NCBI GenBank assembly: GCA_022565355.1
Contig: JAIUMU010000003.1
Span: 119,989-183,988, forward strand
Direction: 5' to 3'
Source of the DNA: Idiomarina sp.
Lineage (GTDB): Bacteria; Pseudomonadota; Gammaproteobacteria; Enterobacterales; Alteromonadaceae
DNA: 64,000 bases
Positions 1 through 64,000 of this stretch are shown here, piece after piece. The position numbers and the translations under genes are program-made. Numbering within the stretch: position 1 is the stretch's first letter; each line of letters opens with the position of its first letter. The notes below the pieces were generated by a model that made no database searches, had not been told where the DNA came from, and was given only the letters and a program-made list of their open reading frames with translations.

Positions 1-243
1 AATGGATGGTTTATGCAAGCGCTTGCGGATATCACCGGCCATTCGGTACTACGTGCCGATACTGCAGAAATTAGCGTGCGCGGCGCCGCCTTTTTGGCTG
101 GATTGCAGGCAGGCATGTACCATTCACTCAGTGAACTTAATGCGCTGTGTAGCAGCAAAGGCAACTTTACCCCAGCAATTACCAGCGAAGATCGAAACGC
201 GTTATATGAACGGTGGTTAGCAGGTGTGGAAAAAATTAGGTAA
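1..243 (+). CDS. FGGY-family carbohydrate kinase (glycerol kinase/xylulokinase-like), C-terminal fragment running off the left edge
   Basis: Frame 1 is open from base 1 (NGWFMQALADITG...RGAAFLAGLQAG...ALYERW), which resembles the C-terminus of FGGY sugar kinases. Stop at 241-243. Confidence 0.6.
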   Translation, partial: NGWFMQALADITGHSVLRADTAEISVRGAAFLAGLQAGMYHSLSELNALCSSKGNFTPAITSEDRNALYERWLAGVEKIR

Positions 244-281
244 GATGTGTGCCCTTTTTTCAATTTGCAGCGTAGGTTTTT

Positions 282-713
282 ATGCAAGAGCCACACATGG
301 ATCAGGAAGCACGTTTACTCGCGGCGGTAAAAGCAGCGCAAACGAAAGCGTATGCCCCCTATTCTAATTTTCCAGTAGGTGCCGCAATCATTGCTGATAA
401 TGGCGAAGTTTATAGCGGCTGCAACGTAGAAAATGCTTCTTACCCTGAAGGTACATGCGCCGAAGCAGGCGCCATTGCAGCGATGGTAATGGCAGGCGGC
501 CGCAAGATTCAAAAAATTTACGTGATCGGTAACGGTGAAGGCTTGGTTTCACCCTGCGGTGGATGTAGACAACGCATTCGCGAATTCGCCCATGCCGACA
601 CTACAGTGCACATATGTGGCCCCGAAGGTGTGCGCGCGGTAATGAAATTACACGATTTATTACCACATTCATTTGGCCCCGAACAATTACACACTCATTC
701 TGCACAGGAGTAG
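282..713 (+). CDS. cdd: cytidine deaminase (small homotetrameric type)
   Basis: Zinc-ligand motifs CAE (TCAEAGAI) and PCGGCRQ are present. It sits first in a deo-type operon. The start may be the internal ATG at 297. Confidence 0.9.
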   Translation: MQEPHMDQEARLLAAVKAAQTKAYAPYSNFPVGAAIIADNGEVYSGCNVENASYPEGTCAEAGAIAAMVMAGGRKIQKIYVIGNGEGLVSPCGGCRQRIREFAHADTTVHICGPEGVRAVMKLHDLLPHSFGPEQLHTHSAQE

Positions 714-717
714 TAGC

Positions 718-1566
718 ATGGCAGAGTTAGCGTTACACGAGTTAACCCCAGAACAACAAGCGGCAAAGGCGTTTTCCTTGTTGGATTTAACCAGCCTTAC
801 CGATGCCGAAACCGCGGCTGATATTCAAGCAGTGGTAGATAACGCTAGCTGGCGTGATGCCGAAGGTACCCGCATTCATGTGGCGGCCTTGTGTTTGTTT
901 CCCCGCTTCTTACCGCTGGCCCGCAAGCTATTAGATGCGCAAGAACTTTATGCCGTGCGCTTGGCTACGGTAACCAACTTCCCTGCCGGCGGTGATGATA
1001 TTGATATTGCCGTAAAAGAAACCGCTGCCGCAGTAGCATACGGTGCCGATGAAGTAGATGTAGTACTGCCCTACCAAGCCTTGTTAGCGGGCGATACCCG
1101 CACCCCATTACAACTCGTACAAGCCTGTAAAGCGGCCTGCGGCCAACATGTGCAGCTAAAAGTAATTCTGGAAACCGGCGTTTTAGCCTCTGCGCAACTG
1201 ATTCAGCAGGCCAGTGATACCGCCATTGCAGGTGGTGCCGATTTTATTAAAACATCTACCGGCAAAGTAGCTGTTAATGCTACTGCAGAAGCAGCAGAAA
1301 TTATGCTTGCGCGCATTGCTGCCGATATTGCCCGCCAACAAGCTACCCAAAGTAGCGCGCATCCGGCACGTGGCGTAGGTTTTAAGCCGGCTGGTGGCAT
1401 TCGCACTTTGGCCGATGCCATCATGTACATGCAAGCTGTAGAAACCCAGCTTGGTAGCGCAGGCCTGCACCCTAGCCGTTTCCGCCTAGGTGCTAGCTCA
1501 GTGCGCACCAATTTAGTGGCTACTCTAGAAGGTAGTCAAGAATCATCAGCAGCAGGAGGATACTAA
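718..1566 (+). CDS. deoC: deoxyribose-phosphate aldolase
   Basis: Carries the Schiff-base lysine motif FIKTSTGK and lies in deo operon context. ATG at 718 follows the cdd stop (711-713). The longer ORF from 673 overlaps cdd and is less likely. Confidence 0.9.
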
Positions 1567-1567
1567 G

Positions 1568-2896
1568 ATGTTGCCACAAGAGATTATTCGAGCGAAACGC
1601 GATGGCAAAACCCTCAGCCGCGAACAAATTGCTTTTTTCGTGAAGGGCATTACTGACAACACCGTAACAGATAGCCAAATTGCCGCTTTTGCAATGTCGG
1701 TTTATTTCAATGGCATGGCGATGCCAGAGCGCGTTGCCCTTACTGAAGAAATGATGAACTCGGGCAACGTAGTAAGCTGGGAAGGTATGGATTTAGGTGG
1801 CCCCATTGTTGATAAGCATTCAACAGGCGGGGTAAGTGATTCGGTAAGCTTGATGCTTGGCCCAATGGTTGCCGCGTGCGGTGGCTATGTGCCCATGATT
1901 GCTGGCCGTGGCCTTGGCCATACCGGCGGTACCTTAGATAAATTTGAAAGTATTCCTGGGTACAATATTCAGCCCGATTTGCAAGATTTTCAGCGTATTG
2001 TGAAAGATATTGGCGTGGCTATTATCGGCCAAACCGCGGATCTCGCGCCAGCCGACAAGCGTTTCTACAGTATTCGTGATATTACCGCTACGGTAGATTC
2101 TATTCCTTTGATTACCGCCTCTATTCTTTCTAAAAAGCTCTCTGCTGGCTTGGAATCATTAGCCATGGATGTGAAAACTGGCAATGGCGCCTTTATGACT
2201 AGCCTAGAGGATTCGCGCGGCTTAGCCAGCAGCATTGTAGCCGTAGCAAACGATGCTGGCGTGCGCACCTCTGCCACCATTACCGATATGAATGAAGCAT
2301 TAGGCGATACCGCAGGTAATGCCACGGAAATGCGTGAAGCCGTTGAGTACCTAACCGGTGTGCGCCGCAACCCGCGTTTACATGAAGTAACCATGGCATT
2401 GGCGAAGCAAATGCTGCAGCTAAGTGGTATTGCTAATACGGCGGAAGAGGCTGAAGCGAAGCTCAATGAAGCGCTAAATTCTGGCCGCGCCGCAGAGATA
2501 TTTGGCAAAATGGTACACGCATTAGGTGGGCCAGCTGATTTTGTTGAAAACTGGCAGCACTATTTGCCAAAAGCTCCCGTAGTAATGCCTGTATATGCAG
2601 ATATGCCGGGGTACATTGCGCAAGTAGCTACCCGTGAACTAGGCTTAGTAGTAGTAACCCTTGGTGGTGGCCGCCGCAATTCCGCAGATACCATTAACCA
2701 TGCTGTAGGCATCACTGATATTCAGCCAATCGGCACCTACATTGATAGTGATCGCCCACTTGCTTTCGTGCATGCGCAAGATGAAATCAGCGCTGCAGCG
2801 GCGGCGGTAGAATTGAAAGCATCGATTGGCTTAAGCGAAACATTGCCACAGCTAAACCCAGTGGTTTATGAGACACTTACTGCTAATGATGTTTAG
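1568..2896 (+). CDS. deoA: thymidine phosphorylase
   Basis: 442 aa with the KHSTGGV(S)D motif and a full-length DeoA-like sequence. Tightly coupled to deoC with a 1-nt gap. Confidence 0.95.
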
Positions 2897-2907
2897 GGAG
2901 TAACCTG

Positions 2908-4143
2908 ATGGCCCGTGCAATTATTCTTATGCTTGATTCGTTCGGCGTTGGCGCTAGTGCCGATGCCGAGGCGTTTGGTGATGTGGGTGCTAATACGTTT
3001 GGCCACATCGCGGCTGCCTGTGCAGCAGGAAAGGCAGATGAAGGTAGGCAAGGGCCGTTAAAGCTTCCCAATTTAGAAAAGCTTGGGCTGGGTTTGCTCG
3101 CTACCGAAAGTGGTGGCGAGCAACCAGCTGGCTTCACATACGATGGCCCAGTAAATGCACTTTACGGTTACGCCCAAGAGCTTAGCCGCGGTAAAGACAC
3201 ACCCAGTGGCCATTGGGAAATTGCCGGCGTACCCGTGCTATTCGATTGGCATTACTTCCCAAATACCGTGCCTACATTTCCTGCCGATTTCATTGCCGAA
3301 CTCATAGCGGAAGCGGATTTACCTGGCATTCTAGGCGATTGCCACGCCTCGGGTACGGAGATTATTGCCAAGCTCGGCGATGAACATATCGCCAGCGGTA
3401 AACCTATTATCTACACCTCAGCTGACAGTGTATTGCAAATTGCCGCCCATGAAGAAAGCTTTGGCTTACAACGCTTACTCACGCTGTGTGAGCTCGCGCG
3501 GAAAAAGCTAGATGCGCATAACTTACGCGTAGGGCGAGTAATTGCTCGGCCATTTGCTGGCACGAATGCAAACAACTTCAAACGAACGGCAAACCGCCGT
3601 GATTACTCAGTGCTGCCACCGGCACCCACTGTGCTGGATAAGTTGGTAGCAGCCGGTGGTGAAGTAATCAGCATTGGTAAAATTGCCGATATATACGCCC
3701 ATCAAGGGATTACCCAAAGCGTAAAAGCAAGTGGCAACGATGCCATTTTCAACGCCACTCTTGCGGCCATTCAGGTGGCGCCAGAACAAAGTATCATTTT
3801 CCCAAACTTCGTGGATTTTGATATGGAGTATGGCCATCGCCGCAACGTGCCGGGCTACGCGCGCGCTTTAGAAGCCTTTGATCAGCGCTTGCCAGAACTA
3901 ATTGCCGCTCTAAAGCCGGGCGATCGAGTATTTATTGCCGCCGATCATGGTTGCGATCCTACCTGGCCAGGAAGCGATCATACCCGCGAATATATTCCGG
4001 TGATCTGCTTTGGCCCTGATTTAGAAATTCCAGCCACGGGCGGAAACATTGGCCGCCGCGCAAGTTTTGCGGATATCGGCCAAAGTATTGCTAGCCACCT
4101 TGGTTTACCCGCTACCGAGTATGGCGAAAGTTTTTTAAAGTAA
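2908..4143 (+). CDS. deoB: phosphopentomutase
   Basis: 411 aa. N-terminus ([11 protein letters not shown]) and C-terminus (ADHGCDPTW...DHTREYIP) are typical of DeoB. Confidence 0.95.
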
Positions 4144-4170
4144 CTGCGCCTGCACCGCTACAAAGAATTG

Positions 4171-4215
4171 CACAAAAAAGCCCGATGTTGATTCGCAACA
4201 TCGGGCTTTATTTTA
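4171..4215. terminator. bidirectional rho-independent terminator between deoB and the S9 peptidase gene
   Basis: 13-bp perfect stem: aagcccgatgttg (4178-4190) pairs with caacatcgggctt (4196-4208), 5-nt loop. A-run upstream and T-rich run downstream, so it works on both strands. Confidence 0.7.
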
Positions 4216-4233
4216 CTGATGGTAACTCAGCGT

Positions 4234-6339
4234 TTACTGCTTATATTTTTCAAACCATGCCAATGCATGTTCGATTTTCATAATCATGCGCGAAGGCCGA
4301 GTGGATATGCCGTGCGAGGCGCCTGGAATTCGCACCATTGCCGTATCTACACCACGTAATTGCAACGCCTGATAGAACTGTTCACTATCTGAGATTGGCG
4401 TACGGCGATCATTTTCACCGGTAAGCATCAGCGTAGGCGTAGTTACATTGCCCACTAATGATAATGGCGAGCGCTGCCAATAATGCTCATGCTCTTCCCA
4501 TGGCATACCAGGGAATTGGTTGGCTATTTGCCCCACATAGCTATCAGCGGTAAGTACTTTCGATACCCAATTAATCACTGGATTAGTTGCTACCGCGGCA
4601 TTAAAGCGATCCGTTAAACCCACTGCATAGGCAGTTGCGATACCACCGGCTGAACCGCCAGTGATAAACAGGTTGTTGGTGTCAACGAAGCCTTTTTCGA
4701 TTAACGCATCCATACCCGACATATGATCGGCAAAATCGTAGGGCGAAGAGTAATTATTGTTTAACAACATCGCGAAATCATAGCCGTAGGAGCTGCTTCC
4801 ACGGTAATTGTTGTAAAACACGATGTACCCTTCTGCTGCATAACGCTGCAATTCTGCTGCGAAATAGGGCCCGTATGCTAAATGAGGGCCGCCATGAATT
4901 TCAATCATGAGCGGGTATTCTTTACTCGCATCAAAACCCGGAGGCGTAATATACCAACCGTGAATTTCGGTATTATCGTAGCTAGAGTTATAGGTAAACT
5001 CATGCACTTCGCCCAGCTCGCGTTGGCCAAGCAGGTTTTCATTCAATCGGGTAAGTACACGAGCATCACCACCTTGCCATACCGCTACATTGCCAAGCCG
5101 ATGCGCAGTGGCTTGGGTATACGCGAGAACGCCGCTACCAGAGGCACTGAACATTCCCCCTAAATATGGGCGTCCGTTGCTACCCGTGCCTACATCGTTC
5201 ACCAAATCGGTATGGCGCCCACCTCGAGCTGCCACCCGCGCTAACTTTAGGCGGCCGCGATCGGCATATTGAAAGGCGATTGTGTTCGCATTCAGCCAGC
5301 TTGGTGATTCTATTGAACGATCAAAATCGCTGAGCAATTCAGTGATTTCAGGATTATTTCCATGTGAACGCCAGTTCATCACCTGAAGTTTGGCGTTGCG
5401 ATAAGGCTCAGGCTCGCCAGAACTATGCAAGAAGGCTAAGCTGCGGCCATCAGGAGAAAAGCTCGGTGCGTATTCACGGCCCGCAGTGTGGGTGATTTGG
5501 GTAAGCTCTGCACTCTCCAACGATACCTTAAATAAGTTTGCTTCTAGCGTGTGATATTCCCAATCATCGCGGCGGTTTGCAGAAAACACGATTGCGCTGC
5601 TATCAGGTACCCAAGCAAGTTGGCCACCATGGTTGTAATTCCCACTGGTAAGTTGGCGCTCCGCGCCTCCTTCAGCGCTTACCACGAAGAGCTGGCGATA
5701 TGCACTATCTAATAAACCGCGGCCATCTGCTTGGTAATAGGTGCGCTCTACAATGATGGCAGGCTCAGACCATTTAGCGCCCTCTGGCCGTGCTGGCCGA
5801 TATACCGAGCGTGCAAAATCGGTAGTAGGTGCCAATACCTCCATACTGAAGGCGATATGCTTGCCATCAGGTGCCCAAGTTACATCGCTTACGCCACGGC
5901 GCACATCGGTAATACGTGCCGTTTTATTCTGCTCTAACCAATGCACATGAATTTGCGAGCTACCGCTCATATTACTAATGAAAGCAACGCGCTTACCATC
6001 TGCAGACCAACGTGGGCTACTGTACTGATGCTCATCAGCAAATAGTGGGGTTTTCTCACCACTACGCACATCCACTAACCATAAGCTACGGCGAGTGCTG
6101 TCGGTCATAATATCGTTGCTGTGGCGCACATAAATAATGTGTCTGCCATCCGGGCTAACCTGCACATCATTGGCCCATTCAAGTGCAAAAATATCTTCGG
6201 CAGTAAACTTCGTAGCTTGCGTTTCAACTTGCGCTGCTGCGATACCCGTAGCTAATAACACACTCATAAAGAGCGCTTGTAGCCATAGGCGAGGCCCGCG
6301 CTGCAGCGGCCTGTTCGTGTTTGTGGATGAGAATCGCAT
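4234..6339 (-). CDS. S9 family serine peptidase (prolyl oligopeptidase / acylaminoacyl-peptidase-like), secreted
   Basis: 701 aa with an N-terminal signal-like segment and beta-propeller-like repeats. C-terminal catalytic GGSAGG serine motif, plus ENDRRTP (Asp) and GASHG (His). Confidence 0.85.
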   Translation of the reverse strand: MRFSSTNTNRPLQRGPRLWLQALFMSVLLATGIAAAQVETQATKFTAEDIFALEWANDVQVSPDGRHIIYVRHSNDIMTDSTRRSLWLVDVRSGEKTPLFADEHQYSSPRWSADGKRVAFISNMSGSSQIHVHWLEQNKTARITDVRRGVSDVTWAPDGKHIAFSMEVLAPTTDFARSVYRPARPEGAKWSEPAIIVERTYYQADGRGLLDSAYRQLFVVSAEGGAERQLTSGNYNHGGQLAWVPDSSAIVFSANRRDDWEYHTLEANLFKVSLESAELTQITHTAGREYAPSFSPDGRSLAFLHSSGEPEPYRNAKLQVMNWRSHGNNPEITELLSDFDRSIESPSWLNANTIAFQYADRGRLKLARVAARGGRHTDLVNDVGTGSNGRPYLGGMFSASGSGVLAYTQATAHRLGNVAVWQGGDARVLTRLNENLLGQRELGEVHEFTYNSSYDNTEIHGWYITPPGFDASKEYPLMIEIHGGPHLAYGPYFAAELQRYAAEGYIVFYNNYRGSSSYGYDFAMLLNNNYSSPYDFADHMSGMDALIEKGFVDTNNLFITGGSAGGIATAYAVGLTDRFNAAVATNPVINWVSKVLTADSYVGQIANQFPGMPWEEHEHYWQRSPLSLVGNVTTPTLMLTGENDRRTPISDSEQFYQALQLRGVDTAMVRIPGASHGISTRPSRMIMKIEHALAWFEKYKQ

Positions 6340-6406
6340 GGGTGTTCCCTCTTATCTGTTTTTTAATACATCAACTATGCGTGCAAAGATTAGCGAGTGC
6401 AAGCCG

Positions 6407-7087
6407 TTAGGCTGTTAGTACCTGCTGTAAAAATGCGCGTATATCTTGCAGCTGCTCGGCACATACTTGATGCGCCATTGGGTAGGTTTTATAGGTTACC
6501 GGGTAGTTTCGCTCACTCAGCCACGCCTTTGCTTGCTCACCGAGCTGCACAGGCACCACCGGATCTTGGCTGCCATGGTGAATAAGAATAGGCGTGGCCT
6601 GCTGCGCTAAATTCGGCTGTATAGAAGCATGTGTTGCTAAGTAGGTGGAAAGGCACATGATTCCAGCCAGTTTTTTATCGTATGTAAGCGCCGCTTCGTA
6701 CGCCACCGCACCACCCTGCGAGAATCCAGCAAGCACAATGCGATGCGCTGGAATACCCCGCGCAATTTCCCGTTCAATTAATGCTATAGCCTGCTGTGCA
6801 GAGGATCTTAGCTGATTCTCATCAACACTACGATCAATGGACATCTCCAAAATATCGTACCATGCCGGCATTTGCATACCGCCATTAATGGTTACTGGAA
6901 TTCTTGGTGCGTGCGGAAACACAAAGCGCGCATGAACGCCATTGGTAAGCTGCAGATGAGGTACCACGGGCTCGAAATCATGCCCATCCGCACCTAAACC
7001 ATGTAACCAAATTACCACTGCATTTGCTGGCTGCTGCGGTTCAACTTCTACACAAGGGAGTAAATTCATTGCTAATCCTGTATTCAA
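6407..7087 (-). CDS. carboxylesterase/phospholipase family alpha/beta hydrolase
   Basis: GFSQGG nucleophile elbow, HGSQDPVVP (Asp) and MAHQV (His). About 220 aa, typical of esterase II-like proteins. Confidence 0.8.
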   Translation of the reverse strand: MNTGLAMNLLPCVEVEPQQPANAVVIWLHGLGADGHDFEPVVPHLQLTNGVHARFVFPHAPRIPVTINGGMQMPAWYDILEMSIDRSVDENQLRSSAQQAIALIEREIARGIPAHRIVLAGFSQGGAVAYEAALTYDKKLAGIMCLSTYLATHASIQPNLAQQATPILIHHGSQDPVVPVQLGEQAKAWLSERNYPVTYKTYPMAHQVCAEQLQDIRAFLQQVLTA

Positions 7088-7125
7088 ATACGTTTGCTAC
7101 TGCTGTTATTTAATCAACCCAGAAA

Positions 7126-7539
7126 CTATTTTACGAGCTCTGTGGGAATGGCCAATTGGCTATTCATTAACGTGCGATGTACTGGGCATTTATTGGCGAT
7201 TTCGAGCAAACGTTGGCGCTGTTCATCATCAAGGTTGCCCTCAATATGAATATGCCGCTCTATCGATTCTGCACCCTTCTCGCCCTTAACGTGGCGCAAA
7301 TCTACGGTAACCTTCTCTAATGCCCATTCTTTGCGTTTTGCATACATGCGTAATGTCATTGAGGTGCACGCACCCAAGCCTGCCATCACCATTTCCATCG
7401 GCGCGGGGCCTTCATCGGCACCGCCTAAGCTTTCGGGCTCATCGGCTAACCAACGGTGATTGTAAGTAGTAACTTGGTTGGTAAATGGCGCCATCTTTTC
7501 TTCAACGCGCACACACCCTTCTTGTACTTCATGGCTCAT
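7126..7539 (-). CDS. OsmC family peroxiredoxin-like protein
   Basis: Two conserved Cys motifs (GACTSMT, NKCPVHR). Start placed at MSHEV, which has AGGAG 7 nt upstream. The ORF track start at 7560 lacks an RBS. Confidence 0.8.
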   Translation of the reverse strand: MSHEVQEGCVRVEEKMAPFTNQVTTYNHRWLADEPESLGGADEGPAPMEMVMAGLGACTSMTLRMYAKRKEWALEKVTVDLRHVKGEKGAESIERHIHIEGNLDDEQRQRLLEIANKCPVHRTLMNSQLAIPTELVK

Positions 7540-7614
7540 GTTTGTGCTCCTGTGTAACACCGGTTGCAGCCTAGATTCACATGCATTTAATAACGATATG
7601 TAACAATTGCTGCC

Positions 7615-7650
7615 GCAAAAAATAGAAAGCCCCGGCGCTGCCGAGGCTTT
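7615..7650 (-). terminator. rho-independent terminator downstream of the aminopeptidase gene
   Basis: Minus-strand hairpin aaagcctcggcagcgccggggcttt, followed by ctatttttt. Confidence 0.55.
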
Positions 7651-7680
7651 GATAATACATGAAAATATTTCAAGATGCGC

Positions 7681-9225
7681 TTATTCAGCAGAGTACAGTT
7701 TCACCCACTCTGTAAGCAAACGAACGCCATACCCGGTAGCGCCTTCCGGATGAATGCCCTGCGGGCTTTGAATGAGTGCATTACCCGCCATATCAATATG
7801 TACCCAAGGGGTATCACCAGCAAAATGCTGCAAGAATATAGCGCCAGCTTGGGCACCCGGAGACCCTGTATTGATACGATCAGCAATGCGGCTATTCACA
7901 ATGCCAGGGTAAGGGCCTAACGGTAACTGCCATACCAATTCATTGGTATTTTCACCCGCAACACGAAGGGTATTGATAATACTATCGTGCTCACTGAAGA
8001 TCGCTGAGTATGCAGTGCCTAATGCGCCAACTTTTGCACCCGTTAAGGTGGCGATATCGGCAATTACACGTGGGTTAAAGTGCTCACGTGCATACCAAAT
8101 ACCGTCTGCTAAAATTAAGCGGCCTTCCGCATCCGTGTTACCCACTTCAATCGTTGTGCCATCGCCTGCAGTAACCACATCGCCTGGCAACTGTGCTTCA
8201 CCAGAAATCATGTTGTGCGAAAGCGGCGCTACGGCTACTACGTTTAAAGGTGCATTTTGTAATGCTAATGCTTTCACAGCTCCAACTACCGCAGCCGCGC
8301 CAGCTTTATCTGTTTGCATGGCTAAAATTGATGCTGCTGCAGTTTTTAGGTTATAGCCGCCCGTATCAAAGGTATTGCCTTTGCCCACTAGCGCAATCGG
8401 CTGTTCGTCGCTACCGCGCCAATGCGCCACTAGCAGATGCGCTTTGTGTTGGCTGCCTTGGCTCACGCCGTACAACGAGCCCATTCCTAATTCACGCACT
8501 TGTTCTGGGCCAAGAATGGTAATTTCAATACCTAAGGGCTCTAGCTCGGCCCGCACAATTTCCGCAAATGCTGCTGGATAGCCGCTACTGCCTGGCAGAT
8601 TAGTGAGCTCGCGCGCCAAAAATACGCCGTGCGCAATGCCGCTGAACTCAGCGTATTGGCTTGCTGCATCACTATCCCCTACCACTAACCATTCGAATGT
8701 TTGTGCTGGCCGCGCAGCCGGTTCGCTTTTAAAGCGATCAAAACGGTAGTTTCGCAAATCAATACCGTGCGCCATAGCCGCCACAATACGGGCGTTAGCA
8801 GTAGCATCCGCAACTAAGCGAGAATCGATATGAATAGTTTCTGCTTTCGTAGCATTCACATGGTTTGCTAGCGATGCGCCTATTTCTTCGGCGGTTACAC
8901 GGGTTAGTTCATTAGGTGCACCAACACCTACCAGCACAACACGCTGCTCACTAAGGCCAGCTGGCGCGATAACAACCAATTCTTGCTTCGCTGCACCCGT
9001 AAACTCTCCTACTTGCATGGCACGATTCACGTGGCGAGTTGTGTCTCGGCTCCAGCCGCGCACAGCCAACTCTTCTGTATCAGCGGGCACCAATACCACG
9101 AGTGTTTCTGCAGAGCCGCTTAAGCGCTCGGTAAAATTCATTTTTGTATGTAAGTATTCAGCTGATGCCGAGAACGACATTGCGGTTAATGCAACCGCGG
9201 CAGCGAACCAACGCATTAGTTTCAT
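7681..9225 (-). CDS. M17 leucyl aminopeptidase, secreted/periplasmic form
   Basis: NTDAEGRL signature and VGKGxTFDTGG motif. N-terminal signal peptide MKLMRWFAAAVALTAMSFSASA. Confidence 0.9.
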   Translation of the reverse strand: MKLMRWFAAAVALTAMSFSASAEYLHTKMNFTERLSGSAETLVVLVPADTEELAVRGWSRDTTRHVNRAMQVGEFTGAAKQELVVIAPAGLSEQRVVLVGVGAPNELTRVTAEEIGASLANHVNATKAETIHIDSRLVADATANARIVAAMAHGIDLRNYRFDRFKSEPAARPAQTFEWLVVGDSDAASQYAEFSGIAHGVFLARELTNLPGSSGYPAAFAEIVRAELEPLGIEITILGPEQVRELGMGSLYGVSQGSQHKAHLLVAHWRGSDEQPIALVGKGNTFDTGGYNLKTAAASILAMQTDKAGAAAVVGAVKALALQNAPLNVVAVAPLSHNMISGEAQLPGDVVTAGDGTTIEVGNTDAEGRLILADGIWYAREHFNPRVIADIATLTGAKVGALGTAYSAIFSEHDSIINTLRVAGENTNELVWQLPLGPYPGIVNSRIADRINTGSPGAQAGAIFLQHFAGDTPWVHIDMAGNALIQSPQGIHPEGATGYGVRLLTEWVKLYSAE

Positions 9226-9585
9226 GAGGTTTTCCTTTTAGGTGCTTACGAACAAACATATAGCCTTGTAATAAAGTGGTACAAGAGTGCAAAAAAATAC
9301 CACTCAGCACAAGCGAAAGTGGGTGAAGCGCGACAATTTGGCGTTGATTGTAGGGGTTCAAGGAAATTCGCGAAACAGTTACGGGACTGTATTTCCATTT
9401 TGTTCGTAAACTCGCGAAACAGCAGCCCCGCAAGTGGTGATTTTAAGTGATTATTAAATTAACAAAAAATCAACATCTATTAGTGGTAAGATAGCGTAAA
9501 TTTTCTCACTTCAGCAATATACGGGCGTATATATATTCACGTGTTCTTATAAACGTTTTAAATTAAGGCGGGTGAACAACATTTG

Positions 9586-11748
9586 ATGCAACCAAATCGG
9601 GAAGAAAGAGTAACAACACAAACGATTTTTGAATTAATCGGCCAACATGCGAGCCGAGATAAACTGCTGCAGGCGATGGTAGCCTGGGTAGAGAACATTA
9701 TTCCCGAGGCGATCGTATCCATTATGGAATATGACAAGGCAACCAACACGCTTAGTTTAGCCAGTGGCGTACACTTCTCAGCAGAATTTCAAAAAGAGTT
9801 ACAACAAATTGAAGTTAGCCCTAACGGGGGAACCTGCTGTGTAGCTGCGCATTCTCGCGAGGTTGTGATAACAGATAACTTTCTTACCGACACCACTTGG
9901 CCGGGGTTCAAGCATGTAGCCACTACAGAACACCTAAAAGCATGTTGGGCTGCACCGGTAATAGGCGCCAACAGTGATCTTAAGGGCACTTTTTCAGCTT
10001 ATTTCCGTGAGCCTCGCAAGCCTACTGAACGGGAAATAAAACTTATTAAACGTGCGGCCAGCATGATCGCTCTTGCTTTTGATCACCAGCGCGAACGCAG
10101 TTTGCGGAACGAATTGAACGAACGCTACGCCTCCTTGTTCCGCAACCATCCTGATGCTGTTTTTGAACTCGATATGAATGGGAATTTTATTGCCGCTAAC
10201 GCCGCAACAGAAAAGCTTTCTGGATTCCCTGAACGGCAAATGCTCGGTACGCATTACAGTTCATTTATCATTGAAGAGTACCAGGCGCTGGCCAATGAAG
10301 CGTTTGAGAAAGCAAAAGCTAGTGAACCGCAAAGCTTTGAAATTGCTGCGGTACACGCTAACAATGGGCAGTTTTGGCTCGCTATGACGATCTTGCCGAT
10401 TATCATCAACGATGTTGTGGTCGGGGTATTTGGTATTGGTCGCGATATTACAGAACAAATTGAACAGAAAGAGTATTTAGAAAATCAACGCACGCACGAT
10501 ACCTTAACCGGCTTACCTAATCGCGCTTATTTTGAGCGCAATTTGAATCACGAACTGAAGCGCAATAACACGGAAAATCGTGGGTTTGCGGTACTCTATA
10601 TTGATTTAGACGATTTCCGTTCGATCAATGAAAGCTTAGGCCATGAAGTTGGTGATGAGTTACTTGCCGCAGTAGCGAAACGCATTCTTGCCTGCACATG
10701 CAAACAAGATACGGTTTCGCGGCTAGCGGCTGATGAGTTTGTGGTTCTATTACCCAATCTACACAATCAGCAATTTGCAATTAAAGTAGCGGAAGAGATT
10801 CTTCAGGCGCTAACACAACCATTCCAAATTGGCCGGCATCAACTTGCACTAAGCGCTAGCATCGGCATCAGCAGCGTTAACCAGCAAACACGCAACGCTG
10901 CGGAAATTATTAAGCAAGCCGACATGGCCATGAGTGAAGCAAAGCGCCAAGGGTGCAACACGTGGCATTGGTATGAAGGCGAAACTGCACTGGTTCATAC
11001 TGAGTACACAGCAATGCGCTTGGATATCGCCGAGGCCATTGAACAGGAGCAGTTCATTATCCATTATCAACCGATAGTTGATAGTGAAACAGGGATTACC
11101 AAAGGCTTTGAAGCACTCATCCGCTGGCACCATCCTACCCGAGGAATGATTGCACCCTGTTCTTTTATCCCTCTCGCTGAGCGTACCGGGCAAATTATTG
11201 CGATCGGTCAGCAAGTACTGCATCAAGCTTGTAAAGAAATTGCGGCATGGAATCAAGAGCACAAGCAGGCCATGACCCTAGCAGTCAATATTTCCCCCTT
11301 GCAGTTTCGCCGCGCGAGTTTCCTAGATGAAGTAATCAGTGCACTGCAGAAAAGTGGTTTGCCAGCAGAAATGCTTGAGCTTGAAGTTACCGAGAGTGTG
11401 CTGGTATTGGGCGCCGAGCGTACCATCGATATTCTAGAAAAAATTCGCGGGTTGGGCGTTCGCGTAGCCATTGATGATTTTGGTACGGGTTACTCTAGCT
11501 TAAGTTATCTGCGCCACCTGCCGATTGATAAAATCAAGATTGATCGCAGTTTTGTGCAGCATTTACCTGACAATCGTGAAGATTGTGCGATTGTACAAGG
11601 CCTAATTACCATGGCCCACCATTTAGGCCTTACAGTTGTTGCTGAAGGCGTTGAAACCAAAGAACAGAGTGAATTTTTAAAGAGTATAGAATGCGATTTA
11701 CTACAAGGGTTTTACTTCGCTCGGCCCGCGCTGTTAGAGCTTTCCTGA
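9586..11748 (+). CDS. GAF-PAS-GGDEF(degenerate)-EAL cyclic-di-GMP signalling protein
   Basis: GAF-like N-terminus, then a PAS-like segment (HPDAVFELDMNGNFIAAN). GGDEF domain has AADEF in place of GGDEF. EAL domain carries the EALIRW motif. ATG at 9586 sits one codon after the TTG at 9583. Confidence 0.85.
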   Translation: MQPNREERVTTQTIFELIGQHASRDKLLQAMVAWVENIIPEAIVSIMEYDKATNTLSLASGVHFSAEFQKELQQIEVSPNGGTCCVAAHSREVVITDNFLTDTTWPGFKHVATTEHLKACWAAPVIGANSDLKGTFSAYFREPRKPTEREIKLIKRAASMIALAFDHQRERSLRNELNERYASLFRNHPDAVFELDMNGNFIAANAATEKLSGFPERQMLGTHYSSFIIEEYQALANEAFEKAKASEPQSFEIAAVHANNGQFWLAMTILPIIINDVVVGVFGIGRDITEQIEQKEYLENQRTHDTLTGLPNRAYFERNLNHELKRNNTENRGFAVLYIDLDDFRSINESLGHEVGDELLAAVAKRILACTCKQDTVSRLAADEFVVLLPNLHNQQFAIKVAEEILQALTQPFQIGRHQLALSASIGISSVNQQTRNAAEIIKQADMAMSEAKRQGCNTWHWYEGETALVHTEYTAMRLDIAEAIEQEQFIIHYQPIVDSETGITKGFEALIRWHHPTRGMIAPCSFIPLAERTGQIIAIGQQVLHQACKEIAAWNQEHKQAMTLAVNISPLQFRRASFLDEVISALQKSGLPAEMLELEVTESVLVLGAERTIDILEKIRGLGVRVAIDDFGTGYSSLSYLRHLPIDKIKIDRSFVQHLPDNREDCAIVQGLITMAHHLGLTVVAEGVETKEQSEFLKSIECDLLQGFYFARPALLELS

Positions 11749-14490
11749 ACGCACCGGTGGGCTAAAGTAATACCCTTGAAAAATATCACACCCCTGCTCT
11801 AACAAGATATTGAACTGCTCCTCCGTTTCTACCCCTTCTGCTACCACAATCAAATCCAATGTATGGCCGAGAGAGATAATACTTTTTGTGAGCTTGCGGT
11901 GAGTGCGCACTTCTTCTGCAGTGGCAGTAGGAGAAGACACGAACGAACGATCTATCTTTAATTGATCAAGTGGTAAGCGCTGCAAGTACCCTAAGTTTGA
12001 GTAACCCGTACCAAAATCATCCAATGAGAACCGAACACCGCGTTCCCGCAGCGCAAGCATTTTCCGAATTGCATGCTCCGTATCGCCAATAAGCATAGAT
12101 TCCGTTATTTCCAGAATAAGTTTTTCCGAGCGAGCGCCTGTTTCTTCAACAATACTAAGTACTTGCTCTACAAAATTATCGGCCCGTAATTGTTTCACGC
12201 TTACATTCACCGACATGGTCCAATCGTGACGAACTTCATGATCAGCCCATTCAACGAGCTTATGGCAGGCCTTTCGTAACACCCAACTACCCAGTAAAAT
12301 TATATCCGCTGATTGTTCAGCTACGGTTATAAAATCACCAGGAGCGATCATGCCACGAATAGGGTGCCGCCATCGAACAAGCGCCTCTACGCCCACCGTT
12401 TCGCTGTAACGATTTACCTTCGGTTGGTAATGCAGCTCTAGCTCATCATTCAAAATACCACGATGTAAATCACGTTGTAATTCAAGGCGGGCATTCATAC
12501 GTGCTTCGATATCTGCATCAAAAACAACACAGGTATTGCGCCCCGCGTCTTTTGCCTCAAACATTGCTTGGTCTGCCTGCTGTAGCAAACGCTCAACACT
12601 TTCGGCTGTAGGCGTGATCAGAGTAACGCCAATACTTACGGTTAATATGTAGGAATCCTTGGCAAGTACGAATGGCTGTAACATTGCGTTATTAAGTGCA
12701 TCAGTGAGCTCCAAAACATGCTTCAGCGCTGCTTGCTCGCTATCACCAGTGTTTGCTAACAGGATCACAAACTCATCAGCAGTAACACGAGAAACCGTAT
12801 CCTCACTCGACACAAGATCTAAAAGCCGTTCACCCACCGCGCTTAAAACCCGATCGCCCTCTTCTTGACCAAGGCTATCGTTAAGCATCTTGAAATTATC
12901 GAGATCGATCGATAGAAGCGCCCCATAGCGTTGTTTTTTCTTCGCGTTCACGAGGGCCGTGCCAATACGTTCATGTAAAAGTGCACGGTTAGGCAGGTGA
13001 GTAAGCGCATCGTAATACGATAGCTCTTCAATTTGTTGCTGGGATCGCCGCTGCTCAGTAATATCTAACATCACGCCGTGCCATAAATTACCAGAGGCAT
13101 CGCTTTCACCTGGGCGAGAGTGAATATTCACCCACAGCAAATCGTTGTTCACATTCAAACGGCCTTGCCATGTAAAGGGTACACCTCTTTGAATCGCCGA
13201 TTCCTCGGTTTCAACAAAGCTTTCAATATCATCTTGATGAATAAGGTCTACCGCATAATCAAGTGTTTCGCTCAACGGCATTGCCGCGGGGATACCAAGC
13301 ATCGCTCGAGCACGCGGGCTCAAATAATAAAATTCTCGCGTGCCATCATTTCGTAATCGCAATTGATAAACACCAGCTGGGATTAGCGCTGTAAGCTTGC
13401 CATAACGCTCCAAAGATTGAACTAAAGCACTTTGCCGAACATTAATCTCATGTTCAGCAGTGCGCAGATAGCCTTGAGCTCTGCGAGCCGCAAACCATAG
13501 TGCCAGATATGCCGACAACAACACGGCAAATGGGATTAATAAACTATACAGCCACTCATGTATCACTTTCGTGCGGCTGCGCATCGCTACCGCCGTTATG
13601 TTGTATTCGGGCAACGGATTGATGTAAGCATATGCTTGCTCTTTGCTTCCATCCCGATCAATTTTTCGTTGGTACTGATAAACGCCCTCAGACTCATGCA
13701 TTATTTGCCGCAATTCTGGAGATATTTGCGCTTGATAAAGCTCAGCAAGTGTTTCTTCCGTGTGCTCACGAACAAGCGGATATACATAAGATAAATAGTG
13801 ATCAGGGCGCACCAGCGAAACTTGAATACCTTCCGGAACCACCATGTTAATGGATAACCGCAGCCCTCGTTCGAGCTCAAATACCAAGCTCATAAAGCCA
13901 AGCAGCTCACCATTATCAGCAAAAATCGGCGTGCGCATAGGCACTACCCAGCGGTTAATTGGTTCGAAGAAGTAAGGACGCGCAATATGAAACCCAGGAT
14001 TGGCCAGTGCGCTCTCGAATTCGGCAGCCGCCAAGCTAACACCATGAAGAGAAGGCGCTGGTTCGTTAACATCAGTAAAGCTAGTAACCCAAACATCGCC
14101 CACTGCCGTAACAAACGCCAAACCAATCACGCCCTTCTGTGGTAATTCAATGCGTTGTAAATATTTTTGTGCGGCTTCACGATTGGCAAATACATCGTTA
14201 TAAACTAAATCGTTACCAACCGTTCTTAAGAATAAATCCGTATTCGAGAAATGTGATCGCACACCTTGCTCAAGCATTTCAGCAACGTGTTTTAATTCAT
14301 GGTCACTACTGGTAACGCTGCGGCTCCAAAGGCTGGCACAAATCACTAAAAAGATAGCAAACAAAGCCCACGCAGCAACACTTACAACCACGCGTAACGA
14401 GCCAACATATGTATTTGCAGCAGAGGTTCTGGTAACACCCATCTGGGTTAATTCATTCCCTTGCTTAGTAGCGCCTTCTTCCAAGCTCAA
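11734..14490 (-). CDS. membrane sensor PAS-GGDEF(degenerate)-EAL cyclic-di-GMP protein
   Basis: 918 aa with two TM segments flanking a periplasmic sensor region and a PAS-like segment. GGDEF domain has TADEF and the EAL motif is EALVRW. The TTG start at 14490 is uncertain; an alternative ATG is at 14442. Confidence 0.85.
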   Translation of the reverse strand: MSLEEGATKQGNELTQMGVTRTSAANTYVGSLRVVVSVAAWALFAIFLVICASLWSRSVTSSDHELKHVAEMLEQGVRSHFSNTDLFLRTVGNDLVYNDVFANREAAQKYLQRIELPQKGVIGLAFVTAVGDVWVTSFTDVNEPAPSLHGVSLAAAEFESALANPGFHIARPYFFEPINRWVVPMRTPIFADNGELLGFMSLVFELERGLRLSINMVVPEGIQVSLVRPDHYLSYVYPLVREHTEETLAELYQAQISPELRQIMHESEGVYQYQRKIDRDGSKEQAYAYINPLPEYNITAVAMRSRTKVIHEWLYSLLIPFAVLLSAYLALWFAARRAQGYLRTAEHEINVRQSALVQSLERYGKLTALIPAGVYQLRLRNDGTREFYYLSPRARAMLGIPAAMPLSETLDYAVDLIHQDDIESFVETEESAIQRGVPFTWQGRLNVNNDLLWVNIHSRPGESDASGNLWHGVMLDITEQRRSQQQIEELSYYDALTHLPNRALLHERIGTALVNAKKKQRYGALLSIDLDNFKMLNDSLGQEEGDRVLSAVGERLLDLVSSEDTVSRVTADEFVILLANTGDSEQAALKHVLELTDALNNAMLQPFVLAKDSYILTVSIGVTLITPTAESVERLLQQADQAMFEAKDAGRNTCVVFDADIEARMNARLELQRDLHRGILNDELELHYQPKVNRYSETVGVEALVRWRHPIRGMIAPGDFITVAEQSADIILLGSWVLRKACHKLVEWADHEVRHDWTMSVNVSVKQLRADNFVEQVLSIVEETGARSEKLILEITESMLIGDTEHAIRKMLALRERGVRFSLDDFGTGYSNLGYLQRLPLDQLKIDRSFVSSPTATAEEVRTHRKLTKSIISLGHTLDLIVVAEGVETEEQFNILLEQGCDIFQGYYFSPPVRSGKL

Positions 14491-14654
14491 TGTGCTTCTC
14501 GAATTAAATATGAGGAAGCATTAATTTAGCTACTTCCGCGCATTTACGCAATGGAACTTCACACCCTGTTACAAAATAGATTTATTCGGCGCAACACTGG
14601 ACATACACAGGGAAATTCCCTAAAATCCACGCCTGCTAACAAAGCACCTAATAT

Positions 14655-14696
14655 GCACCCGTAGCTCAGCTGGATAGAGCGCCGCCCTCCGGAGGC
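14655..14696 (+). pseudogene. truncated 5' half of tRNA-Arg(CCG)
   Basis: 42 nt identical to positions 1-42 of the intact tRNA at 14749 (acceptor 5' strand, D arm, anticodon stem-loop). It then diverges (aacggtcaattg). Confidence 0.85.
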
Positions 14697-14748
14697 AACG
14701 GTCAATTGCAAAATGAGTGTTTGAGGCAAAAGTCAGATTTCAAGATAT

Positions 14749-14825
14749 GCACCCGTAGCTCAGCTGGATAGAGCGCCGCCCTCCGGAGGCGGAGGCCAGA
14801 GGTTCGAATCCTCTCGGGTGCGCCA
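14749..14825 (+). tRNA. tRNA-Arg (anticodon CCG), CCA encoded
   Basis: Cloverleaf readable by eye: acceptor GCACCCG/CGGGTGC, anticodon stem CCGCC/GGCGG with loop CT-CCG-GA, T arm AGAGG-TTCGAAT-CCTCT. Close to E. coli argX. Confidence 0.95.
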
Positions 14826-15092
14826 TCAAAGGCTTACAGCGTTATTCCCCCTCAAATTCCGCTACTTATCTTTTTATGAAATGAAGTCATATTGGAATCA
14901 CTGATGACCTTTGCCCGAAATCGCTTAGATCTCTCAAAAACAGGCCTGTGACATATATGTGGCAAATCTGTGACAAAATTTTCAGATCGGGTTTTTGAGG
15001 TTTGATTTTTTGACCTTTACCCACCCTTTCTTGATGCGAACGCCACAATTGTATTTGAATTTCGTTATACCAAGTTTCCGAAAATTTACTGA

Positions 15093-15273
15093 AAAGCGGC
15101 GTATCTAGCTGACGTGGCTCGGGAAACCGGAATTAAGCGCAGCACGTTAACTCGCCTTTACCATGAAACATGAAACCACCTCGCGTATTGACTTCAAAAC
15201 TTTCGAAATGCTGTGCAGGTTTCTTGATTGTGAGGTTGGGGAGTTATTGGAAATTGTTGACGAGGATCAGTAG
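15093..15273 (+). pseudogene. frameshifted remnant of a small Cro/CI-type HTH regulator, paralog of 27873..28076
   Basis: Reads ...VARETGIKRSTLTRLYHET then, after a shift, ETTSRIDFKTFEMLCRFLDCEVGELLEIVDEDQ*. The frameshift is a 7-bp tandem duplication, catgaaa/catgaaa at 15162-15175. The N-terminus is also truncated. Confidence 0.75.
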
Positions 15274-15472
15274 CGCCTCTAATCGTTTCCACACACTTGC
15301 AAAGACCGCCACTACAGCCATTCCACAAACCCTCCCCCTCGGTCAGATAGTTAACTTACCAAACCACAGAAATCGTAAACGAAAAATAATTTTAACTTTT
15401 ACTTGATCAAATTAGATTTCATGTTTATAGTTATCGTAAATCAATAATGATTTGTAACGTGGAGGAAAACAA

Positions 15473-16072
15473 ATGAGCGAGGTAACTATCAATTTAGTAT
15501 GTGAAACTATTTTTACTGGTATTCCGAGCAACCTAATTCAAAAGGCAGAGCCAGCAGATGCTACACATCATATGATCACGGGTTCATCTCTGAATCATGC
15601 CGGTGAGTTAGTTGAGGAAGCTCTTCAACCTGTCCAACTTAAAGACGAAAAATCGGCAACAAAGTTTCTCCTGAAGGAAGGTGATGTCGTGGTATTAACC
15701 CGCGGCAATTCATTTCGGGCTGCAATCGTCGACTCGAAAATCGTAAAGCTTAAACTGATACCTTCGGCTAATTTGGTGATTTTACGCCCTAACGCTTCGA
15801 AGGCAAAGCCAGCGGTGCTGGTCACTCACTTGAACTCTGCACTTGGTCAATCCCAAATGGAGCAGCTTGCTACAGGCACCACCATCAAGAATATACCCGC
15901 GAGCAAGCTAAAGGAACTGCGGTTTAAATTACCGAGCTTAGGAACACAGGGTCAAATTGACAGCTTGTTTTTTGCAAGTAACCAAGCCTATACCGCTGGC
16001 ATTGCAATGGTTGAGCAAGAGCGTAAAGTAGCGATGGCGAAGGTGAACGAGTTAATGCAAGGAGGCGCATAA
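15473..16072 (+). CDS. half-size HsdS-like specificity protein (single target-recognition domain)
   Basis: 199 aa with GGAGG RBS. One TRD-like region, then a conserved S-subunit helical motif (KLPSLGTQGQIDSLF...). Directly precedes an M-like gene with a 1-nt gap. Confidence 0.6.
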   Translation: MSEVTINLVCETIFTGIPSNLIQKAEPADATHHMITGSSLNHAGELVEEALQPVQLKDEKSATKFLLKEGDVVVLTRGNSFRAAIVDSKIVKLKLIPSANLVILRPNASKAKPAVLVTHLNSALGQSQMEQLATGTTIKNIPASKLKELRFKLPSLGTQGQIDSLFFASNQAYTAGIAMVEQERKVAMAKVNELMQGGA

Positions 16073-16073
16073 C

Positions 16074-17336
16074 ATGGCTATCAATTTCAACCAACAATTA
16101 GGGAAGTTAATAGATCAAGCGCGAGGTGAGTTTAAAGAAGAGCAAGCCTTATCACTGATTACGATTTTACTTTACATCAAGTCAAAAGATGCGAATGCCA
16201 TTGACGTGCTTCAGCGTATGGGGCTCGCGAATCAAAGAGCGGCGCTGAGAGATTTGCTTGCCACTTACTCAGAAGCAAGCAGCCACTCAGCTACACGAGC
16301 CATTGATTACGCAAATAACGAAGCGATTGCAGCCTTAATTTCGTTCGTTGCAAACATAGAAAATATAGGCCTTGCGAGCCAGGCTATGCGCGCCGCATTC
16401 CCAAACTCTCGGTCAATAACCGAGCACGTTTCTAACGCAAATGAAGTTAACCTGATACGTAGCCTGGTAAAGCCGAAGAAAACCGATAAAGTATTAGACC
16501 CAGCGGGGGGCATAGGCAATCTTTTATTATCATTGCCGAAAGCCAACATTGAGTTGCAAGAGCTTAACGCTGACACAGCAAGCATTTGCCAGATGCTTGC
16601 AAGTATTGAGAGCAAAGACATCCGCATTCACACAGGTAATAGCCTTGTTCAGCCGGCTTTTAAAGAAGCTAGTGCGGATTATGTGGTTATGACCCCGCCA
16701 CTTGGACTTCGGTTTGGCCGCGAACAAATCGACAAAATAAAGTCAGCTCCCTATTTACTGCCGCAAGAATCACAAACGTCCATTCCCATGACCGCTGGCG
16801 ATAGCCTGTGGCTTCAGTTAGCTTTATGGGCTTTAAACGACACCGGCAAAGGTTATGTATTTTTACCTAAAGGTTGGCTGTTCAGAGGCGGTTACGATGC
16901 CCAGGTGCGCGAGTACTTTGTCGAGAATGAGCTGATTGAAGCCGTTGTCCAAATGCCGAACAAGTTCTTCAGCCACACAGCTATTGCGCCCGTGTTACTT
17001 ATCCTCAATAAAGCAAAGGAAAAAGGCACCTCCGTTCGCTTTATCGACGCTGAAGCGACACAAAGTGACGCGGGCCTCGATTACCATTTAAGCTCGGACT
17101 ATATTGCCGAAATTGTGGGACTCATTACCGCCACCGAAATAGATGACCCAAGAGTCATCGAAAAATACGCACCAGACATACGCGAGCAAGACATGATTCT
17201 CGCCGTAAACCGGTACATTACGCCGCCAACGCATATTGAAGACATCAATTTCGAAGCAGAGTCTGCGAAATTAAAACAACTAGAAAGCACCTATGCAGAA
17301 GCCAAGCGCCAACTTAGCGCCCTGCTCGACAACTAA
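16074..17336 (+). CDS. N6-adenine DNA methyltransferase-like protein with non-canonical catalytic motif
   Basis: AdoMet motif I is VLDPAGGIGNLL. Motif IV reads VVMTPPLG (TPPL at 16692-16703) rather than (D/N/S)PP(Y/F/W). At 420 aa it is shorter than the canonical HsdM next door. Confidence 0.65.
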   Translation: MAINFNQQLGKLIDQARGEFKEEQALSLITILLYIKSKDANAIDVLQRMGLANQRAALRDLLATYSEASSHSATRAIDYANNEAIAALISFVANIENIGLASQAMRAAFPNSRSITEHVSNANEVNLIRSLVKPKKTDKVLDPAGGIGNLLLSLPKANIELQELNADTASICQMLASIESKDIRIHTGNSLVQPAFKEASADYVVMTPPLGLRFGREQIDKIKSAPYLLPQESQTSIPMTAGDSLWLQLALWALNDTGKGYVFLPKGWLFRGGYDAQVREYFVENELIEAVVQMPNKFFSHTAIAPVLLILNKAKEKGTSVRFIDAEATQSDAGLDYHLSSDYIAEIVGLITATEIDDPRVIEKYAPDIREQDMILAVNRYITPPTHIEDINFEAESAKLKQLESTYAEAKRQLSALLDN

Positions 17337-17347
17337 TTTAGGAGGAA

Positions 17348-19768
17348 ATGAACATGGATTACAGTGTACACAACAAACTTATTTCATTTATTTGGGGTAT
17401 CGCCGACGACTGCTTGCGAGACGTGTATGTTCGCGGAAAATACCGCGATGTTATTCTACCCATGGTAGTACTGCGCCGTTTAGATACATTGCTCGAGCCA
17501 AACAAAGATGCTGTATTAGAAGAAGTTAGATTCCAAAAAGAAGAAATGGGCGCAACGGAGCTGGATGATGCACCATTAATAGAAGCCAGTGGCTACGTGT
17601 TTTACAATACGTCTAAATGGACGCTTAAATCGCTGTTGAATACCGCCACGAACAACCAACAAATCCTACTTGCTAACTTCGAAGAGTATTTACTTGGTTT
17701 CAGTGACAATGTTAAAGAAATCATCGAGTGCTTTAACCTGCAGTCGCAAACTCGCCATATGGCGGCAAAGCAAGTCTTACTCGATGTAGTTGAGAAGTTT
17801 GTTTCGCCTTACATCAACTTAACGCCGGAAGCCGCTGAAGATCCTGACGGTAACAAAATGCCAGCCCTCACTAACCTCGGCATGGGCTATGTGTTTGAAG
17901 AGTTGATTCGGAAGTTCAACGAAGAAAACAATGAAGAGGCTGGGGAGCACTTTACTCCACGCGAAGTAATCGAGCTGATGACGCACATGGTCTTTGATCC
18001 GGTTAAAGACCAACTTCCACTTACCATGACTGTGTACGACCCCGCGTGTGGAAGTGGGGGCATGCTCACTGAGTCGCAAAACTTTATTGAAGAAAAATAC
18101 CCGAACGAAAGTCGTGATATTTACCTCTATGGTAAAGAAATCAACGATGAAACCTATGCGATTTGTAAATCGGACATGATGATTAAAGGCAACAACCCCG
18201 AGAACATTCGAGTGGGTTCAACTTTATCTACCGACGAGTTCGCGTCTTCACGATTTGATTTCATGCTCTCTAACCCTCCGTATGGCAAAAGCTGGGCGTC
18301 TGAACAAAAGCATATTAAAGACGGGGGCGATGTTATCGACCCACGGTTTAAAGTAACCCTCACCGATTACTGGGGTAACCGAGAGGAAGTAGACGCAACC
18401 CCGCGCTCTAGTGACGGCCAATTGCTGTTTCTGATGGAAATGGTCAGCAAAATGAAAAACCCATCGGAAAGTCCATTGGGTAGCCGCATTGCATCCGTTC
18501 ACAACGGTTCTTCATTGTTTACTGGCGATGCCGGCGGTGGTGAGAGTAATATACGCCGCTTCATTATTGAGAACGATATGCTGGAAGCAATTGTTCAGTT
18601 GCCGAATAACCTGTTCTACAACACCGGTATTACCACCTATATTTGGGTGCTGAACAATCACAAACCAGAAAACCGAAAAGGTAAAGTGCAGTTGATTGAT
18701 GCCAGCTTGCTCTATCGTAAGCTGCGCAAGAACCTTGGTAATAAAAATTGCGAATTCGCACCAGAGCACATCACTGAAATTACAGACACCTATCTGGCCT
18801 GCAGCGCTATCGAGCGGAAGCTAGACGAGAACAACGATCCAATCGGCATTGCAAGCCAAGTATTCAGCAACCAAGACTTTGGTTATTACAAAGTAACCAT
18901 TGAACGGCCAGATCGTCGCAAAGCCAGGTTTACTTCTGACGCTATTGCACCGCTCCGCTTTGACAAGCAACTAAGTAAAGTAATGACGCACCTGTATTCC
19001 GAGTATGGTGAGAGCGTTTATGAAACATCAGGATATGGTCCTTGCGGTAACAAGAGCTTTTTGCAGTCTATCGATAAAGAAATTTTGAGCTGGTGTGAAG
19101 ACAACGACATTAGCTTAAACGCAAAAGCTAAAACGAAACTTCTCGATGTAAAATACTGGTTAAAGCTCCAATCCTTACTAGAGGCTGCTGAGCAGCTGAT
19201 GGCGAATATCGGTCAAGAAGAGTTCGATGACTTTAACCATTTCAAAGTACTTTTCGATAAGGCATTAAAAGCATTGGGGATAAAGCTTTCTTCGCCGGAA
19301 AAGAACGCTATTCTAAATGCCGTCAGTTGGTATGACGAAAGCGCTCAGAAAGTCATAAAGAAATTACAGAAACTCAGCGGCGATAAACTCGATGCGTTGA
19401 TCACGCGTTATGACTGCCAAGTTGAAGATTTATCGCAGTACGGCTATTTTCCGACAGGTAAGCAAAACGAGTTTATCACCTATGAAACCAATGGTGATTT
19501 GCGCGATACCGAATCTGTAACGCTGGGGCAAAGCATCTACCAATACTTCCTTGATGAAGTGAAACCTCACGTGGATGAAGCCTGGATTAATCTCGATAGC
19601 GTAAAAATTGGTTACGAAATTAGTTTCAATAAATATTTCTACCGTCACAAACCGCTGCGTAGTTTAGAAGAGGTCGCAACTGACATCATCAACCTAGAAC
19701 AAAAAGCCGAAGGACTCATTGCACAGATACTGGGCGTGAAAGTGGCTGAAGTTCAGGGAGAATCGTAA
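17348..19768 (+). CDS. hsdM: type I restriction-modification methyltransferase subunit M
   Basis: HsdM N-terminal helix (FIWGIADDCLRD...), motif I YDPACGSGGML, motif IV LSNPPYG. The start may be the second ATG at 17354, which has better spacing to TAGGAGG. Confidence 0.9.
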   Translation: MNMDYSVHNKLISFIWGIADDCLRDVYVRGKYRDVILPMVVLRRLDTLLEPNKDAVLEEVRFQKEEMGATELDDAPLIEASGYVFYNTSKWTLKSLLNTATNNQQILLANFEEYLLGFSDNVKEIIECFNLQSQTRHMAAKQVLLDVVEKFVSPYINLTPEAAEDPDGNKMPALTNLGMGYVFEELIRKFNEENNEEAGEHFTPREVIELMTHMVFDPVKDQLPLTMTVYDPACGSGGMLTESQNFIEEKYPNESRDIYLYGKEINDETYAICKSDMMIKGNNPENIRVGSTLSTDEFASSRFDFMLSNPPYGKSWASEQKHIKDGGDVIDPRFKVTLTDYWGNREEVDATPRSSDGQLLFLMEMVSKMKNPSESPLGSRIASVHNGSSLFTGDAGGGESNIRRFIIENDMLEAIVQLPNNLFYNTGITTYIWVLNNHKPENRKGKVQLIDASLLYRKLRKNLGNKNCEFAPEHITEITDTYLACSAIERKLDENNDPIGIASQVFSNQDFGYYKVTIERPDRRKARFTSDAIAPLRFDKQLSKVMTHLYSEYGESVYETSGYGPCGNKSFLQSIDKEILSWCEDNDISLNAKAKTKLLDVKYWLKLQSLLEAAEQLMANIGQEEFDDFNHFKVLFDKALKALGIKLSSPEKNAILNAVSWYDESAQKVIKKLQKLSGDKLDALITRYDCQVEDLSQYGYFPTGKQNEFITYETNGDLRDTESVTLGQSIYQYFLDEVKPHVDEAWINLDSVKIGYEISFNKYFYRHKPLRSLEEVATDIINLEQKAEGLIAQILGVKVAEVQGES

Positions 19769-21096
19769 TGGAAAGTTTAGCGTTGATGCCGAAATATGAG
19801 GCTTATAAAGATTCTGGTATTGACTGGATAGAACAAATTCCGGAGGGTTGGGGGGTCGCAAGAATTAAAAACTACGCTGATGTCTTTAGTGGTGATAGTT
19901 TAAATGATAAACAAAAATCTCAGTATGAATCCGAAGATTTACGTCATCGCCCGTATATTTCTTCAAAGGATATAGATTTAAATTATTCCAAAATTAACTA
20001 TCTGAATGGGCTACGCATTCCTAAAGGGAGTAGCCATAAAGTTTGTCCATCGAACTCAACTTTAATGTGTATTGAGGGGGGGAGCGCGGGTAAGAAGATT
20101 GCATATACCAATCGAGATGTTTGCTTTGTTAATAAGCTGGCTTGCTTTGCTGCAAATAAAGGCATTGATAGTCATTTCCTTTATTACTATCTATGTAGTG
20201 TTACCTTTAAGAATCAGTTTTTTAACGCAATGACAGGTTTGATTGGTGGGGTTTCAATCTCATCAATTAAGAATTTTTGTCTTTTATTGCCTTCGACAAT
20301 TGAACAAGCAACGATTGTTAGCTTTCTCAATAAAAAAATATCCCAAATAGATGAAAGTATTGTGGCTAAAGAGCTGCAAATTAGCCTGCTAAAAGAGCGT
20401 AAGCAAATCATTATCCGTCAAGCCGTGACGCAAGGGCTTAATTCCAATGTGCCAATGAGAGACTCTGGTGTGGATTGGATAGGTCAAATTCCTGAGCGTT
20501 GGGAGATCATTCGGTTTAAAAATTTGTTTTCACAAAGCAGGCTGCCTGTTCGGAAAGAAGATGAAGTAGTCACTTCGTATCGAGATGGACAGGTCACTCT
20601 TCGTTCTAATCGGCGATTGGAAGGTTACACAGAGGCCATTATTGAGGGGGGCTATCAGGGGATTCGAAAGGGGCAGCTCGTTCTAAACTCTATGGATGCA
20701 TTTGAAGGCGCTATAGGAGTATCTGAATCTGATGGTAAGTGTACACCAGAATACGTAATTTGTGACCCAATTCGAACAGGAATATCTCAACATTATTTTG
20801 CATATTTGCTTCGTGAAATGGCATTGGCGAAGTACATCCAAGTTATCTGCAATGCAGTTAGGCAGCGTGCTGTCAGGATTCGATTTAATAATCTGGCTTC
20901 TAGGCTTATGGTACTTCCTCCAGAGGCTGAGCAGGAACAAATTGTCGAATTTATAGAGGCTGAAAAGAGTAAAATTGATAAAGGAATTGAATCTCTTCAA
21001 TTTCAAATTGAAAAACTCAAAGAATACAAAACCACCCTGATCAACAGCGCCGTGACAGGAAAAATAAAGATCACCCCAGAAATGGTTGAGCAATAG
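19768..21096 (+). CDS. hsdS: type I restriction-modification specificity subunit S (two TRDs)
   Basis: 442 aa. Two TRD-like halves are separated by conserved helical repeats (LLKERKQ..., EKLKEYKTTLINSAVTGKI). TAATG overlap with the hsdM stop. Confidence 0.9.
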   Translation: MESLALMPKYEAYKDSGIDWIEQIPEGWGVARIKNYADVFSGDSLNDKQKSQYESEDLRHRPYISSKDIDLNYSKINYLNGLRIPKGSSHKVCPSNSTLMCIEGGSAGKKIAYTNRDVCFVNKLACFAANKGIDSHFLYYYLCSVTFKNQFFNAMTGLIGGVSISSIKNFCLLLPSTIEQATIVSFLNKKISQIDESIVAKELQISLLKERKQIIIRQAVTQGLNSNVPMRDSGVDWIGQIPERWEIIRFKNLFSQSRLPVRKEDEVVTSYRDGQVTLRSNRRLEGYTEAIIEGGYQGIRKGQLVLNSMDAFEGAIGVSESDGKCTPEYVICDPIRTGISQHYFAYLLREMALAKYIQVICNAVRQRAVRIRFNNLASRLMVLPPEAEQEQIVEFIEAEKSKIDKGIESLQFQIEKLKEYKTTLINSAVTGKIKITPEMVEQ

Positions 21097-21105
21097 GATA
21101 CGAAT

Positions 21106-21324
21106 ATGTTCACGGTAAATCATCAAACCAACAGAATCAGCCCAGTTACGACGAAAAAATTCAGTGAGTTGGATTTTTCCGAGCGCAAGCATCTTCAGGA
21201 ATGGTTAGCACACGAACCTTCCGCACTCGGTGAAGAGTTGTTGATTATTCAGAAGGAGTTCGATGGCTTTGATGACACCCGTGAGCAATTCCGTTTAACG
21301 ACTTTCTCTGAGGAGCATCTATGA
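21106..21324 (+). pseudogene. N-terminal stub of a NucS/DUF91-like PD-(D/E)xK protein
   Basis: 72 aa. FSERKHLQEWLAHEPSALGEELLIIQKEFDGFDDT matches the usual N-terminal region of such proteins. It ends before the expected (R)xDLL...ExK nuclease core. Confidence 0.4.
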
Positions 21325-22022
21325 CTATTTACAAAATATTTTGTGATGAAAGCTGTCACCTTGAACATGATAGCGCAAACATCATGGTACTTGGTGCAAT
21401 TCACTGCACTGCCGAGAAAGCTATTGCTATTACAAAGCACATGAAGTGGTTGCGCCACCAACACAATTACACCCCCGAATTGAAGTGGAACAAGCTTAAT
21501 AAACAACAATGGCCGTTGTATCGAGATTTGATTGATATGATTACGTCAGACACCGATGTGCGCTTTAAAGCAACTGTCGTACTGAACAAAAGTATTCTCG
21601 ATCACCACCAATACAATGCTGGGTCTCACAGCGACTTTTACTACAAGATGTTTTATTACACCCTCCGCGACTTTTTGAAAGAAGGTAATGAGTATCGCAT
21701 CTACCTCGATTACATGGATACGTTAGGTGCCGAGAAAACACGAAAACTTTGTGAAGTACTGCAGAATGGTACACGGTGGCAATTAAAAGCGGTTGCCAAT
21801 GTCGTTCAGTCTTACGAAGTGCAATTAATTCAGCTGTGCGACCTATTGATAGGAGCCGTAGCGTACCGAAACCGCGACGACATTGAGCATAAAAGTGCCA
21901 TCAAAATGCAGTTTGTGGATTATTTAGAGTCAAAATTAGGTTACACATTGAATAACGGCACCCCACCTTGGGAGGAGCAATTTAATATTTTTCGCTTCCA
22001 ACCACGGAGGCATTATGCTTAG
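21321..22022 (+). CDS. DUF3800-like protein
   Basis: 233 aa. N-terminal IFCDESCH acidic motif and C-terminal LIQLCDLLIGAVAY motif, as in DUF3800. ATGA overlap with the upstream stub. Confidence 0.65.
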   Translation: MTIYKIFCDESCHLEHDSANIMVLGAIHCTAEKAIAITKHMKWLRHQHNYTPELKWNKLNKQQWPLYRDLIDMITSDTDVRFKATVVLNKSILDHHQYNAGSHSDFYYKMFYYTLRDFLKEGNEYRIYLDYMDTLGAEKTRKLCEVLQNGTRWQLKAVANVVQSYEVQLIQLCDLLIGAVAYRNRDDIEHKSAIKMQFVDYLESKLGYTLNNGTPPWEEQFNIFRFQPRRHYA

Positions 22023-22557
22023 TGAACCAATTGATTTAAGTAAGATCGATGCGACAAAAATTATTGACGTGCTCTACGGCTTCTTTCATCGCGATTTTGT
22101 TGCTGAGCGAACCTATTTAGCAAATAACATTTATATTAATCCGCGAAGCCATCGAAAAGACGAAGGAAAAGAGCTGGATTTCTGGCATTTAACCACGCGT
22201 GAAGATAAGGAACAGGTTTGGGAGAATGGCCAGCGAGTGACGAGATCAAATGGTCGCTACCCTGATTATGATCGAGGAAGTCGAATCGAATGGGTCAAGT
22301 TGATTCTTACGAACCATGCTCATGAGTCAATTAAGTTGTTTTATCACCGAGAAACTAATCGTAAACGTAGTATTCGTTTGTACTTGTGGGCATCTGATGA
22401 AGACTTTGTGGTGATACTACAAAAGTTGGGACGCGCGGATTCGTTCTTGGTTACGAGTTTCTTCGTTGACCACGATGGAAAGCGAAAAGACTTTGAGGAG
22501 AGGTTCCAGAATTACCTAGGCGGAGATCCCGACTTACAAGACTGTGAGTGGTTTTAA
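22015..22557 (+). CDS. hypothetical protein, translationally coupled to the DUF3800-like gene
   Basis: 180 aa with an 8-nt overlap with the preceding gene. I recognise no family. Basic, with an FWHLTTRED...RIEWVKLIL...IRLYLWA core. Confidence 0.6.
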   Translation: MLSEPIDLSKIDATKIIDVLYGFFHRDFVAERTYLANNIYINPRSHRKDEGKELDFWHLTTREDKEQVWENGQRVTRSNGRYPDYDRGSRIEWVKLILTNHAHESIKLFYHRETNRKRSIRLYLWASDEDFVVILQKLGRADSFLVTSFFVDHDGKRKDFEERFQNYLGGDPDLQDCEWF

Positions 22558-22875
22558 GATAGTGTAATAGAAAGGCAAAAGGAATGGTCGCCTATTGTAG
22601 ACCGGGCGATACGGTCACCTCTTTCTACTTAATAGTAGGTGAGCGCGTGAATTATGGCCTAAATCAGAGTAAGTTGTCAATGTTTATTGCCGCAGCGTTT
22701 CTTTGACCGGTGCTTGACTGAGCAAACTTTTATTTTATACAAAACTTTATAAATCAATATCTTGGTGCCGCGCATTTGTTTGACTGTAAGACACTGGTGC
22801 TGTAGATCACTAAGTAATCAAGCACGACGAGCGAGCGGTGATGTTTGGCTTTTGGAAATCAATTAGAGGGATATT

Positions 22876-25800
22876 ATGGTTAGTAAAACGAACGAACAAG
22901 CGCTAGAGGCGGCAATCGAGAAAAGTCTGACCGGTACTTGTTTAGAGGAACTGAGTGCGGGTGTGCAATTTGCTGAGCCTGACTATATCGGTGCGTTTTA
23001 CAAAATTGGCCAAGCCTCTGACTTTAACAGCCAATATGCTCTCGATGAGCGTTACTTTTGGGCGTTTCTCGAAAAAACACAAGAGCCCGAGCTCGAAAAA
23101 CTTAAGCGCAACAACCCGACAGACTGGCAACGAAAACTGCTTGAACGGTACGACCGCCTAATCAAAAAGCATGGTGTTCTGCACCTGCTCAAAAAAGGTT
23201 TAAGTGTTGATGATGCGCATTTTAATCTGCTTTACCCAGCGCCGTTAGCCAGCAGCAGTGAGAAGGTGAAGCAGAACTTTTACGAGAACATTTTCAGTTG
23301 TACGCGTCAGGTTCGGTATTCTCACGCAAACCCGCTACAAGAGATTGACATGGTGCTGTTCATTAACGGCATCCCGCTGGTTACGTTAGAACTTAAAAAT
23401 GCTTGGACCGGACAAACAGCGCGATACCATGGTCAAAAGCAGTATCGCGACGACCGTGATACAACTCAGCCACTTTTGAACTTTGGTCGCTGTTTGGTTC
23501 ACATGGCTGTGGACACCGATGAAGTTTACATGACGACCAAGTTAGCAGGGAAAAGTACTTACTTCTTACCCTTCAATAAGGGTCATAACCTCGGTCAAGG
23601 TAACCCTCCTAATCCTAAGGGGCATAAGACCGCTTATTTGTGGGAGGAAGTGTTCAGCAAAAAAAGCCTCGCGAATATCATTCAGCATTTTGTGCGTCTT
23701 GACGGTTCCATTAAAGATCCGCTAGCAAAGCGAACGTTATTCTTCCCACGCTATCACCAACTGGACGTTGTAAGAAAGTTGGTTGCTCATGCTGCTACGC
23801 ATGGAGTTGGCCAAACTTATTTGATTCAGCACTCTGCTGGTTCGGGTAAATCCAACTCCATTACGTGGGCAGCATACCAACTCATAGAAACCTACCCTGC
23901 CTCTACAGAAGTAGCTGGTGGTAAAGGTCTCGACGAGCCTCTGTTTGATTCAGTAATTGTAGTGACCGACCGCCGCTTGCTTGATAAACAACTTCGCGAC
24001 AATATTCGCGAATTCTCTGAAGTTAAGAACATTATTGCGCCAGCTTTTAAATCATCGGAGCTAAAGAAAGCGCTAGAGAACGGCAAAAAAATAATCATAA
24101 CGACGATTCAAAAATTTCCGTTCATTATCGACGGCATTTCAGATCTCAGTGATAAGCGTTTTGCTGTCATCATTGATGAGGCCCATAGTTCTCAATCAGG
24201 CTCTGCTCACGACAATATGAACCGGGCTATTGGTAAAGCGGACGTAGAGGAAGCTGAAGACGCGCAGGATAAAATTCTGCAAGCAATGAAATCCCGTAAA
24301 ATGCGCGGAAATGCATCGTACCTAGCATTTACAGCAACACCTAAGAACACTACTTTGGAAAAGTTTGGCCAACGCCAAGAAGATGGTTCATTTAAGCCTT
24401 TCCATCTCTATTCAATGAAGCAGGCTATCGAGGAAGGGTTTATTCTCGATGTACTGAGCAATTACACAACCTATAAGAGCTATTACGAGATTGAGAAATC
24501 GATTGCTGAGAACCCTGAGTTCGATACCAAAAAGGCACAAAAGAAGCTAAGAGCCTATGTCGAGCGGAGCCAGCAAACGATCGATACCAAATCCCAAATT
24601 ATGCTCGAGCACTTTATCCCTCAAGTCGTAAATGCAAAAAAATTACGGGGTAAAGGCAAAGGCATGGTAGTGACGCAGAATATTGAGACTGCTATTCGTT
24701 ACTACCGGGCGATTAAGCACATTCTCGAAGAGCAAGGTAATCCGTTTAAAGTGCTTGTTGCCTTTTCCGGCACAAAAGAAGTAGACGGCATTGAATACAC
24801 AGAAGCTGATGTCAACGGCTTTGCAGAAACCGACACCAAAGACAAATTTGATACCGACGAATACCGGTTGCTTGTTGTCGCCAACAAGTACCTGACTGGT
24901 TTTGACCAACCAAAGCTGTGCGCGATGTACGTTGATAAAAAGCTCGCTGGTGTACTCTGCGTTCAGGCACTATCACGGCTTAACCGCAGTGCGCCAAAAC
25001 TGGGTAAAAAGACAGAGGATTTGTTTGTTCTCGACTTCTTTAATTCGGTTGATGACATTCAAGCAGCATTCGAGCCGTTCTATACTGCCACGTCATTAAC
25101 TCAAGCCACAGACATTAACGTACTTCATGAGCTTAAAGACAGCATGGACGATTCAGGTGTCTACGAATGGTATGAAGTTGAGGATTTTGTTACCCGTTAT
25201 TTTAATGAAGAAGACGCGCAAAGTTTAAGTCCGATTATCGACATTGCCGCTGCTCGCTTCAATCAAGAGTTGGAACTTGAGCACGAAGACAAGGTTGATT
25301 TCAAAATCAAAGCCAAGCAGTTCGTAAAAATATACGGTCAGATGGCTTCAATAATGCACTACGAAATAGTGGCTTGGGAGAAGCTGTTCTGGTTCTTAAA
25401 ATTCTTAATTCCGAAACTAAAAGTTCTAGATCCTGACGCTGATGCAATTGATGAGTTGCTCGAATCGGTAGATTTGAGCTCATATGGGCTACAACGAGTG
25501 AAGCTAAATAGTTCTATTAAGCTGAGCGATGATGAAACTGAGGTAGACCCACAAAATCCTAATCCACGCGGTGCGCACGGATCCGAAAAGGAGACGGACC
25601 AGCTAGACGAGATCATCCGCACATTCAATGACCGTTGGTTCCAAGGCTGGAGTGCAACGCCGGAAGAACAGCGCGTAAAATTTGTGAATATCGCGGAAAG
25701 TATTCGTCAACACCGGGATTTTGAGTCCAAGTACGCGAACAACCCTGACCCACACAATCGCGACTTGGCATTCCAAAAAATACTGAAAGAAATCATGCTA

Positions 25801-25902
25801 CAACGGCGCATGGACGAATTAGAGCTATATAAGCTGTTTGCAAATGACTCTGCGTTTAAAGCGTCGTGGACGCAGAGTATGCAGCGGATGGTTGAGGGTT
25901 GA
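22876..25902 (+). CDS. hsdR: type I restriction endonuclease subunit R
   Basis: 1008 aa. N-terminal PD-(D/E)xK motif (IDMVLFINGIPLVTLELKN), helicase motif I (SAGSGKS) and motif II (IIDEAHSSQ). Confidence 0.95.
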   Translation: MVSKTNEQALEAAIEKSLTGTCLEELSAGVQFAEPDYIGAFYKIGQASDFNSQYALDERYFWAFLEKTQEPELEKLKRNNPTDWQRKLLERYDRLIKKHGVLHLLKKGLSVDDAHFNLLYPAPLASSSEKVKQNFYENIFSCTRQVRYSHANPLQEIDMVLFINGIPLVTLELKNAWTGQTARYHGQKQYRDDRDTTQPLLNFGRCLVHMAVDTDEVYMTTKLAGKSTYFLPFNKGHNLGQGNPPNPKGHKTAYLWEEVFSKKSLANIIQHFVRLDGSIKDPLAKRTLFFPRYHQLDVVRKLVAHAATHGVGQTYLIQHSAGSGKSNSITWAAYQLIETYPASTEVAGGKGLDEPLFDSVIVVTDRRLLDKQLRDNIREFSEVKNIIAPAFKSSELKKALENGKKIIITTIQKFPFIIDGISDLSDKRFAVIIDEAHSSQSGSAHDNMNRAIGKADVEEAEDAQDKILQAMKSRKMRGNASYLAFTATPKNTTLEKFGQRQEDGSFKPFHLYSMKQAIEEGFILDVLSNYTTYKSYYEIEKSIAENPEFDTKKAQKKLRAYVERSQQTIDTKSQIMLEHFIPQVVNAKKLRGKGKGMVVTQNIETAIRYYRAIKHILEEQGNPFKVLVAFSGTKEVDGIEYTEADVNGFAETDTKDKFDTDEYRLLVVANKYLTGFDQPKLCAMYVDKKLAGVLCVQALSRLNRSAPKLGKKTEDLFVLDFFNSVDDIQAAFEPFYTATSLTQATDINVLHELKDSMDDSGVYEWYEVEDFVTRYFNEEDAQSLSPIIDIAAARFNQELELEHEDKVDFKIKAKQFVKIYGQMASIMHYEIVAWEKLFWFLKFLIPKLKVLDPDADAIDELLESVDLSSYGLQRVKLNSSIKLSDDETEVDPQNPNPRGAHGSEKETDQLDEIIRTFNDRWFQGWSATPEEQRVKFVNIAESIRQHRDFESKYANNPDPHNRDLAFQKILKEIMLQRRMDELELYKLFANDSAFKASWTQSMQRMVEG

Positions 25903-25915
25903 GCTGTTGGCTACC

Positions 25916-26599
25916 ATGAGTTTCGAGCTGAAATCACCTAATGATTTCCTTCAATTGCCGAGTGAGTCATTGAAAAAGCAAGATGATGAATTGAGAGCGA
26001 TTCAACGGCTGATGCGATTTGACCTAGGCTTGAGTTATCCGGTAACAATTATGAAGCGCGAACGCCCTGACTTCCAAATTACAGAATCTACCTTCCAGAA
26101 AAGCATGGGCATCGAGCATACATTAGTCACTAACGAAGGCTGGGAGCAGGCTTGTAGTGAGCTAAGCAAAAAGAAGAACTCCCAGTTAAGGTTAGTTTCT
26201 CGCAATTGGTTGCAAGACCATAACAAGAAGGGCCCTGAACTAGGTGAAGATATTGTTTCCAAACAGAAACACTCTCGTGTTTGGTGTGCTGGTGAAAGTG
26301 AAAATACTAAAGCTTGTGAAATCGTTCGGGCTATTCAAAGAAAAGCAGATAAGCTCAGCAGCGGAAGTTACACAACTTACGATCAAAACTGGCTTCTACT
26401 TGTCGATTCATGGCCGTTTTTCTCAATTAGAACATCTGCGTTTGAAGACACATTGCTCAAGGATGAAGTTTGGGCTAACTCGCAATTCGACCGAGTTCTT
26501 TTTCTATGCAAAATGAAAACTGATGCTATCAACTTGTTTGAAGATAGTGTTGTAGAGCTTTCTAAGTCAGGCATAACTCAACTAAATACGAGCACTTAA
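25916..26599 (+). CDS. hypothetical protein
   Basis: 227 aa from ATG 25916 (MSFELKS...). The track start at 25838 overlaps the hsdR 3' end. RERPDFQI...GIEHT hints at a restriction-endonuclease-like fold, but this is unverified. Confidence 0.55.
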   Translation: MSFELKSPNDFLQLPSESLKKQDDELRAIQRLMRFDLGLSYPVTIMKRERPDFQITESTFQKSMGIEHTLVTNEGWEQACSELSKKKNSQLRLVSRNWLQDHNKKGPELGEDIVSKQKHSRVWCAGESENTKACEIVRAIQRKADKLSSGSYTTYDQNWLLLVDSWPFFSIRTSAFEDTLLKDEVWANSQFDRVLFLCKMKTDAINLFEDSVVELSKSGITQLNTST

Positions 26600-26617
26600 A
26601 CCCCAGGAGTAACCGGT

Positions 26618-27523
26618 TTGCCAAAATGTAAGATTCATGTCTATGCAGAAAATGATTTCAAAAATTATGAGGATGAAATCGACAGCGAGCGACTTACGAA
26701 ATTAGCTAACGGAAAAATAAACCTCATTCGGTTTCTCGAGCTCTTTGAAATATACGAGCAGTTACTTGATGCTCACATAGAAGCAAAGAGCGTTTTTTAC
26801 AAGCTGAACATCAAATCAAGGCTAAAGGCCGAGGATACTGCGCAATATTTTCATACGACGAGAAATGAGCTGAACAGACGCCTATTTAATACGCTTAACC
26901 TTGGCAAGCTCTATCTCGACAAGCATTTTTTCAAGAACAAATCTTTTGTATTTAAAGTTACACAAAGCGCAGAAAAGCATCAAAAGGTTCAAGAGCATCG
27001 TCAAGGTTGATTTCAGCGCAGTATGCATTACATGATTGGATGCGAACTTCGCCGCTTTAGCCAGCATGTTTCCATCATGACACGCATCATCTCAAGAGGA
27101 ATAAAATTTGACCAGGACTCAGGCGGCCTTACTTCGACTTTAAATGCGTCGATATTAAGAGAAGAGCTGTGTGAAGGAGTAGATCTTTCCAAAGAGAAAC
27201 TAGAAAGAACACCTGAAAGAATAAATCTTCACGAAACTTTAGACGGTTACATTGATGCTATATCTGCGATGCACTTTGTTAATCTAGAACTTACCGAGGA
27301 TACATTTGCGAATCTAATTGAACTATTAGATGGCTTTGCTCAGTCAGCATGCCAAAATTTGAACTTAAGCAGCGCTGAGGGATATGCGCTAGAAGTAAAT
27401 TCAGAGGACCGACGCAATTCAGCCGGACAACTCACCTTTGAAATCAGGGATTACAGGGAAATAAATTATTTCAGAAATGCTCGGCAGCAAAGAACCGAGT
27501 TACTATTGAAGTATCAAGTGTAG
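26618..27523 (+). pseudogene. HEPN-like (Rx4H) gene interrupted by one in-frame TGA
   Basis: ORFs 26618..27010 and 27023..27523 are in the same frame, separated only by TGA at 27008-27010. A candidate HEPN motif ELRRFSQH lies just after the stop. Confidence 0.45.
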
Positions 27524-27872
27524 ATTTACACGGAAAACTGGATCACGATTCGCATTAAAAATTGATTCACTTTTTTGCAAGTTCCCCCTGAAAAATAATA
27601 GCTGATTACTTGCTTAACCATCGTCAGATCTACTGATTATAGGGGGAGGCTTTCGGCGCAAATTAGCAGCGGCACACTCTAAAGTGAATAGAAACTCCCT
27701 AGATTAAGAAGTTCTTCCACTCATTTGATAGCACTCGCGAGCCCTAATGCACTGCCAGCTCTCTAAGTAAAAAAGCTTTTAGTATATTTAATGATTTTAA
27801 GGTTCTAAATCTAAGAACCGTAAACTATTGCCTGTGAAGAATCTATCAAAAGCCTGCTGCTCAATTCAACTA

Positions 27873-28076
27873 CTAATTATCAACGACCTTCAATAGCTCC
27901 CCTACATCACACTCTAAGAAACGACAAAGCGTTTCCAGCGTCTCGAAATCTATCCGAGAAGTAGTCTCATGATACAGGCGTGTCAAGGTGCTCCGGTTTA
28001 TTCCGGTTTCTCGCACCACATCTGAAATTTTAAGCTTCCTAGCCCCAAGTAGCTCTGCAAAGTTGCATTTTATCAT
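27873..28076 (-). CDS. small Cro/CI-type HTH transcriptional regulator
   Basis: 67 aa with an HTH (ISDVVRETGINRSTLTRLYH). Divergent from the xis/int operon. Confidence 0.8.
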   Translation of the reverse strand: MIKCNFAELLGARKLKISDVVRETGINRSTLTRLYHETTSRIDFETLETLCRFLECDVGELLKVVDN

Positions 28077-28117
28077 TTTAGCGACCTATTTTAACTCTTT
28101 AGAGAAACAAAAATAAT

Positions 28118-28146
28118 TTGACAAGTGCTTATTAGGCGTCTAATGT
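28118..28146 (+). promoter_or_regulatory. candidate sigma70 promoter of the xis-int operon
   Basis: TTGACA (28118-28123), 17-nt spacer, TAATGT (28141-28146). It lies about 50 nt upstream of ATG 28194, which has an AGGAG RBS. Confidence 0.45.
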
Positions 28147-28193
28147 ATCTCCAGAGCATCATTTTGGCTCTTTAACGTACCTAGGAGATTAGC

Positions 28194-28427
28194 ATGGAAA
28201 ACACTTACCTGACTACTGAGGAATTATCCAAGCGCATCAAATATGATGCTCGCACCATTCGCGAACGCCTTAAAGATTCGGTTCTACTAGAGGGTATTCA
28301 CTATATACGGCCGTTTGGAGGAAGAAAAATCCTCTATGTTTGGGAGGCTATCCAAAAAGATATAGGAAAAGCTTCAACGTCGTCGTATTCAATTCCAATG
28401 GCACGCGGAGGTTTAGCTCATGGGTAG
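28194..28427 (+). CDS. excisionase/AlpA-like DNA-binding protein
   Basis: 77 aa with an HTH-like TTEELSKRIKYDARTIRERL. Overlaps the integrase start by 8 nt. Confidence 0.6.
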   Translation: MENTYLTTEELSKRIKYDARTIRERLKDSVLLEGIHYIRPFGGRKILYVWEAIQKDIGKASTSSYSIPMARGGLAHG

Positions 28428-29616
28428 AATTTACACTCGAAAAGAAACGAATAAATTAGTTATCGACTTTTCGTTCAAAAATAAGCGCTGCCGAGAGCAA
28501 ACAGCGCTTACCGACACAAAAGCTAACCGAAAAAAAGTTGAGCGTTTCTTGGAAACTATTGAGGCTGAAATCACGCTTGGTACATTCGACTATGCCAAGC
28601 ACTTTCCAAATAGTCCTCGTGTTGAGCAATTCAGGGCAATGCAAGCACACTCAAGGTTTGTGGATACACCGCTCTTCGCGAATTTCGCTCAGCAATGGTT
28701 TAGCGAAATGTTGATTCAGTGGCGAACTTCACATTCAGACACAGTACAAAACTCGATGACCAAATACTTAATTCCCACATTTGGGGGCAAAGAAGTTGGC
28801 CGCATCACCAAAGCGGATATTTTGGAGTTCCGGACCTCTCTCGCCAAAGTTAGAACCCGGAGCAACCAATCATTATCACCGTCGCGGATAAACCACATCA
28901 TGACGCCATTGCGCATGATTTTGAATGAAGCAGCCAACCGCTTTAATTTTAGCTCACCTTACCAGGGAATTAAATCACTTAAAGTTCCACGTACTGATGT
29001 TGAGCCATTTGGCCTTGATGAAGTGCAGCTTATTATCAACTCGGTACGGCCTGACTTTCGCAACTACTATACCGTGCGTTTTTTTACTGGCATGCGAACC
29101 GGCGAGATTGATGGCCTGCAGTGGGATGCTGTCGACTTCAATCGTCGACAAATTATGGTCAAGAGAACGATTGTTAATGGCGAAGTCCAGTACACTAAAA
29201 ATGATGGCTCTTTTCGGGCGATTGAAATGAGTCAGCTCGTATTTGATGCCCTTAAGCGTCAATACGATGCCACCGGTAATCAGTCCTATGTGTTCTGCAC
29301 GCGAACCGGCACGCCACTTTCCCATAACAACGTGACGAAGCGCGTCTGGTATCCCCTACTCCGTCATTTGGGTATTCCAAAACGCCGTCCCTACCAAACG
29401 CGTCATACGGCAGCCACGTTGTGGCTCGCTGCAGGGGAAAGCCCTGAGTGGATAGCTCGTCAGATGGGGCACACGACGACTGAAATGCTGTTTCGCGTCT
29501 ATTCACGCTATGTGCCGAATCTAACACGCCAGGACGGCTCTGCCTTTGAGCGACTTCTAAAGGAGAACTTTGATTGCGCTCACCACCAGAAAAAGGAGCG
29601 GACTGATGATGCTTAA
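28420..29616 (+). CDS. tyrosine site-specific integrase
   Basis: 398 aa with an arm-binding-like N-terminus. Catalytic residues: TGMRTGE (Arg), RHTAATLW (HxxR), GHTTTEMLFRVYSRY (His...Tyr). Confidence 0.9.
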   Translation: MGRIYTRKETNKLVIDFSFKNKRCREQTALTDTKANRKKVERFLETIEAEITLGTFDYAKHFPNSPRVEQFRAMQAHSRFVDTPLFANFAQQWFSEMLIQWRTSHSDTVQNSMTKYLIPTFGGKEVGRITKADILEFRTSLAKVRTRSNQSLSPSRINHIMTPLRMILNEAANRFNFSSPYQGIKSLKVPRTDVEPFGLDEVQLIINSVRPDFRNYYTVRFFTGMRTGEIDGLQWDAVDFNRRQIMVKRTIVNGEVQYTKNDGSFRAIEMSQLVFDALKRQYDATGNQSYVFCTRTGTPLSHNNVTKRVWYPLLRHLGIPKRRPYQTRHTAATLWLAAGESPEWIARQMGHTTTEMLFRVYSRYVPNLTRQDGSAFERLLKENFDCAHHQKKERTDDA

Positions 29617-29935
29617 TTCTCAATCATTCACGCCCACAGTGATTCAAACCATACAGCACACGCAGCGTGACTTTGCAGGGCCGTTGGCGCAGCACCTGGT
29701 TGATTCACTCCATATTCAACAAGGTAATTCGCTTGTGCCCTATCTTGGCTATGGATTCGAATCCTCCAATCAAGATGCTCTTGAAAGTTGGGTTTACATG
29801 GTTTGCACATCATTGAAGATTCCATTTTCATCGGCGAGCCTCTCCACTCTTGAGAGTATTCTAGCACCCGCGCTAGATGCGTTGAGAAATGAACGGACGC
29901 TCTCGCTTGATATCTGCGAGGTGACTTATGACTGA
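29606..29935 (+). CDS. hypothetical protein
   Basis: Start set at ATG 29606, with AGGAG 7 nt upstream; it overlaps the int stop. 109 aa, no recognisable family. Confidence 0.5.
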   Translation: MMLNSQSFTPTVIQTIQHTQRDFAGPLAQHLVDSLHIQQGNSLVPYLGYGFESSNQDALESWVYMVCTSLKIPFSSASLSTLESILAPALDALRNERTLSLDICEVTYD

Positions 29936-30392
29936 TTCGAATCACCGTCATCACACAAGCGCTGACCGACACGGTCAGCGCCGCGTTGCCGGGCATTTGT
30001 CGGCAAACACACTTAGGCCTCGGCAACATGCGACGCTTGCCTACATCACGATTCAAGAAGCAGCGGCAATGCTTAACGTGAGCGAGCGCACCATCACACG
30101 CTGGATTAAAAAAGACGCCGTCGTCACCTTCAAAAACGGTCATCGCCGGCTGGTCTGTCGCGACTCACTTGCACGATTGACCGACAAGTATGACGACAAA
30201 CGCACCGACACCAATGCACCAGATGACGCAACTTTTACCAATACGCTTTTGGATATTCATGAGCTAATTTCATTGTTAGTGGCGCTTTATCATCCTGAGC
30301 AATTATCGGATTTAACCCGAAAACGCGACATTCAAACGCGCGTTACTGAACTTTGTACTGCCAAAAAACACACCGGAGGCACTCATGATTGA
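29928..30392 (+). CDS. excisionase-family HTH DNA-binding protein
   Basis: ITIQEAAAMLNVSERTITRWIKKDAV matches the excisionase/MerR-type HTH pattern. 8-nt overlaps with both neighbours. Confidence 0.6.
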   Translation: MTDSNHRHHTSADRHGQRRVAGHLSANTLRPRQHATLAYITIQEAAAMLNVSERTITRWIKKDAVVTFKNGHRRLVCRDSLARLTDKYDDKRTDTNAPDDATFTNTLLDIHELISLLVALYHPEQLSDLTRKRDIQTRVTELCTAKKHTGGTHD

Positions 30393-31614
30393 TTTTGATA
30401 CCTACGCGCATGATGCAGGGCGGTTTTTAGACCGTGAGCGTGTCGCGCAAGCACGCGCATTGATGGCAGAAGCGCGTTATATGAGCCGTCGCCGATTAGG
30501 GCTATTTCGCGACCGTCTCGAGTACTCTCATGAATACCAGCAAATGCTCGCATTCACGGCGGCTTATCTCGACATGTCGGGCGATGATGTGCTCGCACTC
30601 ATTCAATTTACGGACGAACAATCGCCGCTGGAATTTTTATTCTCACTCACTTACCTTACTTTTGCATCCCACAATCTAGGGCCGTCTGAGATTGATGGCG
30701 TGCCTATTCCGCGCCCAGATCGAGGTGATGATGCGACGTTTGATGCACCGCAGCTGCATAGCGCATTACATGCACAGTTTCCCATTCGTCTTGGTGATTA
30801 TCGCCGCGATATTGATTTTGTTTTGTGTCTAGGTGGTCATGAAATGGGGATTGAAATTGATGGCGCTGCCTTTCATGGTGATGACAAAGAAATACAACGC
30901 GACTTATGTTGTGAGCTCTGTTTTGCCGGCTATCAAATCCCGCTCATTCGCATTCAAACCGCAGCGCTAACCTGCACGCCGTTTGAACTCATGTTTCATG
31001 TGATGAATCACGCATTTGAAAAATTACCACTCGACCCGATTCGCCCAGCGGAACAAGAAGAAAAAGCATACCGCTATATACTGACCGCTGCGCACGACAT
31101 CCCGATGCTGTCCAGTTTTGTGGCTTCAGCGTTCGATTACTATTTTCGTGCGGCGGTTGTAAGCTCTATTAAAACCGGAATCGTCGAATCCAAGGCGCCT
31201 AAGTTTGCATTATTTAAAAACAACAGAAAAGCGAAAAGCGATTTCATCGCGTTCACAGTCACATTTGGCTCTATGCGCGCTAGGCTGGAGGTCACCGATA
31301 ATGCGATTATCGTGAATTCCGCTCTTAACCTGACGGCGCAGATGCTGATTCAGGGCCTGATGGTATTTTTCAATCAGTTAAGTTCGAAATATCGTTTTCG
31401 GCTCTTCGATATGGACGCGGGTGTTCCACTGCATTTGATTACATTTAGCCAAGCTGAGCGAACCGCTTCGCGTATTGCATTAGTGCGTAAGCGGCGTTTT
31501 CGCGGTGGCAATATCCTCATCGATGAACTTAATCAAATCGAGAGCCATAATCGTCACGGGCTTATGTGTGTGGGTGAGATCTCCTCCATGGATGAAGATG
31601 AAACTTACGATTAG
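30385..31614 (+). CDS. hypothetical protein with DUF559/Vsr-like endonuclease-fold segment
   Basis: 409 aa. DIDFVLCLGGHEMGIEIDGAAFHGDDKEIQRD...GYQIPLIRI resembles the D...E(I/V)DG..H...D..R core of DUF559-type nucleases. Confidence 0.45.
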   Translation: MIDFDTYAHDAGRFLDRERVAQARALMAEARYMSRRRLGLFRDRLEYSHEYQQMLAFTAAYLDMSGDDVLALIQFTDEQSPLEFLFSLTYLTFASHNLGPSEIDGVPIPRPDRGDDATFDAPQLHSALHAQFPIRLGDYRRDIDFVLCLGGHEMGIEIDGAAFHGDDKEIQRDLCCELCFAGYQIPLIRIQTAALTCTPFELMFHVMNHAFEKLPLDPIRPAEQEEKAYRYILTAAHDIPMLSSFVASAFDYYFRAAVVSSIKTGIVESKAPKFALFKNNRKAKSDFIAFTVTFGSMRARLEVTDNAIIVNSALNLTAQMLIQGLMVFFNQLSSKYRFRLFDMDAGVPLHLITFSQAERTASRIALVRKRRFRGGNILIDELNQIESHNRHGLMCVGEISSMDEDETYD

Positions 31615-31646
31615 GTAAGAGTTACCTTTTGCCATAAAAGTACTCA

Positions 31647-31680
31647 AAGCCCCGAATTACTATTTCGGGGCTTACTTATT
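31647..31680 (+). terminator. rho-independent terminator ending the int operon
   Basis: Stem aagccccgaa / ttcggggctt with a 7-nt loop, followed by a T-rich tail. Confidence 0.6.
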
Positions 31681-31938
31681 CCCTTACGCCTCGGCTCTTA
31701 GCTTTTAAGCACCTGCCTGACTCTCCTCACAGTCCTATCGCTCTCGGAACATTCTTGCCGTGCGAAACTCGTTTTGTAGCACCCCATGAATCATCAAAAT
31801 TGCATGAGTATTGTTCAATTTTTGCCGATTTACACCGTAGAACCCCTAAAAAAGGGTGCTCTACGGGATTTAATACTCGGTGCAAATCAACAACACTATT
31901 GTCATCGAATCCACATCCGAATTATTTCGAGAGACAAA

Positions 31939-32472
31939 ATGACAAAAATTGCACTCAAAAAAATACACTTTATTGATGTCAGCCTGCCAACTGGGTTCGC
32001 ACGCCAGAATCAAAAAATGGCCGAGGCACTATTGGAGCAATCCAGTCTCGAAACCCTACTCGAGGGGCTGCGTGCCATTCAATGTAATCGACGGGTTTAT
32101 GCACTCGAAAAGTTTAATCTTATCCAAGCGCTGCAGCAATTAGCCCCTAGCCTCACGCTTAACTGCTCAATAATCACAGTTAGGACTGTCAGTGATGTTA
32201 AAACTCGGGTAGCCCATGAGATGACTATCGCCAGTGTCAGCTCTGTAGCGCCGATTTTAATCGCCGAGTTCGAGCGCGCGAACAAAGTACCGCATTTGCT
32301 TTGCAAACAGCAGCTTATTGATGTGCTCGGCGTTAGTCGCAGTGCGCCCGGAAAACATAAGGAAAAATTCATTCGGAGTTCTCATTCCGAGGCGCCTGCG
32401 CAACCGTCAGGAAGTTTGGCGCAGCAACTCGCCCACATCCCACCAGAGCGAAAAGAGGATAAGCGGTCATGA
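31939..32472 (+). CDS. hypothetical protein, possible ParB/HTH-like
   Basis: Start uncertain: the ORF is open from 31786, and ATG 31939 gives MTKIALKKIHFIDVS. ATGA overlap with the next gene. ParB-like resemblance is weak. Confidence 0.45.
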   Translation: MTKIALKKIHFIDVSLPTGFARQNQKMAEALLEQSSLETLLEGLRAIQCNRRVYALEKFNLIQALQQLAPSLTLNCSIITVRTVSDVKTRVAHEMTIASVSSVAPILIAEFERANKVPHLLCKQQLIDVLGVSRSAPGKHKEKFIRSSHSEAPAQPSGSLAQQLAHIPPERKEDKRS

Positions 32473-34721
32473 TAGAGCGAGACGCACTAAAGAATGCCAT
32501 GCACGAGGAGTTTGACATTTTACCCTCGCATGAAATGTCAACTTACGCATCGCGTATGATTCGATTTTTACGCGCCCTTTCATCGCTTGCGTATATGAGT
32601 GCATACCAATCAAACGCATACCAGAAATACGCTGATGCGCTCAGCGAGGAGTCTGAATCAACAATTAATTTGCGATTCTCGCGCCGCGAGCTCTACAACA
32701 GCCTCACTAATGCGCCATTTTTTTCTACGCTGTTGCTACTCGATTGTGACGATAACGCATGTTCGTATTACTTGTTATTGGCGCATCTATACTGCGCACG
32801 CGCTTACAGTGAATATCGGCCCTACCTGCGTTTCTATCAGGCACTCTTATCTCGACATGCCAATGCTCTAATTATCTCAGTCGGCGCCCTAAAAACCTAC
32901 ACGCTCGACGAACTGCGCCTCGTGCTTACATCGCTCGCGGAGCAAAAGGATGATTCAAAACTGCGTGACCTCGCCAGTTTCTTGCGTCCACCCAAGCCGG
33001 CTAATGAAAAGAAAGGGCCCAGCATGCTGAGTACTTCGAATCACTCAGAACGACCCATTCATTCCGATAGCGAGGGCGCCCTGAAGTACGTCGAAGTATC
33101 CACTGATACTGGCGAGACCATAGGCTCGTTTTTAGACTGGACCCCACATTTACAAAAAACACAAGAACAAGAGCGGGCGCGTTTCAAGCGGGCCAAAGGT
33201 GGTTTGAAAAATGCGCTTTACCATGCCGAGTCACCTGCCGTTTGGTCATCGATGGCCGCGACACCGTTTGAACTCACACGCCTACTATCTTGCACCGACG
33301 CGGCTTTTATTGACTCAGATGTCGGCGCATTTGCAAAAGAGAGCGCCCCAATTTTTGTCATTTTGTTTTTACGCTTACTCGGCTTATCTGAGCCCGGTGA
33401 GTTAATGCTGATAAACGCGGGCTCCCCGCGATATCAGCCAACGACACAGCCAAATACGCTTGTTTACCATATCGACAAAACGACGAGTCGTATAGACGCG
33501 CATGTCATTCTAAACGCAGAACTACTGAACGTTGCTAAACCTAACACCAGTGATTCTCGCGTGCATTATAGCGCCCAGTCGTACATAGAAATTTCGCTCC
33601 CACATCCGATCCCGCTATTACTAAAAGCGGCATTTGTAAACGTCACCGCAACGCAGCGAAATCATCGGACGTTATTCGAGGCACTCCACCTCAACAAAAA
33701 AGCATATCGTTCAAAACTACGTGCATATATTAAAAATGCTGCTCTGCATGAAACGGGGGTGTCCATCGCAGGTGTCGAGAGAGCATTTTTTCATTACGCG
33801 AAAGAGCAACTGCCAGAGGTTGTATTTAATTTCCTGAGTGGGCGAAGCAGCGTGCAGCACCATTATATCTCTATAGAGAGGGCAACTATCGAAACCGAAC
33901 TAAGGGCGGCATGGTTTAATTTTCTTGATGATGCTCACATCGTACGGCCAAGTAGTGATAGCGATAACACAGTTTTTGGCGCCTATCAGGATTATCATGA
34001 CGAGGTGGGTTCAGCGAATACGTTACGAAATGAGTCATTCATCGCCATGCTGAGTCATTACAGTGGGCTAGTACAAGATAGTAACCTCAGTAATTTGGCT
34101 CGACAGAACTTTTGCAGCCTCTATTTGTATCTCAGAGTAGCGTCAACTGTCGGGCTGCGACCGGTTCGCGAGCCGCTTCCTGAATGGTCTGCCGTCGAAC
34201 CATCCCTGGGTGTTTTCAGCGTCGCCGACAAACGCGTTCATCATAGTGACGAGCGCCGCCTCATCGTCCTACCGCTGAGATTGAATGCCCTCCTACGCCA
34301 TTGGTCAAAAGCGGTTCACGTTATATCGATGGATCTAAACCTACCAGCACCTCATGCGCCCCTCATGCATTACTGTCAGGAACATCAAGGTTGGCAGTAT
34401 TTGAGTGCACGTTATGTAAATTCGCTATTGCAGAGGGATTTCCAGGAAGACCTCCACAATCGGAGTTTTCGCCATGTCGCCGCATCAAAGAATCTGCACA
34501 CCTTATTAGCAAACGGGAAATTTACTCAATCGGCTTTTAATTTGTTGATGAATCATGCCCGCGGCGGCGTATCGACCATGAACCAGCGCACTCTTGTCAG
34601 CATAGCGACCATGGTGCGGCAGCAACGCGCAATGATTGAATATAGTGAGACCGATGCAGTCATCGTTGATTTCGATGAACGTGTCATGGCCGTATTGCAG
34701 GAGTTGGCTTATGGGATTTGA
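32469..34721 (+). CDS. large (750 aa) tyrosine-recombinase-like protein, catalytic motifs partly degenerate
   Basis: GLRPVRE (box I Arg-like) and RSFRHVAAS (HxxR-like). An NHARGG segment follows without an obvious catalytic Tyr. Translationally coupled on both sides. Confidence 0.5.
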   Translation: MIERDALKNAMHEEFDILPSHEMSTYASRMIRFLRALSSLAYMSAYQSNAYQKYADALSEESESTINLRFSRRELYNSLTNAPFFSTLLLLDCDDNACSYYLLLAHLYCARAYSEYRPYLRFYQALLSRHANALIISVGALKTYTLDELRLVLTSLAEQKDDSKLRDLASFLRPPKPANEKKGPSMLSTSNHSERPIHSDSEGALKYVEVSTDTGETIGSFLDWTPHLQKTQEQERARFKRAKGGLKNALYHAESPAVWSSMAATPFELTRLLSCTDAAFIDSDVGAFAKESAPIFVILFLRLLGLSEPGELMLINAGSPRYQPTTQPNTLVYHIDKTTSRIDAHVILNAELLNVAKPNTSDSRVHYSAQSYIEISLPHPIPLLLKAAFVNVTATQRNHRTLFEALHLNKKAYRSKLRAYIKNAALHETGVSIAGVERAFFHYAKEQLPEVVFNFLSGRSSVQHHYISIERATIETELRAAWFNFLDDAHIVRPSSDSDNTVFGAYQDYHDEVGSANTLRNESFIAMLSHYSGLVQDSNLSNLARQNFCSLYLYLRVASTVGLRPVREPLPEWSAVEPSLGVFSVADKRVHHSDERRLIVLPLRLNALLRHWSKAVHVISMDLNLPAPHAPLMHYCQEHQGWQYLSARYVNSLLQRDFQEDLHNRSFRHVAASKNLHTLLANGKFTQSAFNLLMNHARGGVSTMNQRTLVSIATMVRQQRAMIEYSETDAVIVDFDERVMAVLQELAYGI

Positions 34722-37593
34722 TGACGTGGTTGTGCTGCTCTCGTCGGAGCGCACAAATGTTCGAGAGTCCGCCTATTTTGCATTTGAAACGATTCAAAAA
34801 ATCTGTCCGCGCGCGTTTCAGTCTGAGCCTAAGATCCCAAACGATTATTTGGTCAGTCGTGCCCGAACGATTTATGAACGGGCCAGAGATTATCCCGAAC
34901 TCGATGCGCTGCGGCTTGTACTAGTGCATCTATACCGAAGCTTAAAAGACGCCAACCCTGATTTAATAGAGCCTAAGCAAATTTTCCCAGCCCATCGCGA
35001 GCGCCCCGTCATTCACAAGGGTAATCCTTCGTGGCAACTGCAAATGCATCTGCACCAGGCTATCGAGACGGCATTATCTCAGTTGCATAGGCTATCGCCA
35101 GATGTCCGACAGATGACATTAATGCTCGCCCTTGCTCGCCAATATGGTGTTAGCGACGTTGACAGTTTACTCGCAATTCTGGCGCCCGACACGACCATAA
35201 GCTATTTACCCGATGCGGCCCGTGCCATCTGCATCACCTCGACTGGCGAGAATCATTTTTTGGATGCGCCTGCACTTGCGATGTGGAAAAACCTTAGTTC
35301 GTATGTACCGAAGAGCTTGAAGCATATTCATCAAAACTTTGCAGGATGGATTGATTATCAGCGAACCCAAGAGTCAGCGTTTCATTTGCTGAATTGTTCA
35401 CTCGAAGACGCGCTTCTCGCGCTGTCGTTTACCCACCAGAGTCTGGCCTCGGCCAATCTCGGCTCGCTCACCAAACCGCTATCACATTCAGCGCTTATCT
35501 ATGCCCTCACAGGCCAGACGATAACGACAGATTACGAAGTGCCAGAAGAACCTCTGCGTCGACGCCGTAAACGGCTCCCCCAATTTACAAAAATTGCCGA
35601 TTTAACCCCCACTCTTCAGCGGCCATTTAGTTTTCACAGTGAGCTCGGCCAAGAGGATACGATACTCATCAATGCCATTCGCGACGCAGTAAAAAAATAT
35701 GCGAGCGATGACAAACGACAATCGAGGGCATCTCGGTTCTATACCGACCTGACAGCGACACTGCTTAGGCTAATCAATGATGCGCATGCAAATCCGCAGA
35801 TTAGCGTTGTTGCATGGTATGTGGGTTTGTACTGTACTGACCTAATGCTGCACGGAAGCGCTCATAAAAAGCGGCTTCGTGCCTCAACCATGTTGACATA
35901 TCTATCGCGACTTAGCTCATTTGCAAAGGTGGTATGGACTGATGAGCAACTTATGAGTGATGCGCAACATTCATTCGACGCGCGTCTCGAACTTACGATG
36001 CACGTCGCTGAATCACTGAGCGACTACCTCACTGACAGTGAGTTATCCACGATTATCAATTTTTTCTATTACCTACAGCAAACCAGCGCTACGCTTTTTT
36101 TTGATGCGCAAGCGCTCGAATACTCTGGCGCATTTCCGGCAAATACACGCGCGCATTACATCAGCCCACATGATTTTGATATGACGCGTGAGAAGCTTTT
36201 AGAAACACCTAGCCTTGAACGCGAGCAATTTTGGCACTTCGCAACCCTCTGCTATCGACTCGGCCTGCGTCACGAGGAGGCCGCCAAACTCGCCGTTAAC
36301 GACGTGCGCTTTGACTGTGGCGATTTAATCGTGAGTAATGTGCTGCTCCGTAAAACTAACAGAGCGGTTCGTCGAGTCCGGCTGGCTTTTCTCACAACAT
36401 CCGAGCATGTGGCGCTAGAACAATATGTAACAGTTCGAAAAGCACGCGAGCTCGAATCGCTGTTTGATTCCCATGTCATTGACGCACTCCAAAACGAATT
36501 TCTCACAGCTCTACGTGACACTTCAGGTAACTCAGAAGCGGTCATCCACAGCCTCCGCCATAGCGCAGCGAACAATATTCTGTTCCAACTGAGCCTCTGT
36601 TGCATCTGTAATTTAATGGCCTGTCGTCATCGCTATCTGTTTTTGCAACATGACGTATTTGAAGAGCAGCACCTAGACCTAATCAAAAGCGATATTGCAC
36701 AGTCTGGGCGCCAATGCGATCTGTATTTTCCTGTTCTTGATGTGCTCGCTGGGCTACTTGGTCACGTTAGCCCAGCGATTACCATGCAATCGTACCTGCA
36801 TCTATTTCATCTACTCGCGTTTGAGCTAAATGCCTGTCGCGAATTGCCCTTATCCTTGAAAGCATTCATGCAGTTGGTTCCGCGCAATCAATATCGTTAT
36901 GAACACAAGGCTCGGTACAGGAAATGTATGAGCCACGGCTCTGAAAGCGCGAATCGTTACGCATTTAAACACGTCGTTCGCGGCTCCAATAATCAGCAAT
37001 ATCCTCTCAAGGCCGCTCCGGCGAAGAAACGTGTATCGACCAAACCCTTATCGTTCAGTGATTATCTGCTGGCATTACATCGTTACCGGCATGAGCCGCA
37101 GAGTCACTTCGCTAACAACGAGCTGCTCGACCATTTTGACCGGCTTGATGGAATGCTGGGAACCGAGTTTTACGATCGCTGGAAAAGCCGGGATTTCCCA
37201 GTGTGGCTGCGCTTGTTTGAGCGGCTTACAGATTTAAATTCGAACGCTGTGAACAATGACGCACTTGCTACTCTCGCTGCATTGCACGCCTCAAATACTG
37301 TCACGACGATTCGACAACTGAAGCGTTGTCTACGTGCATTTGAAATTCTCGGTTTACATGAACTCCACTTTACTGCTCGAGTGCCAGAAAATAAGCCACT
37401 TTCTCAAGCATGGTTAGAGGCTATTTCTGACGCGGCTCATCATGTCGATTGCCATGAGGACGAACAAGCGACGTCACCCGTGCTCGCGCTGCGACCCCGC
37501 GGTTTACGTTACGCACCTTGGAGCCATTTGCCGACCATCATCAAATTGCATCAGACCTACCAAACGTTGCCGGATAAGACGAGAATATTATGA
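34711..37593 (+). CDS. giant (about 960 aa) tyrosine recombinase
   Basis: Start at ATG 34711, with CAGGAG 7 nt upstream and an 11-nt overlap with the upstream stop. Central catalytic domain: GLRHEEA (Arg), IHSLRHSAAN (HxLRH), LLGHVSPAITMQSYLH (His...Tyr). Long N- and C-terminal extensions. Confidence 0.75.
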   Translation: MGFDDVVVLLSSERTNVRESAYFAFETIQKICPRAFQSEPKIPNDYLVSRARTIYERARDYPELDALRLVLVHLYRSLKDANPDLIEPKQIFPAHRERPVIHKGNPSWQLQMHLHQAIETALSQLHRLSPDVRQMTLMLALARQYGVSDVDSLLAILAPDTTISYLPDAARAICITSTGENHFLDAPALAMWKNLSSYVPKSLKHIHQNFAGWIDYQRTQESAFHLLNCSLEDALLALSFTHQSLASANLGSLTKPLSHSALIYALTGQTITTDYEVPEEPLRRRRKRLPQFTKIADLTPTLQRPFSFHSELGQEDTILINAIRDAVKKYASDDKRQSRASRFYTDLTATLLRLINDAHANPQISVVAWYVGLYCTDLMLHGSAHKKRLRASTMLTYLSRLSSFAKVVWTDEQLMSDAQHSFDARLELTMHVAESLSDYLTDSELSTIINFFYYLQQTSATLFFDAQALEYSGAFPANTRAHYISPHDFDMTREKLLETPSLEREQFWHFATLCYRLGLRHEEAAKLAVNDVRFDCGDLIVSNVLLRKTNRAVRRVRLAFLTTSEHVALEQYVTVRKARELESLFDSHVIDALQNEFLTALRDTSGNSEAVIHSLRHSAANNILFQLSLCCICNLMACRHRYLFLQHDVFEEQHLDLIKSDIAQSGRQCDLYFPVLDVLAGLLGHVSPAITMQSYLHLFHLLAFELNACRELPLSLKAFMQLVPRNQYRYEHKARYRKCMSHGSESANRYAFKHVVRGSNNQQYPLKAAPAKKRVSTKPLSFSDYLLALHRYRHEPQSHFANNELLDHFDRLDGMLGTEFYDRWKSRDFPVWLRLFERLTDLNSNAVNNDALATLAALHASNTVTTIRQLKRCLRAFEILGLHELHFTARVPENKPLSQAWLEAISDAAHHVDCHEDEQATSPVLALRPRGLRYAPWSHLPTIIKLHQTYQTLPDKTRIL

Positions 37594-38801
37594 GCATCAT
37601 CATTAGTACACATCAAACGCTAAACTATCTGAACGCGCTGTTAAGCACTGCGCGTCTTTTAGACACAAAAAAGGCTAGCAGGAGTGAGCGTGTTCAAGAT
37701 GCGCGAGAGCGCGTCGCCATATTTTTCTGTTCTCAATCACAATCCGTGCGATTAACGTCATCCATACAGTACAAATGCGCCCAAGCCACGTTTTCAGTGA
37801 AGAATCATGGCGACTGCATTGCGTCTGATTCGGCCTATGAGATTTCAGCAACCGGACTCTGCCATATCATCGAGAATCTCGAAGCGCACGACTACCTAGA
37901 TTTGACCATTTCCAATGACGAACACCATCTCATCATTCGTGGCGCACATGCTCAATCCGCAGACCTCTTCGCTCAAACGAAACGGTTTGCCATCGCAAAA
38001 TTTGGCAATCAAACGCGGTATAAAGAAGTCCTGACGCCTATAGTCGTTCCGGCCCTATACGAATTTACCCTTGAAGAAAATCGCGGCAAGCTTTCTATTA
38101 CTGCGTCTGATGCAAAAAAACTTCAAGCGTTGTACAGAGTTTGGGAGCTGCTTCCGAAGAGCCGAAATTTCCCTTTCATACTCCGCACTGGCGTGGGTCA
38201 ACTCTATGCAGAAACTAATTTTGCATCGGTAAAACTCTCGCCGCAAGCAGCGCACATGGAATCGTGCCGCTCTGAAATAACAAGCGCAGAGATCCGCGTG
38301 CTAGTCAACTTAATTGACAGCTTTACGAGCCCTAGTCATCAAAAAGTACCTACTATTTTACTTAGCGAGCGATTTGTGTGTTTTTCCTACCACCAATTCC
38401 GAGCGCGTCTACTCACATTGTCGGACCAACGTATGACGACACCACGTCATGAGAGAGATGATGACTGCATCCATCTAAGTAGCGATACCCTTCGGGAGCG
38501 GCTGAAAGCACTTCACATCACCACAGACAAAAAAAGAGATTGGGTAAAAATGACATTTTATCCTGACAATCGCCTACTCCTCGAATTTAAAGACCATGGG
38601 GAAGCTTCGAACGAAATGACATTTATAGGCGGATTAACCAGCACGGTAGAAGAGTCGGTCTCTCGAGAGTATCTATATCGAGCCCTAGATTTGAGCCCAA
38701 ATGAAACTATTACGATATGCGGCTTGCACAACAAAAGTAACGTATTTACGCTGCACTCAAATTCATGCGCTGTGTTGGTGCCAAAAATTCGTAGGTCATA
38801 A
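37590..38801 (+). CDS. hypothetical protein with DnaN (beta sliding clamp)-like sequence pattern
   Basis: 403 aa with an ATGA overlap with the recombinase gene. By eye it parallels E. coli DnaN along its length. N-terminus: MSIIISTHQTLNYLNAL vs MKFTVEREHLLKPLQQV. C-terminus: SREYLYRALDLSPNETITICG...CAVLVPKI vs NVSYVLDVLNALKCENVRMML...AYVVMPMRL. Confidence 0.45.
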   Translation: MSIIISTHQTLNYLNALLSTARLLDTKKASRSERVQDARERVAIFFCSQSQSVRLTSSIQYKCAQATFSVKNHGDCIASDSAYEISATGLCHIIENLEAHDYLDLTISNDEHHLIIRGAHAQSADLFAQTKRFAIAKFGNQTRYKEVLTPIVVPALYEFTLEENRGKLSITASDAKKLQALYRVWELLPKSRNFPFILRTGVGQLYAETNFASVKLSPQAAHMESCRSEITSAEIRVLVNLIDSFTSPSHQKVPTILLSERFVCFSYHQFRARLLTLSDQRMTTPRHERDDDCIHLSSDTLRERLKALHITTDKKRDWVKMTFYPDNRLLLEFKDHGEASNEMTFIGGLTSTVEESVSREYLYRALDLSPNETITICGLHNKSNVFTLHSNSCAVLVPKIRRS

Positions 38802-38948
38802 AGTAAGGCAATTCCAGTTTGATATATCCACAGCCGCCGATACAAGTGCTCGATAATAATTTGGTCATGGCTAAAAGCCATCGCACTTCGAACCGTCGCC
38901 ACCGCCTGAAAATGGCCAAGCTATTGATTTTACTGACACCTGAGCAAC

Positions 38949-40352
38949 TTAACTTCGTGCTAACTGTACCGCCTTTTTGTACCACCGAGAAACCCATTTC
39001 TCCTTCTTGTCTTCTAACCCGACGCCCTTTACAAGCTTCTCGTACCACTTCTTCAATTTTAACTCGGAGTCTGGTCGAGCCGCGTCTTTTCCGATTTGAA
39101 ACATAAACGATAAGACCACCTGTCGAACCATCCTATCAATCTTTACCAAGCCTAACGGAATGGAAGAAATAGAGGGAGACAAATCGCCGTGTAATATATC
39201 ACTGCGTAACTTGTAGAGCTGCCTGAAGTCATCACGTAACCGCTCCGCCTCCGAAGTATCAACGTACCCTCCAATAACGGTTAAGGCGGCAGCCCTATTC
39301 GAAACTATATTCTTGACACCTTTATTCAGCTTTTTGAATGTCAAAAGTCTTTCAAGACACGTCACATATTTGACTATACGTACAGCAGTATTTGTCTCTC
39401 GAATAGCATCACCCAGCCAACACTGAGCATCCAATAGTCGCTCAACCGTTGCGTATTGCTTGCTGTAATCAAAGCTTAAACTTACACACATACTCTGAAT
39501 GTCTCGGAGCTCGGTAAACTCGCCATCATGAAACTCAGACCAAAAGCGCGCTGGTATGCCAACATTTCCCCTAGACCCTCTAAAGGTGAAACGACAGTAA
39601 TTATTCTCTACTCTGTATATTTCGTCAGACTTGTTAACCGTCGGTATTTGAAAGCCAGCATTCATTCCATCCGAATGCGTTATTGAGGCAATCAGATGAA
39701 GCAGACTCAAAACATGCAAAGACGCCTGAGTAGCCAGCTCACGAGCGACCGAGTAACTATAGACCGAGGGGATCTCAACCAAGGCAACCCACTCATAGTT
39801 ACCATAGTTGGCTACGCACTCACTCCACAGCTCCGCGTCTATATCACTTTTACTTGGTCTTTCAATCTTACCGAGGTGAGCTTGTAAAGCGATTGAGTTC
39901 ATAAGAGTTACACGCTCAAATGATATTTCTACCGCCTCGTCACCAGCGGAGGTAATGTTACAGGGCACGAATACCGTATGGTCTCGGAGCTTTTCAGTTA
40001 TCCTCTGCTTTAAAATTGAAGTGAAATCAGCATCAGTTTTACACTCACTCAGCTGCCCATTACACAAGTCGGTGAATAAATTGAGAACCTCCTGTCTAGC
40101 ATCACCTATCGAAACCTGCTTGTGCCACCTTTGTTTTTCGAGGGCTTTATCTGCAAGCACACACAACGTCTCGTATGCTTCGTCACCTATATGAACATTT
40201 CCTTTTTCTTTGTGCTTAATATACGGTTTGAATAACAATGAGCCACCGCTTTCCAAGTAGTCCATCCGACCATTTCTGTTGATAAACAAGTCCATCTGCT
40301 GAACGGCTCTTGCTAGTAACCTTTGCTTCCCCAATACAGCCTCCATTCTCAT
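38949..40352 (-). CDS. ApeA-like HEPN-domain protein
   Basis: 467 aa. The C-terminal region carries LYKLRSDILHG, an RSxxxHG form of the HEPN Rx4-6H motif. Stand-alone gene, convergent with the recombinase operon. Confidence 0.5.
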   Translation of the reverse strand: MRMEAVLGKQRLLARAVQQMDLFINRNGRMDYLESGGSLLFKPYIKHKEKGNVHIGDEAYETLCVLADKALEKQRWHKQVSIGDARQEVLNLFTDLCNGQLSECKTDADFTSILKQRITEKLRDHTVFVPCNITSAGDEAVEISFERVTLMNSIALQAHLGKIERPSKSDIDAELWSECVANYGNYEWVALVEIPSVYSYSVARELATQASLHVLSLLHLIASITHSDGMNAGFQIPTVNKSDEIYRVENNYCRFTFRGSRGNVGIPARFWSEFHDGEFTELRDIQSMCVSLSFDYSKQYATVERLLDAQCWLGDAIRETNTAVRIVKYVTCLERLLTFKKLNKGVKNIVSNRAAALTVIGGYVDTSEAERLRDDFRQLYKLRSDILHGDLSPSISSIPLGLVKIDRMVRQVVLSFMFQIGKDAARPDSELKLKKWYEKLVKGVGLEDKKEKWVSRWYKKAVQLARS

Positions 40353-40785
40353 TTACGCTCCAATTATCCATTCTTCACCAATACGCTTTGGATTGCCAAT
40401 TGAAACGTTCCAACTAAGTACGCTTCACGGTTAACACCTTATGAAACACAAAAACTGCATTAATAGGATTAGTTTTGGGGAAGTGGACAGTATGTTTAAT
40501 ATCTAAAGCTCTAGAACTCATTGATACTTATAATTTAAAACGGTCTAAGCCTATCGCTTAACTAATGCGTTAAGCGTTTTAGTTGAGGCTAATACAATAA
40601 CCCTCGGTCCACTAAACCTTGCTTAGAGAATTTCAGTTATCAAGCAACTTGTGTCTTGTTCAACTTTAGCGTGTTATGTTAGCGCGGTGTAATATTGTTG
40701 ATTTGATTGCGATTAAAACTGTCGTACTCAGTTATTAGGATGCAGCCACTACTACCCACGTAGGGCTTATATAAGGAGATATACC

Positions 40786-43158
40786 ATGAAACGAATAATT
40801 GTAAGCTTAATTATCATATTTCTAACAGCCTGTAATAGCAGTGGTTCTAACCCTGAAATTATCGGTGTAAACCTCACTGTCTCACCCACCAGCATCGCTA
40901 CGGGCGATAGCGCAACATTAAATGCGTCGTTAGTTTATGACGATGACACAACGACTAGCTTAAATGCAGCGAACGCGAATTTCTCCATAAACGGTGACGA
41001 AGTAGCCACACTTGATGGCAATCAGCTTACTGGCATAAGTGAAGGCTCCGTTACTGTTACAATGAGCTATGAAGGCTTCACTGACACTGTTTCGGTTACA
41101 GTTGGTCCAGTTGAACTAAGATCTCTAGTGTTGTCCGATGAGAATGTGTCGTTAGCCTTGGGTCAAAGTTATACGCTTGAAGTCTATGGCAAGTATAGTG
41201 ATAACAACGTGAAGCTACTTGAAGAGGCTTCAGTGGAAATCCTAGATATGGATGTCCTTGAATTTAGCAACTCATCGGAAGCCACCATTCTGGAGAGTAT
41301 CGCTGTTGGCGAAACCGAGGTTCTGGTTACTTACGAGCAACTCGAAGCGGTTCTCACTGTGGTGGTAACCGATGCCGAGATCACTCGGATCGTGGTTGGG
41401 ATTGATGACGCACGCATTGCCGCTGGTGAGTCCACAACGCTTCTTGCAAGAGCAACTTTGACTGATAATACCCATCAAAATGTGACGGCAGACACTGTGT
41501 TTTCAAGCAATAGTGATATCGTCGAAATTACCGATAATCGCGTAACTGGAGTTGTCGTAGGTAATGCTCAAATTGAAGGTGAGCATGCCGGTTTTACTGC
41601 CAACGTAGACATTGAAGTAACGCCGGCTGTTATCACCGAGTTGAATATTGAGTCCAGCACTACTAGTTTACCCTTGGGTACTAATGCAACGCTTCATGCG
41701 CAGGCATCCTATTCCGATGGCGATGTTCGTAATGTAAGCAGCAGCGCAGACTGGACGGTCAATGATAGCACTGTCATTGAATTAAATAGCCAAGGCGACA
41801 TGAATGCAGTCGGTGTTGGAGAAACTTCCATAGCAGTTACATACCAAGGCTACTCTGATTCAATCAGTGTTGAAGTTACCGAAGCTGAATTAGTGACTAT
41901 TACATTAAACCCAGCTAGTAAGTTTGAAACTTTTTCAGGCGCGACTTTTACGGCAACCGCATCAGGTACTTATACCGACGGTTCTGAAACGGACATTTCA
42001 AGTAAAGTTAGCTGGAGCAGTAATGACTCTGGTATTGCCAGTGTTAGTAACCATTCTGACCACCCAGGTAGAATTGAGGCAAAGTCCGAAGGTGTTGTGA
42101 CTATTACTGCCTCTTTAAATGGTGAAGCCAATGAATTCGAACTCACAGTCGTAGAAGCGAACTTAGTTGATGTTGAGATTACAAACCAACCTTTAAATGC
42201 CAGCAATGCCTTGATACCTCAACTTATGTCCGTTGATTCGTCAGGCTATATGGGCAACATGAGTATACAAGTAAATAGCTCAGACTTACCGGCTGGCCGC
42301 ACTGTTCAGCTTTATGCCATTGGTACATTTGAAAATAGCGATGTAGCTGATGTCACATCAGCTGTGAGTTGGTCTATTGCAGATACAGATATCGCACAAT
42401 TTACTGATCCAGCAACCGAGCCTGGTAAAGTGAAAGGGCGAATAGTTGGCTCAACCAGCGTTCAAGTTGAATCTGGTAATGGCGTTATGGATTCTTATAG
42501 GCTTGATGTCTCTAACGCTGTTATTGATAGATTGGTTTTCGGTGATGGGGCTGGTGAATCGCTGTTTGTTGGTGAAGAGCGGCAGCTGATTGTTCGGGCT
42601 GAATATTCAAATGGTATAAAAACAGATGTTTCGAGCGATGCTTCCTGGCAGTCTTCAGATCCGGCTATCTTGTATGTGATGAATGAGCCTAGTGCCAAGG
42701 GACGAGTTAAAGGGCAACGGCTGGGAGATGAATCCATCACTGCAAGTCTAGAAGGGATTTCAGTCATCGAGTCAATTGCAACTATTAGCCCAGTAAGCGC
42801 AGTAATGTGTCGCCAGATATTTTCTGAGTGTAATGACTTATCCCTTCCTTATCTTGCGTTAGGTACAAAAAGTATTTCACGAATTCCAGCCCCAGCATGG
42901 TTTGACATCGTAGATCCAATTACGATTACAGTTTTAGGGGAATCAGTTACTGTAACTAGTGTTTCAAATTCGTTTCCTGAAAACTGCAGAGTGACTGGTT
43001 TGGAACAAGGCGATACTTTAAACGTCGGTGACGAAGTTGAGGTGAAGTTTCAGGTTGCTAGAACGTTTGGGCAAAGCGAATTCTGCCCATTAGGCATAGA
43101 GTTTAATGGAAGTAATGATATTAGACTTCAGGTTAATTATTCAATTACAACTAACTAA
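40786..43158 (+). CDS. surface lipoprotein with about seven bacterial Ig-like (Big_2) repeats
   Basis: Lipobox LTAC after the signal peptide. Repeated units of about 90 aa (ATLxAxAxYSDGxxxDVTxxxxWSSxDxxIAxVxxxGxVxGxxxGxxxITA pattern). Confidence 0.85.
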   Translation: MKRIIVSLIIIFLTACNSSGSNPEIIGVNLTVSPTSIATGDSATLNASLVYDDDTTTSLNAANANFSINGDEVATLDGNQLTGISEGSVTVTMSYEGFTDTVSVTVGPVELRSLVLSDENVSLALGQSYTLEVYGKYSDNNVKLLEEASVEILDMDVLEFSNSSEATILESIAVGETEVLVTYEQLEAVLTVVVTDAEITRIVVGIDDARIAAGESTTLLARATLTDNTHQNVTADTVFSSNSDIVEITDNRVTGVVVGNAQIEGEHAGFTANVDIEVTPAVITELNIESSTTSLPLGTNATLHAQASYSDGDVRNVSSSADWTVNDSTVIELNSQGDMNAVGVGETSIAVTYQGYSDSISVEVTEAELVTITLNPASKFETFSGATFTATASGTYTDGSETDISSKVSWSSNDSGIASVSNHSDHPGRIEAKSEGVVTITASLNGEANEFELTVVEANLVDVEITNQPLNASNALIPQLMSVDSSGYMGNMSIQVNSSDLPAGRTVQLYAIGTFENSDVADVTSAVSWSIADTDIAQFTDPATEPGKVKGRIVGSTSVQVESGNGVMDSYRLDVSNAVIDRLVFGDGAGESLFVGEERQLIVRAEYSNGIKTDVSSDASWQSSDPAILYVMNEPSAKGRVKGQRLGDESITASLEGISVIESIATISPVSAVMCRQIFSECNDLSLPYLALGTKSISRIPAPAWFDIVDPITITVLGESVTVTSVSNSFPENCRVTGLEQGDTLNVGDEVEVKFQVARTFGQSEFCPLGIEFNGSNDIRLQVNYSITTN

Positions 43159-43183
43159 CCTAATATATTAGAATGTTAAAGCA

Positions 43184-43209
43184 GCGCCGGCCATAAGCCG
43201 GCGTTTTTA
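43184..43209 (+). terminator. rho-independent terminator
   Basis: Stem cgccggc / gccggcg with loop cataa, followed by ttttta. Confidence 0.65.
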
Positions 43210-43289
43210 CATGCGAAAAAAGGTTTTATTCTAATATGAGTTTTTCGGCGTTAGGGGGACTTTTAATGCCTCCAATATCATTGACACTC

Positions 43290-44018
43290 TCACACCTCAT
43301 AATGAGGCTTGCTTAACTCGCTCAGGGTTGGCTTAGCGAAATGGAACCCCGTGATTGTGAGCATGAGCCACTTAATACTAATTTTGGGGGTTAATAGTCG
43401 ATCTAGGTTGATCTCGCGAAAGAAGATACCCGCAAATTCCTTTCCTTTAGCCCTTTGTGAAAACCTACCCTTACCTTGCGTTAAAAAACTCAACAGCAGG
43501 CTCATATCTTTATGAGTCATATCAAATCGATTATTTAAATATCCCCATACTTCATCATATCTTTTAAGGTCACTCACCTCTTCTGGAAGGACTTCCTCTA
43601 CCGTGTCTTTCACACACTCAAATAGAAATTCAACTTGGCGGGTCATATCACCACCATGAAAAACAATTACCAAGCATGAAAAACGATTAAATAATGACCC
43701 TATTGGTGATTTTTGATTATTTTAAACAATTCGGGTCCGCTTTTTTTCTCGACTCAGTGAGCCCGAATCGGCCCACAATGTGAGCAGAGTATAATCGATA
43801 ACATCCACACAAAACGCATCCTGCAATAGGATAGGCTCTGAATCGAAGCAAGGAGGCGGCTGGATGGCATGCCCCTCCGTTACAGTTAAAATGAGGGCAA
43901 ACACAGATTGCTCGGTTGAGGCATTCCATTTGGAGCGCTGCCAGAATTCAGCCGCAAAAACATGATTCTGTAAGAATCGGCAAGTAGCCTCAATTTTGGA
44001 TTCTGATAACGTTACCAC
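43290..44018 (-). pseudogene. unknown gene interrupted by a single in-frame TAA
   Basis: ORFs 43722..44018 and 43290..43673 share one frame. Only TAA at 43722-43724 separates them, and the 16 codons between stay open. Confidence 0.5.
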
Positions 44019-44073
44019 GTTCGCGATTCAGCGTTCATCACCACAACGTACATACATTTGAGGGAGCTAAACT

Positions 44074-44346
44074 ATGCAAAGAACTGAACAGAAGACCGTC
44101 GATGGGGTGACTGACATTTTATGCGATATTTGCGGTACGAGTGTCGTGCCAAGTGCCTTGAGAGCGCATCAAGACAATCTTGATGAATTTATCGACTATG
44201 GCGTGTTACAAGCGTCATTTGGCTACGGCTCAGCACAAGATGGAACGTCCGTGCATGTCGACTTGTGCGAGCCCTGCTTCATGCAATTAAACGAGCATGT
44301 TGCGGTGTTAAAGTCAGCTCATGAAAAAAGCAAAGGCCACCCATAG
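44074..44346 (+). CDS. small zinc-ribbon-like hypothetical protein
   Basis: 90 aa with two CxxC pairs (CDICG, CEPCF). Confidence 0.5.
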   Translation: MQRTEQKTVDGVTDILCDICGTSVVPSALRAHQDNLDEFIDYGVLQASFGYGSAQDGTSVHVDLCEPCFMQLNEHVAVLKSAHEKSKGHP

Positions 44347-44352
44347 GTGGCC
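44324..44352 (-). terminator. rho-independent terminator for the lipoprotein gene
   Basis: Minus strand reads ggccacc-tatg-ggtggcc followed by tttgctttttt. It overlaps the 3' end of the plus-strand 90-aa ORF. Confidence 0.55.
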
Positions 44353-44385
44353 TCGCTTACGATTATCTATTTTTAAATGAAAGCC

Positions 44386-44997
44386 CTAGGGCGCTGAAGG
44401 ATATTGCTCAATCAGTTCATAATCAGCATTCAAGGCATCCAGCTCACTCAAAATAGCGTCAATTGTATCTGGAATGAACTGGCTTGAATCCCCCACCACT
44501 GAGCGGGCAAGTGACGCGCCTAACGCTTGCGGGCTAAATCCGCCGCTCTGCATTTGGAAAGTTGAATACACATTCAAACGATACCCCTCGGTGTAAGGCA
44601 TCAAGCACACAAAAAACGTCGTACTTTCCCCTTGTGACGCCATGCCGGTATCCGCCGCATTCAATGTCAGAATCGAATCATTACATTGCGGACGACGCGG
44701 CATTTCACCAACAAATGCCGCAAGATTACCCGTGACCTGCGGCTGCACAAGCTGGAACCGTCCTGGCTCAGTTGGCATCGGGTATGGTGGGATATCACGC
44801 TCTGCTCGAACACGACTGGTTTTTGACTGTACGCCTTTGATAATCGCGGTTGATAAGGCATCACCCGATGCGCTATCGCCCTTGATATCGTAAATAACAT
44901 ACGAGCGAGATGTTTCATTCGTTGGCGTCGTTGACGCACAACCAGAGAGCAATGCGAGCGCAAGACCCGCAAAGGCTGCTTTTAATAGGTGTTTCAT
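44386..44997 (-). CDS. hypothetical lipoprotein
   Basis: Signal peptide plus lipobox (LALALLSGCAST). 203 aa. Confidence 0.7.
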   Translation of the reverse strand: MKHLLKAAFAGLALALLSGCASTTPTNETSRSYVIYDIKGDSASGDALSTAIIKGVQSKTSRVRAERDIPPYPMPTEPGRFQLVQPQVTGNLAAFVGEMPRRPQCNDSILTLNAADTGMASQGESTTFFVCLMPYTEGYRLNVYSTFQMQSGGFSPQALGASLARSVVGDSSQFIPDTIDAILSELDALNADYELIEQYPSAP

Positions 44998-45127
44998 TAG
45001 ATTTCCCTATGGCATTAAATTGGATTGAATCATTAATGCTTAGTCCAAAAAGAACCGCGCAGTGAATATTAGGCAATATCGCGCCCAACATTTGCTAATC
45101 ATAGTATGTAGAACTATAGTATGCAAC

Positions 45128-45143
45128 GGGTCAAATTTGACCC
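45128..45143 (+). promoter_or_regulatory. perfect 16-bp palindrome abutting the XRE gene start codon (candidate operator)
   Basis: gggtcaaatttgaccc sits immediately before ATG 45144, with no Shine-Dalgarno between them. An 8-bp direct repeat atagtatg occurs at 45101-45108 and 45116-45123 just upstream. Confidence 0.4.
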
Positions 45144-45380
45144 ATGAAAAACACTAAAAACCCAAGTGAACTTGCGCTACTTTTTTCAAGGAACGTGAGG
45201 CGCCTTAGAACCGATGCAGGGCTATCTCAAGAAGAGCTCGCAGAAAAAGCAGGCGTACACCGAACCTACATCGGCATGCTCGAGCGTGCGGAAAAGAATG
45301 TGACGATTTATAATATTGAGCGTGTTGCAAAGGCTTTGGGTGTTAAACCCTACGAGTTGTTAATGGAAGCGCATTCGTAA
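45144..45380 (+). CDS. XRE-family HTH transcriptional regulator
   Basis: GLSQEELAEKAGVHRTYIGMLERAEKNVTI is a classic Cro/CI HTH. Confidence 0.85.
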   Translation: MKNTKNPSELALLFSRNVRRLRTDAGLSQEELAEKAGVHRTYIGMLERAEKNVTIYNIERVAKALGVKPYELLMEAHS

Positions 45381-45426
45381 AAAATAGTGTTCGAATGATG
45401 GTCGCTCGTAATCGGAGGGATGAAGT

Positions 45427-45588
45427 ATGAGTACTGCAGACTTAATCGCAAAAATTTTTATGGTGCTTGGCCCCGTTATCGTTGTGATTGGCGTTGTCGT
45501 TTTCATCTACAAAAATAAAGCGCAATGGGATGAGGAAATCAAAGCGCTGCAAAGCGGTGGCAAAAAACAAACTGACTCCCATGATTAA
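45427..45588 (+). CDS. small single-pass membrane protein (not in the ORF track)
   Basis: 53 aa: MSTADLIAKIFMVLGPVIVVIGVVVFIYKNKAQWDEEIKALQSGGKKQTDSHD. A GGAGGG RBS precedes it. Confidence 0.45.
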   Translation: MSTADLIAKIFMVLGPVIVVIGVVVFIYKNKAQWDEEIKALQSGGKKQTDSHD

Positions 45589-45659
45589 CGTTAGTCACGG
45601 GAACGGATAGCGCATATTGCAGGAAAGCATTTCAAACAACTTTATAACGGGACGGCCTC

Positions 45660-45917
45660 ATGGATAATCCGGTTCATATTATTTTTTTGGGTGGTGCTCC
45701 ATTATTTGCACTGTTGTTAATTGGCATCTTTATATACCTCAATCGCAATCGCTTTCGTGAAGCAAATCAGCGTGAACATACAAAGCACTACACTATCGCC
45801 TTCGAGCACGATGACACAGCACTTAAAATGATTGAGCAACAAGCAAAAGCTGAAGGGGTAACCGTCGAAGCATTGATTAAAGACCGAGTCACGCGAGAGA
45901 TTACAACTATTCATTAA
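45660..45917 (+). CDS. small membrane-anchored hypothetical protein
   Basis: 85 aa with one N-terminal TM helix and a charged C-terminal tail. Confidence 0.45.
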   Translation: MDNPVHIIFLGGAPLFALLLIGIFIYLNRNRFREANQREHTKHYTIAFEHDDTALKMIEQQAKAEGVTVEALIKDRVTREITTIH

Positions 45918-45934
45918 TAGCAAACGAACTCATC

Positions 45935-46111
45935 ATGTCTGCCTCTGCAAACCGAAGTAAAGGTGCAAAAGGGCCTGATGAGTGGCTTCCACCCAATGAC
46001 GCATTTCATTGTCAGTACGTCACGCGGTATCTACGGATACTAATTTTGTACGATTTCGCTGATGAAGCTCGACAAAGGATGCGGAATCTTCAAAATAATA
46101 TGTGTCGATAA
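45935..46111 (+). pseudogene. C-terminal remnant of an HNH/DUF1524-type nuclease
   Basis: SANRSKGAKGPDEWLPPNDAFHCQY matches the N-x-x-K-G...W-P-P...C-x-Y tail of DUF1524/GmrSD-type HNH proteins. Only 58 codons remain, preceded by stop codons. Confidence 0.6.
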
Positions 46112-46229
46112 TGAACCTGATTAAGCACGACTGAAGAGCCGAGCTCGTTAGGAGATTCATTCGAATAGACGACGATTGTTCAGAACATCAGAGCTGACCA
46201 ACTAGAAACAAAGCAAGTGAATAATCAAT

Positions 46230-46622
46230 ATGCCTAAAGATAAAAACTTATCAACGTACATAAAAAGTGTTGAACACCAGATTGCGTCCATTGAGCAACA
46301 ATTACAGCTGCTGCGACAACACCTAAGTCAGCTTCGTTTCGAGGTATCGAAAGAAGATAAGTTACGACATCATGTGACTGACAATAGAGCCGTCAATGAG
46401 AAAGTAGATTATGGACTTGCTACAAGTACCCTACCGGAAAAACAGTTCCTGAGGCTCAAAGAAGTCTGTCACATAACCGGCTTATCACGCTCAACGATTT
46501 ATAAAATGACAACCACCAATGAGTTTCCGAAAAGTATTCGAATTTCAGGCCGTAATATTGCATGGGCAAAAGCAGAAGTAGACGCGTGGATTGCTGAGGT
46601 GCTTAAAAATGGTGAGCGATAA
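46230..46622 (+). CDS. AlpA-family HTH regulator with N-terminal coiled-coil extension
   Basis: FLRLKEVCHITGLSRSTIYKMTTTNEFPKSIRISGRNIAWAKAEVDAWI is the AlpA/prophage CP4-57 regulatory pattern. Confidence 0.8.
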   Translation: MPKDKNLSTYIKSVEHQIASIEQQLQLLRQHLSQLRFEVSKEDKLRHHVTDNRAVNEKVDYGLATSTLPEKQFLRLKEVCHITGLSRSTIYKMTTTNEFPKSIRISGRNIAWAKAEVDAWIAEVLKNGER

Positions 46623-46744
46623 ATCGAGCCTCTCTTCCACGCTGCGATATCATTTTCGCAGAGCTCCAAGTAGCGGTAATATTGATAGCGCATCAGAACT
46701 CAAATGAACAAACCGAAAACCAGAAATAGCGTAAGGAGACTGAA

Positions 46745-47020
46745 ATGAATAAGGATGTATTTAAAGAGGTTTTTAACCTGGAATATCTTAAAGACCATTT
46801 CCACCTGTGGCGCAGCGGCGAGGAAGCCATTGGACGATTGATACCCAAGAATATTGATATTGCGGCGATACAAGATTTCCTCGCATCTCATCCTGAAGCC
46901 CATTTAATGCTTGAGGAAGCTCAGAGCCACGCCGATAAAGATGAGCCCTTAAGTGCGACCGCAACAGACCTGATTTTCACTTGTCTAGATGAGGCCCAAC
47001 AAGCTATGGGGTATCACTAA
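46745..47020 (+). CDS. hypothetical protein
   Basis: 91-aa ORF with a GGAGA RBS. No family recognised. Confidence 0.45.
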   Translation: MNKDVFKEVFNLEYLKDHFHLWRSGEEAIGRLIPKNIDIAAIQDFLASHPEAHLMLEEAQSHADKDEPLSATATDLIFTCLDEAQQAMGYH

Positions 47021-47150
47021 TTAGCAATCGGAGAAGTGAAGACTCGCTCAACAACACGTTGACCTAGCGGGGCGTATAAACTAACTTAACGGGTGAGAGC
47101 TTTGGGTATCCCTGTATGAGCAGCTCACCAAAGACATACGATAAAAAGGA

Positions 47151-47176
47151 AGCCCGTGCATAGCGCGGGTTTTTCC
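47151..47176 (+). terminator. rho-independent terminator
   Basis: Stem cccgtgc / gcgcggg (one G-U pair), loop ata, then tttttccgttt. Confidence 0.55.
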
Positions 47177-47339
47177 GTTTCAGTATTTAGACATTTGTTC
47201 ATGCCTGTTAATTGTCAGCACTGGTAAGGCCTGATATTTATAGGTACTTTCTACGCTGTAAGTAATCAAAAAAGAGCGCTATCGACTATCTAACTTATCA
47301 GTGGTGATTCACCTTACTAAAAATAGAAAGAGTAAAAAC

Positions 47340-47783
47340 ATGTTTAATAACAAAAATAAATGTATCTACCATTACTTTGCTGATGTCGCTCGGCGACAAT
47401 TTCTATTATACATCTTAGCATTACTTTTCCTTTTACCCTTTCTCTTGGTATTTGGAGACCTTATGTTAGTAAAAGTAGAAATTGTGCTTGCGATTCTTTT
47501 GCTTCTTTGTCTGAGAGTTTTCTATGTTGCTCTGAAATTTACGATTTCAGACTATAGAGCGCCACCTTCCGTATTCTGGAGCCTTTTTGAAATTATCATG
47601 ACTCTACTGGTATTAGTCGTGTTTTTTTATGTTTATTTAGCGGGTCATTGTGTAGTTAGTGAGGCATCTTTAGGATCGACGGATATTGCATTTGTAGGCT
47701 TTTGGTCCAGTGTAATATTTGCAGTGATGGAAGGCATAGAGGTACGTTGGTCCCGCAAATATTCTGACGTTAATCATCAATGA
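47340..47783 (+). CDS. multi-pass membrane protein, unknown function
   Basis: About four hydrophobic helices. ATG 47340 is preferred over the GTG at 47301. Confidence 0.5.
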   Translation: MFNNKNKCIYHYFADVARRQFLLYILALLFLLPFLLVFGDLMLVKVEIVLAILLLLCLRVFYVALKFTISDYRAPPSVFWSLFEIIMTLLVLVVFFYVYLAGHCVVSEASLGSTDIAFVGFWSSVIFAVMEGIEVRWSRKYSDVNHQ

Positions 47784-48045
47784 TTTTTATTTGCAGTAGA
47801 ATTTGAACCATTGCACGCCTTAATTTGCATCGAATTCTGACCCAAAGGTTGAGTAAAGCTCACGTTTTCCAGATAAGGAGGCCACTGACTTTAGTAACGA
47901 AAAAGCTTGCAATTGGATGGATCAATTTTAGATGCACGTCGTTGATCAGTTTTGCCTGCAAATTAACACAAAGTGAAAAAACTGCCTAGCCGCCACCAAT
48001 CAGCTTGTAATCAGTCTAGGTCGGAAGTACCTTAAGCACTGGGTT

Positions 48046-49512
48046 ATGGGTTCAATGATAATAAATAGACCCTTTTATATCAGTGACTGGTGCCGTGATT
48101 CACAGCTTTTAATGAATTTTTCACGGAAGTTAATCATAAATAGAAAAAAGTATCCGAATTTACTTGTGTGCCCACTTACAAAAGGACTTGTCGAAGTGAA
48201 AAAGCCAACTACAAAGACCTTACGATACTTACTAATCCGTCGGCGGTCTGCAATGAAGCAACTAAGACGACAGTTTAAAATAAAACGGAAAAGACATCTA
48301 AAGCAGGAGAAAAGCAATCTGGTTTTTGGTAATCGACTTCGCGAATATAACTACTATAAAAATTGTCACCAAAAAGTAGACGTTAGTAACCGCCAAAGAA
48401 GAACATCTATAATACTTCCTCAACAATTTTCAGCAGCACTGAATCCTGACGGAGTATTGTCTGTCCTGCACATGGCTTTATCCTGTTCCGATATACCGGA
48501 TGTGAAGCGTATCTTTATATCCCATGAAAAAGTTAAGAAGCACGACTTGGCGGCCGAAGTAATGCTATCGGCCCTCCTTTCAAGCATAAGATCCCACCGG
48601 GCTCAACCAAAGTTTAAAAATATCACATATGCTGGCCGCTTTTCTGGGAGCTCTCAAATAAACCGTTTGGTTCAGTCAATTGGAATTGTGAAAGATTTTG
48701 GAAGCGTTGACGCAAAAATTGATGCGCCGGCGGCGGAAAAAATAAAACTATTTAATGCTTCGGGTATTTTTTACGAAAAGAAGAGTGCTTATTCGACCGA
48801 TAGAAAGACCCGGGTAACCGCGAGACTGGTGTCGCACATCGATGAAACACTAAACACTTCAGAACTTTCTCTTGCTCAACGCCCAAAAAGTGATTTGCGA
48901 AAGTATATAGGTGAGTTGCTAGATAATGCAGAATCACACTCTGGCGACTCACTATGGCATGCTTATGCGTATTTAGACGAAGGATTTATCTCCTCCGAGA
49001 GTAAGTCGGAAATCGTAGTTGTTAGTTATGGGAACTCCATATCAGATACTTTCAAAGAAAAAAGAAACGTTCCAAAAGTATGGGGGCAGCTCTGGAAGCT
49101 CGTAGAACATCACCGCGGCAAGATAGCTGACGACATCTTAATTTCAATATCTGCACTTACCCATCTAGTGTCTAGCAAGAAGGATATTGATAACAGTAGA
49201 GGTACGGGAACGCGAGAAGTTTTAAGGCTATTTAAGAATATTGCTGAAGCTTGGTCCAAAGAAACGAATAGACAGGCGTCAAAATTTGCCCCCGTATTGA
49301 CAATCATCACTGGTAACGTCTTTTTACAAATCGTTGCTGAACATGTAATTGCACACGATATCAGCGACAAAACCAAGGTTTTACCATTCAATGATGAGCA
49401 GGATCCGCACCTTCTTCCTAGCGAAAAGTATGCAAGAGAGCTAAAATACAGATTCCCTGGTACCATCGTAAGCATTCGCTTCCCTTACACTAAAAGCCTG
49501 ATTAATAACTAA
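48046..49512 (+). CDS. GHKL (HATPase_c)-like ATPase/kinase, SpoIIAB/RsbW-like core
   Basis: N-box-like YIGELLDNAESHSG and a G-box-like DNSRGTGTREV. Very basic N-terminus. Start uncertain, with an alternative ATG at 48253. Confidence 0.45.
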   Translation: MGSMIINRPFYISDWCRDSQLLMNFSRKLIINRKKYPNLLVCPLTKGLVEVKKPTTKTLRYLLIRRRSAMKQLRRQFKIKRKRHLKQEKSNLVFGNRLREYNYYKNCHQKVDVSNRQRRTSIILPQQFSAALNPDGVLSVLHMALSCSDIPDVKRIFISHEKVKKHDLAAEVMLSALLSSIRSHRAQPKFKNITYAGRFSGSSQINRLVQSIGIVKDFGSVDAKIDAPAAEKIKLFNASGIFYEKKSAYSTDRKTRVTARLVSHIDETLNTSELSLAQRPKSDLRKYIGELLDNAESHSGDSLWHAYAYLDEGFISSESKSEIVVVSYGNSISDTFKEKRNVPKVWGQLWKLVEHHRGKIADDILISISALTHLVSSKKDIDNSRGTGTREVLRLFKNIAEAWSKETNRQASKFAPVLTIITGNVFLQIVAEHVIAHDISDKTKVLPFNDEQDPHLLPSEKYARELKYRFPGTIVSIRFPYTKSLINN

Positions 49513-49523
49513 GGTAGGATATC

Positions 49524-49853
49524 GTGACATCCGTTAAAAGTATCGATATAACAACAGTTTCATCAGCTCCGGACGGGGTTTATGTTGGACGAGACAACGG
49601 CGAAGCTACCAGAAAAGCTATAATGCAGGATAAGAACATTAACTTAATGGATAAAGATATACGAGTTCGATTCGTATTCCCTAGAACTGCCGAAACTATA
49701 ACGACCTCATTCTTTTTGGGAATGTTATCTCAAAGTATTTATAACTTTAAAACTAAAGAGGACTTCCTGAAGCATTTCCAGTTTGATGCTAATGAGTACT
49801 TAATGGAAGACATCCACCAAGGCATTGATGATGCGTTTGATTCGTTGGATTAA
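49524..49853 (+). CDS. STAS-like (DUF4325-type) protein
   Basis: 109 aa. IRVRFVFPRTAETITTSFFLGML matches the DUF4325 pattern v.ldF.gv..is.SF. It starts 11 nt after the ATPase gene. Confidence 0.5.
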   Translation: MTSVKSIDITTVSSAPDGVYVGRDNGEATRKAIMQDKNINLMDKDIRVRFVFPRTAETITTSFFLGMLSQSIYNFKTKEDFLKHFQFDANEYLMEDIHQGIDDAFDSLD

Positions 49854-49855
49854 AA

Positions 49856-50428
49856 ATGACTGATCGCTATATGAAAATTTCAGGGGATTTATTTTTGTCG
49901 GAAGAAATGCTTTTAAGTCTTCTTACAGCAAAGAGTGGCCCCAACGATTGGGTGTTCTTTCTTGCGCCTGCTGCTTCATTAATAATTGTATCCGTTTCGG
50001 TTATCATTTTCCTATTTACTGAACGAAACAAGAAAAGAGAGTTTCAGAAAAACCAGTCTAATAACCTTTGGTTCAAAGAGGTTATATTCAATGACAATAT
50101 AAAACCATTCTTTGATTACCTGCTTAAAGCGCACACTTTAACAACTAAAGCTAGGGGTACTGGACTGAATTCAGATGAATTCAATGCCCTTAAAACTCAC
50201 CTCATCCGCGAGTACCGTAAAGTTAAACACGGCCTAATCATTTGCAAGAACCTCCCTGGTTTCCACGAACCTATAAACGCTGTCATCGCAAAGTCTGAGA
50301 GCACACGCGATAGACACTTAATGTGGACTCGAAAGATAGATAGCTACTCACCCACTGAAACTTTCATCGATCTATATACTGAAAGTTTTAAAAGGCTAAC
50401 CGATGCCCATCTTGATAGTCTCACCTAA
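49856..50428 (+). CDS. single-pass membrane protein, unknown function
   Basis: 190 aa with one TM helix (WVFFLAPAASLIIVSVSVIIFLF). 2-nt gap from the STAS-like gene. Confidence 0.55.
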   Translation: MTDRYMKISGDLFLSEEMLLSLLTAKSGPNDWVFFLAPAASLIIVSVSVIIFLFTERNKKREFQKNQSNNLWFKEVIFNDNIKPFFDYLLKAHTLTTKARGTGLNSDEFNALKTHLIREYRKVKHGLIICKNLPGFHEPINAVIAKSESTRDRHLMWTRKIDSYSPTETFIDLYTESFKRLTDAHLDSLT

Positions 50429-50717
50429 AGAAACCTAGTTTCATTTAATCAGACGGTGTTCAGGATGATTTCGAAACGGTAGGAATAAGCCCCACAGTGT
50501 TGAAATTTGTCTACATCAAAAGTCAGGTTTTTTCGCCAAACTAAATTTTTTTGTCGCGGCTAAAGGTCAAAAAATTGTGCTTGGAAAACACATGTATGTG
50601 CCACTATTTTGCATAGAATGATCTAAATCGGGGTGAAATATGAAAGGGGAATACTACTGAATGCCTCGTAAGGCCCTGTTTTTACTATATATACCGATTG
50701 ACCCCCAACTACCCTTC

Positions 50718-50766
50718 CGCCCTCCGGAGGCGGAGGCCAGAGGTTCGAATCCTCTCGGGTGCGCCA
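50718..50766 (+). repeat. 49-bp direct repeat of the tRNA-Arg 3' part (attR of island 1)
   Basis: cgccctccggaggcggaggccagaggttcgaatcctctcgggtgcgcca is identical to 14777-14825. It starts in the anticodon stem. Confidence 0.9.
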
Positions 50767-50774
50767 GAACGTTA

Positions 50775-50800
50775 AAACCCACCTATCATGGTGGGTTTTT
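50775..50800 (+). terminator. rho-independent terminator directly after the displaced tRNA 3' fragment
   Basis: Stem aaacccacc / ggtgggttt, loop tatcat, followed by a T-run. Its position suggests it is the native tRNA terminator. Confidence 0.6.
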
Positions 50801-50923
50801 GCGTTTTTGTGCCCGGGAGATGAGAAACTCTCTAGGTTCGACAAAACGGCAGGATAGCCGTTTTGGGCGTGCGAGCAACGCGAGAACGCCCCGAAGGGGT
50901 GAGCGCCATGGATGGCGCGAATC

Positions 50924-50956
50924 AATCCTCTCGGGTGCGCCATCAAAGGCTATCAG
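50924..50956 (+). repeat. short repeat of the last about 22 nt of tRNA-Arg plus island-left-end sequence
   Basis: aatcctctcgggtgcgcca is followed by tcaaaggctatcagc. At 14826 the intact tRNA is followed by tcaaaggcttacagc, a 13/15 match. Confidence 0.75.
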
Positions 50957-51268
50957 CCAAACCCTTCAGTTAAATAATTCGAACTACACCGCACTTCCAA
51001 AATCACGGCCTTGACCTTCGTTCGAAAATTGAATTTTAGCACTATTATTTCGCTGGGACCGTCATGGGACCATTCTGGGACCAAAAAATTCGAGAGCAGT
51101 TTCTTCATTCAATAATTCGACCTCTAGCCCAAAGTCTCCAAGATTTTATTTTCGAGCTATGTGATATATCTATAACTATCAGGCCTTACCAATAATCTGC
51201 GTATTCATTAGGGTCATCCTCATCTTCTGTAGCACTATAAGTACCCATTCGGCTTTGCTCAAAACTTC

Positions 51269-51838
51269 TTATACTTTGCTCAAAAAAAAGCCGAATGATG
51301 AATTAGAACTATCAGTAACTTTGTAATGCGCTTCATATTCTATTTCGGCTCGGTCAAGCGCTGAAATTAAATCGAGTTCATTTACGGAAAACGTAGTATG
51401 AGTACATGAGGTTGATTTAGTGGCCGGTCCAAAATAAACACAGAAAGTATATCTTTGAACTTCACCAAACTCTTCTGTGTTCAACTTTTCTCCACGTGGT
51501 TTTAGGGAAAAGCTTCTAGGGCTTTCCCTAGTGAAATACTTGATGGCACTAATTAAACCATTGACTCGTTCTTCCGTAGTTGTGAACCTTCCGTCTCTTC
51601 GGCTAGTTAGAAAGGATCTGTAGAATTCCTTTTCTTGAGTTTCCTGAGACGCGGTTGAAGTTTCTAATTCATCGGTATGAAACGAGAGATGGTAATTACC
51701 GTTAACATCGATCGACACTTGGATTGGATCTTTGTGATTAAAATCGAGATCTTCAATTTCCGTAGATGCGTTTGCAGCCAAAGGCGATGTTGCCAATAAG
51801 GAGGCTAGAATGAGAGATTTCATAATTATTAATTTCAT
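51269..51838 (-). CDS. secreted hypothetical protein
   Basis: 189 aa with a signal peptide (SLILASLLATSPLAANA). Confidence 0.55.
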   Translation of the reverse strand: MKLIIMKSLILASLLATSPLAANASTEIEDLDFNHKDPIQVSIDVNGNYHLSFHTDELETSTASQETQEKEFYRSFLTSRRDGRFTTTEERVNGLISAIKYFTRESPRSFSLKPRGEKLNTEEFGEVQRYTFCVYFGPATKSTSCTHTTFSVNELDLISALDRAEIEYEAHYKVTDSSNSSFGFFLSKV

Positions 51839-51995
51839 ATTATTTCCTTATATTTCATCTGCTTATAAATATTCAGTTACAAAGCCCTTTTCTCTTTTAA
51901 GAATGTAAATCCGCTGTCGCTTGAGTATGGTGAGGCCTGATTATTCTAGACACTTTCTAGTTACTCAAAATACTCACGTTACCAATCGGGTAAAT

Positions 51996-53315
51996 TCATT
52001 CGATCAGAAGTCGACGTTTACGCTCAAGCATACCTTCAAAAATAGGAGTCGAAACGCGCATCGGAAAATCATCCGGCAAATCGTTTTTCACTCGTTCAAT
52101 AACATCATCCACTTTATTGCATAGGGTGGTGATAATTTCGCTCATTCGGCTCGGGCTGAATTCAGCGTCTCTTGCGGTATTTAAAAAATGCCGCCGAAAA
52201 ATTTGATAGATACGCCATTTCTTTCCACTCGACCCTCGCAAGCTCATCGCAAGTTTTAAATCACGAATATTCAGGCCGCTTCCGCCTATTGCAGTGTAAG
52301 CAGAAGTGATGTCATAAAGCGGTGTTAACCGGTAGGCACCAAAGGGCTCTATGTGCACAGAGAAGTTCTTCGCATGCCCATCGGTTGCGCCTAAGAGAAA
52401 AAATAGCACCTGCGCTGCCATAAAAGTTTCACGATCGCGCGTAGGCTCAGAAGAGCCCTGAAGGTGTTTCATAATTTTGGCAGTCGTTGGTCCGTTATCC
52501 GATTCGTATTTTCTAGCAGAGGGCAAACCCAGTATCTGACAGTAATCTTCTTGAGGAAGTCTCATTAGCCACGAGTGATCTGGGGAATACTTACGATCGA
52601 AGCGCTCAATGGCGAGGGCTTTAATAGTTGGCGTGGTAATCACTTCACAATCAGGCGCATCAAAACCAAATGCTTTTGCAATTCTTAGGCACAACATTTC
52701 ATTCTCAACGCTATCAGTCAGGTCAATCGTGTGATCATGGCTTTGGATCTTCCCAATAGGAAGCTTAATGATGTGCGTAGTTGGGGTGTTCCCTTTTGGA
52801 AGACACCATGCATTGCCTATTTTTAGCAGGGCTGTTTTTTCCTGAGCGCCGGCAATTGAAATTCTAAAATCGTCTAGCTCCCGCAACATGCCCAAAGGTG
52901 CCTTGGATTGATAACCTTTTAAAATTCTCTCTAATTTGTCTTCGGTGAGTCTTTCATATTCCAGTTCATGAACGCTCCCTAGGTCTTCGTTTTCGGGAAC
53001 GAACTGCAATGCACCTATACTATCTTTTCCAATCGTCGAGAGTAGGTCAAAAGCTTGGTCGGAGTCGGCTTGATAGCGGGCAACAATTCTGTCTCTAATT
53101 TCTTCATTGTCGGGCAGTAAGTTATCAAAAAAGTTAATGACCTCCCGTCCTGAGTATTCGTCGTGCCTTAACGGCATCGACAAAGAAATTGGACGCGCTC
53201 CCACTTTGATAATCCAGCTCTTATCGTAACAGAACGTATGAGCGCCGGAATCACTTCGTCTCAAGTAGCCTACGCAGTAGCCGTTCATGTAAATAGCGAG
53301 TGTACTCATTACCAA
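51996..53315 (-). CDS. hipA: type II toxin HipA-family serine/threonine kinase
   Basis: 439 aa with a HipA N-terminal coupling-domain pattern (LAIYMNGYCVGYL...FCYDKSW) and a kinase core (DGHAKNFS). Overlaps hipB by 7 nt. Confidence 0.9.
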   Translation of the reverse strand: MVMSTLAIYMNGYCVGYLRRSDSGAHTFCYDKSWIIKVGARPISLSMPLRHDEYSGREVINFFDNLLPDNEEIRDRIVARYQADSDQAFDLLSTIGKDSIGALQFVPENEDLGSVHELEYERLTEDKLERILKGYQSKAPLGMLRELDDFRISIAGAQEKTALLKIGNAWCLPKGNTPTTHIIKLPIGKIQSHDHTIDLTDSVENEMLCLRIAKAFGFDAPDCEVITTPTIKALAIERFDRKYSPDHSWLMRLPQEDYCQILGLPSARKYESDNGPTTAKIMKHLQGSSEPTRDRETFMAAQVLFFLLGATDGHAKNFSVHIEPFGAYRLTPLYDITSAYTAIGGSGLNIRDLKLAMSLRGSSGKKWRIYQIFRRHFLNTARDAEFSPSRMSEIITTLCNKVDDVIERVKNDLPDDFPMRVSTPIFEGMLERKRRLLIE

Positions 53316-53584
53316 TCCTCACTCCATTTGGCATCGGGCAACACAGAGTTAGAATCATCCTTCAAATCATTGCTATTTTTAGGTTTTACTGACAGCTCAA
53401 GCTCTAAAGCTGATAGTAAACGAAATAAAGTATCAAGCTGCATTTTCTCTGGCATTGATTCAAATTTAGAAACCGTTCCTTGCCTAAGCCCAACTAAATC
53501 ACCAACCTTGGCTTGACTCAGGCCGCGAGTTCTTCGTTTATCTCGTATGTAGTTTGATAATGCTTTGGGATCAGTAATTTTCAT
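53309..53584 (-). CDS. hipB: HipB-like XRE-family antitoxin
   Basis: 91 aa with HTH GLSQAKVGDLVGLRQGTVSKFE, immediately upstream of hipA. Confidence 0.85.
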   Translation of the reverse strand: MKITDPKALSNYIRDKRRTRGLSQAKVGDLVGLRQGTVSKFESMPEKMQLDTLFRLLSALELELSVKPKNSNDLKDDSNSVLPDAKWSEDW

Positions 53585-53619
53585 TGCGCTCTCTTTATAA
53601 GCGAGTTCATATAAACCTT

Positions 53620-53697
53620 ATTTTAGACGCACTTGCGTATAAGTCAACATTCATACGCAAGTGCGTATGAATACGATTTTATACGTGAATGCGTATA
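53620..53697 (-). promoter_or_regulatory. hipBA promoter with three TATACGCA-N2-TGCGTATA-type operator palindromes
   Basis: On the minus strand: TTGACT (53642-53647), 16-nt spacer, TAAAAT (53620-53625). Palindromes at 53624-53641 (7/8), 53651-53670 (perfect 9+2+9: tcatacgca-ag-tgcgtatga) and 53680-53697 (6/8). Confidence 0.55.
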
Positions 53698-53925
53698 GAT
53701 AATATTTGATATGGATTCGCGTATAATAATTACAAACGGAAGGAGTTTCGGAGAATACCGATGCGCGGCTAAAGGTCAAAAGCTCGACTTTTTGAAACCG
53801 CTTTATGTGACACAATTTTGCATAGAACGATCTAAAGTGGGGTGAAATACCGGTGAAACGATCTTTAAAAATCATCTTAAACTACTGTTTTTAATGAATA
53901 TACCGATTTGCCCCTGCTATCCTTT

Positions 53926-53981
53926 CCGCACTCCGGAGGCGGAGGCGGAGGTCAGAGGTTCAAATCCTCTCGGGCGCGCCA
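53926..53981 (+). repeat. degenerate tRNA-Arg 3' fragment (outermost att scar)
   Basis: ccgcactccggaggcggaggcggaggtcagaggttcaaatcctctcgggcgcgcca. It resembles the tRNA 3' part, with several substitutions and a 6-nt ggaggc duplication. Confidence 0.75.
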
Positions 53982-54020
53982 TCCAACATGTTCTGTGTAT
54001 ACGAAGTTTAACTTAGAGCG

Positions 54021-54464
54021 CTACCAGCAAGGGAACCTGCGATCGGCGACTCTCGCGAAAAACTCAGGGGAAATCTCACGAGACTCACATACATCCTGCC
54101 ACGTGTGATATGAAACAGATTGAAGCTTAGATTCGGCGCATGAGCCAACAGCACGCTCGTTAAACCAAGAAAGGAGCTCTCGCCTTACATCGAATTCCTC
54201 AATTCGAGCAGTTAAATCTGCTTCATCTGCTCGCAACTGCCGATTGTTCTCGTTATGAACCTTAACGAGGTCATCATGGGCATGAATTCTCGCCATGCAC
54301 TCTGGACTCCTAGTGTTGCAATTAGTAACTTCGCGTCCTTCACGAAGTAAGCGCCGACTATCGCGTTCAACTTGCTCCCTGCGCTTAGCTAATTCTTGGC
54401 GTTCTGCTGTTAAATCGCGTCGCTCGTCCATATTTCGCTCGTATTGGAATTCATAACTTTGCAC
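54021..54464 (-). CDS. hypothetical coiled-coil protein, 5' end probably frameshifted
   Basis: The frame stays open upstream to 54602 and encodes a signal-peptide-like VAWVFFGCLSWLSFANA, but with no in-frame start. A strong AAGGAGG+ATG (about 54577-54592 on the minus strand) is out of frame by one nt. Confidence 0.45.
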   Translation of the reverse strand: MQSYEFQYERNMDERRDLTAERQELAKRREQVERDSRRLLREGREVTNCNTRSPECMARIHAHDDLVKVHNENNRQLRADEADLTARIEEFDVRRELLSWFNERAVGSCAESKLQSVSYHTWQDVCESREISPEFFARVADRRFPCW

Positions 54465-54753
54465 ATGATTTAAGCACTGAACTGCATATTGTCGGCTATC
54501 ATCACCGCCCGCATTTGCAAACGATAACCACGAAAGACAGCCGAAAAATACCCATGCTACGGAATAGATTTGGTAATGGCCATAACACCCCTCCTTTAGT
54601 TAAACTTAGCAACACAAAGCCACTTGCGCCATGAAAATACTCTATCGTGTTGACTACTAACCTCTGGATAAACTTCTGTTGAAGTACTCAAACGGGTTCA
54701 TATATATAGCGCCATTGCGAAAGCGAGTTTAGATTTCCTTAGCTTCACATTCA

Positions 54754-55170
54754 CTAGTAATCTCCTTTTACGTAGTACCAACGATCATTCTCAAACACAA
54801 AATCAGATTTCTCTGCGAGCATGCCGAGCTCATCTCCTACTTTGTAGAAGGCGCGAAAGTGCACAAACCCCTTTTTGCCACGCTGCCACGATTCCAATAC
54901 CTCAAGCTTTAACCATTGCGGGTTATCATCTAACTGCAAACTTGGCTTAGTACTCGGATGCCATGTTTGCTTGAGGTAATCCGCCATGCCGAGTGCAAAC
55001 GCACTATACCGCGAGCGCATTAATTGCTCGGGTGTTGCAGGGGTTGCCCCACCATGGAATAACCCACAGCACTTTCTATAAGCTGCTCCACTGCCGCAAG
55101 GGCATGTATTATCCGGGTTTGCATCGCCAGAATTCTCATTGTTATTGTCATCTCGTTGACTCATAACCAT
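54754..55170 (-). CDS. ychJ: YchJ-family (UPF0225, SEC-C motif) protein
   Basis: The CPCGSGAAYRKCC SEC-C metal-binding motif is followed by an NTF2-like region. The likely start is 55164. Confidence 0.85.
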   Translation of the reverse strand: MVMSQRDDNNNENSGDANPDNTCPCGSGAAYRKCCGLFHGGATPATPEQLMRSRYSAFALGMADYLKQTWHPSTKPSLQLDDNPQWLKLEVLESWQRGKKGFVHFRAFYKVGDELGMLAEKSDFVFENDRWYYVKGDY

Positions 55171-55296
55171 TCCTATTTATTCATCGCTTTTTTTCGCAGG
55201 CATGTTCCCTAGCCCCATCTGCGACTTGTTCTAAGGTAGCAAAAACAAAAGCGGAGGCAAATGCCTCCGCTTTATAATACTTAACCAGATCTACTT

Positions 55297-56433
55297 TTAA
55301 AAAGCGTATTGAGCTCGTAACGCAAATGCTTTTGGCTTCTCATCACCTGCGATGCCGTCTTTAATATCCGAGAAAATAATGTTCGCCATAAAACGAACAC
55401 TGCTACTCGCATAGTAATTTAAGCCTAGAGTAATGTTGCTTTGTTCACCACCAATAATAGCGCCATCGGAAAGGTTGGTTTGGCTAAAACGTGCCGCAAC
55501 TTCCCATGCACCTTTTCCGCTTGGGGTAACGCCACGGAAGTTACCACCACGATAACCACGTTTTTCACCGGTAAGCACATAACTCGCTTGCACGTGGAAC
55601 CCATCAAAGGTTACATCTGGGTTGCCGCTACGATTTACTGAGTTGGAAAGGTACTCAGCTTCCACCGAGAAAGGCCCAGATTGATATGCGGCTTCCAAAC
55701 CAAGCTTCAAGGTTGAATCTACATCAGCAATGCTGCCCGTATCAATTAAGCGAATATCAGCTGGGCGAACCTCTGGGCGGTCGCGATAACGGAGTGAATT
55801 GAAATCACCGCGATCTTCTGCAGCAACTGAAACACCTAAATGCAAGAGCTGATCATCAGCTACCGCTGGGTTAAACACTAAACGGCCAGCAACACCCATA
55901 GGTGAATCACTGCCCGAATTCGCTCCTGAAGGTCGTTCACCGCCGATGCTACGAGTGTAAACCATTGATTGGAACAAAACGTTATCCATTGAGCGGGCAT
56001 AATGAACACCTAAACGGCGGCTATCGGCTGTAATATTGCTGTTTGATGCACGCTCCATAAAGGTAATCGCGTTTGAGCTAGTTAACTCATTCAAACCCAT
56101 CGGAACCTTTACTTGGCCAATCGTTAACGTACCGTTTGCTAGGGAGCGACGAACGAAAACATCATTCGCACTGGTACCATTCTCGGAAAAATCATATTCA
56201 ATTTGGAATGACCAGGTGTCGTCTAGTTTTCCAGACATACCCAAACGCGTTCTTCGCATTGCCGTTGCATTACCTAATTCCGTAACATCTGAATCGTATG
56301 TAGCTGTATCTAAATGCATACGACCGCGCACTTCTATGTCTTTAGCTTCTGCAACTCCAGAAGCACACGCTATAGCAATGAATGTAGCCACCGCAGATAA
56401 TTTCAGGTTTGTGTTCATAATTGGTTCCATCAC
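55297..56433 (-). CDS. OprO/OprP-like phosphate-selective porin
   Basis: 378 aa with a signal peptide and beta-strand-alternating sequence ending in aromatic ...AQYAF. Pho boxes lie upstream. The start may be the internal ATG at 56418. Confidence 0.75.
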   Translation of the reverse strand: MMEPIMNTNLKLSAVATFIAIACASGVAEAKDIEVRGRMHLDTATYDSDVTELGNATAMRRTRLGMSGKLDDTWSFQIEYDFSENGTSANDVFVRRSLANGTLTIGQVKVPMGLNELTSSNAITFMERASNSNITADSRRLGVHYARSMDNVLFQSMVYTRSIGGERPSGANSGSDSPMGVAGRLVFNPAVADDQLLHLGVSVAAEDRGDFNSLRYRDRPEVRPADIRLIDTGSIADVDSTLKLGLEAAYQSGPFSVEAEYLSNSVNRSGNPDVTFDGFHVQASYVLTGEKRGYRGGNFRGVTPSGKGAWEVAARFSQTNLSDGAIIGGEQSNITLGLNYYASSSVRFMANIIFSDIKDGIAGDEKPKAFALRAQYAF

Positions 56434-56464
56434 AGGTTGAGTAAGAGTTACAGGAAGCTATTAA

Positions 56465-56515
56465 AGGTGAGTTATGTGACAGTTATGCTATTTAATTATG
56501 ACTTTTCCATGACAA
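56465..56515 (-). promoter_or_regulatory. Pho-box array (PhoB binding sites) upstream of the porin gene
   Basis: Minus strand reads TTGTCAT-ggaa-AAGTCAT-aatt-AAATAGC-ataa-CTGTCAC-ataa-CTCACCT. These are 7-bp repeats with 4-bp A/T spacers at 11-bp phasing, against the consensus CTGTCAT-N4-CTGTCAT. Confidence 0.55.
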
Positions 56516-56528
56516 CTACAGTGAACAC

Positions 56529-57170
56529 CTAATTCGCCAGAAACTCAAAGCGGGTACGCTCATCGCTTTTAAAGATACCGCCAAGCGATGTGGTTTGGGT
56601 TCTGGAATTCACATCCATAACCCCGCGCGCTTTTACGCAGTAATGTACAGCATCGATGGTGATAGCAACATTTTCGGTGGCCAATAACGTTTGTAAAGCC
56701 ACCAGTATTTGCTGGGTCATGCGTTCTTGAACTTGTGGGCGTTGCGCGAAGAAACGTACGATACGATTGATTTTTGATAATCCAATTACCCGTTTACTTG
56801 GGATATACGCCACTCGCGCGGTTCCATCGATGGTTACGAAATGATGCTCACAGGTGCTGTTAAAGCTGATGTCTTTCACTTTAATCATTTCATCAACCTG
56901 CATCTTGTTCTCTATCAGCGTTACTTTGGGAAAATTGGCATAATCTAAGCCGCTGAATATTTCATCAACATACATTTTCGCTATTCTATGCGGCGTTTCA
57001 CGCAAGCTATCATCATTGCGATCTAAACCTAGCACATCCACTACATCGGTCATCAGTGCACTAATTTGTTCGTATTTTTGCTCTCGTGTAAGTTCATTGG
57101 CGCGCATAGGGGTTTCTAAACCTTTGCTTGCTAGCGCTTCTCTTACGAGTTCTGCTTCTTTTAATAGCAT
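56529..57170 (-). CDS. folE: GTP cyclohydrolase I
   Basis: 213 aa with the STCEHHF zinc/catalytic motif and a conserved C-terminal half. Confidence 0.95.
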
Positions 57171-57211
57171 GTTAATTCCTTAGTAATCTTTTTCTGTACT
57201 GCAACCATGGA

Positions 57212-57994
57212 TTATTTCTCCATGAATGCTTGCTCAATCACATAATCGCCTTGTTGGCGAGACGTAGCTTTCACGAAACCTTTACGGTATAGAATAGCCA
57301 TACAATCAGCCAACATTGCTTGATTGCCGCATAACATGAAGCGGTCTCGAGTTGGGCATATGGGTAACAGGTTAACCTCACGAGCTAACAGTTCATGCTC
57401 TAATAAATGGGTAATTCGCTGTTGGTGCGCCTCTGTAAGAAACGCCTCTCGGGTAACAATCGGGTAGTAAATTAACTTTTCCCGAATATGCTCACCAAAA
57501 TATTCATTATTCGGCAGCTCATCATAAATCGTTTGTTGATAGGCTAAATCCGCTATGTGCCGCACGCTATGCACTAAGATGATCTTTTCATAGTGCTCAT
57601 AAATACTTGGGTCTTTAATAATGCTCATAAAGGGTGCTAAGCCCGTTCCTGTAGCGAGCAGATATAAATGCTTACCTGGCTTTAGATAACCTGCCACGAG
57701 CGTGCCTGCTGGCCGCGTTGAAAGGCTTAAGGTATCGCCCACTTGCAGATGCTGTAAACGGGAAGTAAGTGCGCCGTTAGGAACTTTTATACTAAAAAAT
57801 TCTAGCTCATCTTCATAGTTTGCACTGGCAATACTATAGGCGCGGAGTAAGGGTTTGTTATCCACCTCAATACCCAGCATTACGAACTGGCCGTTCTCGA
57901 AAGTGAAGGAAGGCTTTCTAGTGGTTCGGAAGCTGAATAAGCTCTCACTCCAATGGCGCACATAGGTTACCTGCTCTTCAATTGTTGCTCTCAT
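57212..57994 (-). CDS. fpr: ferredoxin-NADP+ reductase
   Basis: 260 aa with the RAYSIAS FAD-binding motif and the GTGLAPF NADP-binding motif. Confidence 0.9.
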   Translation of the reverse strand: MRATIEEQVTYVRHWSESLFSFRTTRKPSFTFENGQFVMLGIEVDNKPLLRAYSIASANYEDELEFFSIKVPNGALTSRLQHLQVGDTLSLSTRPAGTLVAGYLKPGKHLYLLATGTGLAPFMSIIKDPSIYEHYEKIILVHSVRHIADLAYQQTIYDELPNNEYFGEHIREKLIYYPIVTREAFLTEAHQQRITHLLEHELLAREVNLLPICPTRDRFMLCGNQAMLADCMAILYRKGFVKATSRQQGDYVIEQAFMEK

Positions 57995-58265
57995 TCTTTA
58001 CCTCTATTCGGAAATACACAGTAATGTTTGGCCCTACAAAGGCGAGTGGAGCACTGTGTAACAAGCGCAAGCACCTCGAGAAATTCGATAAACTTTATAA
58101 TACCCGAGTAAATTGGTCAAGTTTAACGTTGATCCAAGAAGTTCCTCTAAGCGCGCCAGCGCACAGACGGCTAAAAAGCATACCTGCATAGTCGCTTCCA
58201 TGTAGATTTCTACAGCATACGGGTGTTGCATATATCCCGTATCACTTTACTGCAAGGATATCCAA

Positions 58266-60590
58266 ATGCGCCCTACAATACTTTTCTTCTCCAGCCTGAA
58301 AAAATGGCTGATGTTAGCCTTAGCTGGCTCACTATTAATGGCCTGTAATGATGCGGGCCGTGATCCTATTCTCGGTGCAGATGGCAATGTTGCACTCGCA
58401 CCAACAGTAGTAATGGTAACGCCGGCGAACAATGCTACCGATGTTACGATTACCAACCCTGCGATAACCGCTGAGTTTAGCGGCCCGATAGCCGCCTTAA
58501 GCGCGTCGAGCTTCACAGTAACCTGTGCAAGCCCATGTGCAGCTGCATCTGGCACCATTGAGATGAGTGCAGCAAATACTGTGGCTACCTTTGTGATGGC
58601 TGAAGCCGACCTTCTAGAGCCTCTCACTGAATATACGGCTACCATCCATAATGCCACTAGCAGCGTAAATGGCCTTGCCATGGACAGCCCGTTCATTTGG
58701 CGATTCACTACGGGCCCAGCCCCTAGTGTTGATGAAGAGGTGGATGTAGCACCAACCGTAATCATGGTAACTCCTGAAAACAATGCAACGAATGTTGATA
58801 TCGCAAACCCTGCGATAACTGCTGAGTTCAATGAGCCGGTAGCTAACTTAACTGATACCGATTTCACGGTAACCTGCGCAAGCCCGTGTACGAATGCCTC
58901 TGGTACGATTGAAATGAGTGCAGAAAACACTGTGGCAACCTTCAACCTTGCCGAGTTTGATACACTTGAACCACTCACTGAATATACCGCTACTATTCAT
59001 AACGCCACTAGCAGTGAAAGCGGCGTAATCATGGAAGACCCATATATTTGGGAATTCACAACTGGCCGAGCGCCAGATACAACGCGCCCGCGTGTTGTTG
59101 CAACCAACCCACTAACAACAGACCCAGGCCCTACTCCTGATGTTCCAGCTAATACCGCGATTTCCGCTACGTTTAGCGAAGAGATGTTAGCTACCACGAT
59201 CAATGATACGAGCTTCACAGTTACCTGTGAGTTGCCATGCGAATCACCTGCTGGCGCCGTTTCATATTCATCTGGCTCGAACAGTGCTGTATTTACGCCG
59301 GAAGAAGATCTTGCCGAAGGCGCAACATATACAGCTACAGTTACCAGTGACGCTACCGATCTTGCGGGTAACAAACTTGCCGGTAACCAAGCCCCTAGCA
59401 CAAGTGCTAGTGATTATATCTGGGCATTTACTACTGTAGCGGCCATTGAGCCAGAGTTTATTTCTGTACTCTCTACCGATCCAATCGATGGTGGTGTTAT
59501 TGCGGTTTGTGAGAACGCCAGTATTAATGCAACCTTCGATATACCTTCTGGCCTGCGCCTTAATCCAGAAACCGTTAACAACATGACCTTCCTGATTGTT
59601 GAGAACAACGAACCTACAAATACTGTAGCCGCTGAATCGATCAAGCTTGATTTAGATACCGGCACGATCATGACCTTTATTCCAGAGAGCGATCTCGTGG
59701 AAGGAATGACCTACCGCGCTACGATAGTTGGTGGCGAAGATGGCGTTAAAGACCTCATGCTTCCTGGTAATCAGCTAGAGGAAGATTTCGTTTGGACCTT
59801 TACTTCAGAAGAGCCAGTTGATGGTTGCTTACAACCAGCAAACCTGGCAAGTGCCGCACCTTTTGGTTCGTTCGGTGGTAGTGCGGGTGTAACCAACCAG
59901 GGTTTACTTACCGTTGTTAATGGTGATTTAGGCACTACGGCTACATCAACATTAGTAACTGGCTTTGTTTCTGAGCCTGGCTGTGAATATACCATTACAA
60001 CGTTAAACGAAGGCCAAGTGAACGGTAAGATCTTTACCTCTCCACCGCCGCCAACCGTTGCTTGTCCGCAAGATGGTACTGCAGCTACTGAAGCCATCGC
60101 GATTCAAGCGCGCCTTGATGCTGAAGATGCGTTCATCGCGCTTTCACCTGCCAATATGCCAGGTGGGCAAGACCCAGGTAATGACAATCTCGGCAATCTC
60201 ACCTTAACGCCAGATATTTATACCGCCCAAAGTGGTTCATTCATGATCCAAGGTGGCGACCTAACCTTAGATGCGCAAGGTAATCAAAATGCCGTATGGG
60301 TTTTCCAAATGGCAACCACACTTACTGTAGGCGGCCCTGGTGCTGATTTCCCACAAAGTGTAACGCTTATCAATGGCGCCCAAGCAAAGAACATCTTCTG
60401 GCAAGTTGGTAGCGCTGCAACAATTAATGCAGCGGGTGGCGGCACTATGAAAGGCACCATAATCGCGCAAGATGGCGTGAGCATTTCAACCGCTGACAAC
60501 GTGAACATCGTTACTTTAGATGGTCGAGCATTGTCGCTTACCGCCTCGGTTACGGTTGTAAACACCGTGATTAACGTACCTGCAGAGTAA
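58266..60590 (+). CDS. lipoprotein with tandem SbsA/Big_5-like Ig domains and a C-terminal DUF3494 (ice-binding-like) beta-solenoid domain
   Basis: Lipobox LLMAC and three Ig-like units (VTPxNNATDV...FTVTCxxPC...TEYTATI). The C-terminal region (ASAAPFGSFGGSAGVTNQGLLTVVNGDLGT...) matches the DUF3494 start pattern. Confidence 0.7.
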   Translation: MRPTILFFSSLKKWLMLALAGSLLMACNDAGRDPILGADGNVALAPTVVMVTPANNATDVTITNPAITAEFSGPIAALSASSFTVTCASPCAAASGTIEMSAANTVATFVMAEADLLEPLTEYTATIHNATSSVNGLAMDSPFIWRFTTGPAPSVDEEVDVAPTVIMVTPENNATNVDIANPAITAEFNEPVANLTDTDFTVTCASPCTNASGTIEMSAENTVATFNLAEFDTLEPLTEYTATIHNATSSESGVIMEDPYIWEFTTGRAPDTTRPRVVATNPLTTDPGPTPDVPANTAISATFSEEMLATTINDTSFTVTCELPCESPAGAVSYSSGSNSAVFTPEEDLAEGATYTATVTSDATDLAGNKLAGNQAPSTSASDYIWAFTTVAAIEPEFISVLSTDPIDGGVIAVCENASINATFDIPSGLRLNPETVNNMTFLIVENNEPTNTVAAESIKLDLDTGTIMTFIPESDLVEGMTYRATIVGGEDGVKDLMLPGNQLEEDFVWTFTSEEPVDGCLQPANLASAAPFGSFGGSAGVTNQGLLTVVNGDLGTTATSTLVTGFVSEPGCEYTITTLNEGQVNGKIFTSPPPPTVACPQDGTAATEAIAIQARLDAEDAFIALSPANMPGGQDPGNDNLGNLTLTPDIYTAQSGSFMIQGGDLTLDAQGNQNAVWVFQMATTLTVGGPGADFPQSVTLINGAQAKNIFWQVGSAATINAAGGGTMKGTIIAQDGVSISTADNVNIVTLDGRALSLTASVTVVNTVINVPAE
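58398..59066 (+). repeat. tandem in-frame duplication (period 351 bp) encoding two near-identical Ig-like domains
   Basis: aa 45-150 and aa 162-267 are largely identical (APTV[VI]MVTP[AE]NNAT[DN]V...LEPLTEYTATIHNATSS...). A third, diverged unit follows. Confidence 0.8.
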
Positions 60591-60625
60591 TGGATAAAGC
60601 GCACACGCTTTTAGTGGAGAATAAA

Positions 60626-62071
60626 ATGAAAACGATGATGAAAACACAGGCGATTGTTACTCTTGCTCTACTTGGTATCACAATGCCAGCTTTAGCAACC
60701 GAACAGAACCGATGGTACTTCGGCGCCGGAGGCGGGCTTACGCTCGCCAACATCGCCCAGCAAGAAATTATTGCCGACCTACTTGCGGCCGGTTATGAAA
60801 CAACTGAGTTTCATGATAACGACAGTGATTTCGGTTACAAGCTCTATGTAGGTTACCAACTCAACCCATACCTCGCTCTTGAAGGGGGGTATTTTGATCT
60901 TGGTGCATTTGATTACACCGCAACTACCATTCCAGCGGGCATTAAAACCGGCGCATTGAGTTTTAGTGGTTGGAATATGGATGCAGTGGGAACAATTACA
61001 TTAACCGAGCGTTCTTCACTGATCGCCCGAGTGGGTTTGCATGAAGGCACAACAAAAACCCACTTCACCGGCTCAGGCGCGGTTAACGTATTGAATTCTG
61101 ACTATCGCAACAAAGACATTGATTACAAAATTGGTGTTGGCTATCAATATAAAGTAAATGATGCTTGGAGCTTACGCTTAGAAGCGGAACGTTTTCGTAT
61201 TGATGATGCTGTGGGCAATACCGGCCATGTAGATTTTTATTCACTGAATGTAGTTTACCGCTTTGGTACTCGTACCCATGCACCAGTAGCTGCAACCCCG
61301 CCGCCTCCAGTACAAGAGCCCGCACCGCGCCCAGTAGCAGTAGCAACAGAGCAATACTGTGCCGAATTGGGTATCCAATTTGAGATTGGTAACGAGAATA
61401 TTGAGCGAGTAAACCGAGAGCCTATCCTAGTTCTTGCTACATTCTTAGAAAAATACCCTGATACTACTGCCATCATTCAAGGGCATACGGATAACGTTGG
61501 TACCGCAGCGGATAATCAGCGTTTATCTGAGCAGCGCGCAAATAGCCTACGCAATTACTTAATACGTGAACATGGCATTAACGCAAGCCGCTTAACGGCC
61601 GTTGGTTTCGGTGAAAGCCAGCCGATTGCCAGCAATAGCAGCGCTCAGGGGCAACAAGCGAATCGACGGATTAACACAGTGATTGATTGTGCTACCGATA
61701 TTGCTGGCCTCAGTACACTGCCAGCACGCACAACATTAGCAATGGCACTTGAATTCGATATAGAAAGTTCAGCTGTGCAATCGAAGTATCATTCACAATT
61801 AGAAAGCGTTGCAAAATATATGCAACTCAATCCTGATGTGATGGTTACGCTCGAAGGCCATACCGACAATGCCAATCCTGCTACTGCGCAAAGAATATCG
61901 CAAGAGCGGGCGCAAAGCGTAGCGGATTATCTTGTGCAAACGCTTAAGGTTGATCGTTCACGCTTGAATGTTGAAGGGTTTGGTGCAACACGCCGCGATA
62001 CTTACAATATTACTGCTTCGCACCGCCAAGAAAATCGGCGTGTAAATATCGTAATTGGTTACCCTAACTAA
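60626..62071 (+). CDS. OmpA-family outer membrane protein with N-terminal beta-barrel and two OmpA_C peptidoglycan-binding domains
   Basis: Start at ATG 60626 (GGAGA RBS; signal peptide MKTMMKTQAIVTLALLGITMPALA). Pro-rich hinge APVAATPPPPVQEPAPRP. Two GHTDN...(S/A)xxRA motifs. Confidence 0.85.
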   Translation: MKTMMKTQAIVTLALLGITMPALATEQNRWYFGAGGGLTLANIAQQEIIADLLAAGYETTEFHDNDSDFGYKLYVGYQLNPYLALEGGYFDLGAFDYTATTIPAGIKTGALSFSGWNMDAVGTITLTERSSLIARVGLHEGTTKTHFTGSGAVNVLNSDYRNKDIDYKIGVGYQYKVNDAWSLRLEAERFRIDDAVGNTGHVDFYSLNVVYRFGTRTHAPVAATPPPPVQEPAPRPVAVATEQYCAELGIQFEIGNENIERVNREPILVLATFLEKYPDTTAIIQGHTDNVGTAADNQRLSEQRANSLRNYLIREHGINASRLTAVGFGESQPIASNSSAQGQQANRRINTVIDCATDIAGLSTLPARTTLAMALEFDIESSAVQSKYHSQLESVAKYMQLNPDVMVTLEGHTDNANPATAQRISQERAQSVADYLVQTLKVDRSRLNVEGFGATRRDTYNITASHRQENRRVNIVIGYPN

Positions 62072-62094
62072 TTACTGCCAACTACGAATCATTA

Positions 62095-62132
62095 CGTGTG
62101 CTCGGGAATCATTCCCGGCACACGTTTTTTTT
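62095..62132 (+). terminator. rho-independent terminator
   Basis: Stem cgtgtgc(t)cggg / cccggcacacg, loop aatcatt, followed by tttttttt. Confidence 0.7.
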
Positions 62133-62141
62133 GCTTACTTT

Positions 62142-62900
62142 TTACTTATGTGAAGAACTAGGTTTGTAATGCAACAATCGTTCGCATTCTACTTTTACAA
62201 CCTCATAACACTCACAGCTTAATTTCTCGAGCTCAGCTCGATTGGTGATGGTTAAGCGGCCCCGCTGATATTCAATAATACCCGCTTTTTGTAATTTCCC
62301 GGCAGCTACCGATACCCCTTCCCTGCGAACCCCTAACATATTGGCGATAAGTTCTTGGGTCATCGTAAGCACATTGGTTGGAATTCTATCGAGTGATAAC
62401 AACAACCATCGGCACAATTGCTGATCCACAGAGTGGTGGCGATTACATACAGCAGTTTGCGCCATCTGTGTCATGAGCGATTGCGTATAGAGCAGTAAAA
62501 GGTCGCGAAATTCCTTGCTTCGATCAAACTCTTCTTTTAGCACCTGAGCAGGCAACCGATAAGCCATGCCAGCACTTTGCACTACCGCTCGATGAGGCGT
62601 GCTATCACCGCCCAAAAAGAGTGCTGTACCCATCATGCCATCATTGCCGATAACCGAAATTTCTGCTGAATCACCGTTTTCCATTACATATACTAATGAA
62701 ATAATTGAATTGGTTGGGAAAATAGCATACTTAATTTTGTCGCCAGATTCATATAACGAATCCCCCAGCGGCAAATCCACTACTTCTAAATGTGGCTTTA
62801 TCCGTACCTTCACCATTTCAGGTAACGCACTCAATAAGTAGTTTTGTTCGCACGTTGATTCTGGGAACTCCCCGTTGTCCATCACCTGTATTGAATCCAT
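62142..62900 (-). CDS. Crp/Fnr-family transcriptional regulator
   Basis: 252 aa with a cNMP-binding-like N-terminal domain and a C-terminal HTH (TQELIANMLGVRREGVSVAAGKLQKAG). Confidence 0.9.
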   Translation of the reverse strand: MDSIQVMDNGEFPESTCEQNYLLSALPEMVKVRIKPHLEVVDLPLGDSLYESGDKIKYAIFPTNSIISLVYVMENGDSAEISVIGNDGMMGTALFLGGDSTPHRAVVQSAGMAYRLPAQVLKEEFDRSKEFRDLLLLYTQSLMTQMAQTAVCNRHHSVDQQLCRWLLLSLDRIPTNVLTMTQELIANMLGVRREGVSVAAGKLQKAGIIEYQRGRLTITNRAELEKLSCECYEVVKVECERLLHYKPSSSHK

Positions 62901-63153
62901 AGTAGATTTTTCCCATATGTTGGGTAGTAAACTTGTGTACTAGTGGTTCAGTAAATTTGGTGGCCATTCATACTCGAGTAATTCAACAACTACAACGCAA
63001 ATCATGCCTTGCTTCTATCTTTACTAATTATTAACATTCAACTATCGGCTTAAGTAATTGTTAAATAGTCCGATAAACTAAGGAGCTTCGGGCCGCGGAT
63101 TAAACACCCGCAAATACGATTGGTTCGGTAGATAAGAATAGGGAGCGTTTTCT

Positions 63154-64000
63154 TTGCACTTACCCACGCTAGTAGGAATTATTCTGTTACTCAACTTCAT
63201 GCTGGGTGGTTTGCTATTCGTTATCTATCAACTGCGCTCTAAGCAGCGCTGCTTCCTGTATTGGGCTATTTCCTGCTGGGTGTTTGTGCTCGGGGGCGCA
63301 TTTGCTGCAGCTCGTGAGTTCATTGAACTACCATGGCTAACCCATTGGTTAGCGTCAATTTTACTCATCACTTCGCCATTACTGGCAGTTCGTGGCATTC
63401 AATTCTTTCGCTCCCCGAATCGCCGCCATAAGTGGCTCGCGCAACTTTTGTTTCTTGCTGGCGCCACATTATTAATAGGCGCTCTATACCCTATTTATCC
63501 ATGGATATCGCCACTCACTTCGCTGGTAATTGCTGGGGTTTTCGCCTGGGCGGTATATCTGTTAATGCAAATTAAATCACCAATGCAATTACCCCAGCGG
63601 CTGCTTTGCATATTTTTCGTGTTACATGTAGCCATTATGCTATTACAAGCTATTTCAATGATATTTATGCTAGTAAATAACGCTGCGCTGCCCTTAAGCG
63701 CGAGCAGTGATCCCGGAATTATAGCTGGTGCTAGTGTTGAACTTGCCGATTCTGCGGCAATTACCACAACACTTTTAACAGCTACCTTTATTAGCCATTT
63801 ACTGCTTACAACAACCACTGCATTAATGTTTCCATTATTAGTATTTACCCGAAGTGAACAAACCCTGATCGAGCTGGCAAATATTGATGATTTAACCAAG
63901 CTATTCAATCGTAGGGCGTTTTTTATTGCGGCAAATGAAGCTTTTAGGGATACAAGAATGCAGCGAGGCAACCTTACTGTACTCATGTTAGATCTCGATT
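63154..64000 (+). CDS. membrane-anchored diguanylate cyclase (GGDEF), 5' part running off the right edge
   Basis: Frame 1 is open from TTG 63154 (GGGAG RBS; alternative ATG 63199) to the window end. It has about six hydrophobic helices and then LANIDDLTKLFNRRAFF...LTVLMLDLD, the start of a GGDEF domain. It is not in the ORF track because it has no stop. Confidence 0.75.
   Translation, partial: MHLPTLVGIILLLNFMLGGLLFVIYQLRSKQRCFLYWAISCWVFVLGGAFAAAREFIELPWLTHWLASILLITSPLLAVRGIQFFRSPNRRHKWLAQLLFLAGATLLIGALYPIYPWISPLTSLVIAGVFAWAVYLLMQIKSPMQLPQRLLCIFFVLHVAIMLLQAISMIFMLVNNAALPLSASSDPGIIAGASVELADSAAITTTLLTATFISHLLLTTTTALMFPLLVFTRSEQTLIELANIDDLTKLFNRRAFFIAANEAFRDTRMQRGNLTVLMLDLD

Follow-up and report, generated by a model that had tools for sequence, protein, structure and literature searches.

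Near its right end, a mobile island in the window, the 64,000-nt stretch of DNA analysed here, carries three open reading frames on the + strand, hereafter genes A, B and C (Table 1). They are separated by gaps of 11 nt and 2 nt, exactly as an earlier note on this DNA had described, and the motifs that the note had picked out, IGELLDNAESHSG, SRGTGT and RVRFVFPRTAETITTSFFLGML, are all present in the translations. The GTG of B is preceded, at a distance of 4 nt, by a Shine-Dalgarno-like GGTAGGA. The proposed location at the right end of the island was also correct, as revealed by an exact 50-nt repeat: the right repeat copies the 3′ 50 nt of tRNA-Arg (14776-14825), and the triad sits ∼290 nt inside it, as cargo at the end of a 36-kb integrative tRNA-Arg island. 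What comes after A and B at the island end is only C and then this attachment repeat. A multi-TM open reading frame upstream of the triad (160 aa, 47301-47783) was considered as a further member of the system and rejected, because it is not conserved beside the triad elsewhere. HipA-type TA genes adjoin the triad in the neighbouring islet of the window and in Shewanella.

Table 1. Features of the A-B-C locus and its border, with positions in the window; residues of A are counted from M70.
Feature	Position	Strand	Basis or remark
Gene A, predicted STAS-GHKL kinase, VapK homologue	48253..49512	+	419 aa from M70; longest open reading frame from 48046
A residues 1-37, long polybasic N-terminal helix	48253..48363	+	AF2 helix 2-37
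A residues ∼50-170, STAS-like α/β domain	48400..48762	+	AF2 secondary structure; Foldseek TM1442, SpoIIAA, prestin STAS; VapK STAS alignment
A residues 184-419, predicted Bergerat-fold (GHKL) kinase domain	48802..49509	+	Foldseek 1l0o_A, 1tid_A
A residues 217-231, N-box KYIGELLDNAESHSG	48901..48945	+	E221, N225 119/119; H229 118/119
A residues 258-263, atypical G1 box S-Y-G-N-S-I	49024..49041	+	A-family column composition
A residues 316-320, G2 box R-G-T-G-T	49198..49212	+	G317, G319 119/119; R316 110/119; T320 109/119
Gene B, single-domain DUF4325/STAS-like protein, 109 aa, putative phospho-switch or antitoxin	49524..49853	+	GTG start
B Thr61-Ser62, candidate phospho-acceptor pair at α2 N-terminus, within TTSFFLGM	49704..49709	+	column conservation
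Gene C, bitopic membrane protein, 190 aa, putative effector	49856..50428	+	open reading frame; homologous third genes in other loci
C residues 33-51, transmembrane helix, then basic ERNKKRE	49952..50008	+	Kyte-Doolittle 2.6 over 19 residues
C residues 72-84, juxtamembrane motif WFKEVIFNDNIKP	50069..50107	+	family pattern FW-x-K/R-E-V/I ... P
Right attachment repeat of the island	50717..50766	+	copy of tRNA-Arg 3′ 50 nt; context, outside the system

The longest open reading frame of gene A (48046..49512) encodes 488 aa, the length previously given for the protein. The frame stands, but its length was over-called: A very probably starts at M70, because an identical database protein (P0001) starts there and the alignments of relatives begin at an equivalent MK(K). 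The highly basic N-terminus described for the longer product survives this correction, with 14 K+R in the first 45 residues, and the first 12 aligned A-family proteins carry 8-18 in the same stretch. The AF2 model of A (pLDDT 91.7, pTM 0.91) comprises a long N-terminal helix, a STAS-like domain and a GHKL domain. When the model was compared with the PDB using Foldseek, the only high-probability matches were SpoIIAB anti-sigma kinases (prob 0.96) and STAS domains (prob 0.94); the kinase domain matched 1l0o_A (prob 0.96, TMt 0.66) and 1tid_A (TMt 0.67). The STAS-like domain inside A, which the earlier note had missed, is apparent from AF2 secondary structure, from Foldseek and from profile alignment with VapK. 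Its α2 N-terminus lacks a phosphorylatable residue, having Leu99 there. Asp98 was considered as a phosphomimetic and discarded, since it aligns with the Asp that is conserved in the F-x-D motif of STAS domains, the phospho-position falling on Leu99.

Scans of A, B and C themselves against Pfam, NCBIfam and PADLOC returned nothing useful, and PADLOC v2 has no model for any of them. Pfam scans of the closest relatives were likewise empty, and nothing meaningful was matched when the PDB sequences were searched with profiles of A and B (3, 79 and 110 sequences). Among 110 relatives of A, HATPase_c_2 was matched by two and HATPase_c by one (3/110). A word-indexed homologue search gave 3 A-family matches, and an exhaustive search gave 1,030 representatives at E ≤ 1e-3 (clusters at 50% identity). 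Across 119 family members, the N-box Glu and Asn and the G2 glycines are invariant (119/119) and an FPG is near-invariant. The G1 box departs from the canonical D-x-G-x-G and has instead the consensus N-F-G-x-S/T-I: G260 is found in 119/119 sequences and Ser or Thr at column 262 in 118/119, whereas column 258 is Asn in 101, Ser in 14 and Asp in 3, so that the adenine-contacting Asp is restricted to 3/119 sequences and replaced by Asn or Ser in 115/119 (Ser258 in the window). The missing Asp could alter the nucleotide binding or specificity of A. Together with the SpoIIAB match and a VapK-like profile match at 97.5% (see below), the N-box E-x3-N, the G2 loop and the modelled fold place A in the GHKL/Bergerat-fold ATPase-kinase superfamily, in agreement with the ATPase assignment made earlier.

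The AF2 model of B (pLDDT 92.3) is a single α/β domain. With this model, Foldseek retrieved no STAS structure from the PDB, the best match, to macro domains, being insignificant (E 0.29). The proposal that B is a STAS-like DUF4325 protein is instead supported through its family, for which 107 relatives were found. PF14213 was the only Pfam family matched, by 17 of 79 B-family members (best 2.8e-6), with no match of the window B itself even at E ≤ 1. The UniRef names of two relatives also point to DUF4325, and in PHROGs B matches phrog_37359. VapS is a strong member of PF14213 (2.7e-17). Judged by the sequences of its relatives, B probably belongs to a divergent DUF4325 branch, the VapS antitoxin being a member of the same Pfam family. 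In the model, helix α2 of B spans residues 61-74 and begins with the candidate phospho-acceptor pair; among the 79 B-family sequences, column 61 is Ser in 71 and Thr in 8, and column 62 is Ser in all 79. VapS Ser48 aligns with column 61, the hhalign match between the B family and a VapS-like profile being weak (prob 35%, E 4e-4). In CapS, the STAS substrate is phosphorylated on a conserved Ser of helix α2 (PMC13373217).

Gene C was described as a 190-aa protein with one TM helix, and indeed a single strong hydrophobic helix separates a short N-terminus from a cytoplasmic domain of ∼135 aa. Within the juxtamembrane motif, the three closest relatives all keep W72, E75 and P84, and the motif is also present in the Vibrio, Shewanella and Alcaligenes-type copies. 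C had no match in Pfam, PADLOC or PHROGs, and no known toxin or pore family was found. Many C relatives carry an extra signal peptide or TM helix and a Cys-containing periplasmic segment; in the window C and many other copies (178-217 aa forms) the periplasmic part is almost absent.

The three genes stay together far beyond this island. In a genome scan seeded only on the N-box peptide of A, with a 12-sequence A alignment, B was adjacent to 37/37 intact A genes and a C-type gene abutted B in 33/34 loci; virtually all genomes examined have B and a membrane-protein gene after A, and gene starts overlap or abut in the A-B-C loci of relatives. All 33 recovered third genes encode small proteins with an N-terminal hydrophobic helix, none of them PIN-like; 30 of 40 third genes belong to one family and the rest share its architecture. 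The triad is a real, conserved three-gene unit, and its arrangement goes beyond chance, because it recurs across phyla in a scan seeded on a peptide of A only. The computational refutations named in the note, on ATPase fold, STAS fold and linkage, did not overturn its proposal. Its distribution is patchy and mobile-element-borne, spread over many bacterial phyla: in all loci examined the carriers were islands, prophages, transposons or plasmids, with integrases and Tn7-like cargo nearby, and homologues occur in Yersinia, Proteus and Pantoea plasmids, with Yersinia aleksiciae and Proteus faecis among the carriers. The neighbourhoods are rich in defence and mobile-element genes, including SngC, HamB, LmuA, PglZ, AbiEi, DRT RT and mad3. 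A tblastn search of A against 50,697 phage genomes gave no match. In the records checked, members of the triad family are annotated as 'hypothetical' or unnamed.

The earlier note knew of no characterised system with this composition. This holds for the membrane-protein variant, for which no published description was found in the literature, but two related systems have now been described. VapKSC consists of the VapK kinase, the VapS STAS antitoxin and the VapC PIN toxin (Chambers et al., EMBO J 2026, PMC13373217), and both VapK-VapS-VapC and CapK-CapS operate by a kinase/STAS phospho-switch (PMC13373217). In VapKSC the third gene is the effector, the system is associated with mobile elements and defence islands, and it protects against phage Bas42, the phage protection given by VapKSC being about 2-log (PMC13373217). 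The triad shares with VapKSC the order of kinase, small STAS protein and output protein in a three-gene operon, as well as the association with mobile elements and defence islands. A is homologous to VapK across the STAS and GHKL domains: hhalign of the A family (119 sequences) against a VapK-like profile (5 sequences), built from phage and plasmid homologues, gave prob 97.5% and E 8.6e-12 over 275 columns covering both domains, while no significant match was obtained between the A profile and VapK as a single sequence (hmmsearch 0.006 at Z=1; hhalign prob 1.4%). B resembles VapS in its length of ∼110 aa, in its probable membership of DUF4325 and in a conserved Ser/Thr that precedes an F-F/F-x motif at the α2 N-terminus.

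The two systems also differ in several respects. The third gene of the triad encodes a membrane protein, as in 33/33 readable scan loci of this large family, and not a PIN nuclease. A is ∼120 aa longer than VapK, owing to kinase-domain insertions and the polybasic N-terminal helix, which is absent from VapK and occupies the place of the HTH of CapK. Its G1 box reads N-x-G-x-S/T, whereas VapK-like proteins keep D-F/L-G-V/I-G. Moreover, the aromatic residue that stacks on ssDNA (CapK W68, VapK F54; PMC13373217) is Phe or Trp in 5/5 VapK-like sequences, but VapK F54 aligns with the polar and variable column 96 of A (N/K/E/R/S); column 97 is a mixture of Y/L/I/F/H, and a one-residue shift of the alignment is possible. 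The near-invariant Phe59 of A was considered as the F54 equivalent, a pairing to which the profile alignment gives no support. Since a stacking aromatic is aligned to a polar, variable column, the trigger of A may differ from that of VapK. By these comparisons, the triad looks like a cousin of VapKSC that would act on the membrane; it is a variant and not an altogether new module.

We therefore favour, with a probability of roughly 0.6, a VapKSC-like phospho-switch in which B would restrain a membrane effector C until the kinase A phosphorylates B. A would act as an anti-sigma-type (SpoIIAB/VapK/CapK) serine/threonine kinase that also contains a STAS-like regulatory domain, B as its single-domain STAS/DUF4325 substrate, and C as a small membrane-anchored output in place of the VapC nuclease. 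In an uninfected cell, unphosphorylated B would sit on the cytoplasmic part of C and keep it inert. Once activated by a cue derived from infection or damage, A would transfer phosphate to Ser/Thr61 or Ser62 of B, where helix α2 starts; phospho-B would release C, and free C would perturb the membrane, leading to arrest or death of the cell before the phage cycle ends. Membrane-effector abortive-infection modules include, for example, those of CBASS or Pycsar that use TM effectors. The triad resembles them in that a small membrane protein is the sole candidate output of a presumed sensor-switch on defence islands. It differs in that control would be exerted by phosphorylation of a STAS partner and not by a nucleotide second messenger, and no sequence relationship was detected.

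A bolder version of this scheme, which we regard as rather unlikely, is that a large clade of VapK-like kinases has swapped both input and output: given the apparent loss of the stacking aromatic, the added polybasic helix and the changed G1 box, A would not sense ssDNA, and together with C it would form a transmembrane phospho-switch that detects envelope or membrane events at phage entry and executes membrane-level abortive infection. If true, this would be an immune signalling route so far undescribed for STAS-kinase modules. Alternatively, C might be no effector but a membrane anchor or sensor that recruits or regulates A and B at the membrane, for example by sensing how phage adsorption or injection disturbs the envelope. 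A would then provide the output, its targets being proteins of the host or the phage, or an unlinked one. The extra signal peptide or TM helix and the Cys-containing periplasmic segment of many C relatives fit this idea, as do a family-specific polybasic helix of A that could bind the membrane, the apparent loss of the VapK/CapK stacking aromatic and the lack of a known toxin family matching C. However, periplasmic sensing cannot be general, given that the window copy and many others, the 178-217 aa forms, have next to no periplasmic part; the effector is the third gene in the characterised relative VapKSC, and no other conserved gene is available as output. We judge a sensor or anchor role for C improbable.

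The phospho-switch is also compatible with the view that the triad is mainly a TA-like addiction or stress module, stabilising its mobile element or answering general DNA damage, with phage protection as an incidental effect; the molecular mechanism would be the same. The constant location on islands, prophages, transposons or plasmids and the adjoining HipA-type genes in the islet and in Shewanella speak for such a role, and the VapKSC authors consider the line between stress response and immunity to be blurred (PMC13373217). Against it, dedicated anti-phage systems are abundant among the neighbours of the triad, and VapKSC gives its ∼2-log protection against phage. There is, in our estimate, only a small chance that addiction or stress is the main function, and we infer a defence role.

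Two further explanations were rejected because their defining parts are absent. CapK-CapS pairs an HTH-STAS-GHKL kinase with a STAS-wHTH repressor that controls adjacent immune operons, and such pairs are common beside immune operons and R-M systems (PMC13373217). A and CapK share a STAS-GHKL kinase core, each with a STAS partner, but where CapK has its HTH there is one long basic helix in A, and B, at 109 aa, is one α/β domain with no wHTH and no match to an HTH family, so that a DNA-binding repressor is not plausible. The genes also lie at the end of the island, with no immune operon downstream of A-B in the window, and their conserved downstream partner is a small membrane protein; a CapKS-type transcriptional control of a neighbouring immune operon is thus highly improbable. 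Equally hard to credit is a housekeeping partner-switching module controlling a sigma factor: the likeness to SpoIIAB-SpoIIAA and RsbW-RsbV noticed earlier is supported by SpoIIAB as the best PDB match of the kinase domain of A (1l0o_A, 1tid_A), by PF14213 as the probable family of B and by a shared logic, in which a GHKL Ser-kinase acts on a STAS antagonist, but neither a sigma factor nor a PP2C phosphatase was found in the inspected neighbourhoods or among the top 25 of the 151 Pfam families that 127 nearest neighbours matched, the kinase A has a STAS domain of its own, and the triad is a patchily distributed mobile three-gene unit whose constant third partner is a membrane protein.

CapKS and VapKSC were described in 2026 as the first cases in which the anti-sigma kinase/STAS switch serves immunity (PMC13373217). 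The triad suggests that this switch has also come to control an output of a very different kind, a small membrane protein, and its family, with at least 1,030 clusters at 50% identity in many phyla, is widespread and strictly syntenic. The phospho-switch proposed here should be directly testable in E. coli, because homologues reside in Yersinia, Proteus and Pantoea plasmids. If confirmed, the triad would be a new defence (or TA-like) system and offer a clean test of the modularity of the kinase-STAS switch. Since the ssDNA-contact residue and the G1 box of A differ from those of VapK, it would also provide a natural comparison for the determinants of the trigger.

The three same-strand genes at the right end of the tRNA-Arg island, A (kinase-like), B (small, STAS-like) and C (membrane protein), lie exactly as an earlier, sequence-only note had placed them, with 11 nt between A and B and 2 nt between the stop codon of B and the ATG of C, and the peptides it quoted were found in the translations (table). 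The GTG start of B is preceded, at a distance of 4 nt, by a good Shine-Dalgarno sequence, GGTAGGA. The length of 488 aa first assigned to A proved to be that of the longest possible ORF. Because the database protein P0001 (419 aa, identical to A) begins at Met70 of this ORF and aligned relatives start at the equivalent MK(K), A is best taken as the shorter gene; its N-terminus, highly basic in the reading of the note, is strongly basic even from Met70.

Coordinates of the features in the window, and of the domains of A in its own residues
Feature	Position	Strand	Basis or remark
tRNA-Arg	14749-14825		Last 50 nt recur at 50717-50766
Type I R-M cluster	15473-25902		Pfam matches; directly after tRNA-Arg
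Integrase, Arm-DNA-bind_2/Phage_integrase	28420-29616		Pfam; mid-island
A, longest ORF	48046..49512	+	ORF reading, 488 aa
A, preferred gene	48253..49512	+	Met70 start, 419 aa
B	49524..49853	+	ORF reading, GTG start
C	49856..50428	+	ORF reading
Islet 439-aa ORF	51996-53315	-	ORF reading
Islet 91-aa ORF	53309-53584	-	Overlaps 439-aa ORF
A, long helix	residues 2-37		AlphaFold2 model
A, alpha/beta domain	residues ~50-170		AlphaFold2 model
A, alpha/beta sandwich	residues 184-419		AlphaFold2 model

Single-sequence scans of A against Pfam, NCBIfam and PADLOC gave no match. An exhaustive profile search (E≤1e-3) defined a family of 1,030 cluster representatives, nearly all of ~440 aa, and an alignment of 119 members served as input for a confident AlphaFold2 model (pLDDT 91.7, pTM 0.91). 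When this model was compared with the PDB, E-values were weak and the high-probability matches were solely SpoIIAB anti-sigma kinases (1l0o_A, probability 0.96, TMt 0.66; 1tid_A, TMt 0.67) and STAS domains (TM1442, probability 0.94, TMt 0.57; also SpoIIAA and prestin/SLC26 STAS), and on this structural basis we assign A as a predicted STAS + GHKL protein. The N-box residues E221 and N225, G317 and G319 of the G2 box, G260, G354 and N380 are invariant in the family, and H229, R316, T320 and F401-P402-G403 nearly so; together with the SpoIIAB matches, the invariant N-box and G2 residues uphold the initial GHKL reading. Three of 110 relatives matched a HATPase family in Pfam, the best being HATPase_c_2, of RsbW/SpoIIAB type. 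Across the whole A family the G1 box reads N-F-G-x-S/T in place of the GHKL D-x-G-x-G (49024-49041, residues 258-263), and its adenine-contacting Asp is kept in only 3/119 members, a change that could reflect altered nucleotide specificity or binding mode. A also matches phrog_3364, a PHROG family of unknown function, and its model resembles one phage protein, J7KH07 (E 6e-4).

Scans of B as a single sequence against the same three databases likewise gave no match. A profile of three orthologues retrieved 107 relatives of ~105 aa; among the 79 that were aligned, 17 matched PF14213 (DUF4325, 'STAS-like') and none matched any other family. The AF2 model of B was confident (pLDDT 92.3), with the layout beta-alpha-beta-alpha-beta-alpha. 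Foldseek found no significant match to this model in the PDB, so it is from topology and from its assignment to a family that B takes the STAS label; both agree with the DUF4325 call made earlier. Conservation is highest in the stretch T-S-S-F-F-L-G-M-F-G, where every aligned sequence has Ser or Thr in column 61 and Ser in column 62, both in the first turn of helix alpha2. B matches phrog_37359, also of unknown function.

A characterised system of related composition has been described. Once ssDNA has activated CapK (HTH-STAS-GHKL), this kinase adds phosphate to a Ser in helix alpha2 of the STAS domain of CapS, a STAS-wHTH repressor; in the related three-gene system VapKSC the substrate of the kinase VapK (STAS-GHKL) is the antitoxin VapS (116 aa), whose phosphorylation at Ser48 frees the PIN toxin VapC; the VapKSC operon protects E. 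coli from phage Bas42 (Chambers et al., EMBO J 2026, PMC13373217). Using the sequences in the model files of that paper, we found VapS to be a strong DUF4325 member (2.7e-17) and VapK to match HATPase_c weakly in Pfam. Since comparisons of single VapK and VapS sequences with the A and B families were not significant, though in register, VapK-like and VapS-like profiles were built, with VapK-like proteins taken from a Deinococcus plasmid, where the operon is a canonical K-S-PIN one, and from phages of Burkholderia, Marinitoga and Streptococcus. Between the A family and the VapK-like profile, hhalign found a match that covers both domains in 275 columns (probability 97.5%, E 8.6e-12). The match of B to the VapS-like profile was weaker (probability 35%, E 4e-4), and VapS Ser48 fell on column 61. 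By these comparisons A is a true homologue of VapK, and B falls within the VapS family.

Several features set the trio apart from VapKSC. Its third gene encodes a membrane protein instead of a PIN nuclease. A carries an additional polybasic helix and insertions, and lacks the G1 Asp that VapK-like kinases retain. The ssDNA-stacking aromatic residue (VapK F54, CapK W68) is conserved in 5/5 VapK-like sequences, whereas the aligned column in A is polar and variable. VapK-like + STAS pairs in phage genomes have other third components: none in Burkholderia phage vB_E188 (L054 2501-3708), where the pair lies by an integrase, a 53-aa ORF in Marinitoga phage MPV1 (L055 2411-4082) and a 66-aa ORF in Streptococcus phage Javan140 (L057 2111-3688). 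The output of the kinase-STAS switch therefore appears more varied than a PIN or a membrane protein. A 2017 survey had noted only PIN genes coupled to DUF4325 genes. The membrane-protein variant is absent from Chambers et al. (PMC13373217) and was not found in further literature, whose coverage was incomplete, so that an earlier description is possible. With VapKSC now existing as a characterised relative, the cluster first proposed as a novel module reads as a variant.

C has a single strong TM helix, at residues 33-51, in line with the one TM helix given in the note. After it come a basic stretch, a WFKEVIF..P motif and a cytoplasmic region of ~135 aa. C matched nothing in Pfam, NCBIfam, PADLOC or PHROG. 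It occurs in a short form, as in the window, and in a long form that has a periplasmic segment as well as an additional TM helix or signal peptide.

The same three genes were present at the two closest relatives of A, one in the early region of an Idiomarina prophage and the other by an integrase adjoining smpB. Distant B relatives recovered the A-B-C order in Vibrio (Tn7-like cargo alongside TniQ/TnsD), Shewanella algae (adjoining HipA), Bradyrhizobium (adjoining an integrase) and Alcaligenes (in a prophage, by an S24 repressor). An unbiased linkage scan, seeded with the A N-box peptide alone and limited to one genome per species, yielded 40 loci in Gamma-, Beta- and Alphaproteobacteria, Bacteroidota, Gemmatimonadota, Verrucomicrobiota, Deinococcota, Omnitrophota and Bacillota. 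The co-occurrence of the triad was confirmed: wherever the A ORF is intact, a B-family ORF adjoins it (37/37 loci; a strict rule recovered 34, and in the other three B lies nearby but was missed by our crude ORF rules), and a third same-strand ORF of 167-292 aa abuts B in 33 of 34 (gap -74 to +25 nt), the sole other locus perhaps being cut by the contig end. An iterative profile search placed 30/40 third genes in one family, and the remaining 10 share the same plan of N-terminal hydrophobic helix, basic stop-transfer stretch and charged cytoplasmic domain; 34/40 passed a Kyte-Doolittle threshold of 1.6. In Alcanivorax sp. IL2 (L026 5911-7617) the A ORF stops early and B lies 306 nt beyond it, so that A may be frameshifted there, and in a Trueperaceae MAG (L040 5764-8271) the only B-family match is a short ORF ~1 kb downstream of A; decay or rearrangement could account for both loci.

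At 35 loci we inspected the pair of large ORFs closest to the trio on either flank. These 127 neighbours included mobile-element genes, among which we count integrases, Tn3 transposases, phage terminases and capsid, Mrr and DNA methyltransferases, and strong PADLOC matches to Shango SngC, Hachiman HamB, Lamassu LmuA, BREX PglZ/BrxH, PD-Lambda-5_B, MzaA, AbiEi, DRT reverse transcriptase, MADS mad3 and PDC-S72. Taken qualitatively, such neighbours are what one commonly sees around defence cargo that mobile elements carry. In Bradyrhizobium (L011 8719-12330), patatin and ThiF-domain genes that may form another defence operon follow the triad and integrase. Homologues of A were found on seven plasmids, six labelled 'hypothetical protein' and one unannotated; tblastn of A against isolated phage genomes gave no match.

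The position of the trio at the right end of the island was corroborated by the last 50 nt of tRNA-Arg, which recur exactly at 50717-50766, ~290 nt 3′ of C. The 36-kb interval holds integrase genes and a Type I R-M system with two N6_Mtase (420 and 806 aa), two Methylase_S (199 and 442 aa) and one HsdR-type helicase-nuclease (1008 aa). Within 28420-38801, the mid-island integrase is followed by large Pfam-negative ORFs of 409, 750 and 403 aa, and a 985-aa protein (34636-37593) has a weak Phage_integrase domain alone; the island may be composite. This recombinase-containing run may resemble multi-gene mobility modules such as the Gamma-Mobile-Trio, whose cargo lies at the island end. Two cargo ORFs within 38949-43158 separate the triad from the recombinase genes, one of 467 aa (38949-40352, minus strand) without a PHROG match and one of 790 aa (40786-43158), internally repetitive with a lipoprotein-like N-terminus (LTAC). 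A 160-aa multi-TM ORF just upstream of the triad (47301-47783; weak DesK_N match, E 0.0026) is probably separate cargo, because it is not kept beside the triad in other genomes.

The main island is followed by a second, small islet (region 50555-53981). A tRNA-3′-end plus left-flank-like copy lies at 50924-50957 (94% to 14807-14840), and 53932-53981 is a degenerate copy of att (80%). The two right-hand att copies share homology over ~210 nt on their upstream side (50555-50640 with 53764-53849; 50676-50737 with 53885-53946, 79%). The arrangement suggests tandem integration of two related elements at tRNA-Arg. Judged by eye from the translations, the islet ORF pair looks like a HipA-like kinase and its HTH partner. 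At 50774-50799, immediately beyond the exact att repeat of the main island, there is a hairpin with a T-run that resembles the native tRNA terminator after displacement.

The partner-switching and defence-module interpretation of the earlier note is supported, and the model with the best support is a phospho-switch of VapKSC type whose output is at the membrane. The analysis shows how the trio is built, its homology, the conservation of its motifs, its synteny and its context. We infer each biochemical step, as well as a phage phenotype: B would keep C inactive until A is activated by a cue from infection or damage, and A would then phosphorylate B at Ser/Thr61 or Ser62, releasing C to compromise the membrane. 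The trigger is the least certain part, since A has not conserved the residue that contacts ssDNA. Alternatively, C could be a membrane sensor or anchor and the kinase A the output, or the triad could be mainly an addiction or stress TA module, with unchanged chemistry and a different biology. CapKS-like transcriptional and sigma-factor partner-switching roles were rejected, their defining parts being absent at the trio. Under the phospho-switch model, this widespread, strictly syntenic and unannotated trio would be a membrane-output variant of the VapKSC-type switch, with a predicted function.
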